Source of the DNA: a virus | Taxonomy: Duplodnaviria > Heunggongvirae > Uroviricota > Caudoviricetes | Reading direction: 5' to 3' (one strand) | DNA length: 64,000 nt | Virus record (IMG/VR): IMGVR_UViG_3300027601_000004 | In this document: piece after piece, positions 1 to 64,000 of the stretch | How the letters are laid out: the number at the start of each line of letters is the position of its first letter | Position numbering within the stretch: the stretch's first letter is position 1 | Position numbers and translations under genes: made by a program | Notes under the pieces: model-generated | What the model was told of the DNA's origin: nothing | Databases searched by the model: none | The model's input: the letters and a program-made list of their open reading frames with translations, nothing else

Positions 1-291
1 CATTATGATATTAAAGTTACAGATACTTTAATAGAATCATACCTCGAACTGGCTTCCTCAAAAATGTTTACAGTAGATATTGTTGTTCAAGAAATTAGAA
101 AACTCAATAAATTAGATTCTATTATTGAAAATAAAATTCATTATGAATTGCAAGATGGTAGCATCGTTGCTATTGATGAACAAACTCAAGAACAACTAAA
201 TAATTTATTGGCAAACCATAAAGATGTTGTTGAGTATATGCGTGAAAGCAAAGACAACTTCTTTAACGTAGTTAATAAGATTAAGGAATAA
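1..291 (+). CDS. 5'-truncated ORF running in from upstream of the window; hypothetical. The in-window Met at 64 would give a 75-aa protein. Sits where T4 has prohead-core genes between portal and protease.
   Basis: Frame 1 is open from nt 1 to the stop at 291 and is in the same frame as ORF 64..291. It lies just upstream of the gp21 homolog. Confidence 0.3.
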   Translation, partial: HYDIKVTDTLIESYLELASSKMFTVDIVVQEIRKLNKLDSIIENKIHYELQDGSIVAIDEQTQEQLNNLLANHKDVVEYMRESKDNFFNVVNKIKE

Positions 292-294
292 GAA

Positions 295-723
295 ATGGCA
301 ATGACGCTAACAACTGTCAAAAATACAAATCAGGAGACTGTAATTCACTTTGCGTCTTCTGCTGCAGAGACTGGCACTATCACTCTATCTAACTTAACTG
401 CTCCTGCTCAAGCAAGAAATGCTGATGCACCAAAAGTTGATATCGTTAAATTTATCTGCACTGGTGAGTTGGGTTCTAAAATTATTATTTCTAGAAATGC
501 CAAAATGGTAATTGCAACATCACCAGAGAACGATCTTAATGTAGAGTTTAATTCATTAGGTATTCCAGTTAATAATGATGATACATCTGATATTTCTATT
601 ATTAATAGCGTAGCAAAAGATGTAACTGGTTGGATCGTGCTTCGTAAAGTTGCTGGTTGGTCTACTGAAGTTGAAACTGCAACATTCGGTTCTTACGATA
701 ACCCAACAGTAGTAGGAAGCTAA
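295..723 (+). CDS. Hypothetical 142-aa protein; possible prohead core protein (T4 gp68-like) on position and size only.
   Basis: ORF directly upstream of the prohead protease; AAGAA RBS-like motif precedes the ATG. Confidence 0.3.
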   Translation: MAMTLTTVKNTNQETVIHFASSAAETGTITLSNLTAPAQARNADAPKVDIVKFICTGELGSKIIISRNAKMVIATSPENDLNVEFNSLGIPVNNDDTSDISIINSVAKDVTGWIVLRKVAGWSTEVETATFGSYDNPTVVGS

Positions 724-724
724 A

Positions 725-1378
725 ATGAAACTTATTAGAGAAGTTACAGAATCCGTTAATGTCATTACTGAGAGCAAACTCGGTAAAGGTAAACAATATT
801 ATATTGAAGGTGTTTTCCTTCAATCAGATTTAACAAACCGTAATAATCGCACTTATCCAGAACAGATTATGGATAAAGAAGTTGCTCGTTATATGGAGCA
901 ATGCGTTAAACAAAATCGTGCATATGGCGAACTAGGTCATCCAGATTCACCATCTATTAATTTAGATCGTGTATCACATTTAATTGTTGACTTACGCAAA
1001 GAAGGTACGAACTATATCGGTAAAGCAAAGATTTTAGAAACTCCAATGGGTCAAATCGCCAGAGGTCTTTTAGATGGTGGTGCAAACTTAGGAGTATCTT
1101 CAAGAGCACTTGGTTCTCTACAAATGAACAAAGAGGGTGTTCAAGTGGTTCAGGATGACTTTATGCTGTCTACTGCAGCAGACATCGTTGCTGACCCATC
1201 CGCTCCAGATGCTTTCGTCCGTGGTATTATGGAAAGCAGAGAGTGGGTATTCGTTGATGGAAAGTTTGTGGAAAAGCAGATTGATGAAGTTAAATCTTTT
1301 ATTAGAAAAACTTCGTCCCGTAATCTAGAGGAAGCCAAGCTACGTGCTTTCCAAGATTTTCTGACTAAAATCAGATAA
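725..1378 (+). CDS. 21: Prohead core protease (T4 gp21 family).
   Basis: YIEGVFLQSDLTNRNNRTYP, GELGHP, GVSSRALGSL and DPSAPDAFV match T4 gp21 blocks; position is upstream of scaffold and MCP. Confidence 0.93.
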   Translation: MKLIREVTESVNVITESKLGKGKQYYIEGVFLQSDLTNRNNRTYPEQIMDKEVARYMEQCVKQNRAYGELGHPDSPSINLDRVSHLIVDLRKEGTNYIGKAKILETPMGQIARGLLDGGANLGVSSRALGSLQMNKEGVQVVQDDFMLSTAADIVADPSAPDAFVRGIMESREWVFVDGKFVEKQIDEVKSFIRKTSSRNLEEAKLRAFQDFLTKIR

Positions 1379-1420
1379 ATAATAAATAATTACATAGAAC
1401 TATCCAGTTAGGAGAAAACG

Positions 1421-2413
1421 ATGTCAATCGAACAAAAAATCGCTGAAATTCTTGCTGAGTCAAAAGCTGCTGCTCTCGAGCAACAAGTTGCTGACAATCA
1501 AGAAACTGTAGTAGAAGAGGAAGTTGAAGCTGTTGCTGAAGAAGCAGTTAAGCCAACTACTCCTCCTGCCAATCCAGACAACGCTAGAAATAACGTTGAT
1601 AAAGAGAAAGCAGCTGAGGGTGGTACTTCAAAGACAAAGAACAAAGTAAACCAAGATGAAGAAGCAGCTGAAGCCAGCCATCTTCCAATCAAAGGTGTAA
1701 AAGAAGATATTGATGCACTTATGAATGGTGAAGAACTCTCTGAAGAGTTCCGTACTAAAGCTACTACCATTTATGAAGCAGCAGTTACTACTCGTGTAAA
1801 AGCAGAAGTAGCTCGCATCGAAGAAGAATACGCTACTAAACTCGAAGAAGAAGTAGCAGAAATTGCAGAGGGTCTTGTTGAAAAGGTTGATGGATATCTC
1901 GACTACGTTGTCGAGCAGTGGATTGCACAGAATGAAATAGCCCTTGAGCATGGTATGAAGTCCGAAATCCTTGAAGGATTTGTTGCTGGACTAAAAGGTC
2001 TTTTCGAAGAACACTATATCGATATTCCAGAAGAGAAGTTCGATGTATTAGGTTCAATGGAAAGTAAAGTTGAAGAACTCGAAGCAAAACTAAACGAGCA
2101 AGTTGCGACTAACGTTGAATTGAATAAAACAATCGGCGAACTAAAGCGTAATGAAATCGTTGAAACTGCATGCGAAGGTTTAACTGATACTGAAGTAGAA
2201 AAACTAAAAGGTTTAGCAGAAGAACTTTCTTATGAAGATTCTGACACTTTTAAAACAAAAGTACAGACTATTCGTGAGAATTATTTCACTACCAAGCAAC
2301 AAGCGGAAGTAACATCCGTGGTAACTGATGAGCCAGTGGAAACTTTGACTGAGGAAAAGAAAATTGATCCTACAATGGCAAAGTATCTATCCGCACTCAA
2401 CTATCGCAAGTAA
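1421..2413 (+). CDS. 22: Prohead scaffolding protein (T4 gp22-like).
   Basis: Highly acidic, Glu-rich, coiled-coil protein lying between the protease and the major capsid gene. Confidence 0.8.
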   Translation: MSIEQKIAEILAESKAAALEQQVADNQETVVEEEVEAVAEEAVKPTTPPANPDNARNNVDKEKAAEGGTSKTKNKVNQDEEAAEASHLPIKGVKEDIDALMNGEELSEEFRTKATTIYEAAVTTRVKAEVARIEEEYATKLEEEVAEIAEGLVEKVDGYLDYVVEQWIAQNEIALEHGMKSEILEGFVAGLKGLFEEHYIDIPEEKFDVLGSMESKVEELEAKLNEQVATNVELNKTIGELKRNEIVETACEGLTDTEVEKLKGLAEELSYEDSDTFKTKVQTIRENYFTTKQQAEVTSVVTDEPVETLTEEKKIDPTMAKYLSALNYRK

Positions 2414-2436
2414 TCATTTCAAAAAAGGAAAATAAA

Positions 2437-3708
2437 ATGAATCGTCAAGATTTACTAAAAAAATGGGCACCGATTCTAGAATCTGAATCTGCTCCAAAAA
2501 TCGCTGACAACTATCGTAAAGAAGTTACAGCAGTTCTATTAGAGAACCAAGAGCGTGAGATGGCTAAGCAATCTGAAGCTCTTTTCGAAGCAGTTCCAGC
2601 TAACGCTGGTGGTACTGGTGTTGCTCTAGGTGGCGCAGGTACTAACGCTAACATGGCAGGCTACGATCCAGTATTGATCGCTTTAGTTCGTCGTGCAGCT
2701 CCACAATTAATCGCTTATGACATCGCTGGCGTTCAGCCAATGACTCAGCCAACTGGTTTGATCTTCGCAATGAAGAGCAAGTATACTAGCCAAGCTGGCG
2801 CAGAAGCATTGTTCAACGAAGCCGATACTGACTTCTCTGGTACAGGTACTCACGCTGGTTCTAACCCAGTTGATGGTACTTACACTACTGGTACTGGTAT
2901 CACTACTGCTAACGCAGAAGATCTAGGTGGCGCAACTGCTTTCAATCAAATGGCTTTCTCAATCGAGAAGACAACTGTAACTGCACAAACTCGTGCTTTG
3001 AAAGCAGAATACACTGTTGAACTTGCACAAGACTTGAAAGCAGTTCATGGTCTTGATGCTGAAGGCGAATTGAGCAACATTCTTTCTTCAGAAATCCAAG
3101 CTGAAATTAACCGTGAAGTTGTACGTACTGTATACGCTGCTGCTAAAGTTGGCGCAGAAGTAAACACTGCAACTGCTGGTACTTTCGACATGGACGTTGA
3201 CTCAAATGGTCGTTGGTCTGTTGAGAAATTCAAAGGTTTGATGTTCCAAATCGAACGTGAAGCCAATGCGATTGCTCAGACTACTCGTCGTGGTCGTGGT
3301 AACTTCATCATCTGCTCAAGCGATGTTGCATCAGCACTAGCAATGGCAGGTGTTCTAGACTATACTCCAGCACTTGCTGGCAACAATGGTCTGAACGTTG
3401 ATGAGTCATCTACTACTTTCGCAGGTGTTCTAAACGGTAAGTACAAAGTGTATGTTGACCCATATTCTGCTAACCAATCAGCAAGCCAGTTCTTCGTTGT
3501 TGGTTACAAGGGTTCTTCAGCATTTGATGCTGGTCTATTCTACTGCCCATACGTTCCATTACAAATGGTTCGTGCAGTTGACCCATCAACTTTCCAACCT
3601 AAGATTGGTTTCAAGACTCGTTACGGTATGGTTGCAAACCCATTCACTAGCTTGTCTTCTGGCACTAACATCTACTACCGTAAGGTAAAAGTAACTAACT
3701 TGATGTAA
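2437..3708 (+). CDS. 23: Major capsid protein (T4 gp23 family).
   Basis: DPVLIALVRRAAPQLIAYDIAGVQPM, ELAQDLKAVHGLDAEGELS, GNFIICSSDVASALA and FQPKIGFKTRYGMVANPF are close matches to T4 gp23. Confidence 0.97.
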   Translation: MNRQDLLKKWAPILESESAPKIADNYRKEVTAVLLENQEREMAKQSEALFEAVPANAGGTGVALGGAGTNANMAGYDPVLIALVRRAAPQLIAYDIAGVQPMTQPTGLIFAMKSKYTSQAGAEALFNEADTDFSGTGTHAGSNPVDGTYTTGTGITTANAEDLGGATAFNQMAFSIEKTTVTAQTRALKAEYTVELAQDLKAVHGLDAEGELSNILSSEIQAEINREVVRTVYAAAKVGAEVNTATAGTFDMDVDSNGRWSVEKFKGLMFQIEREANAIAQTTRRGRGNFIICSSDVASALAMAGVLDYTPALAGNNGLNVDESSTTFAGVLNGKYKVYVDPYSANQSASQFFVVGYKGSSAFDAGLFYCPYVPLQMVRAVDPSTFQPKIGFKTRYGMVANPFTSLSSGTNIYYRKVKVTNLM

Positions 3709-3750
3709 TCAAGTTTTTGACGAAACCTACAGTAAGATAGGTATTTAAAA

Positions 3751-3775
3751 GGGGAGCTTCGGCTCCCCTTTTTTT
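3751..3775 (+). terminator. Rho-independent terminator after the MCP gene.
   Basis: GGGGAGC-TTCG-GCTCCCC hairpin followed by a 7-T run. Confidence 0.85.
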
Positions 3776-3777
3776 AT

Positions 3778-3785
3778 TATAAATA
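3778..3785 (+). promoter_or_regulatory. T4-type late promoter box TATAAATA.
   Basis: Exact TATAAATA 27 nt upstream of the ATG at 3813; a gp55 late sigma homolog is encoded in the window. Confidence 0.6.
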
Positions 3786-3812
3786 TTAACATGAATACAC
3801 TTAAGAGTAACC

Positions 3813-4349
3813 ATGAACAATAATACTATTTCTTGTCCTATCCCAGAAAACATTTCTCCATTATCACCTAATGGGTTTATGTTCTCTGTTCAAAAATTAC
3901 CACAGATTAATTTCTTCTGTCAACAAGTGAACCTACCAGGAATAACATTAGGTGCTCCAGAGTTTGGTAACCCATTTAACGTTGCTCCAATTCCAGGCGA
4001 CACACTAACGTATGATACATTAGATGTGCAGTTTTTAGTTGATGAAAGTATGGAAAATTATAGAGCCATCTATAATTGGGTTGTTGCGTTAGGATTCCCA
4101 GAGACATATGAACAATATTTAAACTTTGTGAGTACGAATGAATTAAATCAAACATCTGAACTTGCAAAAAATTATTCTGATGCTTCTCTTGTAATATTGG
4201 GATCTAACAATAAACCAGTGCAAACTATTCAATTTCACGATGCGTTTCCTGTTAGTATTTCTTCTCTCACTTTCCAATCAACGAATCAAGATGTGCAATA
4301 CTTAGTAGGTAGTGCAACATTCCGCTACGGATACTACAAGTTTACTTGA
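3813..4349 (+). CDS. Tail-tube-fold protein (T4 gp3/gp19/gp54 family); probably the gp3-like tail completion / tube terminator.
   Basis: FMFSVQKLPQINFFCQQVNLPGITLG resembles the gp19-family N-terminal block. 178 aa is close to T4 gp3 size, and gp23-gp3-uvsY is the order seen in marine T4-likes. A late promoter lies upstream. Confidence 0.5.
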   Translation: MNNNTISCPIPENISPLSPNGFMFSVQKLPQINFFCQQVNLPGITLGAPEFGNPFNVAPIPGDTLTYDTLDVQFLVDESMENYRAIYNWVVALGFPETYEQYLNFVSTNELNQTSELAKNYSDASLVILGSNNKPVQTIQFHDAFPVSISSLTFQSTNQDVQYLVGSATFRYGYYKFT

Positions 4350-4399
4350 CAAAAATTGCCAATTATAGTATAATTAAATTATGACTAATTGAGGATATT

Positions 4400-4837
4400 A
4401 TGACTTTAGATGAATTACAAACTATGTGGGAAAATGATTGCCAGATTGATGATAACTTTCTTGGTGAAAATTCCACTGCCACACCAAAGTTACATGCTAA
4501 GTATGTAAAACTTCTGGTAAACACAAAACTCAAGCATACCAAAATCCAAGCAGATTACGCATTGTTACGTAAGAATAAGTTTCGCCATTATCGTGGCGAA
4601 CTATCACGTGATGAATTGTCTAATCTTGGTTGGGATCAATGGCAAGGTGTTAAGCCACTTAAAAATGAAATGGATGAATTCCTGCAAGGTGATAGCGAGT
4701 TAGTCACTTTAAAAATTAAAATAGATTATCTTGAAACAATGATTTATTTTTTGGAATCAGTTCTCGGACAAATTAAAGCACGTGACTGGCAGATTAAAAC
4801 TGCAGTTGAATGGAAGAAGTTTCTAGCAGGATTTTAA
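4400..4837 (+). CDS. uvsY: UvsY recombination mediator.
   Basis: MTLDELQTMWENDCQIDD...PKLHAKYVKLL matches the T4 UvsY N-terminal pattern (L.DLQ..W..D..ID...LH.KY); size and position fit. Confidence 0.75.
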   Translation: MTLDELQTMWENDCQIDDNFLGENSTATPKLHAKYVKLLVNTKLKHTKIQADYALLRKNKFRHYRGELSRDELSNLGWDQWQGVKPLKNEMDEFLQGDSELVTLKIKIDYLETMIYFLESVLGQIKARDWQIKTAVEWKKFLAGF

Positions 4838-6318
4838 TGATAACAATAGAGAAATTAGATGAAGTCTACATGCGTGTGTTCGGTGATCCAAGTATCGAAC
4901 AAGAACTATGTGACTTCTTTACTTACGAATATCCAGGTGCCAGATTCACTCCGCAGTATCGAGCAAGACTCTGGGATGGTAAAGTACGTCTATATGACCA
5001 AGTAAGAAAAACTCTTTATATTGGTTTGTTGGGTTATGTTGAACAGTTTTGCGAACGAAACAACTATCAGTTAACATTCAAATCAGAAATTACTACCAGT
5101 AATGGTATAACTGCTGAACAAATTTATCATTACGCTAAATCGTTGACTCCATATGGAAGAGGTAAACCTATTGAGATTCGTGATTATCAAGTAGAAGCAG
5201 TAAAGACTGCACTTGATAGAGAACGAACACTTCTACTATCTCCAACTGCATCTGGTAAATCATTCATCATTTATACAGCGATGCGTTGGCATGTTGAACG
5301 CAATCGTAAATGTATTATTATCGTACCAACAACTTCTCTCGTTGAACAGTTATATGCTGACTTCGAAGATTATTCAACAGCCAATGAATGGAAAGTTTCT
5401 GCTCACTGCCAAAAACTTTATTCTGGGTTCTCAAAAGATTTTACCAAAGATGTTTTGATTACAACTTGGCAATCTGTATATCTACAACCTAAAGCGTGGT
5501 TCCGTCAATTTAATGTAATCTTTGGCGATGAAGCCCATCAGTTTAAAGCCAAGTCCTTAACAACAGTTATGGAAAAGATGGATGAAATTCGTTATCGCAT
5601 TGGAACTACAGGAACTCTTGATAACAAGAAAGTTCATCGTTTAGTTCTTGAAGGTATGTTCGGTCCAGTTCACCGAGTTACTACAACCAAAGCACTGATG
5701 GAATCTGAGAGACTTGCTCAACTAAATATTACTTGTCTGGTTCTGAAATATAATGAAGAAATACGTAAGGCAAGAAAAAATAATACTTACCAAGAAGAGA
5801 TGGATTGGCTAGTCGCCAATGAACAGCGTAATAAGTTTATACGCAATTTGGCAGTAAAATCTCGTGGTAACACTTTAGTTCTTTTCCAATACGTAGAAAA
5901 GCATGGACAAGTTCTTTTTGATATGATTAAACAAAAAGTTCATACAGAAAGAAAAGTATTTTTTGTTCATGGTGGAGTTGATACTACAGACAGAGAATCT
6001 ATTCGTCATATAACAGAGGGTGAAGATGATGCTATTATTATTGCATCGTTTGGAACTTTCTCAACTGGTATTAATATTCCATCAATTGAAAATATTATTT
6101 TTGCATCACCATCAAAATCTAAAATTAGAAACCTACAAAGTATTGGTCGTGGGTTGAGATTGAAAGATGGTAAGGATACTTGCAATCTTTATGACTTAGC
6201 TGATGACTTGCATTGGAAGTCTTGGAAAAATCATACATTGAACCATGCTGCAGAAAGATATAAAACTTATGCAGAAGAACAGTTTGATGTTAAACTTGTA
6301 GAGGTAAATCTATGCTAA
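4837..6318 (+). CDS. uvsW: UvsW-like SF2 DNA helicase.
   Basis: Walker A PTASGKS, DEAH box and helicase C-terminal motifs; TAATG overlap with the uvsY stop. An alternative ATG exists at 4810. Confidence 0.85.
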   Translation: MITIEKLDEVYMRVFGDPSIEQELCDFFTYEYPGARFTPQYRARLWDGKVRLYDQVRKTLYIGLLGYVEQFCERNNYQLTFKSEITTSNGITAEQIYHYAKSLTPYGRGKPIEIRDYQVEAVKTALDRERTLLLSPTASGKSFIIYTAMRWHVERNRKCIIIVPTTSLVEQLYADFEDYSTANEWKVSAHCQKLYSGFSKDFTKDVLITTWQSVYLQPKAWFRQFNVIFGDEAHQFKAKSLTTVMEKMDEIRYRIGTTGTLDNKKVHRLVLEGMFGPVHRVTTTKALMESERLAQLNITCLVLKYNEEIRKARKNNTYQEEMDWLVANEQRNKFIRNLAVKSRGNTLVLFQYVEKHGQVLFDMIKQKVHTERKVFFVHGGVDTTDRESIRHITEGEDDAIIIASFGTFSTGINIPSIENIIFASPSKSKIRNLQSIGRGLRLKDGKDTCNLYDLADDLHWKSWKNHTLNHAAERYKTYAEEQFDVKLVEVNLC

Positions 6319-6785
6319 TGGGTAATGAGCATTTTATCATTATTAAACTTGTTTCTGGTGAACAAGTTATGGCTGTGCTCGAAAAAGAAACTGATGAGAA
6401 TATTCAAATCTCGACACCATTATTGCTACGTTTATTTCCATTACTAGGAGCAGAGCAAGGTTCTGAACACGTAACAGCAACACCATGGTGCAAGTTTGCA
6501 GACGATTCAAATTTAACTCTCAATAAAAGAAATATTCTTTTTGTCAAAAATCTTCACAGTATGTTAATTCCACATTATATAAGATTAGCATCTGAAGCAG
6601 AAGAGCACGTTCCAATCAAACAAAAGCAAGACGGAAGTGTAAGAAAACTGCATTGGGAAGACGAAGAAGTAGAGCAGCTTAGTAATGAAGAAATTCAGAA
6701 AAGAATCAAACTACTAGAAGCTATTGCTGAGAAGGAAGAGGAAGAAGCGAGAACCTTTATTGAAGGTAACGATACAATCCATTGA
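6312..6785 (+). CDS. Hypothetical protein with an acidic C-terminus (position of UvsW.1).
   Basis: ORF overlapping the uvsW stop; coding-like composition. Confidence 0.4.
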   Translation: MLMGNEHFIIIKLVSGEQVMAVLEKETDENIQISTPLLLRLFPLLGAEQGSEHVTATPWCKFADDSNLTLNKRNILFVKNLHSMLIPHYIRLASEAEEHVPIKQKQDGSVRKLHWEDEEVEQLSNEEIQKRIKLLEAIAEKEEEEARTFIEGNDTIH

Positions 6786-6878
6786 TCCTTTCTTTCAAAC
6801 CCCACACCGAAAGTTTACATGTTTTCAAAATAAATGTAAAATAATTTTTATATTGCAGAAATTGCAATGAAATAAAAC

Positions 6879-6907
6879 TTTACATTTATGACAAATTGTA
6901 GTATACT
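6879..6907 (+). promoter_or_regulatory. Early sigma70-type promoter (TTTACA-17-TATACT) upstream of gp55.
   Basis: Exact 17-nt spacer. AT-rich inverted repeats (ATTGCA..TGCAAT) lie immediately upstream. Confidence 0.6.
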
Positions 6908-6945
6908 TTATATTATTGAATGAAAATAACTGGAGATTTTGACTT

Positions 6946-7500
6946 GTGGCAAACTACATAAACAATGCTGACTTCTTAGCAGCAATCAAAGAATATAAGA
7001 AAAGTGTGAAGGAAGCTGAGGAGAAGGGTTTACCGAAACCGATTATCCCAAAATATCTTGGTGAGTGCATTCTTAAAATTGCAACGCATTTATCATATAA
7101 ACCAAACTTTATTAATTATACTTACAAAGATGATATGATTCTCGATGGTATTGAGAATTGTATCAATTACTTTGATAATTTTGATCCAGAGAAGTCGAGC
7201 AATCCGTTCGCATATTTCACACAAATTATTTACTTCGCTTTCCTACGTCGCATAGGGAAGGAGAAGAAACATTCGTATATCAAAAATAAATTGATTCAAG
7301 ATATGGCTTTTGATGCATTTGAATTACAAGAGCAAGATGAAGACGGACATTATCATAATGCATATCTTGATTTTATGCAAAGTAATAGCAACTTCGATGA
7401 TTCGTTTATAACAAAGAAAAAAGAAAAAAATAAAAAGAAGAAACAAACACTTGATGATTTTATAGGTGATAATGAAGATGACAGCGCACAGAAGTATTAG
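6946..7500 (+). CDS. 55: Late-transcription sigma factor gp55.
   Basis: NPFAYFTQIIYFAFLRRIGKEKK aligns with T4 gp55 [23 protein letters not shown]. GTG start with a GGAG RBS. Confidence 0.85.
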   Translation: MANYINNADFLAAIKEYKKSVKEAEEKGLPKPIIPKYLGECILKIATHLSYKPNFINYTYKDDMILDGIENCINYFDNFDPEKSSNPFAYFTQIIYFAFLRRIGKEKKHSYIKNKLIQDMAFDAFELQEQDEDGHYHNAYLDFMQSNSNFDDSFITKKKEKNKKKKQTLDDFIGDNEDDSAQKY

Positions 7501-8671
7501 AGATTTGATCCGTCAGTTGGGTGATGGTAACGTTGAGTTTAGACCAGCTCCAGCACTAGTCAGAAAAGGTCGTTCAAAAGTTAGAGCAAGAAAACGCAAA
7601 GATAGATTATTGCGTGGTCACATTTGGGATGCGACAGATAATCAATTTAATTTGAAAGAAATTATGAGTAATAGTGACAACAAAATTTTCTTAGGTGTTT
7701 CAGATGTTGAAGACCTAATCGTATCAGAAATTATGAAACGTCGCATCGAAGCTGGTGAGACGACTGTTCAAAGAGAGACTACTGTTCTATGTAATCGTGA
7801 ACGCTGGGCTAATTGGGCAGAAGAACATTATAGCGATATGCTTTATGTTCAAAGCAATTCTTCTTCTGGGTTTATTATCGCAGAAGAAACTGAAAACTTT
7901 ATCAAGTTTGATGTAAACTCCAACTCAACTACTGTTCGTGCATACGGTGACGCTGAATTCGCAGATTGTATCATTGCTGAGGTAGCAACAAATTTTGATG
8001 TTGTTACATCTTATGTTGAGTGGATCTATGGTAGTGATGGTAACTCAGTCAATGTACCTTTGAATCGTGATCGTCTTCCTGTTGAAGAAATGTATCCATT
8101 CCTTGGAGATGAAACTCTTGGTGACTACTATGATCGTTACATGGAATCTTCTGCGAACATCTTATTGTTGATTGGTCCCCCAGGAACTGGTAAGACTACA
8201 TTTATCCGTGGCTTATTGGCTTATCGTAACGCATCTGCAATCGTAACGTATGATGCAGGTATCCTCGAGAAAGATGGTTTCTTTGCTCGTTTTATTGAGG
8301 ATGATACTGAAGTGATGGTACTTGAAGATAGCGACGCATTCCTAAAGTCACGTAGTGATGGTAATACAATGATGCATCGTTTTCTTAACGTAGGTGATGG
8401 TCTCGTAACCACTAAAGGTAAGAAGATGATTTTCTCCACTAACCTACCAAGCATCCGTGATATCGACTCTGCATTGATTCGTCCAGGACGTTGCTTCGAT
8501 ATTCTTACATTCGATGAATTGAATGTTGAGCATGCTAACAAACTTGCCAAACGACTTGGAGTAAACCTTCCTGCACGTCCACGTGGTAAAGAAACTAATA
8601 AGTATTCTATCGCTGAAGTATTTAATGAACAACAACATAAAACACCTGAAAGAAAGGTAGGGTTTGTCTGA
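7466..8671 (+). CDS. AAA+ ATPase, function unknown.
   Basis: Walker A GPPGTGKTT, Walker B-like VMVLEDSDAF, sensor STN. The start is uncertain because the ORF overlaps the end of gp55. Confidence 0.5.
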   Translation: MIMKMTAHRSIRDLIRQLGDGNVEFRPAPALVRKGRSKVRARKRKDRLLRGHIWDATDNQFNLKEIMSNSDNKIFLGVSDVEDLIVSEIMKRRIEAGETTVQRETTVLCNRERWANWAEEHYSDMLYVQSNSSSGFIIAEETENFIKFDVNSNSTTVRAYGDAEFADCIIAEVATNFDVVTSYVEWIYGSDGNSVNVPLNRDRLPVEEMYPFLGDETLGDYYDRYMESSANILLLIGPPGTGKTTFIRGLLAYRNASAIVTYDAGILEKDGFFARFIEDDTEVMVLEDSDAFLKSRSDGNTMMHRFLNVGDGLVTTKGKKMIFSTNLPSIRDIDSALIRPGRCFDILTFDELNVEHANKLAKRLGVNLPARPRGKETNKYSIAEVFNEQQHKTPERKVGFV

Positions 8672-8807
8672 TGTATGAAGTCAAATTAACTTTAGATAGT
8701 GGTGAAGAAATTCAAAACACATTTGAAACATTTGAACAGATGCTTTCTTTTGTGGTTGAACATGAAAAATATATTGCTACTATGCAAATTAATGCGAATG
8801 GAGAAAA

Positions 8808-9863
8808 ATGCGAGTAGCAATTATTACTGACCAACACTTTGGTGCTCGTAATGACAGTATTGCTTTCCTAGACTTCTTTCAAAAATTCTATGACAATACT
8901 TTCTTTCCTACTATTGATTCATCTGGTATTGACACTGTTCTTATTCTTGGTGATACATTTGATAGACGCAAATATGTAAACTTCTATGCTCTACAAAGAG
9001 CAAAGGAAATGTTCTTTGATAAATTACAAGAACGTGGTATAAGAGTTTATATGTTAGCAGGTAATCACGACACATACTATAAAAATACCAATGAAGTCAA
9101 TTCACCAGATTTACTTTTGCGTGAATACTCCAACATCGAAGTTATTGATGATCCGCAAACAATCTTTGTTGGTGGTATCCCGATATGTATGATGCCATGG
9201 ATTTGTCCAGATAACTATCAAGAGTCACTCGATCAATTAAAGCAAACGCAAGCAGACCTCTGTATGGGGCATTTTGAAATTGCTGGCTTTGCTATGTATA
9301 AAGGTATGCAATCTCATGAAGGATTGGAAGCAAGTTTGTTTGATAAGTTTGACCTCGTGTTTAGTGGGCATTATCATCACCGCAGTGGCAATGGTCACAT
9401 TCATTACCTCGGTAATCCCTATGAACTTACTTGGCAAGATTATAATGATCCAAGAGGGTTCCATTTGTTCTGCCTTGATAATCGAGAACTCGAGTTTATC
9501 CCAAATCCTTATACAATGTTCACCAGAGTTGAGTATTCCGACAAAGGATCCGACCCCATCGACCTCGACTCTCTCGATCTAGCCGATAAGTTTGTTAAGT
9601 TAGTTGTTGTAAATAAAACTGACTTTTATAAATTTGACAAATTTATTCAAAAGCTGTATAATAAAGGATGTCATGAAATTAAAATTATTGAGGACATGTC
9701 TGAGTTTGAAGACGGAGAGGTTGGTGAAGATATCAATCTTGAAGATACGCTAAGTGTTTTATCTAATTATATTGACAGCGTTGAAACTGACGTTGATAAA
9801 GAGCATGTTAAAACATTTATGAAAACATTATATACGGAAGCCATTAACGTAGAGGTGGTCTAA
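8808..9863 (+). CDS. 47: Recombination endonuclease subunit gp47 (Mre11/SbcD-like).
   Basis: ILGDTFDRRKYVNF...AKEMFFDKL matches the T4 gp47 N-terminus; GNHD and GHYHH phosphoesterase motifs are present. Confidence 0.95.
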   Translation: MRVAIITDQHFGARNDSIAFLDFFQKFYDNTFFPTIDSSGIDTVLILGDTFDRRKYVNFYALQRAKEMFFDKLQERGIRVYMLAGNHDTYYKNTNEVNSPDLLLREYSNIEVIDDPQTIFVGGIPICMMPWICPDNYQESLDQLKQTQADLCMGHFEIAGFAMYKGMQSHEGLEASLFDKFDLVFSGHYHHRSGNGHIHYLGNPYELTWQDYNDPRGFHLFCLDNRELEFIPNPYTMFTRVEYSDKGSDPIDLDSLDLADKFVKLVVVNKTDFYKFDKFIQKLYNKGCHEIKIIEDMSEFEDGEVGEDINLEDTLSVLSNYIDSVETDVDKEHVKTFMKTLYTEAINVEVV

Positions 9864-10171
9864 TGCAACAACTTGAGATCCAGTATTTCTTTCCATTAAC
9901 AGAACAGATTCCACTTGATTTAGATTTTACACCATGTGTTGAATATGCTGCTAGCAAAAATGTTGGATCCGTTATTTCTGGTTCTGGATTATGTTTGTCT
10001 ATTGGTAATGGTGGTACTGTAGGTTGGACCACTATCTCAAATAATCTTGGCTCGCCATCTTTTACTATTAATGTAGATGCTATGCCAATTACTGTTATTT
10101 CTAAAAAGAAACCCAACTTCATAATGAGATTCATTTATAAGTCTATGGGTATGAAATGGAAGAGTGAATGA
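9863..10171 (+). CDS. Hypothetical protein between gp47 and gp46.
   Basis: ORF with ATGA overlaps at both ends. Confidence 0.35.
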   Translation: MQQLEIQYFFPLTEQIPLDLDFTPCVEYAASKNVGSVISGSGLCLSIGNGGTVGWTTISNNLGSPSFTINVDAMPITVISKKKPNFIMRFIYKSMGMKWKSE

Positions 10172-11880
10172 TTGTATTTAAAAGTGTAGAGTGGAAGAAC
10201 TTTCTTTCAACAGGTAACGCAGCAAACAAAGTATTATTGAATAAATCACCAACTACTTTAATCATTGGTAAGAATGGTGAAGGAAAAAGCACAATCTTAG
10301 ATGCATTGTGCTTTTCGTTGTTTGGCAAACCATTTCGTAACATCAATAAGAATCAGTTGATTAACAGCATCAATGGTAAGAACTGTTTAGTTACTATCGA
10401 GTTTAATATTGGTCCAGCTGAATATAAAGTTGTTCGTGGTATCAAACCAAACATCTTTGAGATCTGGCAGAATGGAACTTTGATTAATCAGGATGCTGCT
10501 TCACGTGATTATCAAAAAAGTCTCGAACAGCAAATCCTTAAATTAAATTATAAAACTTTTACACAAGTAGTTATTCTTGGTAGTGCTTCTTTTGTTCCAT
10601 TCATGCAACTACCATCGGGACAACGTAGAGAAGTTATCGAAGACATTCTTGACATTCGCATTTTCTCTACCATGAATACATTATTAAAAGAAAAAGCACA
10701 GGAGACTAAAGATGCGATCGCAAAGATTGAATCGGAGATTGCTAACGCTAAGACGAAAGTTGAAAGCCAAACGAGTATTATTAAAACTATTAGCGATGCG
10801 AAGACAGAAACGATTAAAAATTTCCAAGCCAAAGTCGAATCCCATTCTGGAGAAATTAGCAGAATCCAGTCGGAGATTGATGTCATTCTCGGAGAAATAT
10901 CAACACTTAAAGGGAAGATCTCTGAGAAGGAAACAATCAACCAAGAGTTTGAAAAAGCAAAATCAATTAAATCCAAGTTGCTCCAGAAAGTCGAAACTTG
11001 CGAACACCATACAGAGTTTTTTAATGAACATGATGTATGTCCGTCGTGTAACCAAGATATCGCTGAAGAATACAAAGAGACCATTGTCAAAGATCTTAAT
11101 GCGAAACTCATGGACAACAACTCAAAGATTGATGAACTCGACACGATCCTCTCTGGACTTAATGAAAAACTCAAAAAGATTAATGAAGTGGCAGAAGCGA
11201 TTACCGATAAGAACATTGAGTTATCTACAAGAAACAGTACGATCACCCTACTCAACAAACAAATCGGTGAACTCCAAGCTGAGATTGAGGGGTCTAAATC
11301 TGACACAACTAACATCGATGAAGAGAAAGCCAAGTTAAAAGAACTTGCCACTGAAGCCATTGTTAAGATTAATACTAAAACATCTTTACAAGAACAGCGT
11401 AACATTGAAGAAGTTGCTTCTGCTTTATTGAAGGACACTGGTATCAAGACAGCGATTATTCGTGAGTATCTACCTGCCATGAATAAGTTGATCAACAAGT
11501 ATCTAAATGCGATGGATACTTACATTCACTTTGAACTTGACGAAGCATTTAACGAAGTTATTAAATCACGTTATCGTGATGACTTTACTTACGCAAGTTT
11601 TTCGGAAGGTGAAAAAATGAGGATTGACCTTGCAATACTTTTCACTTGGCGACAAATTGCAAAAATGAAGAACTCAGTCAATACAAACCTATTGTTGCTT
11701 GACGAGATTTTTGATTCTTCATTAGACACAGCTGGAACTGATTATTTCCTTAACCTGATGAACCAGTTTGGTGAAAAGTCAAATATCTTTGTTATCTCTC
11801 ACAAAGGAGACCAGCTCTTTGAGAAGTTTAGGTCTGTCATTAAGTTTGAGAAACGTAACGACTTCAGCGTTATAGCCTAA
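10168..11880 (+). CDS. 46: Recombination endonuclease subunit gp46 (Rad50/SbcC-like ATPase).
   Basis: Walker A GKNGEGKST, long coiled coil with a CPSC zinc hook, signature SEGEK, Walker B LLLDEIFD. Confidence 0.95.
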   Translation: MIVFKSVEWKNFLSTGNAANKVLLNKSPTTLIIGKNGEGKSTILDALCFSLFGKPFRNINKNQLINSINGKNCLVTIEFNIGPAEYKVVRGIKPNIFEIWQNGTLINQDAASRDYQKSLEQQILKLNYKTFTQVVILGSASFVPFMQLPSGQRREVIEDILDIRIFSTMNTLLKEKAQETKDAIAKIESEIANAKTKVESQTSIIKTISDAKTETIKNFQAKVESHSGEISRIQSEIDVILGEISTLKGKISEKETINQEFEKAKSIKSKLLQKVETCEHHTEFFNEHDVCPSCNQDIAEEYKETIVKDLNAKLMDNNSKIDELDTILSGLNEKLKKINEVAEAITDKNIELSTRNSTITLLNKQIGELQAEIEGSKSDTTNIDEEKAKLKELATEAIVKINTKTSLQEQRNIEEVASALLKDTGIKTAIIREYLPAMNKLINKYLNAMDTYIHFELDEAFNEVIKSRYRDDFTYASFSEGEKMRIDLAILFTWRQIAKMKNSVNTNLLLLDEIFDSSLDTAGTDYFLNLMNQFGEKSNIFVISHKGDQLFEKFRSVIKFEKRNDFSVIA

Positions 11881-11881
11881 A

Positions 11882-11908
11882 ACCCTACGTTCTGTAGGGT
11901 TATTTTTT
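11882..11908 (+). terminator. Rho-independent terminator (ACCCTAC-GTTCT-GTAGGGT followed by a T-run).
   Basis: 7-bp stem plus TATTTTTT; first member of the CCCTAC/GTAGGG hairpin family. Confidence 0.8.
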
Positions 11909-11977
11909 CCAATAAAATCAACGACTTACGATAGTGCTTTACAAATAATCAAAACTCGGGCATAATTCTACTATAGA

Positions 11978-12163
11978 ATGGAGAAAATTATGCAAAACCA
12001 GTGGAGTAGTTTTGATGACTTTGAATTGGCAAGTCTTTGCCACAAGTATGATATTGGTAATGTGTGTGAGTTTGAACACATCCTACCGATAAAGTTGGCA
12101 AATCGTGATGTGGTTGAGCAAGCATTGACTGAGTTTGAATTTGATATGGCATTTGGAGAATAA
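11978..12163 (+). CDS. Small hypothetical protein (61 aa).
   Basis: ORF with a GGAGAAAATTATG RBS. Confidence 0.3.
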   Translation: MEKIMQNQWSSFDDFELASLCHKYDIGNVCEFEHILPIKLANRDVVEQALTEFEFDMAFGE

Positions 12164-12169
12164 TATATT

Positions 12170-14395
12170 ATGGAAATGAAAGCATCTGATCTATCCGCAA
12201 GACTTCTTGCTACAGAAAATCTTTCTGTTGTTCGTGCAAGAACTCGCACTGCATCTTTCGATATTAAGAGTCGTGTATTGACTCTTCCTATGTGGAAAGA
12301 AATGTCCCCCGAAATTGAAGATATGTTGATCGGTCATGAAGTTGGTCATGCGCTATACACGACTGACGCATATATGAAACCGATCGAAGATAACCCAAAG
12401 ATTCGTAGTTATCTAAACGTCATCGAAGACGTGCGTATCGAGAAACTAATCAAACGTAAATATCCAGGTCTACGTAAGCGTATGAGTGATGGCTACAAAC
12501 AACTCAACGATCGTGACTTTTTTGGTGTTGGTCAGATTCAATCATTCGCTGAATTGAACCTTATCGACAAAATTAATCTCTACTTTAAAGCAGGTGTATT
12601 TTGTGGTGTAAAATTTACATCTGAAGAAAAGATTTTTGTTGAACGTGCTGAACGCACCGAAACTATTGACGATGTTATCACACTAGCCAATGATGTATAC
12701 GCATTCTCCAGAAAACAACTGGAAGAGCGCAAGAAACAAATGCAGGAATTGGGTTTGCAATCAAACGATGAAGACGAAGAAGATCCGATTGAATCTGACT
12801 TTGACATCGATTATGACGAAGACTTTGACGAAGAAGAACTTGACGATATGGAAGAGATTGAAAAAACTGTCAAGAGCACAAAGTCCAAAGAAACTGACGA
12901 ACAAGCAAACAATAATGATGATGAAGATCTTGAGTCTAAAACTGAACGTATTTTTTCCAGTAAACTAAGCGATCTCGCTGACGATACCACTGAGTATAAC
13001 TACTGGAAGTTTGATACTGATTATATGGATGAAGTTGTTGTTCCATTTAAAAAGATTCTTTCTGAAACAAAATCTCCAGAGCAGTGGCTAGATGATACAG
13101 ATGGTCGTGCAGAAAGATACACACGTTATGCTGAGCCAGATTATTTGACAAAGAAAGAACTTGCCGAGAAGAAAGACTTCGAACAATTTAAGATTGACTC
13201 CAGTCGTGCAGTAAACTATTTGGTCAAAGAATTCGAGATGCGCAAGAGTGCAACTATGTATAAACGTGCTCAAGTATCCAAGATCGGTTCATTGGATATG
13301 AAGAAAGTTTATGCATACAAACTCAAAGACGATATCTTTAAACGTGTGACCACTATACCAGAGGGTAAAAACCATGGTATGATTATGCTGGTTGACTGGT
13401 CTGGTTCTATGAATGAAGTTTTGCAAGATACAATTAAGCAGGTTGTTAATTTGGCTATGTTCTGCAATCGTGTTCAGATTCCTTATCGTGTTTATGCTTT
13501 TACATCTGCGTACTATGATTACGTTCGTGAGAATGCTTGTACTTCTGACGAAGCACGTTCACAACGATATACATATGAGCGTGAATTTGAAACAGCGAAA
13601 CGTGCTAAAGCTGAAACCGAAAAATTAATCGGTGCTGCCAATAATTGTTTCAATCTTCTTGAATTGTTCAGTAACAAAATGACTACCAGCGAATTCAATT
13701 CAATGGCACGTCGTTTGTTGCATTGGAAATTTCAGTGGAACAAAGGATATGAAACCAGTGGCACTCCACTTAACGAAGCATTGGTATGGTGCTACAATAA
13801 CGTTGGTTCGTTTGTTAAAAACAACAATATCGAGAAGATGACGTTCATTACTCTTACCGATGGCGAAGGTCATTCTTTGGCTCCTGTTGGATATCATCGT
13901 GGTTTGGATGATGTGCGAACTGAAATTGTTGGTGCTGAATACAAACGTATCAAACAGAAACATTATATCCGTGATGAAATTACTCAAAAGACTTATGAGT
14001 TTAATAAGTATGGTAACCATCAATCGAAAACTATTCTGCAAATGATGAAAGATCGTTACAACATTTCAGTACTGGGCTTTCATATCTGTCAGAATCATCG
14101 TCGTGACTTGCGTGGTGCAATGCAAGCAAATCTACCCGAGTATAGAGGTAGCGATGCTATGTTAATCGAAGAATGGAGAAAAGATTTCCGTGTCAAAGGA
14201 TTTGCATCAATCAAGAATACTGGTCGTGATGACTTGTTCCTGATTCCCCAATCTTCTACAAGAATTCAAGAGGGTGAGTTGGATGTGAAAGCAGATGCGA
14301 ATGCAAAGGCGATCGCAAGAAACTTTGGTAAGTTTTTGAATGTCAAGAAGACTAGCCGAGTCCTTCTGAATAACTTTATTGGCTATGTTGCATAA
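12170..14395 (+). CDS. cobT: CobT-like protein with a C-terminal von Willebrand A domain.
   Basis: MIDAS motif MLVDWSGSM, acidic D/E-rich linker, and a paired cobS-like ATPase immediately downstream. Confidence 0.7.
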   Translation: MEMKASDLSARLLATENLSVVRARTRTASFDIKSRVLTLPMWKEMSPEIEDMLIGHEVGHALYTTDAYMKPIEDNPKIRSYLNVIEDVRIEKLIKRKYPGLRKRMSDGYKQLNDRDFFGVGQIQSFAELNLIDKINLYFKAGVFCGVKFTSEEKIFVERAERTETIDDVITLANDVYAFSRKQLEERKKQMQELGLQSNDEDEEDPIESDFDIDYDEDFDEEELDDMEEIEKTVKSTKSKETDEQANNNDDEDLESKTERIFSSKLSDLADDTTEYNYWKFDTDYMDEVVVPFKKILSETKSPEQWLDDTDGRAERYTRYAEPDYLTKKELAEKKDFEQFKIDSSRAVNYLVKEFEMRKSATMYKRAQVSKIGSLDMKKVYAYKLKDDIFKRVTTIPEGKNHGMIMLVDWSGSMNEVLQDTIKQVVNLAMFCNRVQIPYRVYAFTSAYYDYVRENACTSDEARSQRYTYEREFETAKRAKAETEKLIGAANNCFNLLELFSNKMTTSEFNSMARRLLHWKFQWNKGYETSGTPLNEALVWCYNNVGSFVKNNNIEKMTFITLTDGEGHSLAPVGYHRGLDDVRTEIVGAEYKRIKQKHYIRDEITQKTYEFNKYGNHQSKTILQMMKDRYNISVLGFHICQNHRRDLRGAMQANLPEYRGSDAMLIEEWRKDFRVKGFASIKNTGRDDLFLIPQSSTRIQEGELDVKADANAKAIARNFGKFLNVKKTSRVLLNNFIGYVA

Positions 14396-14439
14396 CCCTA
14401 CGGATTGTAGGGGATTGCAAACCCTCTGGAATAGAGGGT
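14396..14439 (+). repeat. Tandem hairpin pair (CCCTAC-ggatt-GTAGGG then CCCTCT-ggaat-AGAGGG); member of a repeated element family.
   Basis: The same two-hairpin arrangement recurs at 23484-23536 and 62401-62445. Confidence 0.7.
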
Positions 14440-14450
14440 GAAAATATTGC

Positions 14451-14479
14451 TTTACAATAATTCAAAAAAGACGTATAAT
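14451..14479 (+). promoter_or_regulatory. T4-type early promoter TTTACA-17-TATAAT, preceded by a TGCTTTA (MotA-box-like) sequence.
   Basis: Exact consensus -10 and 17-nt spacer. The -35 region TACAATAATT and the -10 flank AATTATTGTA are inverted repeats of each other. Confidence 0.7.
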
Positions 14480-14504
14480 TATTGTATAGAGTGAAAGGAT
14501 TGTT

Positions 14505-14654
14505 ATGAAGTTCTTTGTTATTGATACTGTGAATAAAATTGTTGTTTCTGAAGGTTTCGCTAATTTCGGTCTGGCTTATGATTACCTTCGGTCTGTTGTG
14601 TTACCTGCTGATTATCCTGATGGTGGGGTTCTTGAAATTTGGTCTAGTGTTTGA
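14505..14654 (+). CDS. Small hypothetical protein (49 aa) directly downstream of the promoter.
   Basis: AAAGGA RBS 7 nt upstream of the ATG; too short to appear in the ORF track. Confidence 0.35.
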   Translation: MKFFVIDTVNKIVVSEGFANFGLAYDYLRSVVLPADYPDGGVLEIWSSV

Positions 14655-14678
14655 ATTTTTTATTATGAAAGTGAGTGA

Positions 14679-15851
14679 GTGATGGCAAAAATTACTGAGC
14701 AACAAAAAGCATTCTTCGAAGATAAACTCTTTGAGATGTTCCCTGATACAAAAACTACTGGTACAGTTACACGCAAGCAATTGCTGGAAGTTCGTGCCAA
14801 AAACAAAATCGACTACCACCCATTGTGGCTAATGCAAGATGTTGTTGGTCGTGGTTTATATTCAATTAATGGTGGTAAACCTTCTACTGTTGTAGTTGGA
14901 AATACTGTGGTAAAAACTAAATCTGAACCTGTAGAGTCTTTCGTGGTTGATTACACAAACACTGCATCATTGATTCCTAAGAAGGATTCAAACTTCGTCC
15001 CTTTCGGTAGCTACTCCGACTTGGAAGTTATTATCAAGTCTGGTATTTTCTACCCTGCATATATTTCTGGTCCAACTGGTAACGGTAAGTCTACCATGGT
15101 TGAGCAGATCTGTGCGAAATACAAAAAGCCACTCATTCGTGTTAACCTAAACATGATGACTGACGAAGAACAACTTATCGGCTCCAAAACATTGGAGAAT
15201 GGTAACGTAGAAATTGTTGAAGGACCAGTTCTAATCGCTATGCGTACTGGTACTACTCTGTTGCTTGACGAAATTGATGCTGGCTCTGCCAACACTCTGT
15301 TGTGCTTGCAACCGATTCTCGAGGGTAAACCTTACTATTTCAAACTCAAGAATGAGATGATTGTTCCTGCTCCTGGATTCAATGTTATTGCAACTGCGAA
15401 CACTAAGGGTAAGGGTAGTGACGATGGTCGTTATATCGGTACCAACGTATTGAACGAAGCATTCTTGGAGCGATTCGCTGTTACGTTTGAACAGGAATAC
15501 CCAGCTGCAAAAGTTGAGATTAAGATTATCAAGAATCTCATGGAAACTTATTCGTGTATTGACGAAGAGTTTGCAGAGACCCTTGTAAAGTGGGCTGATG
15601 CTATCCGTCGCACTTTCGAGGATGGTGGTGTGGATGAAACAATTACGACTCGTCGTATGATCCATATCGTTCGTGCATTTGCAATCTTCAAGAACAGGGA
15701 GAAAGCAGTCCAACTTTGTTGCAATCGTTTTGATGCTGCAACGAAAGCTGCATTTATTGACCTGTATGATAAAGTTGCAAACCCGCAACCAGAACCTGTA
15801 GCAGTGGAAGCACCTGTTGTGCAAGAACCTGCTCAGGAAATCCCATTTTAA
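14679..15851 (+). CDS. cobS: CobS-like / MoxR-family AAA+ ATPase.
   Basis: Walker A GPTGNGKST, Walker B LLLDEIDA, sensor motifs; the pairing with a VWA protein is the classic CobS/CobT arrangement in marine phages. Confidence 0.8.
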   Translation: MMAKITEQQKAFFEDKLFEMFPDTKTTGTVTRKQLLEVRAKNKIDYHPLWLMQDVVGRGLYSINGGKPSTVVVGNTVVKTKSEPVESFVVDYTNTASLIPKKDSNFVPFGSYSDLEVIIKSGIFYPAYISGPTGNGKSTMVEQICAKYKKPLIRVNLNMMTDEEQLIGSKTLENGNVEIVEGPVLIAMRTGTTLLLDEIDAGSANTLLCLQPILEGKPYYFKLKNEMIVPAPGFNVIATANTKGKGSDDGRYIGTNVLNEAFLERFAVTFEQEYPAAKVEIKIIKNLMETYSCIDEEFAETLVKWADAIRRTFEDGGVDETITTRRMIHIVRAFAIFKNREKAVQLCCNRFDAATKAAFIDLYDKVANPQPEPVAVEAPVVQEPAQEIPF

Positions 15852-15853
15852 AC

Positions 15854-15882
15854 TTGACAAATAATCAGGTTTAAGGTAGAAT
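15854..15882 (+). promoter_or_regulatory. Sigma70-type promoter TTGACA-17-TAGAAT.
   Basis: Consensus -35 with an exact 17-nt spacer. Confidence 0.55.
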
Positions 15883-15924
15883 TGTTATTGTAGTTGATTA
15901 TTAACTTTGAAAGGTGTATATATT

Positions 15925-16362
15925 ATGAAAAACTTTGCTGATCTGTCTAAAGCACAAAAAGCATTTTGCGTGCGTATTCTTGACGTATGTCCACAGTATA
16001 AGACTAAGAAAGATCTTACTTGGAAAGAGTTGCTTGCTGGTTACTTTCTTCTGAAAGAACAGCGTGGCTCTACTGGTGAGAAACTTGGTTTCCCCATGTG
16101 GCTCCAGAAAACTAACATCGTAGGTCGTGGTACTTATCAAATGCCATGGCCATCGGAGAAAGAACTTTCTGACTTCGTCGCTGCCAAGTCTGCTCCCAAA
16201 GCAGTTAAAGTGAAACAACCCAAAGCCATTAAGGTTAAGACTCCTAAAGCAGTTGCTCCCAAGAAAACTCGTCTTGAGAAAATTGTTGATGAGTCTAATG
16301 TTCACGATGCTGATGTTGAAGATTTCAACGCAATCCTTCGTGAGAATGGCATCGAAGTTTAA
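15925..16362 (+). CDS. Hypothetical protein with a C-terminal histone-H1-like K/P/A repeat tail.
   Basis: ATG with an AAAGG RBS; the C-terminus AVKVKQPKAIKVKTPKAVAPKKT is basic and repetitive. Confidence 0.5.
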   Translation: MKNFADLSKAQKAFCVRILDVCPQYKTKKDLTWKELLAGYFLLKEQRGSTGEKLGFPMWLQKTNIVGRGTYQMPWPSEKELSDFVAAKSAPKAVKVKQPKAIKVKTPKAVAPKKTRLEKIVDESNVHDADVEDFNAILRENGIEV

Positions 16363-16378
16363 TCTTCTATTTTCTAGT

Positions 16379-16418
16379 CGGGAGAGGGAATGCCATCACT
16401 TCTCCCGATCTTTTTTTT
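16379..16418 (+). terminator. Rho-independent terminator.
   Basis: CGGGAGA...TCTCCCG stem followed by 8 T. Confidence 0.8.
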
Positions 16419-16448
16419 GATGGCTGTTTATTATGGAGATATTATATA

Positions 16449-16700
16449 ATGTCCAAGCAAAATCTTTTATTGAAGCACCTACAAGCAGGTAAGCAGTTTA
16501 CTGCCAAGCAGATCTCTGCATCTTTCGGTATCGCCCACCCAGCTTCTACCATTCGTAACTTGCGTGAGCAAGGCTACTGTGTTTATTCAAACCCAGCAGT
16601 AGTAAATGGTACTGAAGTTGTTAAGTATCGTATGGGTCAACCATCACGTCGTATCGTTGGTCTTGCAGCCAAGATCGCAGGTTCACGTCTGTTTGCATAA
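16449..16700 (+). CDS. Small basic protein; possible winged-helix DNA-binding protein.
   Basis: 83-aa ORF with a GGAG RBS and an HTH-like segment (AKQISASFGIAHPASTIRNLREQGY). Confidence 0.35.
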   Translation: MSKQNLLLKHLQAGKQFTAKQISASFGIAHPASTIRNLREQGYCVYSNPAVVNGTEVVKYRMGQPSRRIVGLAAKIAGSRLFA

Positions 16701-16841
16701 TTTGAGTCGTATCTCTACAGGACAACTGCGTCCTTTCGCTGAGCAGACTTTAAACTAAAGAGCGATAAACAGATGCAGTCTATTTTTGCTGGTTACAGAC
16801 TATAAAGAAAAACCAGTACTAATTTTTGTAGTGGAGAAATA

Positions 16842-17180
16842 ATGGCAACTAAAGAAGAAATTAAAAAATCCCAAAACGCCACTACAGGTGGTCGTAAATT
16901 TGATGGTAACAAACTACAATATGGTTTGTTACCTCCACTTGCATTGAAAGCAACTGTAGAAATTCTAACATTTGGTGCGGAGAAATACGAACCAGATAAT
17001 TGGAAACATGTTCCAGATTCAAAGCGTAGATACTTTGATGCAATGCAAAGACATCTGTGGGCATGGAAAGAGGGAGAACAAAACGATCCTGAAACCAGCA
17101 AGAATCATTTGGCACACGCAATGTGCTGTCTAATGTTCTTGTACGAACACGATGTGAAATATTCAAAGGATGAGAAATGA
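16842..17180 (+). CDS. Hypothetical protein; possibly a nucleotide pyrophosphohydrolase-like domain.
   Basis: ORF with a GGAG RBS; the conserved-looking KYEPDNW...HLAHAMCCL pattern is only weakly reminiscent of phage dNTP diphosphohydrolase domains. Confidence 0.4.
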   Translation: MATKEEIKKSQNATTGGRKFDGNKLQYGLLPPLALKATVEILTFGAEKYEPDNWKHVPDSKRRYFDAMQRHLWAWKEGEQNDPETSKNHLAHAMCCLMFLYEHDVKYSKDEK

Positions 17181-17353
17181 TGAAGATCGTTACATCATTC
17201 GCTATTATTTTTGCTATCTTTTATTTTGGCATTCAAGCATTTTGTGCGTTGACTGGTAAACAGAAGTGGCATGTTTCTAAACTTTTATCATACAGTTTAG
17301 TGTGTGCAGTTCTGACTGGTTTATTTTTGGTCGGTATCGTTGTTTTATTTTAA
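17177..17353 (+). CDS. Small two-TM membrane protein (58 aa).
   Basis: ATGA overlap with the upstream stop; two hydrophobic helices. Confidence 0.3.
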   Translation: MMKIVTSFAIIFAIFYFGIQAFCALTGKQKWHVSKLLSYSLVCAVLTGLFLVGIVVLF

Positions 17354-17363
17354 GGAAATTATT

Positions 17364-18155
17364 ATGAAGAAAAGTGTTCTTGCTATTGCCATGCTGGCTG
17401 TTTTTGCCACTGGTTGCACTCGTATTGAAACAGGTGAAGTCGGTGTTCGTGTTGGATTTGACAAGCAAGTCCAGCAAGGAGAGTTGCTTCCTGGATCTTT
17501 TAATCAAGTGTTGATCGGTGATGTTCTTACATTCCCTATCAAAGATGTTAATGTTAAACTTGACGACATGACCCCTGTTGCCAAAGACAACAGCACTATG
17601 AAAGACTTTGATGCTGTGGTTATCTATAACATTAATCAAGCACAAGTTGCTGAACTCTATAGTCAAAAGAGTCAAGCATTCCACGCTAAACACAATGGCG
17701 ATATTTACCTGATGTATAATTACATTGTTCAAACTGCACGTAATGCTATTTACAAAGAAGCACGTAAGTACGAAGCACTGGATATGGCGGACAATCGTCA
17801 AGCAATGGAACAAGCAATCAGAGAGCAGATTCAAAAGAGTCTTGCTGATGAGAAACTTGATGGAAGTCTAATTATCGGACAGGTTCTTATTCGTAACATC
17901 GTTCCTGCTGATTCGGTTGTAGCATCTGCCAATGAATTGGTTCGTGCAAAGAATGAATTCAAACAGAAAGAAGTAGAAGTACAGACTGCTCGTAAAGAAG
18001 CTGAGCGGATGGCTGCTCTTGCAAATAACTCTGCGAGTTCCATTGCGTTTATGAATGCTCAAGCTGCATTGAATATCTCTGAAGGTATTAAGAATGGCAA
18101 GGTTCAGACTATTGTTGTTCCAAGCAATATGACTGGTTTGATGATTGGAAAATAA
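17364..18155 (+). CDS. SPFH/band-7 (prohibitin-like) lipoprotein.
   Basis: Signal peptide with lipobox ATGC; band-7 core; A/E-rich coiled C-terminus; AAGGA RBS. Confidence 0.75.
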   Translation: MKKSVLAIAMLAVFATGCTRIETGEVGVRVGFDKQVQQGELLPGSFNQVLIGDVLTFPIKDVNVKLDDMTPVAKDNSTMKDFDAVVIYNINQAQVAELYSQKSQAFHAKHNGDIYLMYNYIVQTARNAIYKEARKYEALDMADNRQAMEQAIREQIQKSLADEKLDGSLIIGQVLIRNIVPADSVVASANELVRAKNEFKQKEVEVQTARKEAERMAALANNSASSIAFMNAQAALNISEGIKNGKVQTIVVPSNMTGLMIGK

Positions 18156-18226
18156 ATTTTACTTTTAATCAGTTTGAAGGTAAAATGAGAATACATAGTT
18201 ATGTTACATATGAATAGGAGAAGTAA

Positions 18227-18880
18227 ATGAAGTTATCTAAAGAAACAGTTGCAGTAATTAAAAACTTTGCTGGTATTAATAGCAATCTGTTGTTGAAGCA
18301 AGGTAATAAACTTGCAACCATCTCATCACAGAAAAATGTGATGGCTGACACTACAGTGGCAGAAACATTTCCCGACTTTGGCATCTACGATCTCAATGAG
18401 TTCTTGGGTGCCATGTCTTTGTTCGAAGATCCTGAACTTGAGTTCGGTGAGAAGTTCGTTACAATCAAACAAGGTAAGAGTACGATTAAATACTTCGCTG
18501 CATCACCTGAAGTATTGACTGCTCCGCAGAAAGCAATCACATTCCCTGAAGCAGAGATTAACTTCAAACTAACTGCTACTCAGTTGGATATGCTTCGTAA
18601 GACTGCAGGTGTTCTTCGCAGTGAAGACCTATCAATCATCGGTGATGGTTCAACTATCATTGCTGTCGTTGGCGATAAGAAGAATGCTACCGCAAATAGT
18701 TTCAATGAAACTGTTGGTACCACAAACAAAACTTTCAAAGCAAACTTGAAGGTTGAGAACCTAAAGATGCTTCCTGGAGATTATGATGTTAGCATTTCTT
18801 CCAAGAAGATCTCTCGCTTCAAAGGTGCTGGTGATTTGGTTTATTATGTAGCCGTTGAAGCTGACTCTACATTTGAGTGA
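18227..18880 (+). CDS. 45: Sliding clamp gp45.
   Basis: MKLSKETVAVIKNFAGINSNLLLKQG aligns with T4 gp45 MKLSKDTTALLKNFATINSGIMLKSG; the length fits. Confidence 0.92.
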   Translation: MKLSKETVAVIKNFAGINSNLLLKQGNKLATISSQKNVMADTTVAETFPDFGIYDLNEFLGAMSLFEDPELEFGEKFVTIKQGKSTIKYFAASPEVLTAPQKAITFPEAEINFKLTATQLDMLRKTAGVLRSEDLSIIGDGSTIIAVVGDKKNATANSFNETVGTTNKTFKANLKVENLKMLPGDYDVSISSKKISRFKGAGDLVYYVAVEADSTFE

Positions 18881-19530
18881 GATCAATGACTCGAACAGAT
18901 ATATTCACCTATCCTATTTGGCAGTGGAAAGATCTGCCAATAGATAATGAAAAAATATCTAGCCATGCTTATACACTAAGAAGTAAAGATCCTGAGCATA
19001 GAAACCCAGAGGGACATAGTAAATATTCTTTAAAGTGGAAGAGTTATAATTTAACTAAAAAAGACTTTTTAGCATTCCCAGAAACTAAAAAGTTAATTGG
19101 TTTAATTTTTGAAAATGCAAAGACTTGTTTTAATGAGTTAAATCCAAGACCAACAGTTAATTTGGTTTTGGATTCTTGTTGGTTCAATATATATCCTCCA
19201 GGATCTAATCTAGAAAGCCATCCACATCCAGGGAATGTATTAGCTGGATCATACTACCCTAAAGTACCTTTAGAATCTGGCGATCTGGTTTATTTGCATC
19301 CAGATATTAGTACATATTTTAATTATGCAGCCAAATATTTCCATAACAGAAATAATATAACTGCAGTTAAACATTACGTTACACCAGTTGAAGGTGCGTT
19401 AGTTTTAGCACCTGCAAATATTATGCATGCCGTAAGAGAAAATAAATCTGAAGGTGATAGGATTTCTTTTTCGTTTAATTTTGGGGTTGTTGATGTAGAT
19501 ACCTATACACCCAATGATAGGTATTTTTGA
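18877..19530 (+). CDS. 2OG-Fe(II) oxygenase superfamily protein.
   Basis: HPHPG motif and a distal H typical of cyanophage-type 2OG-Fe(II) oxygenases. Confidence 0.65.
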   Translation: MRSMTRTDIFTYPIWQWKDLPIDNEKISSHAYTLRSKDPEHRNPEGHSKYSLKWKSYNLTKKDFLAFPETKKLIGLIFENAKTCFNELNPRPTVNLVLDSCWFNIYPPGSNLESHPHPGNVLAGSYYPKVPLESGDLVYLHPDISTYFNYAAKYFHNRNNITAVKHYVTPVEGALVLAPANIMHAVRENKSEGDRISFSFNFGVVDVDTYTPNDRYF

Positions 19531-19557
19531 TATTTAATTTGTTATAAGGAATTTGTT

Positions 19558-20511
19558 ATGATTGAATCACGTGATGATTTGTTTCTTTGGGTAGAGAAAT
19601 ATCGCCCACAGAAAATTGATGATTGTGTTCTCCCTGAATCGTTGAAACAGACATTCAGGGAATATGTATCTAAAGGACAGCTACCAACATTTTTGTTCTG
19701 CGGAACAGCTGGTGTTGGTAAGACTACTATTGCCAAAGCACTTTGCAATGAAGTCGGAGCAGACTTTATTATGATTAACGGATCTGATGAAGGTCGTTCA
19801 ATTGACACTCTGCGAACTACAATCAAGAACTTTGCTTCTACTGTATCCCTGACTGACGCCAAGAAAGTAGTTATCGTTGACGAAGCAGACTATATGAATG
19901 CAGAGTCAGTGCAACCTGCTCTTCGTAACTTTATTGAGCAGTTCTCTGGCAACTGTTCTTTTATCTTCACCTGTAACTTTAAGAACCGAATCATTGAACC
20001 ATTGCATAGTCGTTGTGCTGTGATTGAATTCAAGATTGAATCTAAAGACAAGCAGGAAATTGCTGCAACATTCTTCAAGCGTGCAGCGCAGATTCTCAAA
20101 CAAGAGAATATTGAGTTTGATCCAAAGGTGGTTTCTGAACTCATCATTAAACACTTCCCTGACTATCGTCGTATCCTGAACGAACTTCAGCGTTACTCTG
20201 TTTCTGGTAAGATTGATTCTGGTATCCTTATCAATGCCAGTGCAGAATCTTACAAACAACTTGTCAAAGATATGAAGGAAAAGAACTTCGGTGAAGTTCG
20301 CAAGTGGGTTGGAAAGAATAGCGAGTTGGGTACTGCTCCATTGTTTCGTGAGTTGTATGATAATGCAGTTGGCAACATGCAAGAAGTGAGCATTCCTCAG
20401 TTGATTCTTATTCTTGCAGACTATCAATATAAAGCAGCATTCGTAGCAGACCAAGAGATAAATATTATGGCAGCACTGACTGAAGTTATGGCTCAGTGTA
20501 AATTCAAATAA
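19558..20511 (+). CDS. 44: Clamp loader large subunit gp44.
   Basis: Walker A GTAGVGKTT, DEAD-like VIVDEAD, and SRC-type clamp-loader motifs. Confidence 0.92.
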   Translation: MIESRDDLFLWVEKYRPQKIDDCVLPESLKQTFREYVSKGQLPTFLFCGTAGVGKTTIAKALCNEVGADFIMINGSDEGRSIDTLRTTIKNFASTVSLTDAKKVVIVDEADYMNAESVQPALRNFIEQFSGNCSFIFTCNFKNRIIEPLHSRCAVIEFKIESKDKQEIAATFFKRAAQILKQENIEFDPKVVSELIIKHFPDYRRILNELQRYSVSGKIDSGILINASAESYKQLVKDMKEKNFGEVRKWVGKNSELGTAPLFRELYDNAVGNMQEVSIPQLILILADYQYKAAFVADQEINIMAALTEVMAQCKFK

Positions 20512-20520
20512 GGATATGAT

Positions 20521-20856
20521 ATGGAACTACTCATATACATTTTGGTCGCCTTTATGCTTGTTCGTCTTGGTTGGTATCTCAGAGAATTTAAAGCGATTGC
20601 TGAAGTTAGAAAAATGCAGCAAGAAGAAACTCTTGAGGTATTACAAGAACACATTGATGAAATAAAAAAGAAATACCTGCCAATTAAAATTGAGAAGGTA
20701 GATCATGGATATTTTGTATATTCACTTCCCGATAATACATTTATGGCTCAGGGAACTAATCGCAAAGAACTAGAAGAAAACTTGGATAAAAGATATCCAG
20801 GTAAAAAGTTCGCAGCGACTCCTGATAATTTGAAAGAAGTCGGGTTTGATTCATGA
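20521..20856 (+). CDS. Hypothetical protein with an N-terminal TM helix.
   Basis: ORF between gp44 and gp62. Confidence 0.4.
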   Translation: MELLIYILVAFMLVRLGWYLREFKAIAEVRKMQQEETLEVLQEHIDEIKKKYLPIKIEKVDHGYFVYSLPDNTFMAQGTNRKELEENLDKRYPGKKFAATPDNLKEVGFDS

Positions 20857-21230
20857 GTCCATTTGATTATATTAATGCAATAAATTTCACCAAACAAAAC
20901 CTATTCGAAGATCCCCAAGCACATAAGGATTATAATGCTTGGATCGTGAATAAAGGGTTGTCTTATTTTCCAGATACCCTATTGTACGCCAACGAGATGA
21001 ATCGCCATTATGGGATTCCAAAGAACTGGCAATTTTCGTTTTTGCTAAATAGTATTACTAAAAAGAAAAGATTCAGTAAATGGTCTAAGAAGGATGCCAT
21101 TTCTGAGTCTTTACGTTTAGTGAAAGAATACTATGGGTATTCTAACGAAAAGGCTAAACAGGCATTGAGTGTATTGTCTGATGAGCAGTTGGCTATGATA
21201 GAACAAAAATTATATAAAGGTGGAAAATAA
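20853..21230 (+). CDS. 62: Clamp loader small subunit gp62.
   Basis: LSYFPDT...NW.FSFLLNSITKKKRFSKWSKK parallels T4 gp62 LSQFPEC...AAVPRGKRYGKWAKL; the 44-62-regA order is conserved. Confidence 0.65.
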   Translation: MSPFDYINAINFTKQNLFEDPQAHKDYNAWIVNKGLSYFPDTLLYANEMNRHYGIPKNWQFSFLLNSITKKKRFSKWSKKDAISESLRLVKEYYGYSNEKAKQALSVLSDEQLAMIEQKLYKGGK

Positions 21231-21232
21231 TC

Positions 21233-21652
21233 ATGACTGTTGAAATGATTTACTACGACTGGACGCCAGAGTCCATGCTTGAAGTGACTTTACCTGAACC
21301 TGACAACTTTCTGAAGGTTCGTGAGACACTTACCCGCATCGGGATCGCATCCAGAAAAGAAAAGAAATTATATCAATCCTGCCATATTTTACATAAGCAG
21401 GGTAGATACTTTATCGTTCACTTCAAAGAACTATTTGCTTTGGATGGTAAAGAATCGAATATCACTTCTGGTGATATTGAGAGAAGAAATGCTATTGCAA
21501 CATTGTTGGAAGACTGGGAACTGTTGAAGATTCTTGATTCTAAACGTGCTGACCCTAAAGCATCTCTATCTCAAATTAAAGTGGTCTCTTATAAAGAGAA
21601 AGATGAATGGGAATTAGTCCCTAAATATAACATTGGTAAGAAGGTAAAATAA
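21233..21652 (+). CDS. regA: Translational repressor RegA.
   Basis: FLKVRETLTRIGIASRKEKKLYQSCHILHKQGRYFIVHFKELF is nearly co-linear with T4 RegA FLKVKETLTRMGIANNKDKVLYQSCHILQKKGLYYIVHFKEML. Confidence 0.92.
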   Translation: MTVEMIYYDWTPESMLEVTLPEPDNFLKVRETLTRIGIASRKEKKLYQSCHILHKQGRYFIVHFKELFALDGKESNITSGDIERRNAIATLLEDWELLKILDSKRADPKASLSQIKVVSYKEKDEWELVPKYNIGKKVK

Positions 21653-21653
21653 C

Positions 21654-21830
21654 ATGATTAAACTTGAACTAACAGTTGACGAATGCAATTTGATTCTGCG
21701 TGTACTTGGTAAACATCCATTTGAGGAAGTTGTAACCCTAATCAGCAAAATCAAGCAACAGGGTGAACCACAGGTAGAAGAAATTATTAAGCAACAAGAA
21801 GCTGCTGCTACAGAACTTCCTGCTGCCTAA
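21654..21830 (+). CDS. Small hypothetical protein (58 aa).
   Basis: ATG right after the regA stop; acidic. Confidence 0.3.
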   Translation: MIKLELTVDECNLILRVLGKHPFEEVVTLISKIKQQGEPQVEEIIKQQEAAATELPAA

Positions 21831-22040
21831 ATAGATTTACCCATGCAAGTACGCATCCCTCGGGATGGGACATGGTGGTAGTAACCATGTAAAACACTAC
21901 CAAGAATTCACCTTAGGACCGCTAAGTTACGAATCGTTGGTAAAGCTGTCAGTACGTTAAGCTGTCGCTGGAACCAGTAACCAGCATTAACGCTATGCCT
22001 TCGGGGTAGCAATTTTAAACTCGCTGAAAAGGAGAACAAT
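21831..22040 (+). other. GC-rich structured noncoding region; candidate small RNA or structured leader.
   Basis: 210 nt with no ORF, noticeably more GC-rich than its flanks; contains several stable hairpins including a C(UUCG)G-type tetraloop. Confidence 0.3.
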
Positions 22041-22265
22041 ATGTTATCAGCATTAAACACATCTATCGATACTGTATCAGGTATCAAAACTCAATTCGTT
22101 AAGACTTTCGTTCAAAACGAAGAAGTAGCAAAATCCCTCCAAACTTACATCGATGCTCAGCAATCATTTGCTAAGACTGTCGCTAAATCAACTGTAGATT
22201 TTTTCACTACAGTAGGTACAGCAGCAACTTCATTTGATGCTAAGAAAGTATTCGGAACTAAGTAA
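22041..22265 (+). CDS. Hypothetical 74-aa protein.
   Basis: ORF with an AAAAGGAG RBS. Confidence 0.45.
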   Translation: MLSALNTSIDTVSGIKTQFVKTFVQNEEVAKSLQTYIDAQQSFAKTVAKSTVDFFTTVGTAATSFDAKKVFGTK

Positions 22266-22274
22266 GGAGAACAT

Positions 22275-22752
22275 TATGAATCGTCAATTTATCCCAAACT
22301 TGTGGAATGATAAAGAACTAGAAAAATTCTTTATTGGATTTGATAAGACTCTTTCTCAATATAAAGAGATGCATGATCAGATCACCAAAAATATTCCTAA
22401 CTATCCTCCATACAACATTCGTAAGAACAGTGAGAACTCATATACAATCGAATTGGCTGTAGCTGGTTTCTCTAAGCAAGACATCGATATCGAGATTGAT
22501 GGTGGCAAGTTAGTAATCAAAGGTAATGTTAATAGCGTATCTGATGATGAAAACTTTGTATTTAAGGGTATTGCTAATCGTGCGTTCACTCGTTGGTTTG
22601 CTCTTGAAGATAATGTAGAAGTTAAAGACGCAGAACTTTTTAATGGTATGTTGAAGATTGCTTTAGAGCGTCTAACACCTGAAGAAAGTAAACCAAAGAA
22701 AGTTGCTATTAAGTCTAAAGGTGAGAAACAATTATTGAATGAGGAGAAATAA
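22275..22752 (+). CDS. hsp20: Small heat shock protein (Hsp20 / alpha-crystallin family).
   Basis: Alpha-crystallin domain pattern (IELAVAGF..DI.IE......I.G) and an AAGGAG RBS. Confidence 0.85.
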
Positions 22753-22965
22753 ATGAAATCATTTTTCCGACATGTCTATGTTGTTTTAAAGGGAATTGGC
22801 TATGCTCGTGCTGCTGCAGATGCTGCTCGCAATGGTAATCGTGAGCGAGCAACTAAGTTGATGCAGGAGTATGGGAAATGCAAGTAAACAATTGGATTCC
22901 CATGACCGATGAAGATTGGGATTGGGTAAACGGTAAAACGCCACAACCAGTTAAATCATAGAAAC

Positions 22966-22987
22966 TAGGGAATCTTCGGATTCCCTA
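22966..22987 (+). terminator. Stable hairpin (9-bp stem, UUCG loop); possible terminator or processing site.
   Basis: TAGGGAATC-TTCG-GATTCCCTA followed by a weak AATAATTT tail. Confidence 0.35.
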
Positions 22988-22997
22988 AATAATTTCT

Positions 22998-23210
22998 ATG
23001 ATGAAAGCAAAAATCTCACCAAATCTAATATCCTTCGTCACGATCCGTCGTGGCAATTGGGTTATGAAAATATCTGTGTATAAAACCAGATATGTGTTAT
23101 TAGTTGCACAACATTATTATGATAAGGAAAGATTTATTATTCAAGAATTTCCAGATCATGACCAAGCAGCATCGTTTATTGATTTTTTAGCGGAGAGTGA
23201 AAATGATTAA
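22998..23210 (+). CDS. Hypothetical protein (70 aa).
   Basis: ORF only. Confidence 0.3.
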   Translation: MMKAKISPNLISFVTIRRGNWVMKISVYKTRYVLLVAQHYYDKERFIIQEFPDHDQAASFIDFLAESEND

Positions 23211-23481
23211 AGTGTTTAAGTTATTGAATGGCGAAGAAATAATTGCAAAAGTAGAAGCGTCTGGTGTTGGATATTCTATGAAAGATCCAGCAGCAATTGT
23301 TATACAACAAACAGCACAAGGAGTTGGTGTTGCTCTTGCTCCTTATATGCCATATGCTAATGGTGATATCACCCTATACTCATCGTCAATAGGAACAGAA
23401 GGTTCTCCAACAGTAGCTATGGAGAATGAATACAACCGAATCTTCGGCTCTGGTATTCAGATCGCATCTTCCTTCAAATAA
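23197..23481 (+). CDS. Hypothetical protein (94 aa).
   Basis: ORF with ATGA overlap to the upstream gene. Confidence 0.4.
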   Translation: MKMIKVFKLLNGEEIIAKVEASGVGYSMKDPAAIVIQQTAQGVGVALAPYMPYANGDITLYSSSIGTEGSPTVAMENEYNRIFGSGIQIASSFK

Positions 23482-23483
23482 AA

Positions 23484-23536
23484 CCCTACGTTCTGTAGGG
23501 GTATTTACAGCCCAAGACCCTCTCTGATAGAGGGTC
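23484..23536 (+). repeat. Tandem hairpin pair (CCCTAC-gttct-GTAGGG then GACCCTCT-ctgat-AGAGGGTC).
   Basis: Second copy of the two-hairpin element, immediately after a stop codon. Confidence 0.7.
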
Positions 23537-23611
23537 GACACACATAAAAACTCCAGTAAAATCAAGGAGTTACAATCCCCTACAACCCAAAGGGTTATCC
23601 AAAAAAAATAC

Positions 23612-23640
23612 TTTACAATAATTCAGGTTTGGTGTATAAT
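23612..23640 (+). promoter_or_regulatory. T4-type early promoter TTTACA-17-TATAAT carrying the conserved TTTACAATAATTCA -35 block.
   Basis: Exact spacing; the downstream leader is near-identical to the one at 62506-62535. Confidence 0.7.
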
Positions 23641-23673
23641 AGTCTTATGATGAATGAAAAAGGAAACCTGATT

Positions 23674-23928
23674 ATGAAAAAGTCTGTCAAAAAGCAAATC
23701 GTTGCTACTATCTACAATGTCCCTGTTCGTACCAAAGCTGAATCTCGTGCTGAATCTGAAAAAGCGATTGCAGCATTCCTTCGCTCTGGTGGCGTGATTC
23801 AAGTTGACTCACGTAAACGTCGTGAACCCAAAGCCAAGATGACTGGCAAAAATTCACGTGGCTTTTGTGGTGGTACCAGTGGGTTTGCTTCGGGAATGCC
23901 ACGTAAGACAACTTTTAGTTTGGTTTAA
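23674..23928 (+). CDS. Hypothetical basic protein (84 aa).
   Basis: AAAAAGGAAAC RBS; ATG chosen by analogy with the duplicated leader at 62536. Confidence 0.45.
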   Translation: MKKSVKKQIVATIYNVPVRTKAESRAESEKAIAAFLRSGGVIQVDSRKRREPKAKMTGKNSRGFCGGTSGFASGMPRKTTFSLV

Positions 23929-23947
23929 TTTTTAGGAGATCTATATT

Positions 23948-24271
23948 ATGAAACTTGTTATTCGCACTCAGTATATGGAAAATTATGGTGCCCACGATTG
24001 GGATGGCGAGGGTGAGTGTCCCCAGTATTGGAAGATGAAAGGTGGCTCTGAGTATATGATTGAAGGTGTGCCACTAAACATCGACTACGCAGAAGTTGTT
24101 GCTGCTGCAGATGTGGAAAAGAATAACGAGTATTGTCGTGAGTATATCCTCGACTGGTCTTTGGAGAGTGATGACTATATGTCATGGTTCGAGAAGTCGC
24201 AGTTGGAGTATGATGGTAAAGTTGCTTGTCCTGAGCCACGCATTGATTACAATGAATTGGTGGCAGCATGA
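23948..24271 (+). CDS. Hypothetical acidic protein (107 aa).
   Basis: ORF with an AGGAG RBS. Confidence 0.45.
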   Translation: MKLVIRTQYMENYGAHDWDGEGECPQYWKMKGGSEYMIEGVPLNIDYAEVVAAADVEKNNEYCREYILDWSLESDDYMSWFEKSQLEYDGKVACPEPRIDYNELVAA

Positions 24272-24612
24272 TTCTCGCTAAAGAGATTACCGTATGGGAT
24301 GTTGAGTATCGTCAACCAAACCATACATACCTCATGAATAATTCAATGGATAAAATCATTGGGTACTTTAAGTGGAACAATCCAAAAGATTTTATGAAGT
24401 TCAAGAAACCTTTGGGATTCGATACTCGGTATCGGAAGTTTCAAATAATTAAACGCTATGAAGAGAAGACATCTAATAAACGATGGAAAATTCTTGGTAG
24501 TAAAGACCATGTGTATTATGTAGAAGAAACTGAGTCTGGTATGTCTTGTACTTGCATCGGTTACAAATATCATGGAAAATGTAAACATATTGAAGGAATT
24601 AAAAGTGAATAA
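24268..24612 (+). CDS. SWIM-type zinc-finger protein.
   Basis: C-terminal CTCIGYKYHGKCKHIEG fits the SWIM CxCx(n)CxH pattern. Confidence 0.5.
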   Translation: MILAKEITVWDVEYRQPNHTYLMNNSMDKIIGYFKWNNPKDFMKFKKPLGFDTRYRKFQIIKRYEEKTSNKRWKILGSKDHVYYVEETESGMSCTCIGYKYHGKCKHIEGIKSE

Positions 24613-24619
24613 ATTTGCA

Positions 24620-24904
24620 ATGAATAAAATTACTTCGGAGAAGCAAAAAGAAATTATGCTTATCTGCCAAGAGGAATGTGCAGAAGTTACACAAGCAATC
24701 AGTAAGGTGTTTCGTTTCGGGATTGATGGCGAACACAATGGTGCAACTAATCGTGAACGTCTTGAAGAAGAGATCGGTGATTTGCTTTGTATGATCGAGA
24801 TGATGATTGAAGAACAAATTATTGATGGTAATGCAGTGGCTCAAGCAGGAATTAAAAAGAAAGAGAAACTTGCTAAGTGGTCAAACATTAAGGTGGCAGC
24901 ATAA
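24620..24904 (+). CDS. mazG: MazG-like nucleotide pyrophosphohydrolase.
   Basis: EExxE (QEECAEVTQAI) and EEIGDLL motifs of the MazG/NTP-PPase fold. Confidence 0.7.
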   Translation: MNKITSEKQKEIMLICQEECAEVTQAISKVFRFGIDGEHNGATNRERLEEEIGDLLCMIEMMIEEQIIDGNAVAQAGIKKKEKLAKWSNIKVAA

Positions 24905-26200
24905 ATGAATCTGAATAAGTTTTTCGAGAGTCTTGCGAGTAATAACTCACGCAACTTCAAGATCGAGCAACTAAACGCACATAGCGATAACGAAGTGCTA
25001 CGTGAGGTTGTTCGCAAGACTCTCGACCCGTTCACTCAGTTTTACATCCGTAAGATTCCTGAGTATACACCAAATACTGGTGATGGAATCTCTCTCAAGT
25101 TTGCCATGGATTCAATCGGTGATTTGACTAAACGATTGGTCACTGGTAATGCTGGTATCGACCATCTGCGTGCGAATCTTGAAGCACTAAACGCAGACGA
25201 TGCTAAAGTACTTGAGCGTATCATCGCTAAAGACTTGAAGTGTGGTGTTGATGTGTCAACAGCAAACAAGGTATGGAAGAATTTGATTTTTGAATATCCT
25301 GTTATGCTCTGTTCACCATTCGAACAGAAGCTGGTTGATAAAATTAAATTCCCTGCTTTCGTGCAAACTAAAATGGATGGTATGCGATTCAATGCTATCG
25401 TTCGTTCTGGTAAGTGTGAGTTTCGTTCACGCAATGGTAAAGAGATTGACTTGTTGGGTAATCTCGAAGAAGATTTCATTGTCATGGCTAACGGACAAGA
25501 TTGCGTGTTTGATGGCGAGTTGCTCGTCAAAGATAAAGGTATCATCCTAGATCGTCAGACTGGTAATGGTATTTTGAATAAAGCCAACAAGGGTACTATC
25601 AAAACTGATGAAGCACGCAAGGTTCATGCCACAGTATGGGATTTGATTCCGTATGATGCGTTTACTAAAGGTGAATGTCTTGTTCCTTACGGACAACGAT
25701 TTGATTCTCTTTGTGTAATGCTGGATACATATCAGCCAAAGAAAGTTGGTCTTGTTGATAGCTGGGAAGTTGATGCTATCGAAGAAGCAAATACGTTGTT
25801 CGAGAAATTGCTTGCTGATGGCCAAGAAGGTATCATCCTGAAATGTCGCAAAGGTATCTGGGAAGATAAACGTAGCAAGACTCAGATTAAATTCAAAGGC
25901 GAACTCGAGTGCGACTTGAAGATTGTTGCAGTGGAAGAGGGTAAGGGTAAAGCTGCAGGAATGCTTGGTGCGATTGTTTGCGAATCTGCCGATGGTGTTG
26001 TAAAAGTTAATGTTGGCTCTGGCTTTACTGAGGAACATCGCAAGAATTATTGGAAAGAAAATTTAGTTGACAAAATTGTAGCTATCAAGTATAATATGAG
26101 AATAAAGAATAAACAAGGTGAGGATAGTTTGTTCCTTCCAGTGTTTATTGAACTTCGTGATGATAAAACTGTTGCAGATACCAGCAAGGTGATTAAATGA
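24905..26200 (+). CDS. ATP-dependent DNA ligase.
   Basis: Motif I KMDGMR, motif III FDGELLV, motif IV EGIILK, motif V KFKG. Confidence 0.85.
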   Translation: MNLNKFFESLASNNSRNFKIEQLNAHSDNEVLREVVRKTLDPFTQFYIRKIPEYTPNTGDGISLKFAMDSIGDLTKRLVTGNAGIDHLRANLEALNADDAKVLERIIAKDLKCGVDVSTANKVWKNLIFEYPVMLCSPFEQKLVDKIKFPAFVQTKMDGMRFNAIVRSGKCEFRSRNGKEIDLLGNLEEDFIVMANGQDCVFDGELLVKDKGIILDRQTGNGILNKANKGTIKTDEARKVHATVWDLIPYDAFTKGECLVPYGQRFDSLCVMLDTYQPKKVGLVDSWEVDAIEEANTLFEKLLADGQEGIILKCRKGIWEDKRSKTQIKFKGELECDLKIVAVEEGKGKAAGMLGAIVCESADGVVKVNVGSGFTEEHRKNYWKENLVDKIVAIKYNMRIKNKQGEDSLFLPVFIELRDDKTVADTSKVIK

Positions 26201-26412
26201 TACTAGAAAGTAAACTAGGGCAGAAAAGATTTTTCAACCCAAAGAGTAAACAAGATCTTGACTCATATAGAAAGTTTTTGAAAACTGGTGGTTGGGGTTC
26301 TAGTGGTTGTCCTTTCTTTCTTGTGTTTCCATATATGACAATCCCACATATGATTCAGGATAAAATTATACATAGAGTATTAGGAGTTAAAAATGACAAG
26401 AGTAGCTATTAA
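26197..26412 (+). CDS. Hypothetical (71 aa).
   Basis: ORF with ATGA overlap. Confidence 0.3.
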   Translation: MILESKLGQKRFFNPKSKQDLDSYRKFLKTGGWGSSGCPFFLVFPYMTIPHMIQDKIIHRVLGVKNDKSSY

Positions 26413-26761
26413 TCGTTGCTTCGGTGGGTTTGGTTTGAGTGATACAGCGTTCGAGAAGTTGCTTGAACGTAAAGGTATTGCATTTGAGAAGGAAGAAGAT
26501 CCAACCAAAGGAAAAATCTTTGGTGTTACATATTGGAAAGACGGTATGTGTGGCAAAGATGATGGTTATCTCAGTTACTATGAGTTCTGTGAAGATCGTT
26601 CAGACCCAGACTTGATTGCTGTGATTGAAGAGATGGGTAGTGCTGCCAATGGTTTCGCAGCAGAGATTGCTATTGTAGATATTCCCGATGGTGTTGAGTG
26701 GCACATTCATGAGTATGATGGTATTGAGCATGTGGCAGAAAACCACAGAACATGGAGTTGA
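26393..26761 (+). CDS. Hypothetical (122 aa).
   Basis: ORF. Confidence 0.4.
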   Translation: MTRVAINRCFGGFGLSDTAFEKLLERKGIAFEKEEDPTKGKIFGVTYWKDGMCGKDDGYLSYYEFCEDRSDPDLIAVIEEMGSAANGFAAEIAIVDIPDGVEWHIHEYDGIEHVAENHRTWS

Positions 26762-26762
26762 T

Positions 26763-26918
26763 ATGGTGGATTTAGAAGAAATTAGATTAGCTCGTACACT
26801 CGGAAGAGTGATTGAAGAAGAAATACGTAAAGGTAATAAACTTCCTGATGAAGTTCTTAGAGCGTATGAAGAGTTGTATAGGTTTTGGCAATATCAAATG
26901 AGTAGAGAATTATCATGA
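26763..26918 (+). CDS. Small hypothetical (51 aa).
   Basis: ATG 2 nt after the upstream stop; the longer annotated ORF starts inside the previous gene. Confidence 0.3.
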   Translation: MVDLEEIRLARTLGRVIEEEIRKGNKLPDEVLRAYEELYRFWQYQMSRELS

Positions 26919-27442
26919 GAAAAGAATTAGACGAAGCACTATGTGCAAAGTATCCGCTTATCTTTAAAGATCGTAATGCGGATATGCGACACACAGCCAT
27001 GTGCTGGGGTTTCGAATGTGGTGATGGTTGGTATAACATCATCGATATTCTTTGTGGTTTGTTGACTTCGGAATATCGTAGCGCAAAAAGTCGATATGAT
27101 TATCTTATGGAAACAGGTGTTGGTAATGTTCTTTATGGAACAAAAACAGTAACGCAAGAAGCAATTGATGAAGCCAAAGCAAAACTGGATGAAGAAACTC
27201 TAAGGGTTCCAGTTGCTGTTCAAGTCAAAGAAAAGTTCGGTGGTCTTCGTTTCTATGTTCAGGCTGCAACTGATAAACACTATAACTACATCTCTTTTGC
27301 TGAGAGTATGAGTTATCGTACATGTGAAGAGTGTGGTGCTCCAGGTAAAACTTATACCGATGGTTGGCATCGTACTATGTGTGATATCCACGCAGCAATG
27401 GAAGGTCGTACTGAAGAATATGAGTATGAGGAGAATGAATAA
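26915..27442 (+). CDS. Hypothetical Cys-rich protein (175 aa).
   Basis: ORF; CWGFECGDGW and CEECG motifs suggest metal binding. Confidence 0.45.
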   Translation: MRKELDEALCAKYPLIFKDRNADMRHTAMCWGFECGDGWYNIIDILCGLLTSEYRSAKSRYDYLMETGVGNVLYGTKTVTQEAIDEAKAKLDEETLRVPVAVQVKEKFGGLRFYVQAATDKHYNYISFAESMSYRTCEECGAPGKTYTDGWHRTMCDIHAAMEGRTEEYEYEENE

Positions 27443-27810
27443 TGTTTTATGGTAAAGACGATGTTGAACGTCAATTCGCTCCACTTGTGAAGAAATTTCA
27501 AGAACAAGAATTGTTTTTATTTGAGCCGATGCCCAAGTACAAAGAAGGTGAGAGATGGACTGACGAATTTCGTATTCGTGATGGTCACACTAAACTCGCT
27601 GATGGATCGTGGGTGACTATTCATAAACTAACTACATATGTTGATGTGCTTCAGAAAAATACTACAAAGTTGTATGAGGAAAATCTGAAACTTAATCGTG
27701 AGTTGTTGCTTGCGAGAAGGCAAAAGCGTGAGATGGAATATGGTCTGCGTGTCGCAGGAAAAGCATTGGAGAAGTCACTTGCTATTACTAAGGAGATGAT
27801 CGATGAGTAA
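27442..27810 (+). CDS. Hypothetical coiled-coil protein (122 aa).
   Basis: ORF. Confidence 0.4.
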   Translation: MFYGKDDVERQFAPLVKKFQEQELFLFEPMPKYKEGERWTDEFRIRDGHTKLADGSWVTIHKLTTYVDVLQKNTTKLYEENLKLNRELLLARRQKREMEYGLRVAGKALEKSLAITKEMIDE

Positions 27811-28114
27811 GTTTGTTTTGGTTGAAACTATTTCTCAATATCGTATGCGTTATGTTATTGAAGTTCCTGATAACCACAATGATGGTGAATATCCTTGCAC
27901 AGCTGAACAATGGGCAGCTGATACAGTTACATCTGAAGAGATGAATGAGTTCTCGCAGTTGTGGGTAGGAGAAACAATTCTAAGCACTCGAGAGATTGCC
28001 AAAGAAGAAATTATTCCATTGGCTGATAAAGATAATGACTACACTAAAGACTGGACAGATGAACAAAAGATGAATGCATTCGTCACACCAATTGGATATA
28101 AGAGAGACTGGTAA
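27803..28114 (+). CDS. Hypothetical (103 aa).
   Basis: ORF. Confidence 0.4.
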   Translation: MSKFVLVETISQYRMRYVIEVPDNHNDGEYPCTAEQWAADTVTSEEMNEFSQLWVGETILSTREIAKEEIIPLADKDNDYTKDWTDEQKMNAFVTPIGYKRDW

Positions 28115-28680
28115 TGTTTGTATTTGATGTAGAAACTTTGGGTATCGAATCAACCTGCGTGATTTTATCTGCAGGTTTAATTTATTTCGATCCAGAGGAA
28201 CAACCTGACTATCAGAAACTTCTTGACGATGCATGTTTCGTTAAGTTAAAATCAAAAGACCAAGTTGAAAGACTTGGTCGCACCATTTCAAAAGACACAA
28301 TTGATTGGTGGAAGAATCAACACGAATATGTTCGCAAGGTTTCTTTTGATGCAAGTCCAGATGATTTAATTGCAGAAGATGCGATTAAAATTCTAAAAGA
28401 TTATATGGCGAAGTATCCTAACGCAAGTAAGCAAACTATGTGGGCACGTGGTTCTCTTGACCAAGTTGCAATAGATAGTTTGTGCGTTAAACTTGACATT
28501 AATCCGATTACCACGTATAATATGTGGAGGGACGTGAGAACTGCTGTTGATTGTTTTACTGGTTCCACGAATGGTTATTGTGAAGTCAATCACCCAACAT
28601 TTAAACGACACAGTGTAATCAAACATCATCCAGTACATGATTGTGCATTGGATGCTATGCAACTTATGTATGGTAAATAA
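28114..28680 (+). CDS. DEDDh 3'-5' exonuclease (DnaQ-like; DexA-like).
   Basis: Exo I FDVETLG; Exo III H..HDCALD. Confidence 0.6.
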   Translation: MFVFDVETLGIESTCVILSAGLIYFDPEEQPDYQKLLDDACFVKLKSKDQVERLGRTISKDTIDWWKNQHEYVRKVSFDASPDDLIAEDAIKILKDYMAKYPNASKQTMWARGSLDQVAIDSLCVKLDINPITTYNMWRDVRTAVDCFTGSTNGYCEVNHPTFKRHSVIKHHPVHDCALDAMQLMYGK

Positions 28681-28984
28681 AATCAAAATATTAAACGTAC
28701 CAATATTTCATTCGCACGACTATGCCATCGGTGGTAAGATGGTAGTGGGTAAAGCAGAGATGGATGAATCGTTTTCAACTCTATTACAAGATGGTGATGA
28801 AACAGCAATCATGCAGGTGAAAGAAAAACTAACTCGAGATATGATAAAACATATGCTCGAGAATAGACTGGTTGAGTTTACTTACTACGATGATCCAATT
28901 ACAATGAGACGATGCTTAACTGTAAGAGCATATCTTGCACCCAATGATCAAGTTAAAATTTTAAGATTAGCAAACAAAATATGA
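28670..28984 (+). CDS. Hypothetical protein upstream of the polymerase; start uncertain.
   Basis: The ORF overlaps the exonuclease end; several in-frame Met candidates. Confidence 0.3.
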   Translation: MVNKIKILNVPIFHSHDYAIGGKMVVGKAEMDESFSTLLQDGDETAIMQVKEKLTRDMIKHMLENRLVEFTYYDDPITMRRCLTVRAYLAPNDQVKILRLANKI

Positions 28985-31470
28985 TTTTTTATACGCACGT
29001 ATTTCCCTTTGGTAACAAAATGTGTGTCAGAGGTTATGAAAACGGCAGAGCGTTTCAACGTAAGATCGACTTTTACCCAACACTTTATGTAACATCAAAT
29101 AAAGCAGAGAGCCAGTGGCGCACACTCGATGGTCAAGTTATCGATGAAGTTAAACCTGGAACTGTAAAAGAAACACGTGAGTTCTTTGATCGTTACAAAG
29201 AAGTGCAGGGTTTCAACGTCTACGGAAACACTAACTATGTTCACCAATATATCAGCGACACTTATGAGAGTGATGTTCGTTGGGATATGGAACAAATTAA
29301 AGTGTTCACCATCGACATTGAAACTGCAGTTGAAGATGGATTCCCTGATGTCAAACAGGCGAATGAAGAGATCTTACTAATCACAATCAAAGACTTTCAA
29401 TCTAAGAGTATTATCACTTTCGGCACACGTGAGTTTGAAAATACTCGCAAGGATGTTACTTACTTCCGTTGCAAAGACGAGCAACAACTTCTCAAAGAGT
29501 TTATGATTTTCTGGCAACAGAATTATCCTGATGTTCTAACTGGATGGAACATTGGATTCTTTGACGTACCATATTTGACTAAACGTATTCAGCGTGAACT
29601 TGGCGAAGCAATCGCAGCCAAACTTTCACCATGGGGATATATCAATGAACGAAAGATCTTTGTTAAAGGTAACGAAGAAATTTCATTTGACATCCATGGT
29701 GTAAGCCAACTTGACTATCTTGACTTGTATAAGAAGTTCACTTATCAAAAGCAAGAGTCCTATCGTCTAGATTATATCGCAGGTGAAGAACTTGGTGATG
29801 CCAAGAAAGAAAACCCTGGAGATACATTTAAAGACTTCTATACAAATTACTGGCAAGACTTCGTTGAGTATAACATTCACGACGTAGAGTTGGTTGACAA
29901 ACTTGAAGATAAGATGCGACTGATTGAGTTGTGTCTTACCATGGCATACAATGCAAAGATTAACTATGAAGATGTATTCTCTCAGGTAAGAATGTGGGAC
30001 GCCATCATCTATAATCACCTGCGTAAGAAACATATCGCCATTCCTACCAAGGTTGGTTCCAGTAAGAATGAAGCATTTGAAGGTGCTTTCGTTAAAGACC
30101 CATTGCTGGGTATGCATAAGTGGGTTGCTTCTTTTGACTTGAACAGTCTATATCCTCACTTGATTATGCAGTATAACATCTCACCAGAAACATTGAGTGG
30201 TGAGAAGATCTCATGCAACGTTGAACGTCTGCTCAATCAAGAAGTTGATACTGAATATTGTAAGCGTAGGGATCTTGCGTTGACTGCCAATGGCTGGACT
30301 TACCGCAGAGATATCAAAGGGTTCATGCCTGAGTTGATGGAGAAGATGTATTCAGACCGCAGTAAGTTCAAGAAGCAGATGCTGAAAGTTGAACAGGAAT
30401 ATCAGAACGACAAGTCCAAGAAAGAACTACTGAAAGAGATTAGTCGACTGAACAACCTGCAGATGGCAATGAAGATTGCTCTCAACTCTGCTTATGGTGC
30501 GATGGGTAATCAGTATTTCCGTTACTTTGATATTCGCATGGCAGAAGGTATTACTACCAGTGGTCAACTATCGATTCGTTGGATGGCAAATGAGTTTAAT
30601 CGTTATCTCAACAAGGTCATGAAGACAGAAGGTAAAGACTTTGTTATCGCCATTGACACAGATTCAATCTATCTAACATTGGAAGAACTGATCGAGAAAG
30701 TTTGCGAAGGTAAAACTGACGACCAGAAAATTAAATATATGGATAAGGTTTGCGAAGAGATCTTCCAACCATTCATTGACCAAACGTATCAAAAGTTGGG
30801 TGAGTATATGAACGCATACTCTCAGAAGATGATTATGAAACGTGAGGTTCTTGCCGATAAGGGTATCTGGACTGCCAAGAAAAGATACATATTGAACGTA
30901 CACAATTCTGAAGGAGTGCAGTATGCTAAACCGAAACTCAAAGTTATGGGGCTTGAAATGGTCAAGTCAAGTACACCTGCTGTTATTCGTGACAAACTTA
31001 AAGATTCGATCGAAGTTATTCTCAAGGGCAGTCAAGCGGACTTACACTCGTATATCGAAAAGTTCCGTGAAGAATTCAACCAAATGCCAGTAGAGGATAT
31101 TGCTTTCCCACGTGGCGTAAATGGTTTGAGAACATATGCTGGTTCTCCGATCTATACCAAGGGAACACCTATCCATGTAAGGGGTTCACTACTTTACAAT
31201 CATTATGTCAAGAAACTTGGACTTGAAAAGAAGTATCAGTTGATTAAAGAGGGTGAGAAGGTTAAGTTTGTATATGTGAGAAAACCAAATCCATTCCAGG
31301 AAGACGTTATCGCATTCCCGCAAAATCTACCGAAAGAGTTTGGTTTGCATGACTTTATTGATTATGAAACACAGTTTGAAAAGACATTCCTCGATGCAAT
31401 GCAAACTGTAATCCAGCCGATTGGTTGGAATGTTGAAGCCAAGTCATCATTGGAGGATTTCTTTGGATAA
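28981..31470 (+). CDS. 43: Family B DNA polymerase gp43, with N-terminal 3'-5' exonuclease domain.
   Basis: Exo I FTIDIET; NSLYPHLIMQYNISPET aligns with T4 TSLYPSIIRQVNISPET; KIALNSAYGAMG and IDTDSIY polymerase motifs. No intron or intein interruption is visible. Confidence 0.96.
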   Translation: MIFYTHVFPFGNKMCVRGYENGRAFQRKIDFYPTLYVTSNKAESQWRTLDGQVIDEVKPGTVKETREFFDRYKEVQGFNVYGNTNYVHQYISDTYESDVRWDMEQIKVFTIDIETAVEDGFPDVKQANEEILLITIKDFQSKSIITFGTREFENTRKDVTYFRCKDEQQLLKEFMIFWQQNYPDVLTGWNIGFFDVPYLTKRIQRELGEAIAAKLSPWGYINERKIFVKGNEEISFDIHGVSQLDYLDLYKKFTYQKQESYRLDYIAGEELGDAKKENPGDTFKDFYTNYWQDFVEYNIHDVELVDKLEDKMRLIELCLTMAYNAKINYEDVFSQVRMWDAIIYNHLRKKHIAIPTKVGSSKNEAFEGAFVKDPLLGMHKWVASFDLNSLYPHLIMQYNISPETLSGEKISCNVERLLNQEVDTEYCKRRDLALTANGWTYRRDIKGFMPELMEKMYSDRSKFKKQMLKVEQEYQNDKSKKELLKEISRLNNLQMAMKIALNSAYGAMGNQYFRYFDIRMAEGITTSGQLSIRWMANEFNRYLNKVMKTEGKDFVIAIDTDSIYLTLEELIEKVCEGKTDDQKIKYMDKVCEEIFQPFIDQTYQKLGEYMNAYSQKMIMKREVLADKGIWTAKKRYILNVHNSEGVQYAKPKLKVMGLEMVKSSTPAVIRDKLKDSIEVILKGSQADLHSYIEKFREEFNQMPVEDIAFPRGVNGLRTYAGSPIYTKGTPIHVRGSLLYNHYVKKLGLEKKYQLIKEGEKVKFVYVRKPNPFQEDVIAFPQNLPKEFGLHDFIDYETQFEKTFLDAMQTVIQPIGWNVEAKSSLEDFFG

Positions 31471-31478
31471 TATTAAAG

Positions 31479-32017
31479 TGATTAAAACAGGAATCAACGT
31501 ATCAAAGATTCTTGCTCAATTAAAACTTTACAAAGATGATTGGAACTCTGAAGGTCAGATGAAAGGTGCTTCAACAGTCCAGAAAGAATTTGACTTCCCA
31601 CAAATTAATGCAGGTGTTTTGCAATTAGTTATTGGTGGTGTTGAGAATGAAACGCAATATGTTGGTGACACTGAGTATTGCATTAAAACACCTGCGTATA
31701 ACAGACACACAGAAATTGTTAGATTTATGAAACGAAACTTCCACGACCATTCACGTTGTGGATTCTTGTCATTGCCAGTTGGTGGTTCTGTCGGCAAACA
31801 TATAGACATCGGTAGTTATTATCAGACCAGAGATCGTTACCATCTCTCCATCGCAGGTAGATACAAATATATGGTTGGAGATGAGGAATACATAGTAGAG
31901 CCAGGAACTTTGTTGTGGTTCAATAATAAATTGCAACATGGAACTGAAAATGTTGGCAATGAAGTTCGTGTAACCTTTGTATTCGATGTGCCACATCACA
32001 AATCTAACCCAAAATAA
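31479..32017 (+). CDS. Cupin / 2OG-Fe(II)-like oxygenase superfamily protein.
   Basis: HxD...H arrangement in a DSBH-like C-terminal half. GTG start chosen just after the pol stop; an alternative ATG lies at about 31559. Confidence 0.45.
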
Positions 32018-32020
32018 AAC

Positions 32021-32049
32021 TTTACAAATAACCATACTTCGTGTATAAT
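32021..32049 (+). promoter_or_regulatory. Early promoter TTTACA-17-TATAAT upstream of uvsX.
   Basis: Exact consensus -10 with a 17-nt spacer. Confidence 0.65.
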
Positions 32050-32069
32050 AAAATTTTAGGAGTTGAAAA

Positions 32070-33137
32070 ATGAGTATACTAGATAAAATTCGCAAGAATA
32101 GTACGATTAAAGATTCTGCTATTCTATCACAATCAAAGTTCTTCACAAAGAAGGATATGATTCCTACCACTGTCCCAGCAATCAATATTGCATTGTCTGG
32201 TCGTCTTGATGGTGGTTTGACTCCAGGTATCACAATGTGGGCTGGACCAAGTAAACACTTCAAGACAGCATTCAGTTTGCTAATGGCTAAGTCTTATATG
32301 GACAAGTACCCCGATGCTGCGTTGCTTTTCTACGACTCAGAGTTCGGCACACCTCAAGCATACTTTGATTCTTTCGGTATTGATACCGAGCGTGTTATCC
32401 ATACACCACTTACTGACGTAGAGCAGTTGAAGTTTGACATCATGCAACAGCTACAAGGAGTTGAACGTGGCGACCATCTTATTATTGTTATTGATTCTAT
32501 TGGTAATCTTGCGTCTAAGAAGGAAGTAGAAGATGCACTTGATGGCAAATCTGTTGCTGATATGAGTCGTGCCAAACAGATGAAGTCATTGTTCCGTATG
32601 ATTACACCACACCTGAACCTTAAAGATATTCCATTGGTTGTTGTTAATCATACATATATGGAGATCGGTATGTTCCCCAAACCTATTGTCGGTGGTGGAA
32701 CTGGTGCCATGTACTCTGCCGATAATGTATACATTCTTGGTCGTCAACAAGAAAAAGAAGGGACTGAAGTTGTTGGATATAATTTTATTATCAATGTGGA
32801 GAAATCTCGTTATGTGCGTGAAAAATCTAAGATTCCTGTTACTGTATATCATGATGGGGGTATTAGCCGTTGGTCTGGCTTACTTGATATCGCACTCGAG
32901 TCTGGGCATGTTGTCAAGCCAAGTAATGGTTGGTATAGTAAAGTAGATGCAGATGGTGTTATTGAAGATAAGAAGTATCGCCTGAAAGATACAGATACTA
33001 AAGACTTCTGGATGCCAGTACTTATGCAAAAGTCTTTCATTGAGTTTGTTAAAAACAAATATCAGGTAGGTTCAACAGATATCCTTAAAGATGAAGATAT
33101 CGATGCAGAACTTGCTGCGATTGATGATGAAGAATAA
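32070..33137 (+). CDS. uvsX: UvsX (RecA-like) recombinase.
   Basis: Nearly co-linear with T4 UvsX: MWAGPSKHFKT, FYDSEFG, VIDSIGNLASKKE, KQMKSLFRMITP, VNHTY. Confidence 0.96.
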   Translation: MSILDKIRKNSTIKDSAILSQSKFFTKKDMIPTTVPAINIALSGRLDGGLTPGITMWAGPSKHFKTAFSLLMAKSYMDKYPDAALLFYDSEFGTPQAYFDSFGIDTERVIHTPLTDVEQLKFDIMQQLQGVERGDHLIIVIDSIGNLASKKEVEDALDGKSVADMSRAKQMKSLFRMITPHLNLKDIPLVVVNHTYMEIGMFPKPIVGGGTGAMYSADNVYILGRQQEKEGTEVVGYNFIINVEKSRYVREKSKIPVTVYHDGGISRWSGLLDIALESGHVVKPSNGWYSKVDADGVIEDKKYRLKDTDTKDFWMPVLMQKSFIEFVKNKYQVGSTDILKDEDIDAELAAIDDEE

Positions 33138-33138
33138 T

Positions 33139-33465
33139 ATGCGCAATTATGTTACTGTGCAAAATCGCAGTAATGGACATGATGCGATAAAGTTGACAGA
33201 TGGTGCATATGAAGGTATAATTTATTCTTATGGTAAAGTTGGTTTCGAAGAAGATGAAGCCAACGATTCCTTGAAGATTAGTTTTGAATATGAGATTCTT
33301 GACTACAACGATAAGGTTATCACTGACATGAAACCCTTTGAGAAATACATAGGTGATATCCTTCAAGATCTTATTCATGAAGGTATTGCGAATAATAATT
33401 TAACGTACACAGGTGGTGTTGATGAGAATAGAACAGGCGATCCTATCGAACCTGATTCACAATGA
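33139..33465 (+). CDS. Hypothetical acidic protein (108 aa).
   Basis: ATG 2 nt after the uvsX stop. Confidence 0.4.
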   Translation: MRNYVTVQNRSNGHDAIKLTDGAYEGIIYSYGKVGFEEDEANDSLKISFEYEILDYNDKVITDMKPFEKYIGDILQDLIHEGIANNNLTYTGGVDENRTGDPIEPDSQ

Positions 33466-34819
33466 GGAGTTCTGTCGTAAGGCAGTTCCTCATTTAAAGA
33501 CTGAGTATTTTGCAGATCGTAAAGAAAGTGCTATCGCTAAAATCTTAGTTGAGTTTTTTGAGCAGTATAATAAGCCAGCATCACCTGAGATTCTGGCTAT
33601 TGAGATTGGCAATATCAAAGGGCTAACTGACAAAGAAGTTCCTGAGTTCCAAGAATATGCCAAACAGTTGACTAATAAAGAACCTAATGAAGAATGGTTG
33701 ATTGGTCAGACTGAAAAGTTTTGTAAAGACAGGGCAGTTTATAATGCGATTCTTAAATCAATTCAAATTATCGATGGTAGGGACAAAGTGCATCAACAAG
33801 ATGCGATACCTACTATTCTTAGTGAAGCACTTGGTGTTTGCTTTGATAATCATGTTGGTCATGATTACATTCAGGATGCTAATGATAGGTATGATTTTTA
33901 TCACAGGGTGGAAGAGAAAATTGCTTTCGATCTTGAGATGTTCAACAAAATCACCAAAGGTGGACTCAGTAAGAAAACTTTGAACATTGCTTTGGCAGGA
34001 ACAGGTGTTGGTAAATCGTTGTTTATGTGTCACGTTGGAGCCAGTGTTCTTATGCAGGGTAAAAATGTTTTATACATAACAATGGAGATGGCTGAAGAAC
34101 GTATCGCTGAACGTATCGATGCAAACTTACTTAACCTAACCATGGATGAATTGAAAGTTGTTGATCGGGATATCTTTGATTCACGTCTACAGAAGATTGC
34201 TACAAAAACACAGGGAACACTGATTGTCAAAGAGTATCCAACTGCAGGTGCTCATGCTGGTCACTTCCGTGCTTTGTTGGAAGAGTTAAAACTTAAGAGA
34301 GAGTTTGCTCCAGATATTATCTTTATTGACTATCTGAATATCTGTGCTTCATCTAGAATGAAACAAACCCATGGTGTAAACTCTTATACATATATTAAGG
34401 CTATCGCTGAAGAACTAAGGGGACTGGCAGTTGAATACAACGTACCTATTGTTAGTGCAACTCAAACAACTCGATCTGGATTTACAAACTCAGACCCAGG
34501 ACTTGAGGACACTTCAGAATCTTTTGGACTCCCTGCGACAGCTGATTTCATGTTCGCACTTGTGAGTAATGAAGAACTTGAGCAGTTGAATCAGATTATC
34601 GTTAAGCAGTTGAAGAATCGTTACAACGACCCAAATTTCTACAAGAGGTTTGTCGTTGGTATCGATAGATCTAAAATGAAGTTATATGATGTTGAAGTTT
34701 CTGCGCAAGCAGGGCTATCAGATGTTGGAACTAAAGAAAAAGACGAACCATTGTTTGATAAATCAGATTTTGGTAAACGACTACATAGTGAGAACGAGTT
34801 TAGTGGATTTAAGTTTTAG
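33422..34819 (+). CDS. 41: Replicative DnaB-like helicase gp41.
   Basis: Walker A GTGVGKS; YITMEMAEERIAERIDANLL aligns with T4 gp41 YISMEMAEEVCAKRIDANML; FIDYLNIC; AGGTGG RBS. Confidence 0.95.
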   Translation: MRIEQAILSNLIHNEEFCRKAVPHLKTEYFADRKESAIAKILVEFFEQYNKPASPEILAIEIGNIKGLTDKEVPEFQEYAKQLTNKEPNEEWLIGQTEKFCKDRAVYNAILKSIQIIDGRDKVHQQDAIPTILSEALGVCFDNHVGHDYIQDANDRYDFYHRVEEKIAFDLEMFNKITKGGLSKKTLNIALAGTGVGKSLFMCHVGASVLMQGKNVLYITMEMAEERIAERIDANLLNLTMDELKVVDRDIFDSRLQKIATKTQGTLIVKEYPTAGAHAGHFRALLEELKLKREFAPDIIFIDYLNICASSRMKQTHGVNSYTYIKAIAEELRGLAVEYNVPIVSATQTTRSGFTNSDPGLEDTSESFGLPATADFMFALVSNEELEQLNQIIVKQLKNRYNDPNFYKRFVVGIDRSKMKLYDVEVSAQAGLSDVGTKEKDEPLFDKSDFGKRLHSENEFSGFKF

Positions 34820-34828
34820 GAGAGAGAA

Positions 34829-36130
34829 ATGACAGTTAAAGTTATTGTCGCTGATAAAAAGATTGATTGTAAACATTTGATTGGTCAATTCGTTGACGAG
34901 AATCATTACGACCATCTTATCGAAGAAGATACTGATGTTTATATGCCAGCACCTTATGGTGAAGATCCTATCAATGAAGACAGGATTGTATTGAAGTTCC
35001 GTAAGAACTTCTTCACCAAAGAACAACAAGACCAAGCGTATGCAGGTCTTCGTGAAGCTGCAACTGAAACACAGAATCGTGGCGCAGCAGCAGGTCCACG
35101 TGGTGAGAAGTTGGGTAATCGTGAATGGGTTACTGAGTATGAATCTGAGATGGTTGAATACTTCCTTGACCCATACTCTGGTCTTGCAGGAGATCCTGTA
35201 GAAGATATTATCAAACGCTATAAGGGTAAACCACCTACTCCATCTAATCGCAATAATGTTTGGTCGATTGAAAGAACTAAGTCAACCAATTTTAATTTCG
35301 ATCAGTGGGTTGAGAAAGTGCGTACACTTCCACGACAAGAACAAATTAAAGAAGCAAACTTTGTTGCTGATGAATTGATTTGTGCAACCACTTACGCTAA
35401 CTCAGTTTATTCTGGCATCGCAGGTTGGTTCGATCGTTATCCTCGCATTCCTTATGGTCGTGCAACATCTTACACTGCCAAGAATCCTGAGAAGTTTGCA
35501 CTTGCTTACCCATTCCTACAAACATTGTCAAATGGTTTTAGGGATCTACTACCACAGCGTTATGAAGCACAGATGAAAGCAGCGAGACAAGTTGATCCTC
35601 GTTTCCTAGTTCCTGGAACTCCATTCACAACTGTTACTGTGAATAAAACATTCAGAACTGCTGCTCACTATGACGTTGGCGATTTAAATAGTGGTCTTTC
35701 AAATCTACTAACTTTGTCAAATGATGGACGTTACAGTGGTGGTTATTTGATTGCACCTGAGTATCGTGTTGCTGTTAATCCACGTCCAGGCGACTTGCTA
35801 TTGATTAACAACCATGATGTTATGCATGGCAACACTCCTATCGTTTGTGAAGAAGGTTCTGAGCGTATCAGTTTGGTTTGCTACTTCCGTGAGAAGATGC
35901 TTGAGTTGGGTTCTTGGGAATATGAGAACTGTCGTTATGACTTCGTTGAACAACGTCGCAAGAATCCTGAACATCCGATGCAACGTAAACTTTGGAATGG
36001 TGTTTCCGAAGGTATGTGGACTTCTGACGAGTGGTACGACTATTGTCGTGAAAAACTTGGAGATGAAATCCTAATTAAATATCATCCAGAATCAATGAAG
36101 TCTGGATCACTTGATGAATTTTTTGCGTAA
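34829..36130 (+). CDS. 2OG-Fe(II) dioxygenase; TET/JBP-like candidate for nucleic-acid base oxidation.
   Basis: HYD (HxD), then HGNT about 57 aa later, then RISLV (RxS) 10 aa after that: a classic DSBH facial triad plus 2OG-binding Arg. Confidence 0.55.
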   Translation: MTVKVIVADKKIDCKHLIGQFVDENHYDHLIEEDTDVYMPAPYGEDPINEDRIVLKFRKNFFTKEQQDQAYAGLREAATETQNRGAAAGPRGEKLGNREWVTEYESEMVEYFLDPYSGLAGDPVEDIIKRYKGKPPTPSNRNNVWSIERTKSTNFNFDQWVEKVRTLPRQEQIKEANFVADELICATTYANSVYSGIAGWFDRYPRIPYGRATSYTAKNPEKFALAYPFLQTLSNGFRDLLPQRYEAQMKAARQVDPRFLVPGTPFTTVTVNKTFRTAAHYDVGDLNSGLSNLLTLSNDGRYSGGYLIAPEYRVAVNPRPGDLLLINNHDVMHGNTPIVCEEGSERISLVCYFREKMLELGSWEYENCRYDFVEQRRKNPEHPMQRKLWNGVSEGMWTSDEWYDYCREKLGDEILIKYHPESMKSGSLDEFFA

Positions 36131-36138
36131 GGTTTATT

Positions 36139-37146
36139 ATGTCACTACATGAGTTTCTAGGTGAAGAAAGGTTGTTAGAGTGGTTCTATTCAAAGAACTC
36201 TAGCAATACTGGAACTAAAATTGGTTATCGCAGAGTTTCTGGTAAGATTGGTTTGACCAACAAAGAGAATGGTGTTCGTGGAGCATGGGTAGAGAAACGT
36301 GTTGCTCTGTTCAAGAACATGCTTGATTTTGGTCATCGAATCATTCCACTATCAGAAGCAACTGATGCAACCAAAGATGATGGGTTTGAAACATTTGACA
36401 CATATCAAGATTGTGATGTTCTCATGCTTGAGTTTGGTGGAACTAATTTGCAGTTCTATCAGAAGTACTGGGATAAAACTGTTGAGATGATTAAAGCACA
36501 TAAGGGTCGCATCATCTTTTTGAATGACGATCCAGATCTTCCATTCCTTTGGGAGTTGTTACCTGATGAAGATTGGTCACGTTGGACTATTGCAGCCAAT
36601 GCGACTGAGTGTAATGAAGTTGCAACTATCCTGAAGTGTCCTATCGGAACTACAACTGTTGATTTACCCATGGCATCTGGTATGGAGTTTGCTGAATTTC
36701 ATCCAGGTAATATTGAGAAGGTGGTTTACATTGGTAGACCAAATGGCAGAACCAAATACTTCAAAGAGTTTACTTCTTCACGTTGTCTTCAAGTTGCAGG
36801 TAAAGAAGCTGAATGGGATGATTTTGAAGCACTTGAGATTCTACCAAACCCACAGCAAAGAGATCGTAGAAAGTTCTATCAACAGTTCTATGGCTGTCTA
36901 GCTGTCTATGACGATAAACATAAGAAGTCTGGTTGGAGAACTGGTCGTGCATATCATGCTCTTTATGCAGGTATTCCTGTCTGCGCACCGAAAGGTAACA
37001 ATGGTTTGAATTGGTGTTTCCCTACAGATACCAAAATGGAGTTGGATAAGTTTGCGTCATTCCCAGAGGAAGTCCGTAGAAATATCTGGGAAAAGCAGAA
37101 AGCTGTTGTAGAAAAGACTGGAAAGGTTGATCCATTAATCCTATGA
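36139..37146 (+). CDS. Putative glycosyltransferase or other group transferase (GT-B-like C-terminal half).
   Basis: C-terminal WRTGRAYHALYAGIPVCAP resembles the GT-B donor-binding helix; sits immediately next to the dioxygenase. Confidence 0.35.
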   Translation: MSLHEFLGEERLLEWFYSKNSSNTGTKIGYRRVSGKIGLTNKENGVRGAWVEKRVALFKNMLDFGHRIIPLSEATDATKDDGFETFDTYQDCDVLMLEFGGTNLQFYQKYWDKTVEMIKAHKGRIIFLNDDPDLPFLWELLPDEDWSRWTIAANATECNEVATILKCPIGTTTVDLPMASGMEFAEFHPGNIEKVVYIGRPNGRTKYFKEFTSSRCLQVAGKEAEWDDFEALEILPNPQQRDRRKFYQQFYGCLAVYDDKHKKSGWRTGRAYHALYAGIPVCAPKGNNGLNWCFPTDTKMELDKFASFPEEVRRNIWEKQKAVVEKTGKVDPLIL

Positions 37147-37595
37147 TAGTTTCTTATGACATCGATGGGGTTCTGGCTGCTCAGCCACCGCCATCCGAAA
37201 TGAAGTGGGGTAAAATGAATGGGGTTCAAAGAAAGGCTAGGAAGGACTTTTTGTACGATTGGTACGAGAATGCCGAGAAACTTATAGAGCCAGTTGAGAC
37301 CCAATTTTACGCCATTTCTGCAAGAAAACGAGAGCCAAGAATACATACAATCACAAAAGACTGGCTGAATAAATATTATGGTGGAAGAGTAATTTCCTTC
37401 CATCTTCTAGATAATACCAGAACTGTTGAAAATGTAGTCCGATTTAAGTCCGAAAGGGTGCTTGAATTGGGTATACAACGACATTATGAAGACAACAAAA
37501 AAGTACTGAGAGGGATGCGCAAACTGTTACCCCAAACTGTTGAGTTGTATTTTTGGGAAAGGGGTATGCAGGAGCCAGTTCCTTTTATCAAATAG
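37143..37595 (+). CDS. HAD-superfamily 5'(3')-deoxyribonucleotidase-like (NT5C-type) protein.
   Basis: N-terminal YDIDGVLA matches HAD motif I as it appears in NT5C enzymes. Confidence 0.45.
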   Translation: MIVSYDIDGVLAAQPPPSEMKWGKMNGVQRKARKDFLYDWYENAEKLIEPVETQFYAISARKREPRIHTITKDWLNKYYGGRVISFHLLDNTRTVENVVRFKSERVLELGIQRHYEDNKKVLRGMRKLLPQTVELYFWERGMQEPVPFIK

Positions 37596-37603
37596 GGCTG
37601 AAT

Positions 37604-38320
37604 ATGAAGTTCCTGGAAAATTATAACTCCGACTGGATGGACATGCTCAATTTTTATGAGCGTCCATTTAGGGCTAAACTTGTTCCAGCAAAAGTCCTCA
37701 AGGATCTAGACAAGTATAGAAACGATTCAAAAGGTTTAGCCAACTATCTTAAAAAGTGGCGAACTAAAGTTGTATGGAGAGAAGAGAAGTCTAAGGCTAG
37801 TTGGACTGAGAAGTATGTTTGTATTGGTGGTGAGTATGATCCAGAAAATAGACAGTCACTTTTAATAATACATACAACCAAATTTGATACATTTAATTTC
37901 AATGACCAAGTTTGGGAAAAGTTTAAGTTTCGTTTATTGCAAACTTTGATGCATGAGATAATTCACTTCATGCAATATGATAGACGTGATGATACATGGA
38001 GCAATTATGTTGTTCCTTATAAGAAAGTTGGTATAGCCAAAAAAGACGCAGAAAGAAAGTACCTTTCTGAGTTCGATGAGATACAAGCATATGCTCATTG
38101 TGTATACCTAGACTTCAAAGTACTAAGACCAAACGTAGATATTAATACGCTACTAAATCGCTGCAAGAAATCTCGCGATTCAAAAACCCTCCACTATTTC
38201 CTCAAGACATTCGACTACGACTTCCGAAACAATGAATCTCCAAGAAAGATCATTTACCAGATCGGTAAGTGGGATCGCAAATACGAGAAAGTTATTCGTA
38301 GACAGCGCAGACCTAAATAG
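37604..38320 (+). CDS. HExxH zinc-metallopeptidase-like protein (ImmA/IrrE- or SprT-like).
   Basis: LMHEIIHFMQYD with a downstream EFDEIQAY provides a possible third zinc ligand. Confidence 0.4.
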   Translation: MKFLENYNSDWMDMLNFYERPFRAKLVPAKVLKDLDKYRNDSKGLANYLKKWRTKVVWREEKSKASWTEKYVCIGGEYDPENRQSLLIIHTTKFDTFNFNDQVWEKFKFRLLQTLMHEIIHFMQYDRRDDTWSNYVVPYKKVGIAKKDAERKYLSEFDEIQAYAHCVYLDFKVLRPNVDINTLLNRCKKSRDSKTLHYFLKTFDYDFRNNESPRKIIYQIGKWDRKYEKVIRRQRRPK

Positions 38321-38337
38321 TACAATAATTATTGTAC
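38320..38337 (+). promoter_or_regulatory. Perfect 18-bp palindrome GTACAATAATTATTGTAC; candidate operator.
   Basis: Half-site TACAATAAT equals the conserved -35 block of the repeated early promoters. Confidence 0.4.
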
Positions 38338-38346
38338 GGGGTTCCC

Positions 38347-39150
38347 ATGGCACAAAAAGGTTTCGATTACGAGAGAAACGCACATAACGTATTGAAAGAA
38401 TACAAAATCACTGTAGGTGATCCAGCTGGCGCATCGCACGATAAACCAGATCTTTCTATCGTCACTAAAAGTATATCAACATCAACAGGATGTGAGTTAA
38501 AGATATCCCCAACTGCAGCAGGATCTCTAGTATTAAAATACTACAACGGTAAGTGGGCATTCGCTGAAGACCTTAAAGGCGATCCTGAGAAAATCATGAT
38601 GCGAGATATCGCAACTCAATACAACCTTCTCCAAGAAATGAATGTATCGGGTACTGCTGGTGAGAAGTGGAGAAGTAAAGTTCCTATTCTACAGAATGAC
38701 CAAGCTGGTAGAAAAATACTTACTGGTGGTATTAAAGACAAACGCAAAGCGTATGAAATTGATATACAAAGTTATAAGGGTGAGAACGAGGTCCACATAA
38801 CAGTCCCAGCTAAGGCTATCTGTGACTACTACAATAAGAAGAAAACCTACTACATCAATGTAGGTACTCATGGGTTCTATTTAATGAATAAATTCGATCC
38901 GTTAAAATTGAATGCCAAGCTAACCAAGAAGATCGAAGATTTCTCAAACTGCACATCAGCTAGAATCAGAACTAGATGCCAGCCAAAGGGTGGTGGCGAT
39001 TACCAGTTCGTTATGACTTTAGAATTTTCAAACCTAAGAAAATCTCTCTATAACCTAGCACCCATTACATCCCAAAATAACGTCACTATTAATAGAACAG
39101 CTTACAGCTTAACTGACAATCAGTCTCTACTTAAAGCATTCGCTTCATAG
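38347..39150 (+). CDS. Hypothetical protein (267 aa).
   Basis: ORF; ATG with a GGGG RBS after the palindrome. Confidence 0.45.
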   Translation: MAQKGFDYERNAHNVLKEYKITVGDPAGASHDKPDLSIVTKSISTSTGCELKISPTAAGSLVLKYYNGKWAFAEDLKGDPEKIMMRDIATQYNLLQEMNVSGTAGEKWRSKVPILQNDQAGRKILTGGIKDKRKAYEIDIQSYKGENEVHITVPAKAICDYYNKKKTYYINVGTHGFYLMNKFDPLKLNAKLTKKIEDFSNCTSARIRTRCQPKGGGDYQFVMTLEFSNLRKSLYNLAPITSQNNVTINRTAYSLTDNQSLLKAFAS

Positions 39151-39155
39151 ACTTT

Positions 39156-39163
39156 TATAAATA
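39156..39163 (+). promoter_or_regulatory. TATAAATA late-promoter-like box upstream of the His-rich gene array.
   Basis: Exact T4 late-promoter octamer about 115 nt upstream of 39271/39280. Confidence 0.35.
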
Positions 39164-39197
39164 CCTCTGTAAGTCATTGTTTTCAATGGATTAAAAT

Positions 39198-39218
39198 AAC
39201 CCTTCAGAACGTAGGGTT
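39198..39218 (+). repeat. Hairpin AACCCT-tcagaacgt-AGGGTT; reverse-orientation member of the CCCTAC/GTAGGG family.
   Basis: The sequence is the reverse complement of the hairpin at 11882 with one substitution. Confidence 0.5.
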
Positions 39219-39231
39219 ACTAAAATAATGC

Positions 39232-39260
39232 TTTACTTTATTGTAAAAGTAGGGTATAAT
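39232..39260 (+). promoter_or_regulatory. Early promoter TTTACT-17-TATAAT with a TGCTTTA MotA-box-like sequence.
   Basis: Exact 17-nt spacer and consensus -10. Confidence 0.6.
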
Positions 39261-39270
39261 AACTGTATAG

Positions 39271-40473
39271 ATGGGTAAAATGAAGTCGTTCCAAACATTC
39301 CTTAAAGAAGAAACCGAAGAAGAGAAACTGAAGCACATCCATCATGTAGAGGATCGCCCTCTATTCCATGGTTCTTCAGGGTTCGAACATGCTCTTGGTG
39401 CACTAAACCATGGACATGAACACATTAAAGCTGGGAAACAATCCAGCGATCTGACCATGAAATATGACGGATCGCCATCATTGGTTTTTGGAAAGCATCC
39501 AGAAACTGGAAAATTCTTTGTTGCTTCCAAGTCAGCGTTCAATAAAAACCCAAAAATCAACTATACTGCTAAGGACATTGACAAGAACCATGGTCATGCT
39601 CCAGGTCTCGCAGAAAAATTAAAGCATGCTCTAAAACATCTACCAAAGGTTGCACCTAAGCAAGGTGTATATCAGGGTGACGTTATGCACTCTGAGGGTG
39701 ATGTTAAATATGATGAGAAGAAGGGAACTGCTTCTTATACACCAAATACAATTAAGTATACTGCGCATGGCGATGAAGCCAAGAAAACAGCCCAATCTAA
39801 ATTTGGGTTAGTTGTTCACCAAAAATATGAGGGTAAAGATTTTGCTTCGATGAAAGCAACTCCTCATCCTGATATGAAAAGTTTTGGTCAACACAAAGAT
39901 GTGCATCTTGCTGGTGCCGAGCATGATACTAGCAAAGTTAAATATACTCAAGCAGATCAGAAAAGATTCCAAAGCCACATGAATGCTGCAAAAGATATTC
40001 ATGATAAACACGGCGATAAGATGTATGGTGCGATCCATCCAGAACACAAAGGTGATGCTGGACATTTGGGAACTTACATCAATCAAACAGTTCGCAAAGA
40101 TACAAAACCAAACGCAAAAGGATTCATTAAACATATTCAGGATGTTTATGAAAAGAAAGCGTCTAAACTAAAGTCTGAGAAGGGACAAACTGCTCAGCGT
40201 AATCTTGGTTCTGGTCACGCTGCGCATGTTGAGAAAAATAAAGAGCATTATGAGAATCTATTTAAAATGCATCAGCATTTACAGCAAGGTAAAAACCTTT
40301 TAGTTAAGAATTTAAACCAGCATACTGGCGGTCTTGAGCATCATATTGGAGATAAGAAAACAGATCCTGAGGGATATGTTATAAATTATACGCACAAAGG
40401 TAAACAAGAACCATCTAAAATTGTTAATCGTGCAGAATTCAGTAAAGCCAACTTATTAAAGCCAAGAAAATGA
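39271..40473 (+). CDS. His/Lys-rich paralog 1, with a degenerate nucleotidyltransferase-like motif. The second ATG at 39280 (MKSFQTF) is probably the true start.
   Basis: The N-terminus MKSFQTFLKEE is shared with the next two genes; KYDGSPSL block; 17% His+Lys; low complexity. Confidence 0.6.
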   Translation: MGKMKSFQTFLKEETEEEKLKHIHHVEDRPLFHGSSGFEHALGALNHGHEHIKAGKQSSDLTMKYDGSPSLVFGKHPETGKFFVASKSAFNKNPKINYTAKDIDKNHGHAPGLAEKLKHALKHLPKVAPKQGVYQGDVMHSEGDVKYDEKKGTASYTPNTIKYTAHGDEAKKTAQSKFGLVVHQKYEGKDFASMKATPHPDMKSFGQHKDVHLAGAEHDTSKVKYTQADQKRFQSHMNAAKDIHDKHGDKMYGAIHPEHKGDAGHLGTYINQTVRKDTKPNAKGFIKHIQDVYEKKASKLKSEKGQTAQRNLGSGHAAHVEKNKEHYENLFKMHQHLQQGKNLLVKNLNQHTGGLEHHIGDKKTDPEGYVINYTHKGKQEPSKIVNRAEFSKANLLKPRK

Positions 40474-41084
40474 AGACATTTAAATCTTATATTGTAGAAT
40501 CAGAAAAAGACGTTCATCATGTTCTTGCTTTTGGTCGAATGAATCCTCCAACTGCTGGTCATGAGAAACTCGTAACCCATATGCATGATACTGCCAAGAA
40601 ACATAATGCAGAACATACATTGGTATTATCAGGTTCGCATGCAACTAAAGACGGATCTAATCCATTACCACCTGATGTTAAAAAGAAACATGCAGAGAGA
40701 GCATTTCCTGGAACCAATGTTAAGGTAGCTGATAAAGAACATCCTACTGTTCTTCATCATGCTGCTGAGTTGCACAAAAAAGGTGTTACTCATTTACACT
40801 TTGCTGGTGGCGATGATCGTAAACCAATGCATGAATTGATTAAAAAGTATAATGGAAAAGAAGGTCCACATGGACATTACAATTTCAAGAGTATAAAGTT
40901 CCACAATGCAGGTAAACGTGATCCAAATGCAAAAGGAACTGAAGGTATTTCTGGAACTAAACTTCGTGGTCACGCTGCAGCTGGTGAACAGAAAAAGTTT
41001 GAATCTCATCTATCGTCACAGATGAAACCAGAACATAAAACAGAATTGTATCACGACTTACGTAAACATATGGGTGTAAAGTAA
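40470..41084 (+). CDS. His/Lys-rich paralog 2; HIGH-signature nucleotidyltransferase-like (cytidylyl-/adenylyltransferase superfamily).
   Basis: VLAFGRMNPPTAGHEKLV is a (T/H)xGH motif preceded by FGR.NP; a C-terminal ISGTKLRG resembles the ISxTxxR motif of NMNAT/PPAT-type enzymes. Confidence 0.55.
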   Translation: MKTFKSYIVESEKDVHHVLAFGRMNPPTAGHEKLVTHMHDTAKKHNAEHTLVLSGSHATKDGSNPLPPDVKKKHAERAFPGTNVKVADKEHPTVLHHAAELHKKGVTHLHFAGGDDRKPMHELIKKYNGKEGPHGHYNFKSIKFHNAGKRDPNAKGTEGISGTKLRGHAAAGEQKKFESHLSSQMKPEHKTELYHDLRKHMGVK

Positions 41085-42130
41085 TGAAAAATTTTAAATC
41101 GTTCTTAGCAGAAGAACAATACTACGAAGAATTGCTTATCGAAGCAGCTGATGATGCTTCCAAAGAGGGTGGTGTTTCCAATAACACTAAAGGTGTGTTG
41201 CACGAACTATTAGTCGGCAAACATTTAAATGGTGGTAAGCATCTAGAGAAACACAAGAATGAAAACGATGAAACACCTGAGCAAGCACACGAGAGATTAA
41301 AGAAACAAATTCACCCTAAAGATTATGATAAGATCGCTAAAAATGCAGAGAGTGCTGCCAATCATATTAAGGCACATATCGATTCTACTCACAAAGGGCA
41401 TAAGATTTCAGCAGTGCATTGGACTTCAAAACCTGGAGATACAGAAAAGGTAACTGGTCACAAAGCAACACAGAAAGAAGATTCTTCTGACGTTTATGTA
41501 ACTACCAAGCATCCAAAGACAGGTAAAGAACATCATCATGGCGTAAGTTTAAAAGTCAGCGATAAGTCCAGTAAAAACATTCCGTCTTCAAGTCTTGGTA
41601 TGGAATCTGGTGGTTCAAAAGCCAGACAGCATTATAAAGATCATCAAGACGCAATACTTGCTGCTCATCCTAAATTAAAAGGTAAGAATAAAGACCAGCG
41701 TAAAGAAATTGCAAAAGCAGATCCTAAGTTGCATGATGATATTAAGAAACGCAACAAAGAACTTTTACATAAAGTTGCTCACGATCATGCTGCTGAGTTG
41801 CAGCACCACTTAGACAACAATAACCACGACCATGTAGTTAAACATATTCGTGAAGTTCTACATGCACATAAGACTCCTGCAGAAGAAAAGGGGCACAGTT
41901 TTATTAAGCATACAACATATCAAACTGCTAAGGGTGTTCAACACCATACAAGTAAGCCAAGCGAAGACCACGAACATATCCTTAAAGACCATAAGAATAT
42001 TACAGTTAAATCCAGTGGTGGCTCTGTTCACTTCTATCACAATGGTAAGAAGTTTGCTTCTCAAGCCCATAAGTTCGACTCTCAATCTGATCCATTAAGT
42101 TCATTAAAGAGTGCAGGTAAAGCTGTATGA
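41084..42130 (+). CDS. His/Lys-rich paralog 3; degenerate motif (NNTKGVLHELLV).
   Basis: N-terminus MKNFKSFLAEE; very His-rich (HHHG, HDHAAELQHHLDNNNHDHVVKH). Confidence 0.55.
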   Translation: MKNFKSFLAEEQYYEELLIEAADDASKEGGVSNNTKGVLHELLVGKHLNGGKHLEKHKNENDETPEQAHERLKKQIHPKDYDKIAKNAESAANHIKAHIDSTHKGHKISAVHWTSKPGDTEKVTGHKATQKEDSSDVYVTTKHPKTGKEHHHGVSLKVSDKSSKNIPSSSLGMESGGSKARQHYKDHQDAILAAHPKLKGKNKDQRKEIAKADPKLHDDIKKRNKELLHKVAHDHAAELQHHLDNNNHDHVVKHIREVLHAHKTPAEEKGHSFIKHTTYQTAKGVQHHTSKPSEDHEHILKDHKNITVKSSGGSVHFYHNGKKFASQAHKFDSQSDPLSSLKSAGKAV

Positions 42131-42474
42131 AAAAGTTAATACTGATTCTTGCCGTAGTTTCTTTATCTGCATGTTCTGTTATCCTACCAAGACCACACGA
42201 CCCAGAAATGTTTGGTCGTTTAGTTGATACCAAAATAGCAGTTGATAAATTAGAATGTGGTAATCAGTTAATGTTCCAAAACGCAGACGAGTATATCGAG
42301 AGATTAAAAGTTTATGCTGTTTTAAGATCTGACCCACAAGCAGAAGCTATTGGAAAATTGCAAGAAGCTATCAAGAAAGCAGGAGAATCCAAGAACAAAG
42401 TATTCTGCGAATCTGTTGTTAAAACAAATAAAGTTAGAATCGATGTAATAGTAGATGCTTGGAAAGGAAGATAA
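42127..42474 (+). CDS. Lipoprotein (115 aa).
   Basis: Signal peptide with lipobox LSAC. Confidence 0.5.
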   Translation: MKKLILILAVVSLSACSVILPRPHDPEMFGRLVDTKIAVDKLECGNQLMFQNADEYIERLKVYAVLRSDPQAEAIGKLQEAIKKAGESKNKVFCESVVKTNKVRIDVIVDAWKGR

Positions 42475-42662
42475 TGACTACATTTACAACTGAAGATAGA
42501 TTAGTAGCAGAAGCACCTTATCATCCAGGATATGAATCTATAGGATTAGAAGAAATTAAGAATCCAATTATGGATGAGGTAAATGAATATCGTGCATATA
42601 AAGCACGACATATGAAAACTGCCAAAGGTATTGTTGAATTTTTAAGGGGTCCAAGATGCTAG
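42459..42662 (+). CDS. Small hypothetical (67 aa).
   Basis: ORF. Confidence 0.3.
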   Translation: MERKIMTTFTTEDRLVAEAPYHPGYESIGLEEIKNPIMDEVNEYRAYKARHMKTAKGIVEFLRGPRC

Positions 42663-42886
42663 AACAATTAAGAGAAGCAGCAGGAATGGGTGGTCCAGCA
42701 GCAGCATTGGCGAACGAGTTATTGGTTATTCGTGAAAATTATGAACAGGGACAGCTATCCAAAGAAGAATATGAGTATTTGGTCAATGAAATCGCTGAAA
42801 TTCGTGCCCAACAGGAGTTAGCCACAGACGAGGTAGCCTGTCGTTGGATCGTTGCAGCAGCAAAAGCGTTAATTAGCGTGGCATAA
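42656..42886 (+). CDS. Small hypothetical (76 aa).
   Basis: ORF. Confidence 0.3.
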   Translation: MLEQLREAAGMGGPAAALANELLVIRENYEQGQLSKEEYEYLVNEIAEIRAQQELATDEVACRWIVAAAKALISVA

Positions 42887-42929
42887 TTGCCTAAATAAAT
42901 GAATAGAAATTACTTTATAGATGGATTAA

Positions 42930-44810
42930 ATGAAAGATTACAGACAACTAATCAAAGAACTACCGTCCAGTACTATTGTTTGTGCAGTTAGCGAGTTTAA
43001 CCCTCCTACAATCGGTCACGAACTACTAGTCAAGACAGTCAAAAAACTGGCAGAACAAAAAAATTCTGACCACGTAATCTATACATCCCCATCTAAGAAC
43101 AGTATTATCCAAGAAGATAAGAAAGAACATTATCTAAATTTAATGTTCCCAAATACTTCTTTTAAAAGTATCACATCTTTATCGGAAACGATTAAAGATT
43201 TGTCGCAGAAGTATAAACATGTTGTATTGGTTGTCGGCAGCGAACAATCAGCCAGCTTGAAAAAAATTGTTAAAGAATCAAGTTCCATTCAGATTATTTC
43301 TACTTTAGATAAAGACCCAGATGTAAATTCTTCAAAGATGAAATCTTTTGCTACTAAAGGAATTTTTGAAGAGTTTAAGAAAAAGTTGCCAAGTTCTGTT
43401 CGTGAGTTAGATGGTCGTCGTTTGATGAACGATGTCCGTATTACGATGGGTTTAGAACCAATTAAAGAGCAGCTTAATTTGGTCAAAGATACTGTACGTG
43501 AACAATATTTCCGTGGTGAAATTTTTAATGTCGGAGATATCGTTGAATGTAGTGGAGAAAAATTAGCAGTAGTTAAACGTGGCTCAAACCATTTACTACT
43601 TAAAGAAGCTAGTGGCAAATTAGTTTCTAAATGGATACAAGACGTAATACCAACGGAAGAAAAAGAAATGAACGAAGACTTAACAGATAAGACTTTAAAA
43701 ACCAACGATAAGATTAAAGTTGCTCGAGTAATCGCAACTATGCTTGGTGTGGATAAAGTTGAGGCAACTGCAAACGCTGAGTTGCTTGTTAATACTGCAC
43801 TACGCAGAATCAAATCCAAGACTTTGAATCCAGAAGCATTGAACATTGTTAATAAGATGTTACAACTGGCTAACCAAGTTGGTATTCAATATGACACAAA
43901 TTTAATTCCACAGAAACTTACTCAAGAAGAAACTTCTTTGGATGAAGCAACTCCATATTATAATAAACCTTCTTTCATCAAGAGAATGTCTCGCATGGCG
44001 AAACAAGAAAGACAGGAACGTGAGAAAAAAGAAAAAGAACAGAAGAAAGATGTAAAAGAGAATCACTGCAAACCTGGACATAGTTTAGTTGAACCAGGAG
44101 CATCTGAAACTTTACGCAAACAAAAAATTAAACAACAATTGGGTGAAGTAGCTCCAGTTGATGTGAGCAAAGTTAATCATGCTGGCGATGAACCACATGA
44201 TGAAGAATGGGAAGATACTGGTATTTGTCCAGTACACAACGTAAAGCATGGCGAAGAAGGATGTGAACACACTAGAGATGTGTTAGAAAAAGAATTAGAT
44301 CTTACTGATGAAGAAATCGATCACATTATTAATACTACACCAGATGATGAATTCATCGATGAGTATGAAGATGATGAGTTTGGTATTATCGATCCAGATA
44401 CTGGCGAAGAATATGACGATGAAGAATGTGCTTGCACAATGCAAGAGCAAGCAATTCTGGAAGTTCTTTCAAGAACAGAACGTATGCGTGCAAGAGTTCG
44501 TTTTGCAAAATCTAAGGCTAAGCGTGAACGTAAAGCATCCATCGCATTAAGAACTCGTGCCACCACTAAGACTACAAACAAACGTGCACGTCGTCTTGCA
44601 ATTAAGTTAATGAAGAAACGTCTACTCCGTGGTCGTGACTATAACAAACTTTCAGTTGGAGAGAAAGAGCGTGTAGAAAGAGTTATTCAAAGACGCAAAC
44701 AAGTTATCGGTCGTGTAGCAATGAAACTTGTTCCACGTATTCGTGCTGTTGAGAAAGCAAGATTATCACATACAAAATATACTAAAGGATCTGGAAATGT
44801 TGCGTTTTAA
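42930..44810 (+). CDS. Large paralog 4: N-terminal HIGH-signature nucleotidyltransferase-like domain, an acidic middle region, and a strongly basic Arg/Lys C-terminus.
   Basis: VSEFNPPTIGHELLV in the same architecture as paralog 2; the C-terminal 150 aa is about 35% R/K; a CTAAATA sequence lies 35 nt upstream. Confidence 0.55.
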   Translation: MKDYRQLIKELPSSTIVCAVSEFNPPTIGHELLVKTVKKLAEQKNSDHVIYTSPSKNSIIQEDKKEHYLNLMFPNTSFKSITSLSETIKDLSQKYKHVVLVVGSEQSASLKKIVKESSSIQIISTLDKDPDVNSSKMKSFATKGIFEEFKKKLPSSVRELDGRRLMNDVRITMGLEPIKEQLNLVKDTVREQYFRGEIFNVGDIVECSGEKLAVVKRGSNHLLLKEASGKLVSKWIQDVIPTEEKEMNEDLTDKTLKTNDKIKVARVIATMLGVDKVEATANAELLVNTALRRIKSKTLNPEALNIVNKMLQLANQVGIQYDTNLIPQKLTQEETSLDEATPYYNKPSFIKRMSRMAKQERQEREKKEKEQKKDVKENHCKPGHSLVEPGASETLRKQKIKQQLGEVAPVDVSKVNHAGDEPHDEEWEDTGICPVHNVKHGEEGCEHTRDVLEKELDLTDEEIDHIINTTPDDEFIDEYEDDEFGIIDPDTGEEYDDEECACTMQEQAILEVLSRTERMRARVRFAKSKAKRERKASIALRTRATTKTTNKRARRLAIKLMKKRLLRGRDYNKLSVGEKERVERVIQRRKQVIGRVAMKLVPRIRAVEKARLSHTKYTKGSGNVAF

Positions 44811-45294
44811 AGATTACCTTACAGAAGATAATGCCAAACATGATGAGGCAGAAGAGCATTTATCAAAAGCCAATGACGCTGAATCTAAAGGTGATATGAA
44901 GTCATTTCATGCACACATGGCGGATCATCATGATGCTATGTCCGAGTGGCATGAGTCGAAGGGTCGTTCGGCATCAGCAGACAAGCATGCTGAAAAGGCA
45001 GATGAACACCATGAAAAATCTTTAACTGTTAAAGAAGCAGCTGTTGATGCAAAAGGATTTAAATCTTCAACTGGTGGCTTGACACAAAAGGGTCGAGATC
45101 ATTATAACAGAACAGAGGGTGGCAATCTTAAAGCACCTGTAACAACACCACCATCAAAATTAAAAGCTGGTAGCAAAGCTGCCAATCGTCGCAAGTCTTT
45201 CTGTGCCAGAATGTCTGGCGTAGAAGGACCAATGAAGAAGCCAAATGGCGAGCCAACTCGTAAAGCATTGGCATTAAGAAAATGGAATTGTTAA
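44797..45294 (+). CDS. His-rich basic protein (165 aa).
   Basis: ATG with an AAAGGA RBS in the +1 frame at the end of the previous gene; HAHMADHHDAMSEWHE. Confidence 0.45.
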   Translation: MLRFKDYLTEDNAKHDEAEEHLSKANDAESKGDMKSFHAHMADHHDAMSEWHESKGRSASADKHAEKADEHHEKSLTVKEAAVDAKGFKSSTGGLTQKGRDHYNRTEGGNLKAPVTTPPSKLKAGSKAANRRKSFCARMSGVEGPMKKPNGEPTRKALALRKWNC

Positions 45295-45295
45295 T

Positions 45296-45742
45296 ATGAA
45301 TGAAACTTTAGTTACTGCGAAAATTTGCTTAGCAAATACATTCTTAATGTATTTTAAGGCACAATCTTATCATTGGAACTTGGAAGGGATGTTCTTTCCA
45401 CAGTATCATGAATTTTTTGGCAATCTTTATGAAGAAATTTATGGAGCAGTTGATCCAATGGCAGAAGAGATGCGTGCGCTTGATGAGTATGCTCCAAAGA
45501 ATATAGAAGAAATGTATAAAGTTACAACTATCGATAATGATAATAACGCTAGTAATGTAACTGAAATGCTGCAAGATTTACAAGAAGCCAACAATAAAAC
45601 CATCGAGAGCCTAAATAAACTGTTCGATCTATTATCGAAAGACAAAGAGCAGGGTTTTGCTGATTTTATTGCTGGAAGATTGGATGCTCACAAGAAACAT
45701 GGTTGGATGATACGTTCCAGCTTAAAGAAAATTGGAGAATAA
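45296..45742 (+). CDS. dps: Dps / ferritin-like protein.
   Basis: FLMYFKAQSYHWNLEGMFFPQYHEFFGNLYEEIYGAVDPMAEEMRAL carries the Dps ferroxidase-site spacing (HW..G..F..H.......E....D...E); the C-terminal HKKHGWMIRS is typical. Confidence 0.65.
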   Translation: MNETLVTAKICLANTFLMYFKAQSYHWNLEGMFFPQYHEFFGNLYEEIYGAVDPMAEEMRALDEYAPKNIEEMYKVTTIDNDNNASNVTEMLQDLQEANNKTIESLNKLFDLLSKDKEQGFADFIAGRLDAHKKHGWMIRSSLKKIGE

Positions 45743-45745
45743 TAA

Positions 45746-48175
45746 ATGGCAAAAAAGAAATTTGCAGATTTAGCCAGTGCTTGCTGGAAAGGCTATAAAG
45801 CAGTTGGTTTAAAGGATAAGAATGGAAGAAAAGTTCCTAACTGTGTTCCTGAAGAAACAGAAGTAGCTGACGATATTATCGAAGCTAGAGTGTTTGCAAC
45901 TTATCAAGATGCGAAAGCTGCTGCAGCACCTGGACAAAAACCTAAGTTGAACCCATCAAATAACAAGTATATTTTAGTTTCTGAAGAAACTATTGACGAA
46001 GAAGATGATTACTCTAGACGTCATACTGTAGTTGCTCATGTTTCTGATAATACTGGAACTCCTGCTGATGGTGAGAAGCGTGAAGTTATAAAGAAAGCAC
46101 TATCTATATTGGCAGCAACTCCAAAGCATGCAGAGCGTGCTGCAAGAAAACATTTCTCTGACAAAGGATATAAAGTTCATAAAATCTCAGCGAAATTAAA
46201 AGAAGAAGTTGAGTTAGAAGAAGCCACAGTAAGCAAGAAAGATTATTCTTGGGGTAAGATGATGACTGTTCATCACGGCAAAGATATTTCTTATCCTCTA
46301 CATCCAGAACACCAAAAGATTGTTAAGGGTTTACGACCAAGTGGTGAACATTCGAAGGCTATGTATAAAGATGAAACTGGTAATCAAGTTCATGTAACAC
46401 GTGAAGATGACAAAGTTCATTTTGTTTCTCACAGAACATCAGGCAGTAAGAAAACTACTGTTGATTACAAACACTTTGATGAATCAGTTCCAGCAAAGAA
46501 CACTGACATTGCCGATAAGAGTTATTTAAAAGATATGGGTAAGAAACCATCTATCAAATCAGATTTGAAAAACTTTAAGAACTTCTTGACAGGTAAGAAA
46601 GAAACCAACGAAGAAGTTGAAATAGAAGAAGCTAGTCAAACTTGGAATCATGCTAAGGTCAAAAAGAATACAGTTCACGGTACATATCATTCATCTTCAA
46701 TGGATGTTTATGGTAATATGACTGCGCATAAAAAAGGTTTCAAAACTTCTAAAGAAGCTGACGATCACGGAAAGAGTATTACTGGTAAACGCACTAAAGC
46801 GTATCATCCTGGAGAAAGAACTCGTGCAGTTTATGTTGATGAGTCAGTTGAACAAGTGGTGGAAGCAGCACCATTCAAAACTAAAGAAGATGCTGTGAAG
46901 TATGCTAAAGAAAAAGTTAAAACCCATCGTGACAATCTTGATGGTATTGAGATTTATGCTCATAGTGGTGGCTTTGATGTTAACCACACTATGAACGCTA
47001 GTGGTCGCAACTCTCTACAAAAGATTAAAGCAAAACATATTGGAACTATCTACAAAGAAGAAGTTGAAATGGAAGAAGGTTACTACCAAAAGCCAGCATC
47101 TGCTTATCGTCGTAAAGGTGACGAGATTGGTGGTGGTTCTTCTAAGAATAGTGTTCCATTTGATGGTCCATATACAAAGACTAAACCTGTTAAAAACTCA
47201 GATGGCACTACTCAATCACCAATGAGTCGTGCACGTGAACTTGCTAAACAAGCTATTGCTGCAAAGAGTAAAATCAAAGAAGACGTTGTTGATGAACAAG
47301 CTCCAGTTGCTCCAGTTCCAGATAAGAAGTATATCAAAGGAACACCTGAGAATAAAGCATACAAAGCAACTAAGAAACCAATCAATGGTCATCCAACTAA
47401 TAAGGTGTCCTGCGAAGAAGTTGAACAGATCGATGAATTAGATCAGAAAACTTTAAAGTCATATGTTAGAAAGAATTTAAAGTCTGGCGATACTAGTGAT
47501 AAAAGAGATGCGGGGTTGTACACGGCAACCAATAAGATTGCCAAAAAACAAGCAACATCAACTCTCGATAAAAAAGTTAAAACCCTTGGTCAGACAAGAC
47601 CTAGTGAAGTGAAAAACCGATATGAATATGAAGCATCTCGTTCTGAATTGAAGAACAGAGGTATTCATCATTTCGCAGGTCGCAGAACTAGAACTGAAGA
47701 AGTCGAACAAGTTGACGAGAAAGCACCTCCAGGATTTGAGGGTACTGTTAAAGCAATGAAGAAGCATAAAGAAATTGATAATCCTTTTGCTCTTGCATGG
47801 TATATGAAGAATAAGGGTATGAAGAGTCATAAAGAAGAAGTGGAACAATTTGACGATAACGGAGAGGTAATAACTAACATGAAAACATATAAAGAGTTTG
47901 TAGAATCTCTTGATGAGGTTAAAATGGCTGACTTACCAGTACGTAAAGTGAGTGGTCGTGGTTATGGTACTGAGTATTATAAGGGTGAAGCCGAAGCAGA
48001 CAAAAAAGGTTACGACGATGAAGACAAGCCAGCTAAACCAGCTGCAGAGAAACGTGGTCGTGGTCGTCCAGCAGGTTCTACATCTGGCGCACGTCAGAAG
48101 GGAACTATTGCTAAGAGAAAAGGTAGTGGTGTCGAAATGACAGGCTATCCAGTACACTTGCCTAATTTCAAATAA
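45746..48175 (+). CDS. Lysine-rich 809-aa protein with six periodic EEVExEE/EEVEQxDE motifs and a C-terminal AT-hook (KRGRGRPAGS).
   Basis: Long ORF with an AATAAATGG RBS; 18% Lys; repeats at about aa 150, 290, 435, 555, 650 and 695. Confidence 0.6.
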   Translation: MAKKKFADLASACWKGYKAVGLKDKNGRKVPNCVPEETEVADDIIEARVFATYQDAKAAAAPGQKPKLNPSNNKYILVSEETIDEEDDYSRRHTVVAHVSDNTGTPADGEKREVIKKALSILAATPKHAERAARKHFSDKGYKVHKISAKLKEEVELEEATVSKKDYSWGKMMTVHHGKDISYPLHPEHQKIVKGLRPSGEHSKAMYKDETGNQVHVTREDDKVHFVSHRTSGSKKTTVDYKHFDESVPAKNTDIADKSYLKDMGKKPSIKSDLKNFKNFLTGKKETNEEVEIEEASQTWNHAKVKKNTVHGTYHSSSMDVYGNMTAHKKGFKTSKEADDHGKSITGKRTKAYHPGERTRAVYVDESVEQVVEAAPFKTKEDAVKYAKEKVKTHRDNLDGIEIYAHSGGFDVNHTMNASGRNSLQKIKAKHIGTIYKEEVEMEEGYYQKPASAYRRKGDEIGGGSSKNSVPFDGPYTKTKPVKNSDGTTQSPMSRARELAKQAIAAKSKIKEDVVDEQAPVAPVPDKKYIKGTPENKAYKATKKPINGHPTNKVSCEEVEQIDELDQKTLKSYVRKNLKSGDTSDKRDAGLYTATNKIAKKQATSTLDKKVKTLGQTRPSEVKNRYEYEASRSELKNRGIHHFAGRRTRTEEVEQVDEKAPPGFEGTVKAMKKHKEIDNPFALAWYMKNKGMKSHKEEVEQFDDNGEVITNMKTYKEFVESLDEVKMADLPVRKVSGRGYGTEYYKGEAEADKKGYDDEDKPAKPAAEKRGRGRPAGSTSGARQKGTIAKRKGSGVEMTGYPVHLPNFK

Positions 48176-48185
48176 GGAGAATAAA

Positions 48186-48455
48186 ATGGCACTATGGGGA
48201 AAAACAGACGCAGCTGGCAGCAAGCCACAATATCTAAACACTGCTGGTAAAGCAGCTGTTGAGGGTATCTCTGCAGCAGAAGCAGCAGTCGCAGCAAACA
48301 AGGCTAAAGGTGTTGCTCATGCAGGCTGGGTAACAACTAATACATACACTGATGCACAAGGTGTAACACGCAACAAGACTGAAGTTCTAGTTGCTATGTC
48401 ATCAATCACTGGTGATGACAACACTGATGATACAACTATCGGTGCTGATGCCTAA
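48186..48455 (+). CDS. Small Ala/Thr-rich protein (89 aa), probably highly expressed.
   Basis: Strong AAGGAG RBS and a strong terminator immediately downstream. Confidence 0.5.
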   Translation: MALWGKTDAAGSKPQYLNTAGKAAVEGISAAEAAVAANKAKGVAHAGWVTTNTYTDAQGVTRNKTEVLVAMSSITGDDNTDDTTIGADA

Positions 48456-48469
48456 TAAATAAATTGGTT

Positions 48470-48494
48470 GAGGGGAGATTCCTCCCCTCCTTTT
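48470..48494 (+). terminator. Rho-independent terminator.
   Basis: GAGGGGAG-ATTC-CTCCCCTC followed by CTTTT. Confidence 0.8.
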
Positions 48495-48507
48495 AGAATG
48501 GGTTAGT

Positions 48508-48708
48508 ATGTTAGAGAATATTAAAAGCGAACTTGAAACACTGAGAGCAGCGCACAAAGAAAAGATGGATTTTCTTACGCAGTTACGCAACACAATGATG
48601 CAGACTGAAGCAGAGATTCATCAGATTAATGGTGCGATGGCAATGTGTGAAAAATTTATGGTTTCGGCAGCAACTGAAAAGAATGATGATGCTCGAAAAA
48701 TTAAATGA
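48508..48708 (+). CDS. Hypothetical coiled-coil protein (66 aa).
   Basis: ORF. Confidence 0.35.
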   Translation: MLENIKSELETLRAAHKEKMDFLTQLRNTMMQTEAEIHQINGAMAMCEKFMVSAATEKNDDARKIK

Positions 48709-49066
48709 TGCTAATTTTTTAGTTTATGCCATGCGACATTATGATAATCCGCAATGTCATAGCATAGCTGAATTTGAAGATGACCTGAAAAAATTTATAT
48801 ACTTGAAAAAATTAATATACAGGTATAAAAATTCAGGTGAATTAAGAGAGCGATTAATATTAAACCACATTATTGTTTTATACAATATCTTTGGTGAATC
48901 AACAACTAAGATGTTGTTTCATAAAATTGAAGAAGACTTGTGGCCACAACTAATCACTTTCTTAGTTTATCTTAATAGGATGCCAGAGACTATTCCAGAA
49001 TATGGAATTAATCTTACTGATATTAAATTGGACGAAACGATTATCGCAGTATTAAGGAAGATATGA
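48683..49066 (+). CDS. Hypothetical (127 aa).
   Basis: Triple ATG start overlapping the upstream stop. Confidence 0.4.
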   Translation: MMMLEKLNDANFLVYAMRHYDNPQCHSIAEFEDDLKKFIYLKKLIYRYKNSGELRERLILNHIIVLYNIFGESTTKMLFHKIEEDLWPQLITFLVYLNRMPETIPEYGINLTDIKLDETIIAVLRKI

Positions 49067-49578
49067 GCAGACTAATAGACAACTTGATAGCATATAGAAT
49101 TTTAACTATGCTTATCAAGCCATTTGATGATACGCAAGCATATAAGTTAGGTATCATTGACGCTAAAGGTAAAAACCTTAAGAAGTCCAGCACATTAAAA
49201 ACTTCTGCAGAAAAAGATGCTTATACTTATTTAAATCGTCTTGTTTTCAATATGAAAAAGATTATTAACAAACTTCCAGGTGGAGAAAGTAAGTTAAAAA
49301 GTCTTGTAGCTGCATTGTTTTTAGTTAAAGAATATTATCAAAGTAATGATAGAACTACATCTTTAATGGAACAAAGATATATTCAGATCTTAGAGATGTT
49401 AGAAGATAATGTTTATTTGGTAGAAGAAGAGATTTTAGTCAGTAAGTTTTTAAGTGAAGATGCAGTAGCCAATGTTGCTGGTGCTGGTGTAGCCACCGAT
49501 ACTCCTGCTCCATTAAAGAAAGATATTGCTAAACATAAACAAATGGCTAGACGTAAACCACCTCTTGAGGCAGCATAA
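49063..49578 (+). CDS. Hypothetical (171 aa).
   Basis: ORF with ATGA overlap. Confidence 0.4.
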   Translation: MSRLIDNLIAYRILTMLIKPFDDTQAYKLGIIDAKGKNLKKSSTLKTSAEKDAYTYLNRLVFNMKKIINKLPGGESKLKSLVAALFLVKEYYQSNDRTTSLMEQRYIQILEMLEDNVYLVEEEILVSKFLSEDAVANVAGAGVATDTPAPLKKDIAKHKQMARRKPPLEAA

Positions 49579-50039
49579 TGTGGTTGTTAAGTTTCCTTCC
49601 AGACGCATTACTCGTTTGGATAATTAATGGTGTATTACTAGCTGGTATAGTAGGTACAACAGTTTCAGTTTTATTTAAACTTGCTATTCGTTGGATACCT
49701 TGGATTATACCTTATCGTACTCTATTGCAGGTAGTAAGTATAGTGTTACTTCTGGCAGGTGTTTACTTCAAAGGTGGTTTGGCAATCGAGCAAGAATGGA
49801 GAGCAAGAGTTAGAGAACTTGAAGCCAAAGTTGCATTATCTGAAGAGCAAGCTAAAACAGCCAATGTTAAAATCGAAAAGGTTTATATTGACAAAGTTAA
49901 AGTTGTTAAAGATACACAAATAGTAATACAAGAAAAGATTAAGAATGTAGAAGTTAAGATTGATTCTCAATGTAAAGTGTCATCAGAAACAATTGACATT
50001 CTTAATGAAGCAGCGAAAAGACCTGAGGTCAAGAAATGA
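49578..50039 (+). CDS. Rz-like inner-membrane spanin candidate (N-terminal TM region plus periplasmic coiled coil).
   Basis: Two hydrophobic segments then a coiled coil; the 3' end overlaps a lipoprotein gene by ATGA. Confidence 0.5.
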   Translation: MWLLSFLPDALLVWIINGVLLAGIVGTTVSVLFKLAIRWIPWIIPYRTLLQVVSIVLLLAGVYFKGGLAIEQEWRARVRELEAKVALSEEQAKTANVKIEKVYIDKVKVVKDTQIVIQEKIKNVEVKIDSQCKVSSETIDILNEAAKRPEVKK

Positions 50040-50302
50040 GAAAGTTACTCATTATTATACCAATAGTATTTTTGCTATCTGGTTGTTTAACCACACCAGT
50101 CAAGCGTAAGTTCCCAGAAGTTCCACAAGCACTTTTGGTATCATGTCCTGACTTAAAACAGATAGAAACAACTGATAAACTTTCTGAGGTTATCAAAGTT
50201 GTCTCTGACAATTATGGTATGTACCATGAATGTCGCATTGCAGTAGAAACTTGGATAGAGTGGTACAAGACACAAAAAGACATTTTTGATAGTGTGAAAT
50301 GA
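50036..50302 (+). CDS. Rz1-like outer-membrane lipoprotein spanin candidate.
   Basis: Signal peptide with lipobox LLSGC, Pro-containing periplasmic segment, two additional Cys; overlaps the i-spanin stop. Confidence 0.5.
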   Translation: MRKLLIIIPIVFLLSGCLTTPVKRKFPEVPQALLVSCPDLKQIETTDKLSEVIKVVSDNYGMYHECRIAVETWIEWYKTQKDIFDSVK

Positions 50303-50312
50303 GTCTTGTGTA

Positions 50313-50666
50313 ATGATAACTAATAACGAAAATTTTCCTACTATGTTAGATCAAGAAAGAGTAGCCAAATTGGAAACACAGGTCGAAGCCATCAAAGAAG
50401 ATGTCGGCGAAGTAAAGAATGACATCAAAGAATTGCATTCTAGAATTACCACAGGTAATCGTGAGATTATGGATAAGCTCGATGAAAAAATCGATGCACT
50501 TGCAAAATCCGATTCAGAACAGCACTTATCTCTGAAGTCTTCAATGGATAAAGTTAAAGAACGTGTTGATATTCTCGAGCGTTGGAGATGGATGATTGTA
50601 GGCGGTGCAATAGTTCTTGGATATGCATTGGGTCATATTGACGTTTTACAAAAGTTTATAAAATAA
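50313..50666 (+). CDS. Coiled-coil protein with a C-terminal TM anchor; possibly lysis-associated.
   Basis: ORF; hydrophobic C-terminus WRWMIVGGAIVLGYALG. Confidence 0.4.
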   Translation: MITNNENFPTMLDQERVAKLETQVEAIKEDVGEVKNDIKELHSRITTGNREIMDKLDEKIDALAKSDSEQHLSLKSSMDKVKERVDILERWRWMIVGGAIVLGYALGHIDVLQKFIK

Positions 50667-50718
50667 ATTTGCTTTTAATTGTGAACTGGGGTAAAATAGT
50701 TACTCTAGTGGAGTTATT

Positions 50719-51750
50719 ATGTTATACATTGATGTTAAGTTTGCAAGTATTCTTGGATCACGTCTAAGAAATTTCAAACAGAAAAAAGATTACCTTTGGA
50801 ATTATTCCTGTCCAGTCTGTGGTGATAGTACCACAAACAAACTTAAAGCACGTGGATACATCTATCGTGCAAAATCAGATTTATTCTGTAAGTGTCACAA
50901 CTGCGGATATGGAACCAATCTCGGCAACTTAATCAAGTATGTCGATACAAAACTTTATGATGAGTATGTCTTGGAACGCTACAAAGGTGGTGCTACAAGA
51001 TATAATGACCACAAAGACATTGCTGATACCAGTGTCGTCTTAGAAACTCCACAAGAAGATTTACTTGAGGATGATATCCTCGAGAGTCTTACACGCATCG
51101 ATAAATTACCAGATGGTCATCCAGTTCTTCAATATATAAACAACCGACAGATACCAAAGGATAAACGGAACTTACTCTACTTTGCTCCAAAATTTAAAGC
51201 ATATACCAATACCGTTACGCCAAAATTTCAAGAGCCAATAGTAGATGAGCACCCAAGACTTATCATTCCTTACTTCACTGCTGCTGGTAAATGTTTTGCA
51301 TATCAAGCCAGAGCATTTGGTAAAGAAGAGCCTAAGTATTATACAATTAAAGTAGATGAAACGCAGGAGAAAATTTATGGACTCGATCGCTTGGATTATA
51401 GCAAACGCATATATGTTGTTGAAGGACCAATTGATTCGCTATTCTTACCAAATGCAATCGCTGTGTCAGGAGCAAGTTTTGATACCCCTACTATTCGGCA
51501 GCTACTTACTAACGCAACGATTGTAATGGATAATGAGCCACGTAATAAAGACATAGTGAAACAACTTGACAAATATATTAGTTTAGGCTATAATGTTTGT
51601 ATGTTCCCCGACACCGTAATGCAAAAAGATATCAATGAAATGATTTTAGATGGTAAAATGACTACTGACGAAATTGTTCAATTGATAAATACGAATACCT
51701 TTTCAGGTGTTGAAGCAAAATTAAAATTTAGTACATGGAGAAAGATTTGA
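50719..51750 (+). CDS. 61: DNA primase gp61 (zinc-binding domain plus TOPRIM).
   Basis: CPVCGDS...CKCHNCG zinc ribbon at the N-terminus; TOPRIM-like YVVEGPIDS; position next to the replication genes. Confidence 0.85.
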   Translation: MLYIDVKFASILGSRLRNFKQKKDYLWNYSCPVCGDSTTNKLKARGYIYRAKSDLFCKCHNCGYGTNLGNLIKYVDTKLYDEYVLERYKGGATRYNDHKDIADTSVVLETPQEDLLEDDILESLTRIDKLPDGHPVLQYINNRQIPKDKRNLLYFAPKFKAYTNTVTPKFQEPIVDEHPRLIIPYFTAAGKCFAYQARAFGKEEPKYYTIKVDETQEKIYGLDRLDYSKRIYVVEGPIDSLFLPNAIAVSGASFDTPTIRQLLTNATIVMDNEPRNKDIVKQLDKYISLGYNVCMFPDTVMQKDINEMILDGKMTTDEIVQLINTNTFSGVEAKLKFSTWRKI

Positions 51751-52430
51751 AAGTTAAATTAATAAATTATTCGCAGGGAACACCTGAAGTTATTGAAGAA
51801 GGTCTAGATAATGTTCAAGATTTAATTGCTTACTGTGCCAGAGTTTCAAACCCCAGTAATCAATACAACACAGATACAGCAGAAAAGTTGATTCGATATC
51901 TAATTAAAAATAAACACTGGTCACCACTAGAGATGGTGAGTGCATGTTTAGAAATTGAAACTACACGTGATATCGCAAGACAAATTTTACGCCATCGCTC
52001 TTTTTCCTTCCAGGAGTTTAGTCAACGATATGCTGACCCCACAAAAGAACTTGACTTTGTACTTCGTGAAGCACGACTTCAAGATACAAAGAACAGACAA
52101 AACTCAGTTGAAGTTAAAGGACTAACACTAACTGAACAAAATCTAATAGATCAGTGGAGATGGAAGCAAGAAGAAGTTATTTCTGCTGCGAACCATGCAT
52201 ATGATTGGGCTATCAAAAATGGGATCGCCAAAGAGCAAGCAAGAGCAGTTTTACCAGAAGGTTTAACTGTCTCACGTTTATACATGAATGGCACTTTGCG
52301 TAGTTGGGTTCATTTTATTGAACTGCGTAGCGCAAATGGTACACAGAAAGAACACATGTTAGTTGCACGTGAGTGTGCGAAAGTAATAGCAAGTATCTTC
52401 CCAATGGTGGAAGAATTCGTAAACAAATAA
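51735..52430 (+). CDS. thyX: Flavin-dependent thymidylate synthase ThyX.
   Basis: ThyX signature RHRSFSFQEFSQRY. Confidence 0.9.
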   Translation: MEKDLKVKLINYSQGTPEVIEEGLDNVQDLIAYCARVSNPSNQYNTDTAEKLIRYLIKNKHWSPLEMVSACLEIETTRDIARQILRHRSFSFQEFSQRYADPTKELDFVLREARLQDTKNRQNSVEVKGLTLTEQNLIDQWRWKQEEVISAANHAYDWAIKNGIAKEQARAVLPEGLTVSRLYMNGTLRSWVHFIELRSANGTQKEHMLVARECAKVIASIFPMVEEFVNK

Positions 52431-52450
52431 TAATAAAATTGGAGCAATAT

Positions 52451-54253
52451 ATGGAAAGTGTCGTGCATGGCATTAAGGTTGACTACAGCCGAGATAATTT
52501 ATTCGATGCATTGGGATTAATGAGATTAAAAGAATCCTACATGAAAGATGATGAACAATCTCCACAAGAAAGGTTCGCTTATGTATCAAAACAATTCGGC
52601 TCTAATGAAGAACATGCGCAGAGGTTATACGAGTACAGCAGCAAGCATTGGCTTTCTTATTCTACTCCCATTCTTTCTTTTGGTCGCAGTAAGCGTGGGT
52701 TGCCTATATCATGTTTTCTTAACTATATTGAAGATACAGCGGAGGGACTAGTTGATAACCTATCAGAAACTAATTGGCTTTCTATGCTCGGGGGTGGTGT
52801 TGGTATTGGCTTTGGTATTCGTTCAGCAGACGATAAATCTACTGGTGTCATGCCTCACCTCAAGATCTATGACTCCAGTTCTTTGGCATACAGGCAGGGT
52901 CGTACTCGCAGGGGTAGCTATGCTGCTTACCTGTCTATTGATCATCCAGACCTTATCCCATTTTTAGAGATGCGTAAACCAACAGGGGATCAGAATTTGA
53001 GAACCCTAAACATGCATCATGGTGTAAACATCCCTGATGCATTTATGCATATTATCGAACAGTCAATGCTCGATCCAAACTTTGATGATTCTTGGGAATT
53101 GAAAGACCCGCATAGCGGAGAAGTTCGTGAAACTGTTTCAGCAAAAGAATTGTGGCAGAAGATTTTAGAATTACGTATGACGACAGGTGAACCATACTTA
53201 CATTTTATTGATGAATCTAATCGTAAGCTACCACAATGGTTAAAAGATAAAGGTTTAAAAGTTAATCAATCAAATCTTTGTTCAGAAATTATTTTACCAA
53301 CTAACGAGAAGCGAACAGCTGTCTGTTGTTTATCTTCATTAAACTTGGAGTACTATGATGAGTGGAAAGACGATCCTCTTTTCCTTGCTGATATTGCAGA
53401 AATGCTTGATAATGTTCTTCAGTATTTTATTGATCATGCACCTTCCGCAATCAAACGAGCGAAATATTCCGCCATGCGAGAGAGAAGTATCGGCATCGGT
53501 GCGTTGGGTTGGCATGCCTACCTGCAAAAAAATAATCTCCCATGGGAAAACCCAATGGCAGTTGGAAGAAACAAAAAAATATTCAAACACGTTAGAGAGA
53601 AGTTAGATGAAGCGAATCAGAAGTTGGGGACTGAGCGAGGTGAAGCACCTGACGCAGTGGGCACTGGGAATCGCTTTAGTCATCTTATGGCTATTGCTCC
53701 CAATGCTTCTTCTTCCATTCTTATGGGCAACACTAGTCCTTCTATTGAACCTTATCGTGCCAATGCTTATCGCCAAGACACTCTATCGGGTTCTCACCTA
53801 AATAAAAATCGTTATCTGGATAAAATCATTCAGAAAGAATCCGAGAATCATAAAGAAGGTTGGGCGGATGAGGTGTGGTCAAGTATTATCGCCAACGATG
53901 GTTCTGTGCAGCACTTAGAGTGGATGGACGACTGGACTAAAGAAGTATTTAAAACTTCGATGGAGATTGATCAGCGTTGGGTTATTCAACATGCAGCAGA
54001 TCGTCAAGAGTATATCGACCAAGCACAATCTCTGAATGTTTTCTTTAGACCAGATTCTCATATCAAATATATTCATGCTGTTCACTTTCAAGCATGGAAA
54101 CAAGGATTGAAAACAATGTATTATTGTCGCTCAGATAAGATTGCTAAAGCAGATAAAGTTGCTAAGCGAATTGAGAGAGAAGTTATTAAAGAGATCGATT
54201 TAACAGCACTGGCATCAGCTGACGATGGTGCTTGCTTAGCCTGCGAGGGATAA
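52451..54253 (+). CDS. nrdA: Class I ribonucleotide reductase alpha subunit.
   Basis: Active-site NLCSEI, C-terminal CLACEG redox Cys pair; GGAG RBS at 52441. The gene is uninterrupted. Confidence 0.9.
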   Translation: MESVVHGIKVDYSRDNLFDALGLMRLKESYMKDDEQSPQERFAYVSKQFGSNEEHAQRLYEYSSKHWLSYSTPILSFGRSKRGLPISCFLNYIEDTAEGLVDNLSETNWLSMLGGGVGIGFGIRSADDKSTGVMPHLKIYDSSSLAYRQGRTRRGSYAAYLSIDHPDLIPFLEMRKPTGDQNLRTLNMHHGVNIPDAFMHIIEQSMLDPNFDDSWELKDPHSGEVRETVSAKELWQKILELRMTTGEPYLHFIDESNRKLPQWLKDKGLKVNQSNLCSEIILPTNEKRTAVCCLSSLNLEYYDEWKDDPLFLADIAEMLDNVLQYFIDHAPSAIKRAKYSAMRERSIGIGALGWHAYLQKNNLPWENPMAVGRNKKIFKHVREKLDEANQKLGTERGEAPDAVGTGNRFSHLMAIAPNASSSILMGNTSPSIEPYRANAYRQDTLSGSHLNKNRYLDKIIQKESENHKEGWADEVWSSIIANDGSVQHLEWMDDWTKEVFKTSMEIDQRWVIQHAADRQEYIDQAQSLNVFFRPDSHIKYIHAVHFQAWKQGLKTMYYCRSDKIAKADKVAKRIEREVIKEIDLTALASADDGACLACEG

Positions 54254-54254
54254 C

Positions 54255-54449
54255 ATGGACGCATACGAATTATTCTGGAAAATAAAAACTATTTGGATGG
54301 ATAATACGGATAAACAGAGCGGATCAGGACCAAAACATACACAACATATGGCGACGATGATAATGACTAGAGATGGTTATCGTGAGGTGATTGGAGCTAA
54401 ATGGAATTCAGAAATAAAAGCAATAGAACTAATTACAGACGAGGAATAA
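54255..54449 (+). CDS. Small hypothetical protein between nrdA and nrdB.
   Basis: ORF. Confidence 0.35.
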   Translation: MDAYELFWKIKTIWMDNTDKQSGSGPKHTQHMATMIMTRDGYREVIGAKWNSEIKAIELITDEE

Positions 54450-54450
54450 G

Positions 54451-55443
54451 ATGGTAAAGAATAAAACGAGTAAAATGACTGATGAAAGGAATTATTTCAA
54501 ACCTTTCAATTATCCATGGGCATATGAAGCGTGGCTAAAACATGAACAAGCACATTGGTTACACACTGAAGTTCCAATGGCAGAAGACGTTAAGCAATGG
54601 AAGAAAAGTTTAACGCAAGAAGAAAAAACATTCTTGACAAACATCTTTCGTTTTTTCACACAAGGTGACATCGATGTGGCAGGTGGTTACGTTAAGAACT
54701 ATCTACCATACTTCCCACAACCAGAGATTCGCATGATGCTTTCTGGTTTCGCTGCACGTGAAGCACTGCATATTGCTGCGTACTCGCACTTGATTGAAAC
54801 ACTGGGTATGCCAGAATCAACTTACAATGAGTTCCTTGAGTATCAAGAGATGCGTGACAAGCACGATTATGTTCTTGAGTTATCTTCGAAGAATGGTACA
54901 TTGGCATCAACAGCAACACACATTGCGGTGTTCTCTGCATTCACTGAAGGGATGCAGTTGTTCTCTTCATTCATTATGTTGTTGAACTTCCCTCGCCATG
55001 GTTTGATGAAGGGTATGGGTCAGATCGTTACTTGGAGTATTGTTGATGAAACGATGCATGCTGAGAATATGATCAAATTATTTAAAGAGTTTATCAAGGA
55101 GAACCCAGAGATCTGGAATGATGAACTTAAATCTAAGATTTATACTATCGCTGAAAAGATGGTTGCATTGGAAGATAAGTTTATCGATCTCTGCTACCAG
55201 AATGGCGAGATGCGTGATCTAAAAGCTGAAGATGTTAAACAGTACATCCGTTACATCGCAGATCGTCGCCTTATCTCGCTAGGTATGAAAGGTATTTTCA
55301 AAGTTAAGAAGAATCCTTTGCCATGGGTAGAAGAAATGATTAACGCACCAGTGCACGGAAACTTCTTTGAGAATCGTGTTACTGACTATGCCAAAGGTGC
55401 ATTGTCTGGCAGCTGGGATGATGTTTGGGGCAAGGCTGCTTGA
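54451..55443 (+). CDS. nrdB: Class I ribonucleotide reductase beta subunit.
   Basis: Di-iron ligand motifs (AAREALH, ETMHAE), tyrosyl-radical region, C-terminal acidic tail. Uninterrupted. Confidence 0.9.
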   Translation: MVKNKTSKMTDERNYFKPFNYPWAYEAWLKHEQAHWLHTEVPMAEDVKQWKKSLTQEEKTFLTNIFRFFTQGDIDVAGGYVKNYLPYFPQPEIRMMLSGFAAREALHIAAYSHLIETLGMPESTYNEFLEYQEMRDKHDYVLELSSKNGTLASTATHIAVFSAFTEGMQLFSSFIMLLNFPRHGLMKGMGQIVTWSIVDETMHAENMIKLFKEFIKENPEIWNDELKSKIYTIAEKMVALEDKFIDLCYQNGEMRDLKAEDVKQYIRYIADRRLISLGMKGIFKVKKNPLPWVEEMINAPVHGNFFENRVTDYAKGALSGSWDDVWGKAA

Positions 55444-56150
55444 TGGCATTCTTGTACCTATTGGTGATGACCCACATCACCATCATTTGTGTTACTTTGT
55501 TTTTACATCGAGGGCAAACTCACAGAGGTATTGACTTTCATCCAGGTCTTTCCCACTTTATGAGATTCTGGTTGTGGTTGACAACTGGTATGGTAACTAA
55601 AGAATGGGTTGCCATACATCGCAAACACCATCAGAACTCTGACAAAGAAGGTGACCCACATACCCCACATATTTTCGGTATTTGGTATATTTTATTCGCT
55701 GGTGTTTTCTGTTATGTTGAATCCTCCAAAGACAAAGAAATGATTGCTAAATATGGTGTCGGTACGCCAGACGATTGGGTCGAGAAAAATGTCTACTCTA
55801 AATTTCCATATGCTGGAATTGTGGTAATGTTAATTCTTGATTGTTTATTCTTTGGCTGGTGGGGTCTCTGGGTTTGGGGTGTTCAGATGATCTGGATTCC
55901 ATTCTGGGCTGCAGGTGTTATAAATGGTTTGGGGCACTATTATGGTTATAGAAACTATGATAGTAAGGATAAATCAACTAATATAGTTCCATGGGGGATT
56001 ATTATTGGTGGTGAAGAACTGCATAACAATCACCATGGCGAGCCAGCAAACCCAAAATTAAGTAGAAAATCATTGGAGTTTGATATCGGTTGGATGTGGT
56101 ATAGGATTTTTAATACATTAGGATTAGCAAGGGTAAAAAATGTCGACTAA
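55443..56150 (+). CDS. Membrane delta-9 acyl-lipid / acyl-CoA desaturase (DesC-like).
   Basis: Three His boxes: HRGQTHRG, HRKHHQNSDKEGDPHTPH, HNNHH. TGATG overlap with the nrdB stop. Confidence 0.75.
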   Translation: MAFLYLLVMTHITIICVTLFLHRGQTHRGIDFHPGLSHFMRFWLWLTTGMVTKEWVAIHRKHHQNSDKEGDPHTPHIFGIWYILFAGVFCYVESSKDKEMIAKYGVGTPDDWVEKNVYSKFPYAGIVVMLILDCLFFGWWGLWVWGVQMIWIPFWAAGVINGLGHYYGYRNYDSKDKSTNIVPWGIIIGGEELHNNHHGEPANPKLSRKSLEFDIGWMWYRIFNTLGLARVKNVD

Positions 56151-56289
56151 ATATTTTGAATGTGAATCATGTGGAGCACGAGGAAAGATCGTTCTCAAAG
56201 GAGATGACCATTCAACAGAAGATGTGGTATATTGCCCAGTTTGTTCTGCTGACATCTACGAAGAAGAGGATCTAGACGATGAAGAATAA
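56140..56289 (+). CDS. Small zinc-ribbon protein (49 aa; CxxC...CxxC) with an acidic tail.
   Basis: FECESCGARG ... CPVCSADIY; too short for the ORF track. Confidence 0.35.
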   Translation: MSTKYFECESCGARGKIVLKGDDHSTEDVVYCPVCSADIYEEEDLDDEE

Positions 56290-56714
56290 TGTGGCATTAT
56301 CAAAACAAAACAGTAGAATCATTACCTGAGGATTGTGTTGGGTTCGTTTATTTGATCACAAATAAAACCAACGATAGAAAATACATAGGTAAGAAGTTAG
56401 CAAAATTTTCCAAGACAACTTACAAAACAGTTAAGTTGAAAAATGGAACAAAAAAGAAAAAGAAGATTCGAGGTAAGATTGAATCTGATTGGCTAACTTA
56501 CTATGGTTCTAGCATTGAATTAAATAAAGACGTTGAGAGATTGGGTGAGGAGTCATTCACACGAGAAATTTTGTACTACTGCAAATCAAAAGCAGAGTGT
56601 TCATACATCGAAGCACGAGAGCAGTTTTTAAGGAAAGTATTAGAAACAGAAGAATATTACAACGGACAAATCTCTGTTAGAGTCCACAAATCACACATAC
56701 TACACAAACTATGA
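56289..56714 (+). CDS. Free-standing GIY-YIG homing-endonuclease-like protein (Seg-like).
   Basis: GFVYLITNKTNDRKYIGKK (GIY-YIG core); no nested host gene. Confidence 0.6.
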   Translation: MWHYQNKTVESLPEDCVGFVYLITNKTNDRKYIGKKLAKFSKTTYKTVKLKNGTKKKKKIRGKIESDWLTYYGSSIELNKDVERLGEESFTREILYYCKSKAECSYIEAREQFLRKVLETEEYYNGQISVRVHKSHILHKL

Positions 56715-57850
56715 AATACCTATTATTCATAACAGCATTGGCATTATCAGCTTGCGCAGCTTACTACTCAATTATGGGTCTGGTGGCAATTTTCGCAGCA
56801 GCTGTTATTCCTATTTTAATTATGGGTTCGTTGCTAGAAGCATCGAAACTTGTAGTAGCATCATGGCTTTATCGAACTTGGAAAGAAATTCCAGTGTTGA
56901 TGAAGACATACTTTACATTCGCTTTGGTTGTATTGATGCTATTAACTTCTATGGGAATTTTTGGTTACCTAAGTAAAGCACACTTGGACCAAGCAATCCC
57001 ATCAGGTGATGTGCAAGCAAAACTTGCACTAATAGATGAAAAAATTAAAACAGAAAAGGAAAACATAAATGCAAATCGTAAAGAACTTTCTCAACTCGAT
57101 TCTCAAGTTGATCAAACCATCGCCAGAACCACAGAAGCCAGCGGAGCAGAGCGAGCCATCTCCATCCGTAGAAACCAGCAAAAAGACAGAGCCAGAATCC
57201 TCCAAGAAATCGGCACCTCGCAAACCAAGATCGCAAAACTCAACGAAGAGCGTGCGCCAATCGCCAGCGAAGTCCGTAAAGTCGAAGCCGAAGTCGGTCC
57301 AATAAAATACATAGCAGCATTACTTTACGGTGATAATCCAGAAACGGATTTGCTTGAGAAAGCAGTCCGCTGGGTTATTATCATGATTGTTATTGTATTT
57401 GATCCACTTGCAGTTCTAATGCTAGTTGCTGCCAACTGGCAAATGCGAAAAGATGAGAGTGTAAAGTCAGTAGTAATTAAAACTGATTCAGAAGGTAATG
57501 ATGTAATTCAGTCTATAGTTCTTAAAGATAATGATGAATTAGAACCCGAACCAGATAAACCTAAGTGGTCAGATATGTTCTTTAAAAAGAGTCCATTGCC
57601 AATGGAATCTAAGAAGATTATCGAAGATTTCTTTGGTAAAAAGAAACCTGAAGAACTAGAGCCAGAACAAATGGCTGAGATGAATAAAGAAGTAGATGTT
57701 ATTATTCCAGAAACTACTCCAAAAGTAGAAGAGTATGGAACTTTTGGACAACGTGAAAAACGTATAACATTAGAATCTAATGTTGAGACAACTGATAATA
57801 TTTCTATACAACTTCCACCAGAAAAACCACCGAGAATGCCATTAAGATAA
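56711..57850 (+). CDS. Polytopic membrane protein with a central coiled coil and acidic C-terminus.
   Basis: N-terminal 3-4 TM helices, an internal TM after the coiled coil, EPEP-rich C-terminal part. Confidence 0.5.
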   Translation: MKYLLFITALALSACAAYYSIMGLVAIFAAAVIPILIMGSLLEASKLVVASWLYRTWKEIPVLMKTYFTFALVVLMLLTSMGIFGYLSKAHLDQAIPSGDVQAKLALIDEKIKTEKENINANRKELSQLDSQVDQTIARTTEASGAERAISIRRNQQKDRARILQEIGTSQTKIAKLNEERAPIASEVRKVEAEVGPIKYIAALLYGDNPETDLLEKAVRWVIIMIVIVFDPLAVLMLVAANWQMRKDESVKSVVIKTDSEGNDVIQSIVLKDNDELEPEPDKPKWSDMFFKKSPLPMESKKIIEDFFGKKKPEELEPEQMAEMNKEVDVIIPETTPKVEEYGTFGQREKRITLESNVETTDNISIQLPPEKPPRMPLR

Positions 57851-57942
57851 ATTTCTTATTGCGAAAACCCCTCAAATGCCTAAATAATAGGTTACCATGA
57901 GTAGTTGTTGAGATCATAAAACAATTAAAATAAAGGTTTAAA

Positions 57943-58416
57943 ATGACTAAAAAGATCGCTACAGCGGTGCTTTTTGTCATGGTTTTGTCCCCAGCGATGG
58001 CTGATCCCATCGTCACTGATTCGACAAGTAGATCTACCACAGATTCAACTTCAAATAGCACCACAACAGTAAAATCACCACCTCCAACAGCGGTGGCTCC
58101 AGCAGTCACAGTTATCAATTCAGACGTTTGCGCAGTAGGTGTATCTGGCGCAGCACAAACACAAATTCTTGGTATCTCCTTTGGAGCAACTATGGTTGAC
58201 AAGAATTGCGAAAGATTAAAATTAGCTCGTTCCATGTATGATATGGGTATGAAGGTAGCAGCAGTTTCTACACTATGCCAAGATGAGCGAGTATTTACAG
58301 CAATGATGAATGCAGGAACTCCATGTCCTGTTGATGGGAAAATTGGCGAGCAAGCTAAGAAAATCTGGGAAGATAATCCAGACAGAGTTCCACAAAAAGT
58401 CAAGAGTAAAGACTAA
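57943..58416 (+). CDS. Secreted Ser/Thr-rich Cys-containing protein (157 aa).
   Basis: Signal peptide MTKKIATAVLFVMVLSPAMA; a CTAAATA sequence 50 nt upstream. Confidence 0.5.
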   Translation: MTKKIATAVLFVMVLSPAMADPIVTDSTSRSTTDSTSNSTTTVKSPPPTAVAPAVTVINSDVCAVGVSGAAQTQILGISFGATMVDKNCERLKLARSMYDMGMKVAAVSTLCQDERVFTAMMNAGTPCPVDGKIGEQAKKIWEDNPDRVPQKVKSKD

Positions 58417-60212
58417 TGAGATTTTGGGGTTTAGTGATTTTAGTTTTTTGCTTGGCTCTATTTGCGCCAAGAGCTAAAGCACAAGTTCAAATCCCTGGAA
58501 CAGATTTTACCTTAACACCAGTTAATGGTGGAACAGGTGGTTTAGTATCAGTACCAATTCCAGGTGGTGCTGGTTTGTCAGTTACAGTTGGAACTGGGTC
58601 AGCAGCACTTCCATTACAAGATATTAAAAACAATCCCAATGCTGTAAATATCTCAACATGGGATGACTGGTATAATGAAGTTCCACTTGGATTCACATTT
58701 CCATTCTACGGACAAAACTTCAACAACTCTTGGGCGATGACCAATGGTTTAGTTACATTCCAAAACCCAGCAACATCTGGTCTCTATGGCGCATGCTGCG
58801 AAGGTGTTGATTTACGAACCACAAGAGATTCAAGATACAACTATACCATCTATGGTTTGCATACTGATTTATATTCGTGGACTAATAATCAATATTATCT
58901 TCGTGGCACAAACGAAATGACTTATGGGTGGTATAACTCAAGTCAATGCTGTTCTTCTGCTGGTGGAAATAGTTTTGAAATTAAAATTAACTCATCTGGT
59001 TTAATAGACACTAGAATTGCTGGTGCTATGGTGAGTTGGAACAGAGTTACATCTGGTATGGCTGGCGATTTATCAAAGGGTGAGTATTTTCAAGCATATC
59101 ATGGACAAGGTATAAACATTACTCCTGGGAGTTCAGGTATTTTTAGTTGGCAAGCATTAAGTGGCACTGGTGCTGTTGATATGTGTTTAACGAACCCACT
59201 ATCTTCTCCATCATGTCCAGGTTATGCAGCTGCGTATTTAACTCAACAGTGTTCAATAAGTGCTTTGTACGATCCATCATGTCCAGGTTATGCAGCTGCA
59301 TATTTTACTCAACAATGTACTGCTAATCCACTATTTGATGTTAACTGTCCAGGTTATGCATCAGCGTATCTTAACTATCAGTGTTCAATAAACTCTCTGT
59401 ATTCTACAACTTGTCCTGGATATGAGCAAGCATACTTTAATCAACAATGTTCATTGAATGGATTATACAGTCAGCAATGTCCAAATTACGCAACTGCATA
59501 TGCTACAAAAATGTTACTTGAACAACAAAACATGGCATCAACAGTAGCTACTGCTGGTGTTATAGCAAGAAACGATCCTTCAAATACACAACCATCAACT
59601 ACAACTGCTTCTGCTACAGTAAGTTCAGATGGATCGGTTGCAGTTGGTGTTTCAAGAACAGGTGATAGTAACGTGGATAGAGTTATTGCTGCACCCGCAC
59701 CAACAACAAACTCTGCAGCTGCACCGAGTGCTCCAGTACAATTAGCACCACCTCCACCTGCGCCAGCTGCTCCACAACAACAAGCACAGCAAGAAAGAAA
59801 ACCAGAAAACAAACCCGAAGCTGGAGAAAAGACAGCTGCTCCACAGACTCAACAAGCACAAGGTGGTAATGAAAAACCAGCAGCACCAAATGCTAGACAA
59901 GCATTACAAGAAAGAAGACAAGCAGCAGCAAGAGCAGAAGCTGTAGAAAAAGGTAAGAACCTCGCAAATGAAATGGGTAAAGTAGCAGACATGGAATCTC
60001 AAAAGCAGATTCAGAATGTTGTGATTCAAGCAATGGGATTTACTCCTGGATTTGATTCTTATAGCAAAGCAATGATCCCAGATGGAGTTGGTTATAGACC
60101 ATATACAGTTTATGGGAACCAACGAACTGTGGATAATCGTAGTGCTTTAAGAATGTTTGGTGGATCAGATAGAGTCCACAATGAAATGGTGGAGAGTCAA
60201 TACGCAAAATAA
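58416..60212 (+). CDS. Secreted 598-aa protein with eight tandem ~20-aa CPGYAxAYxxQQCSxxxLY repeats and a Pro/Ala/Gln-rich linker.
   Basis: Signal peptide ...PRAKA; repeats span about aa 268-370; linker APAPTTNSAAAPSAPVQLAPPPPAPAAPQQQAQQ. Confidence 0.55.
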   Translation: MRFWGLVILVFCLALFAPRAKAQVQIPGTDFTLTPVNGGTGGLVSVPIPGGAGLSVTVGTGSAALPLQDIKNNPNAVNISTWDDWYNEVPLGFTFPFYGQNFNNSWAMTNGLVTFQNPATSGLYGACCEGVDLRTTRDSRYNYTIYGLHTDLYSWTNNQYYLRGTNEMTYGWYNSSQCCSSAGGNSFEIKINSSGLIDTRIAGAMVSWNRVTSGMAGDLSKGEYFQAYHGQGINITPGSSGIFSWQALSGTGAVDMCLTNPLSSPSCPGYAAAYLTQQCSISALYDPSCPGYAAAYFTQQCTANPLFDVNCPGYASAYLNYQCSINSLYSTTCPGYEQAYFNQQCSLNGLYSQQCPNYATAYATKMLLEQQNMASTVATAGVIARNDPSNTQPSTTTASATVSSDGSVAVGVSRTGDSNVDRVIAAPAPTTNSAAAPSAPVQLAPPPPAPAAPQQQAQQERKPENKPEAGEKTAAPQTQQAQGGNEKPAAPNARQALQERRQAAARAEAVEKGKNLANEMGKVADMESQKQIQNVVIQAMGFTPGFDSYSKAMIPDGVGYRPYTVYGNQRTVDNRSALRMFGGSDRVHNEMVESQYAK

Positions 60213-60255
60213 TTAATATCAACTCGGAACCTACGGAAATTTAAAGGATATTAAA

Positions 60256-60852
60256 ATGTCAGAAGAAATTAAAGATGTCAATAAAAAGATTGACGAAGCA
60301 GAAGCAGCAGTAAAGAAGTATGCTAGTAAAGATACGGTTATCAGTATTGGTGGATATGAATTTACACCAGCCAAACTGATGGTTGCATTTACATTAGTGT
60401 CTTCATTGCTTGGTGGTCTTTATGGTACGTTTGAAGTCTATAAAGACTACATGAGTATGAAAAAGAAAATTGCTGAGTACGTAACACCTGACTTAACTGA
60501 ACTCTATAAAAAGATGGAAGTGTTAGATGCAAATACTAGCAAGATGACTGAATACACAAACAACATTAAAAACGACTTAAAGAACGATGTTCGTAGAGTT
60601 GAGGGTGTTGTTGAAAACTTAGAGAGATCTACAAAGGCTAGTCTAAGAGATACTGATATTGCTATTAAAGAAATTAAAAAAGACTCTGATTCTACATTGA
60701 AAGAAGTTCGTAGATATAGTGACCAGAGCGTAAAAGAAGTGACACAAGAATTAGTAAAAAATCAAAAAGAAACAACAGCGGAAATCCGTGCGTTGAGAAA
60801 CGAAGTGGACATGAAGATTAAGAAAGCATTGGATAATCCTCTGTCTCAATAA
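60256..60852 (+). CDS. Single-TM coiled-coil protein; tandem paralog A.
   Basis: Shares the ASKDTVISIGGYEFTPAKLMVAFT...KDY..MKKKIAEYV core with the next gene. Confidence 0.5.
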   Translation: MSEEIKDVNKKIDEAEAAVKKYASKDTVISIGGYEFTPAKLMVAFTLVSSLLGGLYGTFEVYKDYMSMKKKIAEYVTPDLTELYKKMEVLDANTSKMTEYTNNIKNDLKNDVRRVEGVVENLERSTKASLRDTDIAIKEIKKDSDSTLKEVRRYSDQSVKEVTQELVKNQKETTAEIRALRNEVDMKIKKALDNPLSQ

Positions 60853-60863
60853 GGGAAAAGGAA

Positions 60864-61340
60864 ATGACAGAGAAAGTGGACCTAAATAAGAAAGTAGACG
60901 ACCTAGAAGCTGCAGCTAAAAAGTTTGCCAGCAAAGATACAGTAATTTCTATCGGCGGATATGAGTTTACGCCAGCCAAACTGATGGTAGCGTTTACGAT
61001 TGTATCATCTACACTAGGTGGTCTTTATGGAGCATTTGAAGTCTATAAAGATTATCAAGGCATGAAGAAAAAGATTGCGGAATATGTTTCCCCTGATCTA
61101 TCTGAATTGAATAAGAAGATGGAACTCACTATGCAAAATAGTGAGAAAGCTGTTCAATATACTCAAGATATTAAGAACGACCTAAAGCAAGATATTCGTA
61201 GACTTGAAAAGGTTGTTGAAACTGTCGAGCGTGATGGTAAGCAACTTAATCGTGAAGTCGATCAAGACATGCGCCAAATTCGTAAAGAAATAGATAGTAA
61301 GATACAGAAAGCATTGGACAACCCATTGGCTGGAAAATAA
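60864..61340 (+). CDS. Single-TM coiled-coil protein; tandem paralog B.
   Basis: About 60% identity to the previous gene over the N-terminal 100 aa. Confidence 0.5.
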   Translation: MTEKVDLNKKVDDLEAAAKKFASKDTVISIGGYEFTPAKLMVAFTIVSSTLGGLYGAFEVYKDYQGMKKKIAEYVSPDLSELNKKMELTMQNSEKAVQYTQDIKNDLKQDIRRLEKVVETVERDGKQLNREVDQDMRQIRKEIDSKIQKALDNPLAGK

Positions 61341-61361
61341 TAACTACAAGAGAGTAATGGT

Positions 61362-61631
61362 ATGAATGATAAACATCTACTGTGGCTAATAGGAGTTTTG
61401 TTACTGATCCCTATTGCGTTTGCAATAGTAAGTAAAGAATCATTCCGTTACCCATGTCAAGACCCATCTAATTGGGATAAGGAAATCTGTAAGTTGCCAC
61501 TATGCGACGTTAACAGAACTTGTCCAGAACACATTTTTAAAGGGCAGAGAGATCCAAGACTCGGTCCACCAAAAGATGGTGAAGTTGCTAGACCAGCAGC
61601 TGCATCAACAACTACAGGAGCATGCAAATGA
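61362..61631 (+). CDS. Small secreted Cys-rich protein (89 aa).
   Basis: Signal peptide; 6 Cys. Confidence 0.45.
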   Translation: MNDKHLLWLIGVLLLIPIAFAIVSKESFRYPCQDPSNWDKEICKLPLCDVNRTCPEHIFKGQRDPRLGPPKDGEVARPAAASTTTGACK

Positions 61632-62062
61632 GCGAACCAGTTATGTATACAGAAGAGCAGTTAATGGCTCGTCTGAAGTTCTTCATCGGTATCTGTTTAT
61701 CATTTACCCTTGTTGGAATTGTTTTCGTTGTTCTTTATTCAATTATCTTTGTTACTCAACCATTGAACGCTATTAGTCCTATCGACCAGAAGTTCTTTGA
61801 GTTAATTATTCCTATCGCAACATTCTTGACTGGTACTCTATCAGGAATTATGTTGGCAGGTGGAGATAAAGATGCACAGAAGAAAGCACTCGAAGCAGCA
61901 ACTTCTGGCTGGAATAAACCAACAACTCCAGCACCAACTCCAATGAGTTCACCGATGGGTATGCCACCAAGACCAATGGGTATGCCACCAATGCCAATGT
62001 CTACACAATCATATAATCTTGAGCCAGGAGATCCTGTAGCAAGAAATACAAGAAACGACTAA
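61622..62062 (+). CDS. Membrane protein with a Pro/Met-rich C-terminus (PMGMPPRPMGMPPMPM).
   Basis: Two TM helices; low-complexity tail. Confidence 0.45.
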   Translation: MQMSEPVMYTEEQLMARLKFFIGICLSFTLVGIVFVVLYSIIFVTQPLNAISPIDQKFFELIIPIATFLTGTLSGIMLAGGDKDAQKKALEAATSGWNKPTTPAPTPMSSPMGMPPRPMGMPPMPMSTQSYNLEPGDPVARNTRND

Positions 62063-62066
62063 TATC

Positions 62067-62297
62067 ATGAATTGGTTAAGAAGCATGGTATCTGATGGCC
62101 ATAATGGAACTGTCAGCAGCAAACGAGTTGTAACACTATTAGCGTTTTTGTTATGTGCTTATGGGTTCGTTGCTGACATCCAAGGGTATAAGGTAACGCC
62201 AGCTTTATTCGATTCAATGATTTATCTTGTGATAGCAGGACTGGGATTCACAGCTTCTGAAAAATTCGCAAGAAAAGACAATGATAAATCCAATTGA
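62067..62297 (+). CDS. Small two-TM membrane protein (76 aa).
   Basis: ORF. Confidence 0.4.
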   Translation: MNWLRSMVSDGHNGTVSSKRVVTLLAFLLCAYGFVADIQGYKVTPALFDSMIYLVIAGLGFTASEKFARKDNDKSN

Positions 62298-62400
62298 TCT
62301 TTGGGTTTGGTATTTTCTACAAATATGGTTTCTTCCATATCGTCTAGCAGGTGGTAGCGTTGATACAGCCTGCAAACCCTCAAATTTAACTTCAAAATAA

Positions 62401-62450
62401 CCCTACAAACTGTAGGGTCTTCCCAACCCCTCTCTAGTAGAGGGGTTTTT
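62401..62450 (+). terminator. Tandem hairpin pair, the second followed by a T-run (CCCTAC-aaact-GTAGGG; CCCCTCT-ctagt-AGAGGGG-TTTTT).
   Basis: Third copy of the two-hairpin element; here the second hairpin has a clear U-tail. Confidence 0.75.
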
Positions 62451-62476
62451 GCGTTGTAAATTTGCAAAACTGGGGG

Positions 62477-62505
62477 TTTACAATAATTCAAAATGGCTGT
62501 ATAAT
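62477..62505 (+). promoter_or_regulatory. T4-type early promoter GTTTACA-17-TATAAT with the conserved TTTACAATAATTCA block.
   Basis: Exact spacing; the downstream leader is duplicated from 23641-23673. Confidence 0.7.
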
Positions 62506-62535
62506 AGTCTTATGATGATTGAAAAAGGAAACAAA

Positions 62536-62808
62536 ATGTTGAATGTGAATGTTGGTGATGTGATCCGTGCTTATGACTTCAAACCGATGGTTGGTCGTGA
62601 AGACTGTTTCGTTGAAGGTGTTGTTGAACAAGTTAAGAACACTGAGCAAGGTTACTTTGCTTACAAAATTACTGCTACCAAAGATGTGTTCGGTGGCGAG
62701 ATTCAAAAGAAAGGTAAGCACTCTCGTGTTGGCAAAATTGTTTTCGTACCCCATGAAGTTTCTTTCATGGAATATGCTGGTCGTGTGATCAACTTGTCGA
62801 GGATTTAA
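62536..62808 (+). CDS. Hypothetical protein (90 aa).
   Basis: AAAAAGGAAAC RBS identical to that of the gene at 23674. Confidence 0.5.
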   Translation: MLNVNVGDVIRAYDFKPMVGREDCFVEGVVEQVKNTEQGYFAYKITATKDVFGGEIQKKGKHSRVGKIVFVPHEVSFMEYAGRVINLSRI

Positions 62809-62810
62809 TT

Positions 62811-62969
62811 ATGATTAGGTTTTTTATTGGTCTCTTAATTATTTTCGGTGTTTCTGGTGGTCTTGACAATGCTAGTGATGCTGATTTACCTTACCTACTT
62901 CTGGCTTGTGCTGGTGGATTTTTGCTGATGATTATCGGTTCTCAATCAATGGAGCGAAAAAATGATTGA
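62811..62969 (+). CDS. Small membrane protein (52 aa).
   Basis: GAGGA RBS; two hydrophobic segments. Confidence 0.3.
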   Translation: MIRFFIGLLIIFGVSGGLDNASDADLPYLLLACAGGFLLMIIGSQSMERKND

Positions 62970-63096
62970 TCTAAATAAACTCACCCCAGAAGAAATCGAA
63001 GAACTGGAAAATTTGGAACTGCAAAAGCAATATGAGTTTATGTCTTATGCAGATGAATGTGCAAATGATGATGCGCAATATTATGGAGAACATTAA
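62962..63096 (+). CDS. Small acidic protein (44 aa).
   Basis: GGAG RBS; overlaps the previous stop. Confidence 0.25.
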   Translation: MIDLNKLTPEEIEELENLELQKQYEFMSYADECANDDAQYYGEH

Positions 63097-63097
63097 T

Positions 63098-63331
63098 ATG
63101 AATACAATTGAATATCGTGGTCAAACTTTTGATCGTAGTCATGGTAGCCCATTTGATCGTGGTGCTGCTGATAGCTGGTATAGTCGTCCGCAAGACCCGC
63201 ACTGGTATCCTGAGGGATCCTATCGTGGCGATCGAGTTGAACCTAAAGACATGAGTATTGCTGAGATGCGTGCTTATTTTATGGGTTATGAATATAATGA
63301 ACAGTTTGGTGGCAAAAAAGATTATGCGTGA
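63098..63331 (+). CDS. Hypothetical protein (77 aa).
   Basis: GGAGAAC RBS; ATG 2 nt after the upstream stop. Confidence 0.4.
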   Translation: MNTIEYRGQTFDRSHGSPFDRGAADSWYSRPQDPHWYPEGSYRGDRVEPKDMSIAEMRAYFMGYEYNEQFGGKKDYA

Positions 63332-63522
63332 TTTGGTTTTTTACATTATACAACCTGCGATTATTATCTTCGCCATTGTTGTGTTTGTTTCAGGTTTCTT
63401 TTAAGAAAAGTCTTTGTGGAGGAATATCCTTGGTAGACTTTAAACAGCCAAAACAGCATCTGAGTGTTTACTACTATCAACTATGCCAAAGAAAGTAGTA
63501 CTAATTTTGAAAAGGAGTTGTT

Positions 63523-63729
63523 ATGTTAGCATATTGTGACTATATCGCTAAAGTTATTAGCGAAGCAATGAAGAAAGATGCGGATAAGTATAGTTCTTAC
63601 ATTGATAATGTTGGAAAGACGCAATGGGATTTAGATCCACAAGGAAAGTTTTTATCTACTCGCAAGACTATGTCTGTGATTGATAGAAATGGTAAAGCGT
63701 ATCGTGTGACAGTAGAGGAAGTTAAATGA
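63523..63729 (+). CDS. Hypothetical (68 aa).
   Basis: AAAGGAG RBS. Confidence 0.4.
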   Translation: MLAYCDYIAKVISEAMKKDADKYSSYIDNVGKTQWDLDPQGKFLSTRKTMSVIDRNGKAYRVTVEEVK

Positions 63730-63941
63730 CAGAATTTTTGAAGTGGTTAGGAACTGCGTTGACTATTGCTGGCGCAGTTGCAACTTCATTGGCTATGGAT
63801 CCATTGAACGTGTATCTGTTTAATGCTGGTGCAATTACTTGGCTTGCTGCTGCAATAAGGATGAAAGAGAAAAGTCTTATTGTAGTCAATGCTGGGTTGT
63901 TGGCTGTATACATCTTTGGAGTTATCTACAGACTGCAATAA
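63726..63941 (+). CDS. Small three-helix membrane protein (71 aa).
   Basis: ATGA overlap; hydrophobic. Confidence 0.4.
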   Translation: MTEFLKWLGTALTIAGAVATSLAMDPLNVYLFNAGAITWLAAAIRMKEKSLIVVNAGLLAVYIFGVIYRLQ

Positions 63942-63950
63942 TAAAATAAG

Positions 63951-63979
63951 TTGACATTAAAATGAAAGTAGTGTATAAT
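63951..63979 (+). promoter_or_regulatory. Perfect sigma70 consensus promoter TTGACA-17-TATAAT.
   Basis: Both hexamers are consensus with a 17-nt spacer, at the end of the window. Confidence 0.7.
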
Positions 63980-64000
63980 TCAATTAAACCTAGAAATCCT

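Follow-up and report, generated by a model that had tools for sequence, protein, structure and literature searches.

In trypanosomatids, base J is made on the DNA polymer, by JBP1/JBP2-catalysed hydroxylation of thymine to 5-hydroxymethyluracil (5hmU) followed by attachment of a sugar by JGT. In phages, TET/JBP-family dioxygenases (5mYOXs) are found beside GT-B glycosyltransferases, as in subclass III of the 5mYOX-GT systems (GT53, GT66, GT94), whose transferases resemble T4 β-glucosyltransferase (BGT) at the level of the fold only (PMC8256090; bioRxiv 10.1101/2023.12.21.572611); BGT-like GT-B enzymes adjoining phage 5mYOX genes glycosylate DNA (bioRxiv 10.1101/2023.12.21.572611). Subclass III systems have an adjacent C5-methyltransferase and target cytosine; in one of them, contig 53, a HAD-like enzyme and a cytidylyltransferase are required as well. 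Other phage 5mYOXs are T-dioxygenases, with a ParB-independent clade C2 (5mYOX97) and a ParB-dependent clade C1 (5mYOX176); ParB-linked enzymes have been shown experimentally to act on thymine (PMC13229309). 5hmU can also be elaborated by a 5hmU DNA kinase and an amino acid:DNA transferase (AADT), the aGPT-Pplase machinery (PMC8989533). By contrast, T4 makes 5-hydroxymethylcytosine (5hmC) before replication, as a nucleotide, using the gene 42 dCMP hydroxymethylase in combination with BGT (GT63), and phages ViI, M6 and SP10 make 5hmU pre-replicatively through a dUMP hydroxymethylase, not a TET/JBP enzyme.

We analysed a 64-kb window of a ~166-kb T4-like phage genome and followed up the region from 34829 to 39150, in which a sequence-only reading had placed a DNA base-hypermodification module. 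The four open reading frames assigned to that module are all present on the + strand (34829–36130, 36139–37146, 37143–37595 and 37553–38320); we refer to them in this order as genes A (433 aa), B (335 aa), C (150 aa) and D. Gaps of only 9 nt and 8 nt separate gp41 from A and A from B, respectively, and B and C overlap at an ATGA; the spacing of A, B and C is operon-like, and C is translationally coupled to B. Pfam membership, fold matching and co-occurrence across lineages all support the central proposal, that the TET/JBP dioxygenase and the glycosyltransferase belong to a hypermodification module. We consider it probable that A, B and C together constitute a post-replicative thymidine hypermodification cassette, in which the enzyme families and folds are seen directly and the substrates are inferred. 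Megablast searches of GenBank phages, with the region itself and with 24 kb of surrounding sequence, yielded nothing usable, an NCBIfam search with the A–E proteins gave no matches, and a PHROGs search assigned A and E to function-unknown families only.

The product of A matches the Pfam family Tet_JBP (PF12851) with a score of 85.5 bits (E 3e-24; gathering threshold 34.9), with residues 211–355 covering profile positions 18–164 of 164, which confirms the suspected TET/JBP relationship. The 2OG-Fe(II) facial triad is as previously described, with HYD at residues 280–282, HGNT at 333 and RISLV at 346, although the HYD-to-HGNT spacing is 53 residues and not 57. H280, D282, H333 and R346 show no variation across 14 sequences that include homologs down to 42% identity, and a profile of the A family matches human TET2 (E 1.8e-4), the HxD and H...R motifs aligning with HRD and H...R(ISLV) of TET2. 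We retrieved 2848 homologs of A, and the gene lies directly after gp41 in essentially all of 80 related loci. The catalytic domain (residues ~211–355) is preceded by a conserved region of ~200 aa with no known domain, which is unrelated to the J-DNA-binding domain of JBP1. Phage T-dioxygenases resemble A in belonging to the TET/JBP family, in having no neighbouring C5-methyltransferase and in having glycosyltransferase or AADT/kinase/GATase partners, but they are only ~290–300 aa long, whereas A has its conserved N-terminal extension and neither Pfam nor phmmer, the latter run with two phage ParB-like proteins as queries, detected a ParB gene in the window. In E. coli assays, certain phage TET/JBP enzymes lacking ParB showed activity on neither T nor 5mC (PMC8256090, PMC13229309), which we count against a thymine-directed cassette. 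We conclude that A is a predicted post-replicative thymine C5-methyl hydroxylase, converting T to 5hmU, with its substrate deduced from genomic context.

Structure prediction for B gave a confident model whose closest solved fold is T4 BGT, a two-Rossmann-domain GT-B enzyme that beats generic GT-B enzymes by 5 Z units. The transferase fold suspected from the C-terminus of B hence extends across the whole protein; JGT of the base J pathway, in contrast, is GT-A-like. Pairwise alignment of the N-domains of B and BGT (z 5.2) places D100 of BGT on the invariant D131 of B, within the motif DDPDLPF, and favours D131 over E98, a candidate catalytic base that we dropped. The C-domain alignment (z 0.65) is no better than shuffles, and the invariant residues R204 and R270 are candidate UDP-phosphate-binding arginines by inspection only. 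Searches of B against Pfam detected no glycosyltransferase family at E ≤ 1; TAGT (PF20691) had no match in B and no homolog in the window, and a tblastn search of phages with B likewise yielded nothing usable. Profiles of the B and C families, run against PDB sequences, returned spurious interleukin-2 matches or nothing, and hhalign of the B profile with T4 BGT gave a probability of 6.8%, indicating no profile-level homology. Moreover, B is acidic (pI 5.97), whereas BGT is basic (pI 9.05). The missing profile homology, the C-terminal donor-binding residues that could not be matched to those of BGT and this difference in pI all weigh against the thymidine cassette. Glucosylation of 5hmU is within the capability of T4 BGT (PMC4111573). 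On the basis of the structural model, B is predicted to represent a sequence-orphan family of DNA glycosyltransferases, with 5hmU as presumed acceptor and a likewise presumed donor.

All four HAD motifs (I–IV) are invariant in C, YDIDGVLA being motif I, and the protein has a Rossmannoid fold. C had been described as a HAD/NT5C-type nucleotidase; the HAD assignment stands, but there is no match to Pfam NT5C (PF06941), and the fold lacks a cap domain and is nearer to the polynucleotide 3′-phosphatase of T4 Pnkp than to NT5C. The suggested role as a sanitiser of the nucleotide pool is unlikely because C is an obligate partner of B. The base J pathway has no HAD partner, and that of the 5mYOX-GT system is a HAD-APH fusion, whereas C is a stand-alone protein. 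Its motifs indicate a catalytically intact capless HAD phosphatase, which may have a pathway-completing role. A simple two-step model with A and B leaves C unaccounted for, and we counted this as a weakness.

A survey of 35 B clusters, of which 34 were informative, showed that the A-B-C triad recurs: a TET/JBP gene lies near B in 33 of the informative clusters and C in 31, with four TET subtypes (ParB-linked enzymes included) and two gene orders. The triad is tightly packed in independent contexts, namely a T4-like phage that carries the triad at a different place in its genome (L088), a siphovirus-like phage whose genes run ParB, 285-aa Tet_JBP, B, C (L090), and UFOVP49, where C is followed, two genes on, by a DNMK gene (L091). 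ParB adjoins the short TET in B-C loci of the L090 type. Two B-family loci (L160 and L147) have no recognisable TET or C and lie near dNMP-kinase-like genes, a further point against the thymidine cassette.

The dioxygenase has other partners in sister phages. Some carry, behind it, an AADT (Pfam ADDT, PF18724), a P-loop kinase (Ploopntkinase3) and a GATase; this is exactly the aGPT-Pplase machinery (PMC8989533), and no 5hmU-kinase, AADT or GATase genes were found in the window. In three sister loci (L056, L061 and L062), a TAGT glycosyltransferase (71 bits) follows the dioxygenase. By nearest-neighbour identities (78–85%), the dioxygenases of B-linked and AADT-type loci intermingle. Cultured phages show the same variety: the same dioxygenase is accompanied by NTP_transferase and TAGT (39 bits) in Stenotrophomonas phage DLP_6 and by an AADT cassette in Caulobacter phage Cr30, and the cultured relative C48C1 has a UDP-galactopyranose mutase. 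We conclude that the slot directly after gp41 is swap-prone in this T4-like lineage, its contents being putative alternative elaborations of 5hmU. Given that sister phages carry the aGPT-Pplase machinery behind an orthologous dioxygenase, the cassette in the window would be another elaboration of the same 5hmU intermediate.

The downstream neighbours do not appear to belong to the cassette. Gene D (37604–38320, + strand) has an open reading frame from 37553, and gene callers on identical contigs begin later, giving products of 227–238 aa. The HExxH motif reported for D is present (H117-E118-x-x-H121 in the 238-aa form) and invariant in 53 sequences, making D a possible zincin or SprT-like metallopeptidase, with a weak match to Pfam SprT-like (E 0.11, 12.8 bits; cut-off 25.6). 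Its proposed membership in the module failed, however: D occurs in 60 loci irrespective of cassette type and is missing from the L088, L090 and L091 triad contexts. D is a lineage backbone gene, and the variable cassette slot, which starts after A, is bounded by it downstream. Gene E (38332–39150, + strand; 267–272 aa) has an invariant PD...ExK-like motif (D40, E55, K57), which suggests a possible PD-(D/E)xK nuclease; it has no match in Pfam, belongs to the function-unknown family phrog_26930 and was found in only 9 related loci. On co-occurrence grounds, D and E were both rejected as module members. By analogy with contig 53, G (40470–41084), a cytidylyltransferase-like protein, was considered as a donor-activating enzyme and rejected; F and G, neither of which matches PDB sequences, were left out of the cassette because AADT-type sister loci have them too and the other triad contexts lack them.

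No C5-methyltransferase was detected by Pfam scans of the 49 window ORFs or by a motif-set scan of 3020 long reading frames from the window and ~165 related loci, and phmmer searches of the window with T4 Dam and gp42 retrieved nothing, in agreement with the sequence-only reading, which had taken this absence to point to thymine or to a base methylated by an enzyme encoded elsewhere. The window also has no ThyA-like hydroxymethylase and encodes ThyX (51735–52430). With no C5-methyltransferase, with ThyX present and with sister dioxygenases preceding 5hmU machinery, thymine is the likely substrate, and a base-J-like glycosyl-5hmU the likely product. The competing possibility that A oxidises 5mC, made by a host or out-of-window C5-methyltransferase, and that B glycosylates 5hmC seems to us quite improbable. 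It draws on the facts that every phage 5mYOX and glycosyltransferase sugar pathway reconstituted so far involves 5hmC (PMC8256090; bioRxiv 10.1101/2023.12.21.572611) and that BGT, the top fold match of B, naturally acts on 5hmC; furthermore, the window is only 64 kb of the genome, leaving room for a methyltransferase or hydroxymethylase in the remainder, which we also count against thymine. However, characterised systems have their methyltransferase gene next to TET (PMC8256090), in contrast to this locus, where the context points to thymine: AADT and 5hmU-kinase genes, whose products act on 5hmU, lie behind orthologous dioxygenases, and the partner TETs include enzymes of the ParB-linked T-dioxygenase type (PMC13229309).

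In the thymidine pathway that we favour, A, with Fe(II), 2-oxoglutarate and O2, would place a hydroxyl on the C5-methyl group of thymine in phage DNA; unlike that of T4 5hmC, this hydroxyl would arise on the polymer. B would then glycosylate the 5hmU hydroxyl from a host nucleotide-sugar (UDP-glucose in the simplest case), with the conserved DDPDLPF at the position of the catalytic Asp100 of BGT. C may dephosphorylate an intermediate linked to DNA or to a sugar or, alternatively, process a donor-side sugar-phosphate. A more specific version, in which B attaches a phosphorylated sugar to, or uses a phosphorylated intermediate on, DNA and C dephosphorylates it, would account for the constant pairing of B with C and amount to a chemically undescribed thymidine hypermodification; we regard this version as unlikely. 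Dephosphorylation on the polymer would parallel the logic of sucrose-phosphate or trehalose-phosphate synthase/phosphatase pairs. Those same pairs, which combine a synthase with a HAD phosphatase, are the model for the least probable reading that we considered, in which the auxiliary metabolic function of B and C would be to supply a compatible solute or metabolite, with A as an unrelated or a protein- or RNA-directed oxygenase. That reading conflicts with the 5-Z-unit lead of BGT over such enzymes and the alignment of the N-domain motifs of B with BGT, with the near-absence of B genes lacking a TET/JBP neighbour (present in 33 of 34), with the capless, polynucleotide-phosphatase-like character of C, unlike capped sugar-phosphate phosphatases, and with the bona fide DNA-modification genes that fill the same slot in sister phages. 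Very improbable too is a pre-replicative route, in which an out-of-window hydroxymethylase would supply a hydroxymethylpyrimidine to B, as in T4, and A would have a role of its own, such as a regulatory or sequence-specific one. The two TET- and C-less loci near dNMP-kinase-like genes, the DNMK gene of UFOVP49 and, in T4, the side-by-side location of beta-gt and gene 42 within the same neighbourhood of replication genes are all consistent with this route, but the window offers ThyX only, and the near-universal adjacency of TET, B and C, together with their translational coupling, argues for a shared pathway.

The type of pathway proposed here is already published, through 5mYOX-GT clusters, BGT-like GT-B enzymes and T-dioxygenases (PMC8256090; bioRxiv 10.1101/2023.12.21.572611; PMC13229309), contrary to the suggestion that it would be uncharacterised; most likely, the locus belongs, as an uncharacterised A-B-C example, to an already known class of anti-defence DNA modifications. 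Whereas base J serves transcription control in eukaryotes, the phage cassette is probably directed against defence, the likely benefit being that phage DNA is shielded from restriction and other nucleic-acid-targeting defences. The central prediction is directly testable because the cultured phages DLP_6 and Cr30 have the same dioxygenase with other cassettes. If correct, it would give phages a natural route to glycosylated 5hmU, a base-J-like mark that, in the literature searched, is so far confined to eukaryotes and to the in vitro activity of T4 BGT. The B family may be of use in labelling or mapping 5hmU, and its conserved phosphatase partner hints at an unrecognised pathway step. The dioxygenase family is abundant and has a constant place in the genomes of a widespread aquatic lineage of T4-like phages, in which the exchange between sugar-type and amino-acid-type cassettes would be a clear natural example of DNA hypermodification diversifying by modules under pressure from defences.

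Directly 3′ of the T4-type replication genes in the window lies a co-directional run of five ORFs: A (34829–36130; 433 aa), a predicted dioxygenase; B (36139–37146; 335 aa), a predicted glycosyltransferase; C (37143–37595; 150 aa), a predicted phosphatase; D (37553/37604–38320; 227–255 aa, depending on the start codon), an HExxH protein; and E (38332–39150; 272 aa). Upstream of A are polB (28981–31470), a cupin/Asp_Arg_Hydrox-like oxygenase gene (31421–32017; 29 bits) that most sister loci likewise have between polB and uvsX, uvsX (32070–33137) and, directly adjoining A, gp41 (33413–34819). The gaps between gp41 and A and between A and B are 9 nt and 8 nt, respectively, B and C overlap in an ATGA, and the spacing of A to C is operon-like. 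At least 24 metagenomic contigs, up to 166 kb in length, carry an identical A in identical gene order, indicating that the window represents a recurrent, real phage genome rather than an assembly artefact.

On the basis of its sequence, A is assigned to the TET/JBP dioxygenases. Residues 211–355 match the Pfam family Tet_JBP (PF12851; E = 3e-24, 85.5 bits against a gathering cut-off of 34.9), and H280, D282, H333 and R346 are invariant in an alignment that extends down to 42% identity and takes in the cultured phages Stenotrophomonas DLP_6, Caulobacter Cr30 and Kyanoviridae phage C48C1. An earlier, sequence-only reading of the window had picked out the motifs HYD, HGNT and RISLV, which are indeed present at positions 280–282, 333 and 346; it had also noted two small oxygenases elsewhere, which correspond to a 2OG-FeII_Oxy_5 protein (18877–19530; 65 bits) and the cupin-type protein described above. 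A search of the PDB with the A-family alignment profile found human TET2 (E = 1.8e-4), with the HxD and H…R(ISLV) motifs lining up. The family comprises 2848 homologs at E ≤ 1e-3. The first ~200 residues of A are highly conserved, with motifs FRKNxF and NRGxAAGP, and match no known domain. Some phage TET/JBP enzymes lacking ParB showed no activity in E. coli assays (PMC8256090, PMC13229309). Many A homologs (P0164, P0183, P0224, P0236, P0208 and that of Cr30) carry a Cys-rich N-terminal insert at alignment columns 60–80 (e.g. CDLATQADCD..DCSSCE) that looks like a small metal-binding loop; A itself has no such insert. The homologs from Stenotrophomonas DLP_6, Caulobacter Cr30, Synechococcus S-CBWM1 and Pelagibacter HTVC112P (loci L001, L002) are labelled ‘SNF2 DNA repair protein’ in GenBank (KU682439.2, KF301602.1, MG450654.1, MN698246.1), which appears to be a propagated misannotation.

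B has no match in Pfam, PHROGs, NCBIfam or GenBank phages, and 185 homologs were found in metagenomes. An AlphaFold2 model built on 55 of these homologs is confident (pLDDT 94.3, pTM 0.90) and predicts a GT-B glycosyltransferase closest to T4 beta-glucosyltransferase (BGT), in agreement with the GT-B resemblance first noted for the C-terminus of this protein. Comparison of profiles detects no sequence homology between B and BGT (hhalign probability 6.8%). When the N-terminal domains are simply aligned pairwise, the score lies 5.2 SD above that of shuffled sequences; FGGxxNL and (K/R)I..L..D..LPF superpose, and the catalytic Asp100 of BGT falls on the invariant D131 of B, inside DDPDLPF. The C-terminal domains did not align at the sequence level. 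The two proteins differ in charge, BGT being basic whereas B is acidic.

C is a capless HAD phosphatase. The sequence-only reading had proposed a HAD/NT5C-type deoxyribonucleotidase, of which the HAD part stands, since all four HAD motifs (D6-x-D8-G-V, S59, K102 and E116-D117) are invariant in the family, which has 121 homologs; the NT5C part does not. At 150 aa, this basic protein (pI 9.5) has no space for a cap domain, and its structure is modelled with very high confidence (pLDDT 96.5). Capless HAD enzymes usually go with large or polymeric substrates. In some close variants of the window phage, the usual overlap of B and C is interrupted by an inserted SulP-type sulfate transporter gene (PF00916, 370 aa; L006 12315–13430, and also in L008 and L013).

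To see which genes occur together, IMG/VR loci were gathered in two sets, 80 via A and 80 via B, together with loci around distant B homologs; at 90% identity, the 87 loci of the B side group into 35 clusters. Of the 34 informative B clusters, 33 contain a TET/JBP gene and 31 contain C. B associates with dioxygenases of four subtypes: that of the window, adjacent to gp41; the L091/UFOVP49 type, 56% identical to A; the L088 type, 43% identical to A and at a different position in a T4-like genome; and a short type of 285 aa that cannot be aligned to A. This last type was found in a siphovirus-like genome, where a ParB_N gene precedes it and the order is ParB, Tet_JBP, B, C, a 141-aa ORF and terminase; in another group the order is B, C, TET. 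Neighbouring triad genes abut or overlap in every context. L160 (5983–9238) and L147 (107–3335) are the two exceptions to the association: neither has a recognisable TET or C near B, which instead lies beside a DUF3799 PDDEXK recombination nuclease gene and a dNMP-kinase-like gene; these loci may reach the same acceptor base by a pre-replicative route.

The sequence-only reading found no C5-methyltransferase in the window, and we reached the same result with Pfam scans of the 49 window ORFs, with a PCQ/ENV/FxGxG motif scan of 3020 long reading frames from the window and all loci, and with phmmer searches of the 64-kb window using T4 Dam and gp42 as queries. A ThyA-like hydroxymethylase is likewise absent from the 64-kb window. 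The window does encode ThyX (51735–52430) and a ribonucleotide reductase, which provide thymine for phage DNA. ParB-linked and stand-alone phage TET/JBP enzymes (5mYOXs) have been shown experimentally to oxidise thymine (PMC13229309). Given these observations, A is likely to act on thymine, and B to use 5hmU as acceptor. When 5hmU lies in single-stranded or mismatched DNA, T4 BGT itself can glucosylate it to base J (PMC4111573).

We therefore consider it probable, though by no means certain, that A, B and C form a cassette that hydroxylates thymine in phage DNA and glycosylates the product. A, as expected of its family, would hydroxylate what is presumably thymine in replicated phage DNA to give 5hmU, and B, as its fold suggests, would move a sugar from a presumed nucleotide-sugar donor onto the hydroxyl of the putative 5hmU acceptor. 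C, the near-obligate partner of B, would take off a phosphate at some step. It might dephosphorylate a DNA-linked phosphosugar or intermediate, by analogy with the GT-B and HAD pairs of sucrose-phosphate and trehalose-phosphate metabolism. Alternatively, it might handle a sugar phosphate on the donor side, as in contig 53 of a study on phage glycosyltransferases, where a HAD-like enzyme, a cytidylyltransferase and a BGT-like GT-B are all required for placing heptose on 5hmC (bioRxiv 10.1101/2023.12.21.572611), or it might repair the 3′ ends of nicks left by host glycosylases attacking oxidised thymines.

The HExxH protein, D, had been counted as part of the module. However, 60 loci within the lineage of the window carry D, with HExxH invariant, irrespective of the genes between A and D, and D to H, the genes following the triad, were not found in the L088, L090 or L091 contexts. 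We conclude that D is a backbone gene bounding a variable slot rather than a module member. E is present in only 9 loci; D40, E55 and K57 are invariant in it, so that it may be a PD-(D/E)xK nuclease. Three co-directional genes follow E (39271–42130). The first encodes a DUF6267 protein (PF19782, 324 bits) in which MKYDGSP forms a ligase-like KxDG motif; the product of the second resembles cytidylyltransferases and has an HxGH motif (phrog_3041/395); that of the third is 348 aa long, rich in His and Lys, and has no family match. The first two occur fused in phrog_455 and recur in many sister loci independent of cassette type; PDB sequence searches with both were empty. Elsewhere in the window are probable auxiliary genes for a CbbQ/NirQ-type AAA_5 ATPase (14679–15851), an SPFH/Band 7 protein (17340–18155), Hsp20 (22234–22752), a ferritin-like protein (45296–45742) adjoining DUF6321, and a fatty-acid desaturase (55425–56150). 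The ribonucleotide reductase and desaturase genes are followed closely by a gene for a SegE-like GIY-YIG homing endonuclease (PF19835, 112 bits; 56289–56714).

Essentially all A-side loci keep the order polB, cupin, uvsX, gp41, A, and just a minority of them have B and C next. The interval between A and D in most sister phages holds 3.4–4.7 kb of other genes, encoding a glutamine amidotransferase (GATase_6/7), GNAT acetyltransferases, an amino acid:DNA transferase (ADDT; PF18724, 80.6 bits) and a P-loop kinase (Ploopntkinase3, PF18751); three loci instead have the TET-associated glycosyltransferase TAGT (PF20691, 71 bits). ADDT and the kinase are machinery that elaborates 5hmU in DNA (PMC8989533; PMC13229309). 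A putative 2OG-oxygenase-like ORF (cluster c12) precedes the cassette in sister loci L038, L081 and L082. Dioxygenases linked to B and to the ADDT-containing (AADT-type) cassette are interleaved at 78–85% identity: B-linked L105 and AADT-linked L068 are 81% identical, and L101 and L016 are 85% identical. This suggests that the same enzyme supplies both downstream chemistries. The cultured relatives fit this pattern: in DLP_6, genes for a sugar nucleotidyltransferase and TAGT immediately precede that of the dioxygenase; Cr30 has ADDT (179 bits); and in C48C1 (L003 7317–9349) the dioxygenase is followed by a 344-aa protein without a Pfam match and then UDP-galactopyranose mutase (PF03275, 177 bits), a pair that hints at a galactofuranose-type DNA modification.

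The sequence-only reading described an uncharacterised pathway, but pathways of this kind are published: phage TET/JBP enzymes beside glycosyltransferases, BGT-like GT-B DNA glycosyltransferases recognisable by fold alone, and the inference that most phage 5mYOX clusters have no methyltransferase and probably make 5hmU have all been described (PMC8256090; bioRxiv 10.1101/2023.12.21.572611; PMC13229309). Genes reported to co-occur with 5mYOXs include those for glycosyltransferases, HAD enzymes, helicases and polymerases (PMC13229309). Glycosylated 5hmU in phage DNA was not reported in the limited collection of literature searched. Earlier work appears not to have set out the B and C families, whose pairing is near-obligate, the subfamily of 433-aa dioxygenases adjacent to gp41 in T4-like aquatic phages, or the slot between A and D in which cassettes are exchanged. 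In T4 (L093 9401–11220), the interval from DNA polymerase to uvsX/gp41 contains gene 42, which encodes dCMP hydroxymethylase, and beta-gt; in the window (28981–37146) the dioxygenase and BGT-like genes come just after gp41; hence, base-modification genes share the replication-gene neighbourhood in both phages.

Follow-up and report, generated by a model that had tools for sequence, protein, structure and literature searches.

A gene array in a marine Kyanoviridae-like myovirus probably encodes head-packaged enzymes behind T4-type capsid targeting sequences

The capsid targeting sequence (CTS) of phage T4 is MKTYQEFIAE (PMC8442874), and experimental mapping has assigned targeting to its residues 4 and 7 and cleavage to residues 8 and 10 (PMC9026906). 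The T4 head also carries Alt, an ADP-ribosyltransferase that is trimmed by gp21, injected and active before phage gene expression (PMC9026906). In cyanophages, NMNAT-like proteins are recurrent in virion proteomes (PMC9602691): the proteins of S-SCSM1 (ORF91), S-CBWM1, S-SZBM1 (S-SZBM1_140) and S-CREM2 (gp154) were identified by mass spectrometry on CsCl-purified virions. The cyanophage papers named this virion enzyme by weak NMNAT or TagD similarity and did not tie its presence in virions to a targeting and cleavage signal at the N-terminus.

Here we describe five genes (A to E) that would be fresh members of this already known kind, namely cargo of a T4-type CTS. They lie in the window (the whole 64,000-nucleotide stretch analysed) of a Kyanoviridae-like marine myovirus, and the capsid protein of this phage is only a distant relative of the T4 one. 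As with the T4 internal proteins, the genes are clustered, the cargo set varies among relatives, the cargo is basic, the gp21, gp22 and gp23 machinery is encoded, and a 10-residue leader carries an aromatic residue at position 4, a hydrophobic one at 7, Leu or Ile at 8 and Glu at 10. The cargo proteins differ in being strikingly His-rich and in size, as large folded enzymes of 204-626 aa where T4 loads small proteins such as the anti-restriction IPI*, and their cleavage and loading are predicted from the genes. By analogy, they would resemble Alt as head-borne enzymes that undergo prohead-protease processing and enter the host by injection, whereas Alt has another fold and chemistry and its own propeptides at both termini, without the 10-residue IP-type leader. 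The cyanophage virion proteins described as NMNAT-like or cytidylyltransferase are homologues of B and D; the array goes beyond them with ligase-like, nuclease-like and DUF6321 cargo behind the same leader.

Array layout and the shared leader

The original prediction had listed five ORFs, and the ORF list contains all of them on the plus strand at these coordinates: gene A (39280..40473), gene B (40470..41084), whose start overlaps the stop of gene A, gene C (41084..42130), gene D (42930..44810) and gene E (44797..45294). Gene A probably starts at 39280 and not at the ATG further upstream (39271). Three small leaderless ORFs on the same strand inside the array (42127..42886) are probably outside the cargo set; the first (42127-42474) is lipoprotein-like, begins MKKLILILAVVSLSAC and has a weak Cor-like PHROG match (0.004), and the two others span 42459-42662 and 42656-42886. 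The array had been taken for something other than any described T4-like module. This finds no support: its position downstream of gp43-uvsX-gp41 is shared with Melnitz, HTVC008M, S-PM2, S-SZBM1 and Syn9, and the 'cytidylyltransferase' is already present in cyanophage virion proteomes (PMC9602691, PMC9146016, PMC10665884).

All five genes begin with a 10-residue leader of consensus M-x-x-[F/Y]-x-x-[F/Y/L]-[L/I]-x-E: MKSFQTFLKE (A), MKTFKSYIVE (B), MKNFKSFLAE (C), MKDYRQLIKE (D) and MLRFKDYLTE (E). The near-identical N-termini reported for the first four are thus real, extend to E and go far beyond chance, but their identity as a capsid targeting sequence had been missed. For the core pattern, 0.08 occurrences are expected and 4-5 were seen among 88 gene starts (P ~2e-6). 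When reading frames that open with ATG and run to 50 residues or more were scanned on both strands of the window, the leader pattern was found in 5/539 plus-strand frames, all five inside the array, and in none on the minus strand. Positions 4, 7, 8 and 10 are F/Y, F/Y/L, L/I and E, respectively, in every leader, so that each agrees with the T4 CTS at exactly the four functionally mapped positions. No extended nucleotide identity was found among the five gene starts, which argues for selection on the leader peptide.

The leader is kept in 104/120 homologues of gene A and also in homologues of C and of B. It behaves as a module, being present or absent ahead of one and the same domain, and in AlphaFold2 models the leader and linker are of low confidence while the remainder of the gene A and C models is above 90 pLDDT. 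The homologues S-PM2d138, Syn9 gp183 and S-SZBM1_141 are leaderless, so packaging of these enzymes would not be obligatory, which is a point against the packaging reading.

Head loading and injection

The window encodes, all on the plus strand, a gp21-type prohead protease (725-1378), a gp22-type scaffold with 24 [LIV]xE sites (1421-2413) and a gp23 major capsid protein with LFE-A at residues 49-52 (2437-3708; phrog_138, 1e-158); for the head genes, matches to phrog_207 (2e-75) and phrog_237 (3e-83) are given jointly. Virion evidence comes from relatives. A genome-wide scan of S-CREM2 found four annotated genes that begin with the leader (gp6, gp13, gp14 and gp154, the last starting MKNFSSFLTE), and the products of all four, enzymes without a structural role included, were detected in virions by mass spectrometry. 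The virion protein S-SZBM1_140, 35% identical to B, carries a 9-residue variant of the leader (MRFRQFIIE); the adjoining S-SZBM1_141, a leaderless DUF6267 gene, is absent from the published list of detected proteins.

We consider it likely that the array encodes five proteins of different folds, each with a T4-type CTS, which, by analogy with T4, undergo prohead-protease cleavage, are packaged along with the DNA and are injected. The last option listed in the original prediction was basic proteins inside the virion that enter the host with the DNA, and the leader together with the virion proteomes of relatives makes this the best explanation. The operon, with its overlapping stops and starts, would be transcribed probably late, as the late-promoter-like box suggests. 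The leader would then bind the gp22-based scaffolding core, as in T4, so that assembly of the gp23 shell encloses the proteins, a step supported by the detection of leader-bearing homologues in the virions of other phages. A gp21-type protease would cut after Glu10 at (L/I)-x-E, and the mature basic, Lys-/His-rich proteins would remain in the head among the DNA, to be ejected with the genome at infection and act before any phage gene expression. The cargo would comprise a covalent ligase-type protein (A), two HIGH nucleotidyltransferases (B and D), a restriction-endonuclease-fold protein (C) and a DUF6321 protein (E). What they do at entry is the weakest step, and our guess is nucleic-acid end repair or modification together with attack on host DNA, or counter-defence.

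The T4-late-promoter-like box noted upstream of the array is present: TATAAATA lies at 39156..39163 on the plus strand, ~115 nt upstream of gene A. Only two exact copies occur in the window, the second just before the tail-tube gene. The shorter ATAAATA has 8 copies in the window against ~20 expected, all on the plus strand, including copies that precede gp22, the tail tube gene and the array. As a late-transcription signal the box is suggestive only. Directly upstream of gene A lies a sigma-70-like promoter match, TTTACT-17-TATAAT (39232..39260, plus strand), that agrees with the consensus at 10/12 positions; such matches are no more and no less numerous in the region than shuffling predicts, so this one carries little weight. 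The late box before gene A is a single 8-mer, and this and the sigma-70-like match are points against packaging.

It is unlikely that the leader is no capsid signal and instead serves translation initiation, forms an amphipathic helix or marks the proteins for sorting or degradation, the products being cytoplasmic enzymes of, for example, NAD or RNA metabolism. Highly expressed genes commonly start with MK-, a sigma-70-like match stands ahead of A, leaderless homologues exist, and the auxiliary metabolic genes listed by cyanophage authors include the 'cytidylyltransferase' (PMC9146016). However, what is conserved at the five starts is the peptide pattern and not the nucleotides, the pattern is missing from the other ~83 genes of the window, highly expressed structural genes included, it falls on the experimentally defined CTS positions, and all four genes that it picks out in S-CREM2 encode virion proteins.

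Predicted activities and composition of the cargo

Behind its leader, gene A consists of a Pfam DUF6267 domain (2.3e-96), and its AlphaFold2 model has a pLDDT of 90, with residues 1-17 below 50. Sequence similarity to any ligase family was undetectable and Foldseek returned nothing significant; the best structural matches are the RNA ligases NgrRnl, T4 Rnl2 and TbREL1. As in Rnl2-, Rnl5- and REL1-type ATP-dependent RNA ligases, KxDG is invariant and residues resembling motifs III, IV and V are present: across homologues of 21-66% identity, K61, D63, G64, D134, E364, G365, V367, K380 and R384 are invariant, so that motifs I, III, IV and V and the catalytic lysine change little or not at all over deep divergence. 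Gene A is most likely a covalent ligase-type nucleotidyltransferase, as predicted from its model. It differs from RNA ligases in a large helical insert (224-345), an N-terminal HxxHxED motif and the lack of both an OB domain and the Rnl2-type C-terminal domain. Just as RNA ligases are coupled to RlaP (PMC7824862), gene A is coupled or fused to a nucleotidyltransferase, but of HIGH type rather than the Pol-beta type of RNA-repair pairs, and neither a kinase nor a phosphatase for end healing turned up in the array. A and B probably act on one substrate, since they are joined as one protein in many other phages.

Gene B encodes a single-domain protein with the motifs FGRMNPPTAGH and ISGTKLR, and gene D has SEFNPPTIGH, as originally described. 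Their assignment as HIGH-type nucleotidyltransferases stands as well: 28/34 B homologues match PF01467, and the family profile of B reaches the solved HIGH enzymes MJ0951 (PDB 3gmi, 1.8e-6), PAPS synthetase (PAPSS) and PPAT with HxGH and ISxTxxR both aligned. Both motifs are invariant or nearly so across B homologues. B matches phrog_3041 (1e-48) and phrog_395 (1e-33), both annotated 'cytidyltransferase', and all NMNAT and PPAT models scored below their own cut-offs against B and D. Gene D combines a HIGH domain (~11-175; phrog_3041, 7.8e-33), a conserved small beta domain (~183-242; phrog_4808 at 183-242) and, after an acidic linker, a tail rich in Arg and Lys (~505-615; phrog_23027 at 505-615), an architecture common to Melnitz (650 aa), HTVC008M (596 aa), S-SZBM1_140 and S-CREM2 gp154.

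For gene C, no Pfam or PHROG family was found. Its AlphaFold2 model (pLDDT 91.5; residues 1-19 below 50) has a PD-(D/E)xK restriction-endonuclease fold resembling MspI and HinP1I, with a conserved D-X18-S-x-K, E41, D136, S155 and K157 being invariant in 56 homologues, and a second conserved LxE-A site lies near residue 20. The monomeric type IIP enzymes MspI and HinP1I share only 11-13% sequence identity with C, have Gln or Asn at the middle position in place of Ser, and lack both its additional C-terminal half (180-348) and its capsid-loading leader; unlike their systems, C has no adjoining methyltransferase, and its nuclease activity is predicted from the fold. An active nuclease beside the packed genome calls for explanation, which is a further point against packaging. 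Gene E (His 6.7%, pI 9.3) is rich in His over its N-terminal half and carries a DUF6321 domain towards the C-terminus (1.2e-25, residues 89-163).

The original prediction called the first four proteins extraordinarily His/Lys-rich and the fifth His-rich and basic. A, B, C and E rank as the top four of the 88 window ORFs in His content (6.7-11.8% against a median of 1.8%) and are all basic (pI 9.2-9.7), but D has only 2.2% His. Within this clade, ~10% His is specific to leader-bearing cargo. This composition (His 9-12%, Lys 13-15%, pI >9), the 110-residue Arg/Lys tail of D and the abundance and basic nature of T4 internal proteins (PMC8442874) would suit proteins that are packaged mainly for structural or DNA-condensing ends, by Lys/His charge neutralisation or metal binding, with enzyme folds as relics. 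We regard this as decidedly improbable: the catalytic lysine and motifs of A, HxGH and ISxTxxR of B and D-X18-S-x-K of C are kept, the A-B fusions point to a joint enzymatic function, and the Melnitz and HTVC008M homologues keep the leader with just 1-2% His.

Four paralogues had also been proposed. Pairwise BLASTP, the alignment suggested for the duplication history, gives a significant match for B and D only (1.1e-10, 22% identity), which by sequence are true paralogues; neither A nor C matched any other gene of the array. N-x-(P/T)-T-x-G-H-E-x-L-V, the supposedly shared block, turns out to be the HIGH motif and is confined to B and D. The supposedly degenerate versions, SSGFEHALGA in A and NNTKGVLHELLVG in C, are no decayed HIGH motifs and lie in proteins of different folds. 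That one nucleotidyltransferase gene was duplicated in tandem, leaving B and D active and A and C as decayed pseudo-enzymes, is extremely improbable and already largely refuted: the N-termini are common to the genes, B and D are paralogous and A, B and C are alike in His/Lys-rich composition, but past residue 17 neither A nor C is significantly similar to B, to D or to the other, their folds differ (ligase-type and PD-(D/E)xK), A has a Pfam family of its own (DUF6267, 2e-96), and catalytic-type residues of both are invariant in divergent homologues, which is unexpected for pseudo-enzymes. Four consecutive leader genes are also found on another contig, L004, with cargo partly different from that of the array.

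The N-terminal leader and its genomic setting

The window derives from a T4-like myovirus (about 38% GC, every gene on the + strand) and encodes a gp23-type capsid protein, gp43 polymerase, gp41, UvsW, gp46 and nrdA. At 63-64% identity, its capsid protein resembles the counterparts in Methylophilales phage Melnitz, Pelagibacter phage HTVC008M and cyanomyophages, which all belong to the Kyanoviridae. Megablast of the array region against 50,697 phage records returned no match. The array consists of five + strand genes, A (39280-40473, with a further in-frame ATG upstream at 39271), B (40470-41084, its start overlapping the stop of A), C (41084-42130, its start overlapping the stop of B), D (42930-44810) and E (44797-45294, its start overlapped by the stop of D), the last with a DUF6321 domain at its C-terminal end (1.2e-25). 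Three small ORFs without the leader interrupt the leader genes between C and D (42127-42886) and may represent a moron insertion; the first of them is lipoprotein-like (MKKLILILAVVSLSAC) with a weak match to Cor superinfection-exclusion (E 0.004).

The first ten residues of A-E follow the consensus M-(K/L)-x-(F/Y)-x-x-(F/Y/L)-(L/I)-x-E. The capsid targeting sequence (CTS) of T4 reads MKTYQEFIAE (PMC8442874), and suppressor analysis in T4 assigned residues 4 and 7 to targeting and residues 8 and 10 to processing (PMC9026906). These determinants are present in all five proteins, with F/Y at position 4, F/Y/L at 7, L/I at 8 and E at 10. Of 539 + strand frames that open with ATG and run to 50 residues or more, five carry the pattern, all in the array; it is found at no ATG-started frame on the - strand of the window and at none of its other gene starts. 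Based on the background frequency in window proteins, 0.08 occurrences are expected at the 88 gene starts (P ~2e-6).

Several other origins of the shared N-termini were considered. Low-complexity composition is ruled out, since the pattern is position-specific and absent elsewhere. A shared DNA cassette is ruled out as well: the five gene starts have no extended nucleotide identity in common, which leaves the peptide as the conserved unit. Finally, a signal peptide is ruled out because the leader is not hydrophobic. The leader instead has a modular character. Among 120 homologues of A, 104 retain it, as do homologues of B and C; a variable acidic linker comes after it, and within each family some members carry it while others begin directly at the domain. 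A nine-residue register (MKFKEFLLE) is also common among homologues, and in those of C a second L-x-E-A is conserved some ten residues past the leader. In AlphaFold models, leader and linker have a pLDDT below 50, ahead of confidently predicted domains.

The phage carrying the leader genes also encodes both a gp21-type prohead protease (725-1378, + strand; phrog_207, 2e-75) and a gp22-type scaffolding core protein (1421-2413, + strand; phrog_237, 3e-83), together with the gp23 major capsid protein (2437-3708, + strand) and a tail tube gene. Upstream of A lies a TATAAATA box at 39156, and a sigma-70-like promoter match is also present upstream of the array. ATAAATA occurs 8 times in the whole window versus about 20 expected, always on the coding (+) strand (1375, 1382, 3779, 20458, 37369, 39157, 48455 and 51685), and the majority sit directly ahead of genes, among them the scaffold gene (gp22), the tail tube gene and the array. 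Such a distribution would fit a late-promoter element selected against elsewhere, and together with the box it may point to late transcription of the array.

Predicted enzymes behind the leader

The original prediction described a tandem array of His/Lys-rich paralogues, with B and D retaining a nucleotidyltransferase signature and A and C as possible pseudo-enzymes. Its ORFs and quoted N-termini, the HxGH motifs of B and D, the ISGTKLR of B and the composition of four of the proteins were confirmed; the single paralogous family was not. All-vs-all BLASTP is significant only for B versus D (1.1e-10, 22% identity over 187 residues). Other pairs give E values of at least 0.01 over short stretches only, A and C matching through their first 12-17 residues or composition-driven stretches, and HMMs made from A and C recover none of the remaining array members. 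The pseudo-enzyme interpretation of A and C was wrong as well, as detailed below.

The nucleotidyltransferase reading of B and D, by comparison, is reinforced. Two motifs mark the class, HxGH/TxGH behind the first beta strand and an ISxTxxR type close to the C-terminus, and both proteins have them (PPTAGH and ISGTKLR in B, PPTIGH and a weaker NSSKMK in D); by these signatures B and residues 1-175 of D are predicted HIGH-signature nucleotidyltransferases. A B-family profile compared with solved HIGH enzymes aligned both motifs with MJ0951 (1.8e-6), PAPS synthetase (0.01) and PPAT (0.03); diverse sequences were needed for this, a shallow profile against the PDB giving noise. R23, N25, P26, G30 and H31 are nearly invariant in the family (at least 90% of sequences). 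On PF01467 itself B and D score 13.9 and 15.9 bits (gathering cut-off 21), while 28 of 34 B homologues match it at E <=0.01 (best 4.6e-7). PHROG 'cytidyltransferase' families match B at 1e-48 and D at 8e-33; a literature search with 'cytitidyltransferase' found no papers. No NCBIfam family is reached above its cut-off, B and D matching only the generic TIGR00125 domain model (14-16 bits) and falling nowhere near the cut-offs of the NMNAT, NadD, NadR and PPAT equivalog models. Similarly, the cyanophage proteins S-CREM2 gp154 and S-SZBM1_140 score 13-25 bits on NMNAT equivalogs versus cut-offs of 112-341. The name used in cyanophage papers, NMN/NaMN adenylyltransferase, thus finds no support in these equivalog models. 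Beyond this domain, D continues with a conserved small beta domain matching phrog_4808, then an acidic linker, then a tail rich in Arg and Lys (phrog_23027).

A belongs to Pfam DUF6267 (2.3e-96), for which a literature search by name found no papers. In an alignment spanning 21-66% identity, K61-x-D63-G64, Q132-G133-D134, H180, E364-G365-x-V367 and K380-x-V-x-R384 are invariant or nearly so, and an N-terminal HxxHxED is also kept, down to 21% identity. We infer that these correspond to ligase motifs I (K61-x-D63-G64), III (Q-G-D134), IIIa (H180), IV (E364-G365-x-V367) and V (K380-x-V-x-R384), the set that, on an adenylyltransferase fold, marks the ligase type. The AlphaFold model, built on 46 sequences (pLDDT 90), places K61 at a strand end before a loop and motifs IV and V on adjacent strands. 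Foldseek of this model against the PDB gave no significant match, hhalign detected nothing between the A alignment and T4 Rnl2, and phmmer searches of PDB sequences with A, B and C returned noise only (composition-driven antibody, ankyrin and ribosomal matches). Because these structural and sequence/profile comparisons with ligases found nothing significant, we regard A as probably, though by no means certainly, a ligase-type covalent nucleotidyltransferase. In S-PM2 (S-PM2d138), as in phrog_455 and many proteins from metagenomes, A and B are fused into a single polypeptide, which argues that they act jointly.

C could be placed in neither a Pfam nor a PHROG family. Across 56 homologues, E41 and D136-X18-S155-x-K157 do not vary, and the model combines a restriction-endonuclease core fold with a D...(D/E/Q/N/S)-x-K triad, so that C is predicted to be an MspI/HinP1I-like nuclease of the PD-(D/E)xK fold. 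The C-family HMM found no homologue in the corresponding loci of Melnitz, HTVC008M, S-PM2, S-SZBM1 and a 165-kb related contig (Ga0673006_0000023). For this reason the ORFs preceding DUF6267 in Melnitz (361 aa) and HTVC008M (352 aa) cannot be called C homologues.

Leader-bearing proteins in related phages and virions

Leader-bearing homologues are present in virions. Mass spectrometry of purified S-SZBM1 virions reported 'one enzyme (cytidylyltransferase)', S-SZBM1_140 (PMC9146016), which shares 35% identity with B and has MRFRQFIIE at its N-terminus; the neighbouring gene 141, a leaderless DUF6267 protein, is absent from the list of detected virion proteins. We scanned the whole 174,876-bp genome of cyanophage S-CREM2 (OR473000) for the leader pattern at start codons. 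Out of seven matches, three are internal or out of frame and four fall at annotated gene starts: gp6, a SAM hydrolase (MKDFDSFLEE); gp13 (MKDLHSFLTE); gp14, a kinase (VKRFDAFLTE); and gp154, a cytidylyltransferase (MKNFSSFLTE). All four were detected in the virion by mass spectrometry. Both proteomes report the presence of proteins, not their cleavage sites, and so lend indirect support only to a location of A-E in mature heads with the leader removed. Syn9 gp184 begins MKKFSAFLSE, and the DUF6267 proteins of Melnitz and HTVC008M likewise carry the leader. NMNAT-like proteins are often detected in cyanophage virion proteomes (PMC9602691), a recurrence that the leader, if its rule holds, would explain. 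In the literature searched, including the S-SZBM1, S-CREM2 and NMNAT-like virion papers, no link of cyanophages to a capsid targeting sequence was found.

In S-CREM2, gp6, gp13 and the APH-like kinase gp14 belong to a minus-strand cluster (3837-13331), and a leader-like core, FASFMAE, occupies residues 19-25 of gp12, the 'Cas9-like' virion protein. The 165-kb contig has four consecutive leader genes (10001-12789) encoding DUF6267, a 201-aa His-rich protein, a 120-aa CWKGY-domain protein and a B homologue. Since this array differs and has no C homologue, the cargo set varies between close relatives.

The predicted His/Lys richness applies to A, B, C and E, the top four in His among the 88 ORFs of the window (6.7-11.8% versus a median of 1.8%; Lys 13-15%, pI 9.2-9.7), and fails for D (His only 2.2%). 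Close homologues have His medians of 11.2% (A), 10.8% (B) and 9.4% (C); homologues in Melnitz, HTVC008M and S-PM2 have 1-2%. The leader-bearing S-SZBM1_140 contains 6.4% His versus 1.0% in its leaderless neighbour. About 10% His is a property confined to leader-bearing cargo in this clade, and might, speculatively, be an adaptation to the DNA-filled capsid interior or to tail passage.

Proposed mechanism and neighbouring genes

What can be read from the sequence itself is the operon layout, the leader, the head genes for protease, scaffold and shell, the basic nature of the cargo and its catalytic-type motifs. A-E are most likely cargo of the T4 CTS type, which would extend the mechanism to marine T4-like phages and to unusual enzymes. 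As CTS-directed packaging is already established for T4, the advance is one of scope and cargo, not of kind. Injected internal proteins, the last option listed in the original prediction, was probably the right one and can now be tied to a specific signal. By analogy with T4, the leader would bind the scaffolding core and be cleaved after Glu10, and the cargo would be kept in the head, ejected with the DNA and act before phage transcription.

What the enzymes do after injection is the weakest link of this explanation. Phage RNA-repair pairs (PMC7824862) similarly couple or fuse a ligase-type protein, like A, to a nucleotidyltransferase, but here the partner is of the HIGH type and no end-healing enzyme is visible. 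Packaged C, if it is the predicted nuclease, could attack host DNA. Since the window encodes a TET/JBP-type dioxygenase, phage cytosines may be modified and protected; we consider protection from C by this route a lead rather than a result. A joint reading, which we put forward tentatively, is that the leader conserved from T4 lets marine T4-like phages (Kyanoviridae and relatives) load their heads with a kit of active enzymes, variable in content, that would act in the opening seconds of infection. The kit of this clade would possibly comprise ligase-like DUF6267, a HIGH nucleotidyltransferase partner and a restriction-type nuclease, with DUF6267 conceivably a previously unrecognised ligase-like enzyme. 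Its activities, equally conjectural, might be nucleic-acid end repair or modification, supply of an adenylylated cofactor, or cutting of unmodified host DNA with TET-modified phage DNA spared.

If the leader rule holds, injected proteins of abundant ocean phages become readable directly from genome and metagenome sequence; for one cultured cyanophage it already predicts non-structural virion proteins (4/4). DUF6267, the cyanophage 'cytidylyltransferase', the new MspI-like family and DUF6321 become testable candidates for first-strike enzymes in phage-host conflict.

Several neighbouring genes deserve mention. PADLOC defence models gave zero matches. Directly 3' of gp41, a 433-aa ORF (34829-36130) contains a TET/JBP 2OG-Fe dioxygenase domain (PF12851, 3e-24; 85.5 bits, cut-off 34.9), which suggests hypermodification of phage DNA through oxidised 5-methylpyrimidines; the next two ORFs (36139-37146 and 37143-37595) belong to no family. 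Immediately ahead of the array, a leaderless 272-aa ORF (38332-39150; phrog_26930, 1e-13, no Pfam) contains KPDLSI...CELKIS, which by eye appears PD-(D/E)xK-like. A leaderless Dps/ferritin-like protein lies inside the array (45296-45742; PF00210, 8e-20; phrog_3636 'DNA binding protein'), and the 165-kb contig also has a ferritin-family gene near its array (15469-15906). Finally, an 809-aa basic ORF (45746-48175) has the appearance of a polyprotein processed by a protease: six EEVExx(E/D) linkers (residues 153, 289, 438, 557, 651 and 697) delimit segments of 38-152 aa, the N-terminal domain has a CWKGY Cys motif (phrog_9737), and two internal stretches are CTS-like, LKNFKNFLTG at residue 274 and MKTYKEFVES at residue 712, the latter identical to the T4 CTS at 6 of 10 positions.

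Follow-up and report, generated by a model that had tools for sequence, protein, structure and literature searches.

The Dps gene and its product

The DNA analysed is a stretch of 64,000 nucleotides from a virus of the class Caudoviricetes (referred to here as the window). A gene for a mini-ferritin of the Dps family lies at 45296–45742 on its plus strand; the open reading frame starts with ATG and encodes 148 amino acids (pI 4.9), and it was assigned by matches to profiles, to PDB sequences and to a fold model. The gene starts 1 nt after the stop codon of the upstream gene and ends 3 nt before the next ATG. This spacing of 1–3 nt to both neighbours suggests that its translation may be coupled to both. 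A +1 frameshift joining the upstream DUF6321 reading frame to Dps (+1 frame, 1 nt spacer) was considered and set aside, as there is no evident slippery motif and Dps has its own conserved ATG.

The product had been predicted from the sequence to belong to the Dps family along its whole length, and this was borne out by profile searches. Comparison with Pfam gave PF00210 (Ferritin) over residues 12–146 with an E value of 8e-20 and 71.6 bits (gathering cut-off 24.5 bits), and PHROG 3636 matched at 3e-27. A sequence search of the PDB returned 46 distinct Dps sequences at E ≤ 0.01, with 8ff9 as the top match (1e-20, residues 11–143). Judged by these scores, the Dps-family assignment is far above chance level. 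The motifs named at the outset are legible in the translation (H26-W27-N-L-E-G-M-F, H38-E-F-F, E46-E-I-Y and D53-P-M-A-E57-E), as is the C-terminal motif H132-K-K-H-G-W-M-I-R-S. The JGI pipelines already name the window protein Dps.

Fold and ferroxidase centre

The AlphaFold model of the monomer had a pLDDT of 94.7 and contained helices at residues 3–28, 34–61, 70–76, 88–115 and 119–143, which form a four-helix bundle plus the B–C helix. Superposition on Dps structures gave TM scores of 0.81–0.93 with r.m.s.d. values of 1.2–2.4 Å, and Dps subunits made up 50 of the 50 matches listed by Foldseek against the PDB. The closest solved structure was Pseudomonas aeruginosa Dps PA0962 (PDB entry 8ff9; TM 0.91, r.m.s.d. 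1.3 Å); Bacillus subtilis MrgA (2chp), Thermosynechococcus Dps (2c41), B. anthracis Dlp-2 (1jig) and Listeria Dps were also compared. The window protein shares with these bacterial proteins an equal length, the four-helix bundle with its B–C helix and the His/Trp/His/Asp/Glu ferroxidase residues, but it is only ∼30% identical to 8ff9 and has Gly at the fifth position of the site.

In Dps proteins the ferroxidase ligands are contributed across a subunit interface, with two His from one subunit, Asp and Glu from its partner and a conserved, radical-trapping Trp beside them. In the alignment the metal ligands of the window protein are identical to those of the Dps sites: H26, W27, H38, D53 and E57 correspond to E. 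coli H51, W52, H63, D78 and E82 and to Listeria H31, W32, H43, D58 and E62. Their codons fall within 45371–45466 on the plus strand (H26, 45371–73; W27, 45374–76; H38, 45407–09; D53, 45452–54; E57, 45464–66). These five residues are near-universal across 271 homologous domains, every fusion included, and this conservation argues for selection acting on the active site. The two outcomes named beforehand as refuting the original prediction, a missing four-helix ferritin fold and ligands that do not superimpose on Dps sites, were checked, and both checks came out in its favour. That the phage encodes a Dps-family protein whose ferroxidase site is intact is fully supported. From the modelled fold and the two-fold dimer that the ferroxidase site needs, we infer that the phage protein would form a hollow shell of 12 subunits.

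The fifth canonical acidic residue (E. coli D67, Listeria D47, four residues after the His) is absent from the window protein, where Gly42 (codon 45419–21, plus strand) replaces the usual Asp/Glu; the second iron site may be weakened by this exchange. Of 120 close relatives 119 have Gly here, as do 70 of 80 T4-like loci; the cellular Dps proteins nearest to it carry Glu (54/77) or Met (19/77). One reading of this difference is that the shell has been repurposed, the fold being kept in what is now a counter-defence or structural protein, or a binder of another metal, and no longer an iron ferroxidase. T4 internal head proteins are typically anti-restriction factors (PMC3012670), and the His-rich proteins encoded beside Dps hint at other metals. 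However, the essential invariance of the four metal ligands and the Trp in the 271 domains is hard to explain without catalysis, and Leptospira Dps has Met at position 42 and no acidic residue either, so the position is dispensable. Because position 42 varies in bona fide cellular Dps proteins, Gly42 is regarded as a variant and not as an exclusion, and a repurposed shell is considered improbable.

Charge and DNA binding

The window protein has a pI of 4.91 and a net charge of −9 per subunit. Its N-terminus, MNETLVTAKI, holds one Lys in the first ten residues, and no Lys/Arg-rich flexible tail, the mark of E. coli-type DNA binding, was found in the sequence. Acidic Dps proteins without such a tail, for example Listeria Dps, do not bind DNA; Listeria Dps and Dlp resemble the window protein in both respects. 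The general statement that Dps proteins condense DNA, made in the original prediction, is therefore not transferable to this protein. An acidic, tail-less Dps is unlikely to bind DNA by itself, and on these features the window protein probably does not.

Direct condensation of host DNA or of the genome in the head, as performed by E. coli Dps, is accordingly highly improbable. PHROG 3636 and public annotations do carry the names ‘DNA binding protein’ and ‘starvation-inducible DNA-binding protein’, and some relatives (for example P0135 and P0139) have Lys-rich C-terminal extensions. The names are automatic transfers and not tests, however, and at this locus the positive charge sits in the neighbouring proteins and not in Dps.

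Genome type and neighbouring genes

The window derives from a T4-like myovirus and encodes gp21, gp22, gp23, gp43, gp41, gp61, gp46, UvsW, UvsX and NrdAB; no tRNA genes were found within its 64 kb. The gp21-type prohead protease (725–1378, plus strand; phrog_207 at 2e-75) contains EKQIDE within its own C-terminal region and presumably cuts after Glu in L/I-x-E. It is followed on the same strand by the gp22-type scaffold (core) protein (1421–2413), which contains EEEVEAVAEE and LEEEVAEIAE, and by the gp23-type major head protein (2437–3708), with an L-F-E↓A site at residue 51. The density of L/I-x-E alone did not discriminate between proteins, the motif being too short.

Dps stands at the end of an array of five adjacent plus-strand genes that open with a peptide resembling the T4 capsid-targeting sequence (CTS). 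The first encodes a DUF6267 protein (39271–40473; 9.1% His) with MKSFQTFLKE read from its second Met (39280), the DUF6267 domain beginning only at residue 18. A cytidylyltransferase-like protein follows (40470–41084; 204 residues, 11.8% His, MKTFKSYIVE), then a His-rich protein (41084–42130; 348 residues, 11.5% His, MKNFKSFLAE) and a protein of 626 residues (42930–44810; MKDYRQLIKE) whose N-terminal domain is cytidylyltransferase-like and whose tail is long and charged. The immediate upstream neighbour of Dps (44797–45294; 165 residues from its ATG, MLRFKDYLTE) is basic (6.7% His), with a linker rich in His ahead of DUF6321 as its C-terminal domain (1.6e-25). The block also holds genes without a CTS. 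The His-rich array that had been noted upstream of Dps is thus present, with 9–12% His in the products encoded at 39280–42130 and 6.7% in the immediate neighbour.

The downstream neighbour (45746–48175, plus strand) encodes 809 residues with a pI of 9.3. It begins with MAKKK and contains 118 Lys (14.6%) and one GRGRP AT-hook-like motif, so that its earlier description as a polylysine AT-hook protein was right as to lysine content and motif but overstated in the word ‘polylysine’. It also has an N-terminal CWKGY...VPNC motif (phrog_9737) and six EEVE-x-h-x-E repeats against 0.11 expected (p < 5e-5), which look like prohead-protease sites. The last gene of the block lies at 48186–48455 on the plus strand.

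Putative capsid-targeting sequences

In T4, positions 4 and 7 of the CTS function in targeting and positions 8 and 10 in processing, and gp21 cleaves at L/I-x-E (PMC9026906). The T4 peptide (MKTYQEFIAE, the N-terminus of IPII and IPIII) and the five window peptides agree at positions 4, 7, 8 and 10, and gp21, gp22 and gp23, with matching sites, are encoded in the same genome. The presumed propeptide can be summarised as M-[KL]-x-[FY]-[KR]-x-[FYL]-[LI]-x-E↓. In a scan of all six frames for the CTS pattern, five of 563 ATG candidates matched, all of them gene starts at 39.3–44.8 kb. In 80 related loci there were 196 matches among 10,545 candidates, where ∼7 were expected from rough residue frequencies. 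All 196 lay on the Dps strand, 170 of them within 9 kb upstream, and 85% of the carriers were basic. Positions 2 and 5 of the peptides, which are unconstrained, were also conserved. By analogy with T4, from which the function is read across, we infer that the upstream neighbours would be CTS-targeted head cargo.

No CTS was found on the Dps reading frame itself in any of the 80 related T4-like loci, and only 28 of 74 loci had a strict match in the reading frame immediately upstream; the gap from stop codon to Dps ATG was 0–3 nt in 46 of 74 loci. The expectation that cultured relatives would share the CTS was not upheld: in S-PM2 the neighbouring genes have homologs that are devoid of it, HTVC008M gives an ambiguous picture, and in Melnitz one or two genes carry it. 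No description of a CTS-gene array in marine T4-like phages was found in the searchable literature.

Putative transcription signals

The intergenic gap before the block contains a match to the T4-type late-promoter consensus, TATAAATA, at 39156–39163 on the plus strand. The window has two exact copies of this box, against 4.3 expected by chance in 64 kb, and the second precedes the tail-tube gene. After the last gene of the block, a terminator-like hairpin followed by a T-run lies at 48470–48484 (plus strand, by consensus match); terminator-like sites in the window were not enriched (ten found, 7.1 expected). This arrangement suggests that the Dps block may be transcribed late, from the box at 39156. 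A scan for sigma-70 promoters gave 39 sites against 40.6 expected; as these are not enriched, early promoters are not callable.

A phage-only clade and other phage Dps proteins

Homologs of the window Dps number roughly 3,400, and the identical protein is encoded on a contig of 166 kb. Relatives were encoded on 465 IMG/VR stretches, and chromosomal Dps proteins were at most 38% identical to it. Three closer hits labelled as bacterial genomes were rejected as evidence of cellular origin: they are MAG contigs of 3–21 kb, of which two carry CTS genes and are therefore phage DNA. On the sequences compared, the clade is phage-only, large and fixed in position in marine T4-like genomes. When the 5 kb surrounding the gene were compared by megablast with 50,697 GenBank phages, none matched; a close cultured relative is thus lacking. 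The host could not be deduced from the nearest cellular Dps proteins (Maricaulales, Leptospira and Micavibrio; ≤38% identity), which were uninformative.

The presence of Dps in phages is already known from PHROG 3636, GenBank phages and gut and Lactobacillus phages. Examples are Proteus phage Privateer, Cronobacter vB_CsaP_009, Aeromonas LAh, Salmonella pSal-SNUABM-01, Synechococcus S-SRM01, Clostridium tetani phages, Lactobacillus plantarum myoviruses and the gut ‘Gratiaviridae’. Like the window gene, these encode a Dps domain; it is labelled as a DNA-binding/starvation protein, and protection from oxidative stress has been proposed as its function. They differ in being 23–33% identical to the window protein and in lying in replication/nucleotide-metabolism modules or accessory islands and not in a block of CTS genes: in Privateer Dps is flanked by thioredoxin and a ribonucleotide-reductase gene, and in Lactobacillus phages it lies among DNA-metabolism genes. 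The reports on these proteins do not mention head-protein fusions or packaging, and the pelagimyophage genomics paper does not mention Dps or ferritin. A paper combining ‘Dps’ with ‘prohead protease’ was discarded as a precedent because ‘DPs’ there are decoration proteins.

Dps fusions to head proteins

Among 270 homologs, 57 are at least 200 residues long. In these longer proteins the partners of the Dps domain include a Peptidase_S78 prohead protease, a portal/minor-head protein, DUF6321, phrog_9737 and EEVEQxDE repeats, and 15 such fusions were confirmed as uninterrupted reading frames on viral contigs. One protein, P0239, combines DUF6321, the prohead protease and Dps, and fusion proteins share a motif or PHROG with the 809-residue neighbour of the window. 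The clade differs from cellular Dps in being phage-encoded only and often a domain of proteins of 250–1,760 residues, an arrangement that is not known from cellular Dps. The simple idea that the fusions supply the CTS was dropped, as the strict pattern occurs at the N-terminus of none of the 57. Some fusion proteins begin with sequences loosely resembling a CTS, such as MAKTLKDFVE and MTKSFKQLIE.

Proposed role

The original prediction had offered, without ranking them, metal handling, which may be of relevance in iron-limited seawater, and DNA protection inside the host or the capsid. Our best overall explanation, whose chances we regard as evenly balanced, is an iron-oxidising mini-ferritin that is made together with, and possibly packaged among, the head-internal proteins. 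In this explanation the gene product is a functional mini-ferritin of the Dps type, from a lineage confined to phages. Dps would be transcribed late from the TATAAATA box as part of a ∼9 kb unit whose other products would be CTS-bearing internal head proteins, basic and in many cases rich in His, that gp21 processes. As established for the family, twelve subunits would form a hollow shell, in which Fe(II) would be oxidized at sites shared by two subunits, with H2O2 as the preferred oxidant, and stored as a ferric core; both ingredients of the Fenton reaction would thereby be removed. Having no propeptide, Dps would reach or act at the assembling head by binding both neighbours, the CTS-bearing DUF6321 protein and the Lys-rich EEVEQxDE-repeat protein. 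This route is suggested because the gene lies 1–3 nt from both and Dps is covalently fused to relatives of both in other phages. In the head it would keep iron and peroxide off the packaged genome, and the next cell to be infected may receive iron or ferroxidase activity from it.

The support for a location inside the capsid, from the upstream CTS array and the fusions to head proteins elsewhere, is real but indirect. Against packaging stands the lack of a CTS on Dps in the 80 loci, although acquiring one would be the most direct way of entering the head. The acidity of the window Dps, which sets it apart from the basic internal proteins of T4, also counts against packaging. Further points against the best explanation are the 57 fusion proteins without a strict CTS, the S-PM2 homologs without the peptide, the low share of strict matches immediately upstream (28 of 74), the genes of the block that have no CTS, the number of late-promoter boxes, which is below chance expectation, and Gly42. 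A 9 nm dodecamer is unable to pass through the tail, which counts against the best explanation. Distant phage Dps lineages sit among nucleotide-metabolism genes, an observation that counts against a head role. That Dps is true capsid cargo, built into the head with the His-rich CTS-targeted proteins in this abundant marine T4-like clade and likewise where it is fused to protease or portal, is offered tentatively and is on balance unlikely.

Dps may instead be a cytoplasmic auxiliary protein only, staying in the infected cell, with its head-cargo neighbourhood an accident of a hypervariable slot. There it would sequester Fe(II) and consume H2O2, protecting phage DNA during replication and packaging, and manage the iron of phage enzymes that use it, for example the di-iron ribonucleotide reductase NrdB. 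In the accessible literature, each phage Dps under discussion has been assigned such a role as a proposal (PMC8008677, PMC6669764). The Privateer locus fits it, as do NrdA and NrdB 6.6 kb downstream of Dps in the window, the acidity of the protein, the missing CTS in 80/80 loci and a gp41–gp61 slot that varies among S-PM2, HTVC008M and Melnitz. It leaves unexplained, however, the repeated fusions to prohead protease, portal/minor-head protein, DUF6321 and repeat protein, the strictly conserved position with near-zero spacing after CTS genes and the apparent late-promoter context; the phage Dps proteins linked to ribonucleotide reductase are moreover of a different lineage (23–33% identity). 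We consider a purely cytoplasmic role plausible yet somewhat doubtful.

Relation to known systems and significance

The T4 proteins IPI, IPII, IPIII and Alt are CTS-targeted, gp21-processed head cargo that is ejected. The window resembles T4 in its gp21, gp22 and gp23 homologs and its five CTS-like gene starts, and its predicted cargo is likewise hypervariable, basic and clustered. The putative enzyme-like (cytidylyltransferase-like, DUF6267) and His-rich cargo is absent from T4, and Dps, acidic and without a CTS, would be an indirect passenger at most.

A second comparison is with encapsulins that hold ferritin-like cargo (EncFtn/Flp, IMEF), HK97-fold shells that keep iron from the cytoplasm (background in PMC6668986, PMC11202242, PMC8346489). 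In both cases a ferritin-superfamily ferroxidase would be placed inside an HK97-fold shell by a targeting element or a fusion. Here, however, an infectious capsid filled with DNA would serve as the shell, Dps and not EncFtn or IMEF would be the cargo, and N-terminal CTS partners or fusion to protease or portal would take the place of a C-terminal cargo-loading peptide. The parallel is drawn as an analogy only, and no membership is claimed.

For a phage to carry Dps is nothing unusual; what stands out is a large phage-only lineage fixed in its position, and what is new is the context, a block of CTS genes and repeated fusions to prohead-internal proteins. Apart from Dps, the CTS array offers a rule by which proteins that lie inside the head, and are probably injected, could be predicted from sequence in uncultured marine myoviruses. 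If the capsid-cargo reading is true, the virion would be nature's parallel to an encapsulin that stores iron, carrying protein-bound iron or a capacity to scavenge iron and peroxide that would protect the genome and may be delivered to the next host, and there would be a concrete molecular route for iron within marine virus particles. Packaging of Dps would bear on the iron load of marine viruses (the ‘Ferrojan Horse’ discussion), on the survival of phage DNA under oxidative damage and on how phage capsids are related in evolution to encapsulins that store iron.

Identity and fold of the Dps gene product

The Dps gene is an ATG-started open reading frame at 45296–45742 (+ strand) encoding 148 amino acids, 1 nt from the preceding stop codon and 3 nt from the following ATG. 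The original prediction had placed its product in the Dps/ferritin family on the basis of motifs that are all legible in the translation, and this identity was borne out by Pfam, matches to the PDB, an AlphaFold model and Foldseek. Pfam Ferritin (PF00210) scored 71.6 bits against a curated cutoff of 24.5 (residues 12–146), and PHROG 3636 (‘DNA binding protein’) was matched at 3e-27. The protein matched 46 distinct solved Dps sequences, the best being P. aeruginosa Dps 8ff9 (1e-20, residues 11–143), followed by B. subtilis MrgA and Thermosynechococcus Dps. The AlphaFold model, for which 46 homologs were used as input (pLDDT 94.7, pTM 0.89), contains helices at residues 3–28, 34–61, 70–76, 88–115 and 119–143, a predicted layout of four-helix bundle plus B–C helix that is the hallmark of Dps. 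Among the Foldseek matches listed against the PDB, 50 of 50 were Dps subunits (TM 0.81–0.93, r.m.s.d. 1.2–2.4 Å). Lack of a four-helix ferritin fold, or ligands that fail to superimpose on Dps sites, had been named as evidence that would count against the assignment; the modelled bundle is of the Dps type, all of these matches were Dps subunits and the ligands align with those of Dps (below), so both comparisons favour it.

Ferroxidase site and surface charge

The active site was aligned with those of E. coli and Listeria Dps, the numbering of which is consistent with the literature. His26, Trp27, His38, Asp53 and Glu57 correspond to E. coli H51, W52, H63, D78 and E82 and to Listeria H31, W32, H43, D58 and E62, and are essentially invariant over 271 homologous domains. 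Because of the Dps fold and these invariant ligands the product is predicted, with high confidence, to be a Dps-type ferroxidase that is catalytically competent and stores iron; a shell repurposed without ferroxidase function is improbable. In the window protein Gly42 stands where a fifth site residue is normally given (E. coli D67, Listeria D47). Glycine was found here in 119 of 120 close relatives and at 70 of 80 related T4-like viral loci, whereas the nearest chromosomal Dps proteins have Glu (54/77) or Met (19/77; Leptospira). From this distribution Gly42 is a derived trait of the phage Dps clade, at a position whose usual residue the site does not absolutely require.

The product has a pI of 4.91 and a net charge of −9, and begins MNETLVTAKI with no Lys-rich tail. 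Acidic Dps proteins without such a tail are not known to condense DNA by themselves, so the window protein alone should not be expected to do so. Of the initial interpretation, the Dps identity holds and DNA compaction by Dps alone is unlikely; direct condensation of DNA is the reading that we consider very improbable. The ‘DNA-binding’ names in PHROGs and JGI were transferred as labels and do not constitute tests.

The phage and the phage-only Dps clade

All long open reading frames of the window lie on the + strand; its GC content is about 37% and no tRNA genes were found in the 64 kb. It encodes a gp21-type prohead protease, a gp22-type scaffold, a gp23-type major head protein and a tail tube, together with UvsW, gp46, a gp47-like protein, gp45, gp44, ligase, gp43, UvsX, gp41 and gp61, and CobS, NrdA and NrdB; its source is a T4-like myovirus. 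The polymerase shares 54–57% identity with its counterparts in marine single-cell-associated viruses and in cyanomyoviruses. The window also encodes an SPFH/Band 7 domain protein (17340–18155; 1e-17) and a protein with a tetraspanin-like match below threshold (56711–57850; 28 bits, cutoff 32.1); membrane-organising proteins would be unusual for a T4-like replication region.

A phage Dps gene is not new as such. Dps genes were found by tblastn in 31 GenBank phage records, all at less than 60% identity and those listed at 23–33%, from phages of Proteus, Cronobacter, Aeromonas, Salmonella, C. tetani and Bacteroides and from Synechococcus phage S-SRM01, in which the gene lies inside an accessory island. 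In Proteus phage Privateer it is flanked by thioredoxin and ribonucleotide-reductase genes. Benler et al. report Dps from ‘Gratiaviridae’ of the gut and from 36 further phage genomes, and cite seven Lactobacillus phages; oxidative-stress protection is the role proposed in both papers concerned (PMC8008677; PMC6669764).

A word-indexed search with the window protein returned 342 proteins (the best 120 of 342 being 59–91% identical), and an exhaustive search of cluster representatives returned 3,387 homologs (E ≤ 0.001). Relatives are encoded on 465 IMG/VR stretches (best 80 of 465, 49–92% identical), and the identical sequence is present on 21 public contigs, the longest of 166 kb; no near-identical DNA to the 5 kb around the gene was found among GenBank phages. 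True chromosomal Dps proteins are at most 38% identical. A search of 185,579 reference genomes gave just three matches of at least 40% identity, all on contigs of 3–21 kb from metagenome-assembled genomes (MAGs), and two of the three have genes with a T4-type capsid-targeting sequence (CTS) immediately upstream of Dps. On that ground these two, L092 (JBBARF010000078.1, ‘Bacteriovoracaceae MAG’, 17 kb) and L093 (CAYWLC010000041.1, ‘Luteolibacter MAG’, 21 kb), are almost certainly mis-binned T4-like phage fragments; the CTS genes that directly precede their phage-clade Dps begin MLRFKDYLTE, MKKYRQLIKE and MKQYRQFLKE. Gene order is constant on contigs of 160–235 kb: DUF6267, a 600–750-residue protein, DUF6321, Dps, a 600–800-residue protein, DUF7207, primase and ThyX. 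The clade is thus phage-only and has an altered site residue; no description of its gene context and domain architectures was found.

Putative capsid-targeting sequences upstream of Dps

ATG-started candidates in six frames were searched with the pattern M-x-x-[FYW]-x-x-h-h-x-E. Five of 563 in the window matched, each being one of five + strand gene starts directly upstream of Dps: MKSFQTFLKE (39280), MKTFKSYIVE (40470), MKNFKSFLAE (41084), MKDYRQLIKE (42930) and MLRFKDYLTE (44797). They share the consensus (39271–45294) M-[KL]-x-[FY]-x-x-[FYL]-[LI]-x-E and closely resemble MKTYQEFIAE, the N-terminus of T4 IPIII and IPII (translated from NC_000866). The CTS of IPIII is its first ten residues, of which 4 and 7 mainly govern targeting and 8 and 10 processing; gp21 cuts after the Glu of L/I-x-E, and CTS-tagged foreign protein can be loaded at 20–200 copies per head and delivered into the host (PMC9026906). 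Positions 4, 7, 8 and 10 are exactly those kept in the window N-termini. Among the protease substrates of this phage, sequences fitting the motif were found in gp23 (L-F-E↓A at residue 51), gp22 (EEEVEAVAEE and LEEEVAEIAE) and gp21 (EKQIDE, close to the C-terminus).

At the 80 IMG/VR loci 196 of 10,545 candidates matched, against ∼7 expected by a rough estimate from residue frequencies; all were on the Dps strand and 170 lay no more than 9 kb upstream. The 185 distinct carriers (76–1,148 residues) have a pI above 8 in 85% of cases after removal of the peptide, and also keep the unconstrained positions 2 (K/L/I, 91%) and 5 (K/R, 79%). At least 6% His was found in 28% of carriers versus 2.7% of other open reading frames in Dps-carrying loci. 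The peptide is an add-on ahead of DUF6267, since that domain does not begin until residue 18. No paper linking the CTS with marine T4-like phages was found in the literature searched.

The His contents of window CTS products (39280–42130; 44797–45294) are 9.1, 11.8, 11.5 and 6.7%, and about 1% in the homologs from S-PM2, HTVC008M and Melnitz; the composition suggests metal-binding cargo accompanying Dps. Cytidylyltransferase-like domains with nucleotidyltransferase TAGH and TIGH motifs are encoded at 40470–41084 and 42930–43700, each behind a CTS-like N-terminus, which would add nucleotidyltransferase-fold enzymes to the set of packaged proteins; homologs named ‘cytitidyltransferase’ occur in hundreds of cyanophages. 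Within the block, a 115-residue product (42127–42474) starts with MKKLILILAVVSLSAC, a lipoprotein signal peptide with lipobox, and matched no family in PHROGs.

Hundreds of marine T4-like phages in culture have homologs of the Dps neighbours, in the same gp41-to-gp61 slot. For S-PM2, HTVC008M and Melnitz the slot holds DUF6267 and cytidylyltransferase-like genes and no Dps; that of S-PM2 includes an annotated ‘virion structural protein’ (S-PM2d145). The CTS-like peptide is absent from the S-PM2 homologs but present on one or two genes of Methylophilales phage Melnitz, so homologous proteins seem to have acquired or lost it.

Downstream genes and candidate transcription signals

The 809-residue protein that follows Dps (45746–48175) contains EEVE-x-h-x-E six times (0.11 expected; p < 5e-5). 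The repeats resemble the gp22 scaffold and the gp21 C-terminus and fit the L/I-x-E motif, consistent with a polyprotein that may be cut into basic peptides. The protein is Lys-rich (pI 9.3), with one GRGRP AT-hook-like motif near its C-terminus and an N-terminal two-Cys motif, CWKGY...VPNC (phrog_9737). An 89-residue product (48186–48455) starts with MALWGKTDAAGSKPQYL, matches phrog_613 (‘head protein’) and has an N-terminus similar to those of two other proteins, the ‘S-layer domain protein’ of HTVC008M (MGLWGATDADESKPKNL) and the ‘putative S-layer protein’ of Melnitz (MALWGITDADEAKPKWL).

As a consensus match, TATAAATA occurs twice in the 64 kb: one copy lies 35 nt ahead of the tail-tube gene and the other, at 39156, in the gap that precedes the CTS block. 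ATAAATA occurs eight times, all on the + strand (1375, 1382, 3779, 20458, 37369, 39157, 48455 and 51685), versus about 20 expected on both strands. Most copies sit immediately ahead of genes, among them gp22, the tail-tube gene, those of the CTS block and thyX; such depletion and placement would be expected of a T4-type late promoter that is functional. The last gene of the block is followed, at 48470, by a consensus match to a hairpin plus T-run. We infer a late transcription unit of ∼39.2–48.5 kb that includes Dps.

Dps fusions in other phages

At least 200 residues were found in 57 of 270 retrieved Dps homologs, with the Dps domain N-terminal, central or C-terminal; all 57 matched PHROG 3636. 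P0240 combines a HAD/PNK-like domain, Dps and a Peptidase_S78 prohead protease (8e-43), and P0239 a prohead protease (phrog_9427, 1e-48), DUF6321 (1e-29), DUF5872 and Dps. Five proteins including P0256 join Dps to a portal/minor-head region (phrog_859, down to 1e-98), three join it to phrog_9737, a family also matched by the N-terminus of the 809-residue protein, and six (P0139, P0141, P0146, P0148, P0150 and P0151) have KEEVEQ(I/M)DE repeats in common with that protein. Fifteen uninterrupted fusion frames were verified on IMG/VR DNA: three portal/minor-head plus Dps giants (1,664–1,740 residues), eight Dps plus protease and four protease plus DUF6321 plus Dps. In other lineages the Dps domain is thus joined covalently to prohead-internal proteins and to relatives of both window neighbours. 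The metagenomic P0121 (777 residues) has two tandem Dps domains, both complete with metal ligands, and then a 430-residue tail; such a covalent dimer would have the two-fold ferroxidase interface already formed.

Site of action

Where the Dps acts is less certain than its identity as a ferroxidase. The option of a place inside the capsid, raised in the original prediction, gains indirect support from the fixed position after CTS genes, the gap of 0–3 nt to the upstream open reading frame at 46 of 74 loci, the likely late operon and the fusions to head proteins. Against it, Dps carries its own CTS at 0 of 80 loci and is acidic, the strict pattern begins none of the 57 fusions and only 28 of 74 immediately upstream open reading frames, distant phage Dps genes adjoin ribonucleotide-reductase and thioredoxin genes, and a dodecamer could not exit through the tail. 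A purely cytoplasmic role in antioxidant defence and iron management is possible, if rather doubtful; that the ferroxidase is made with, and probably recruited by, its CTS-bearing neighbours we consider about equally apt to be right or wrong. The CTS peptide itself looks like a general rule for spotting head-internal proteins in the marine T4-like clade.
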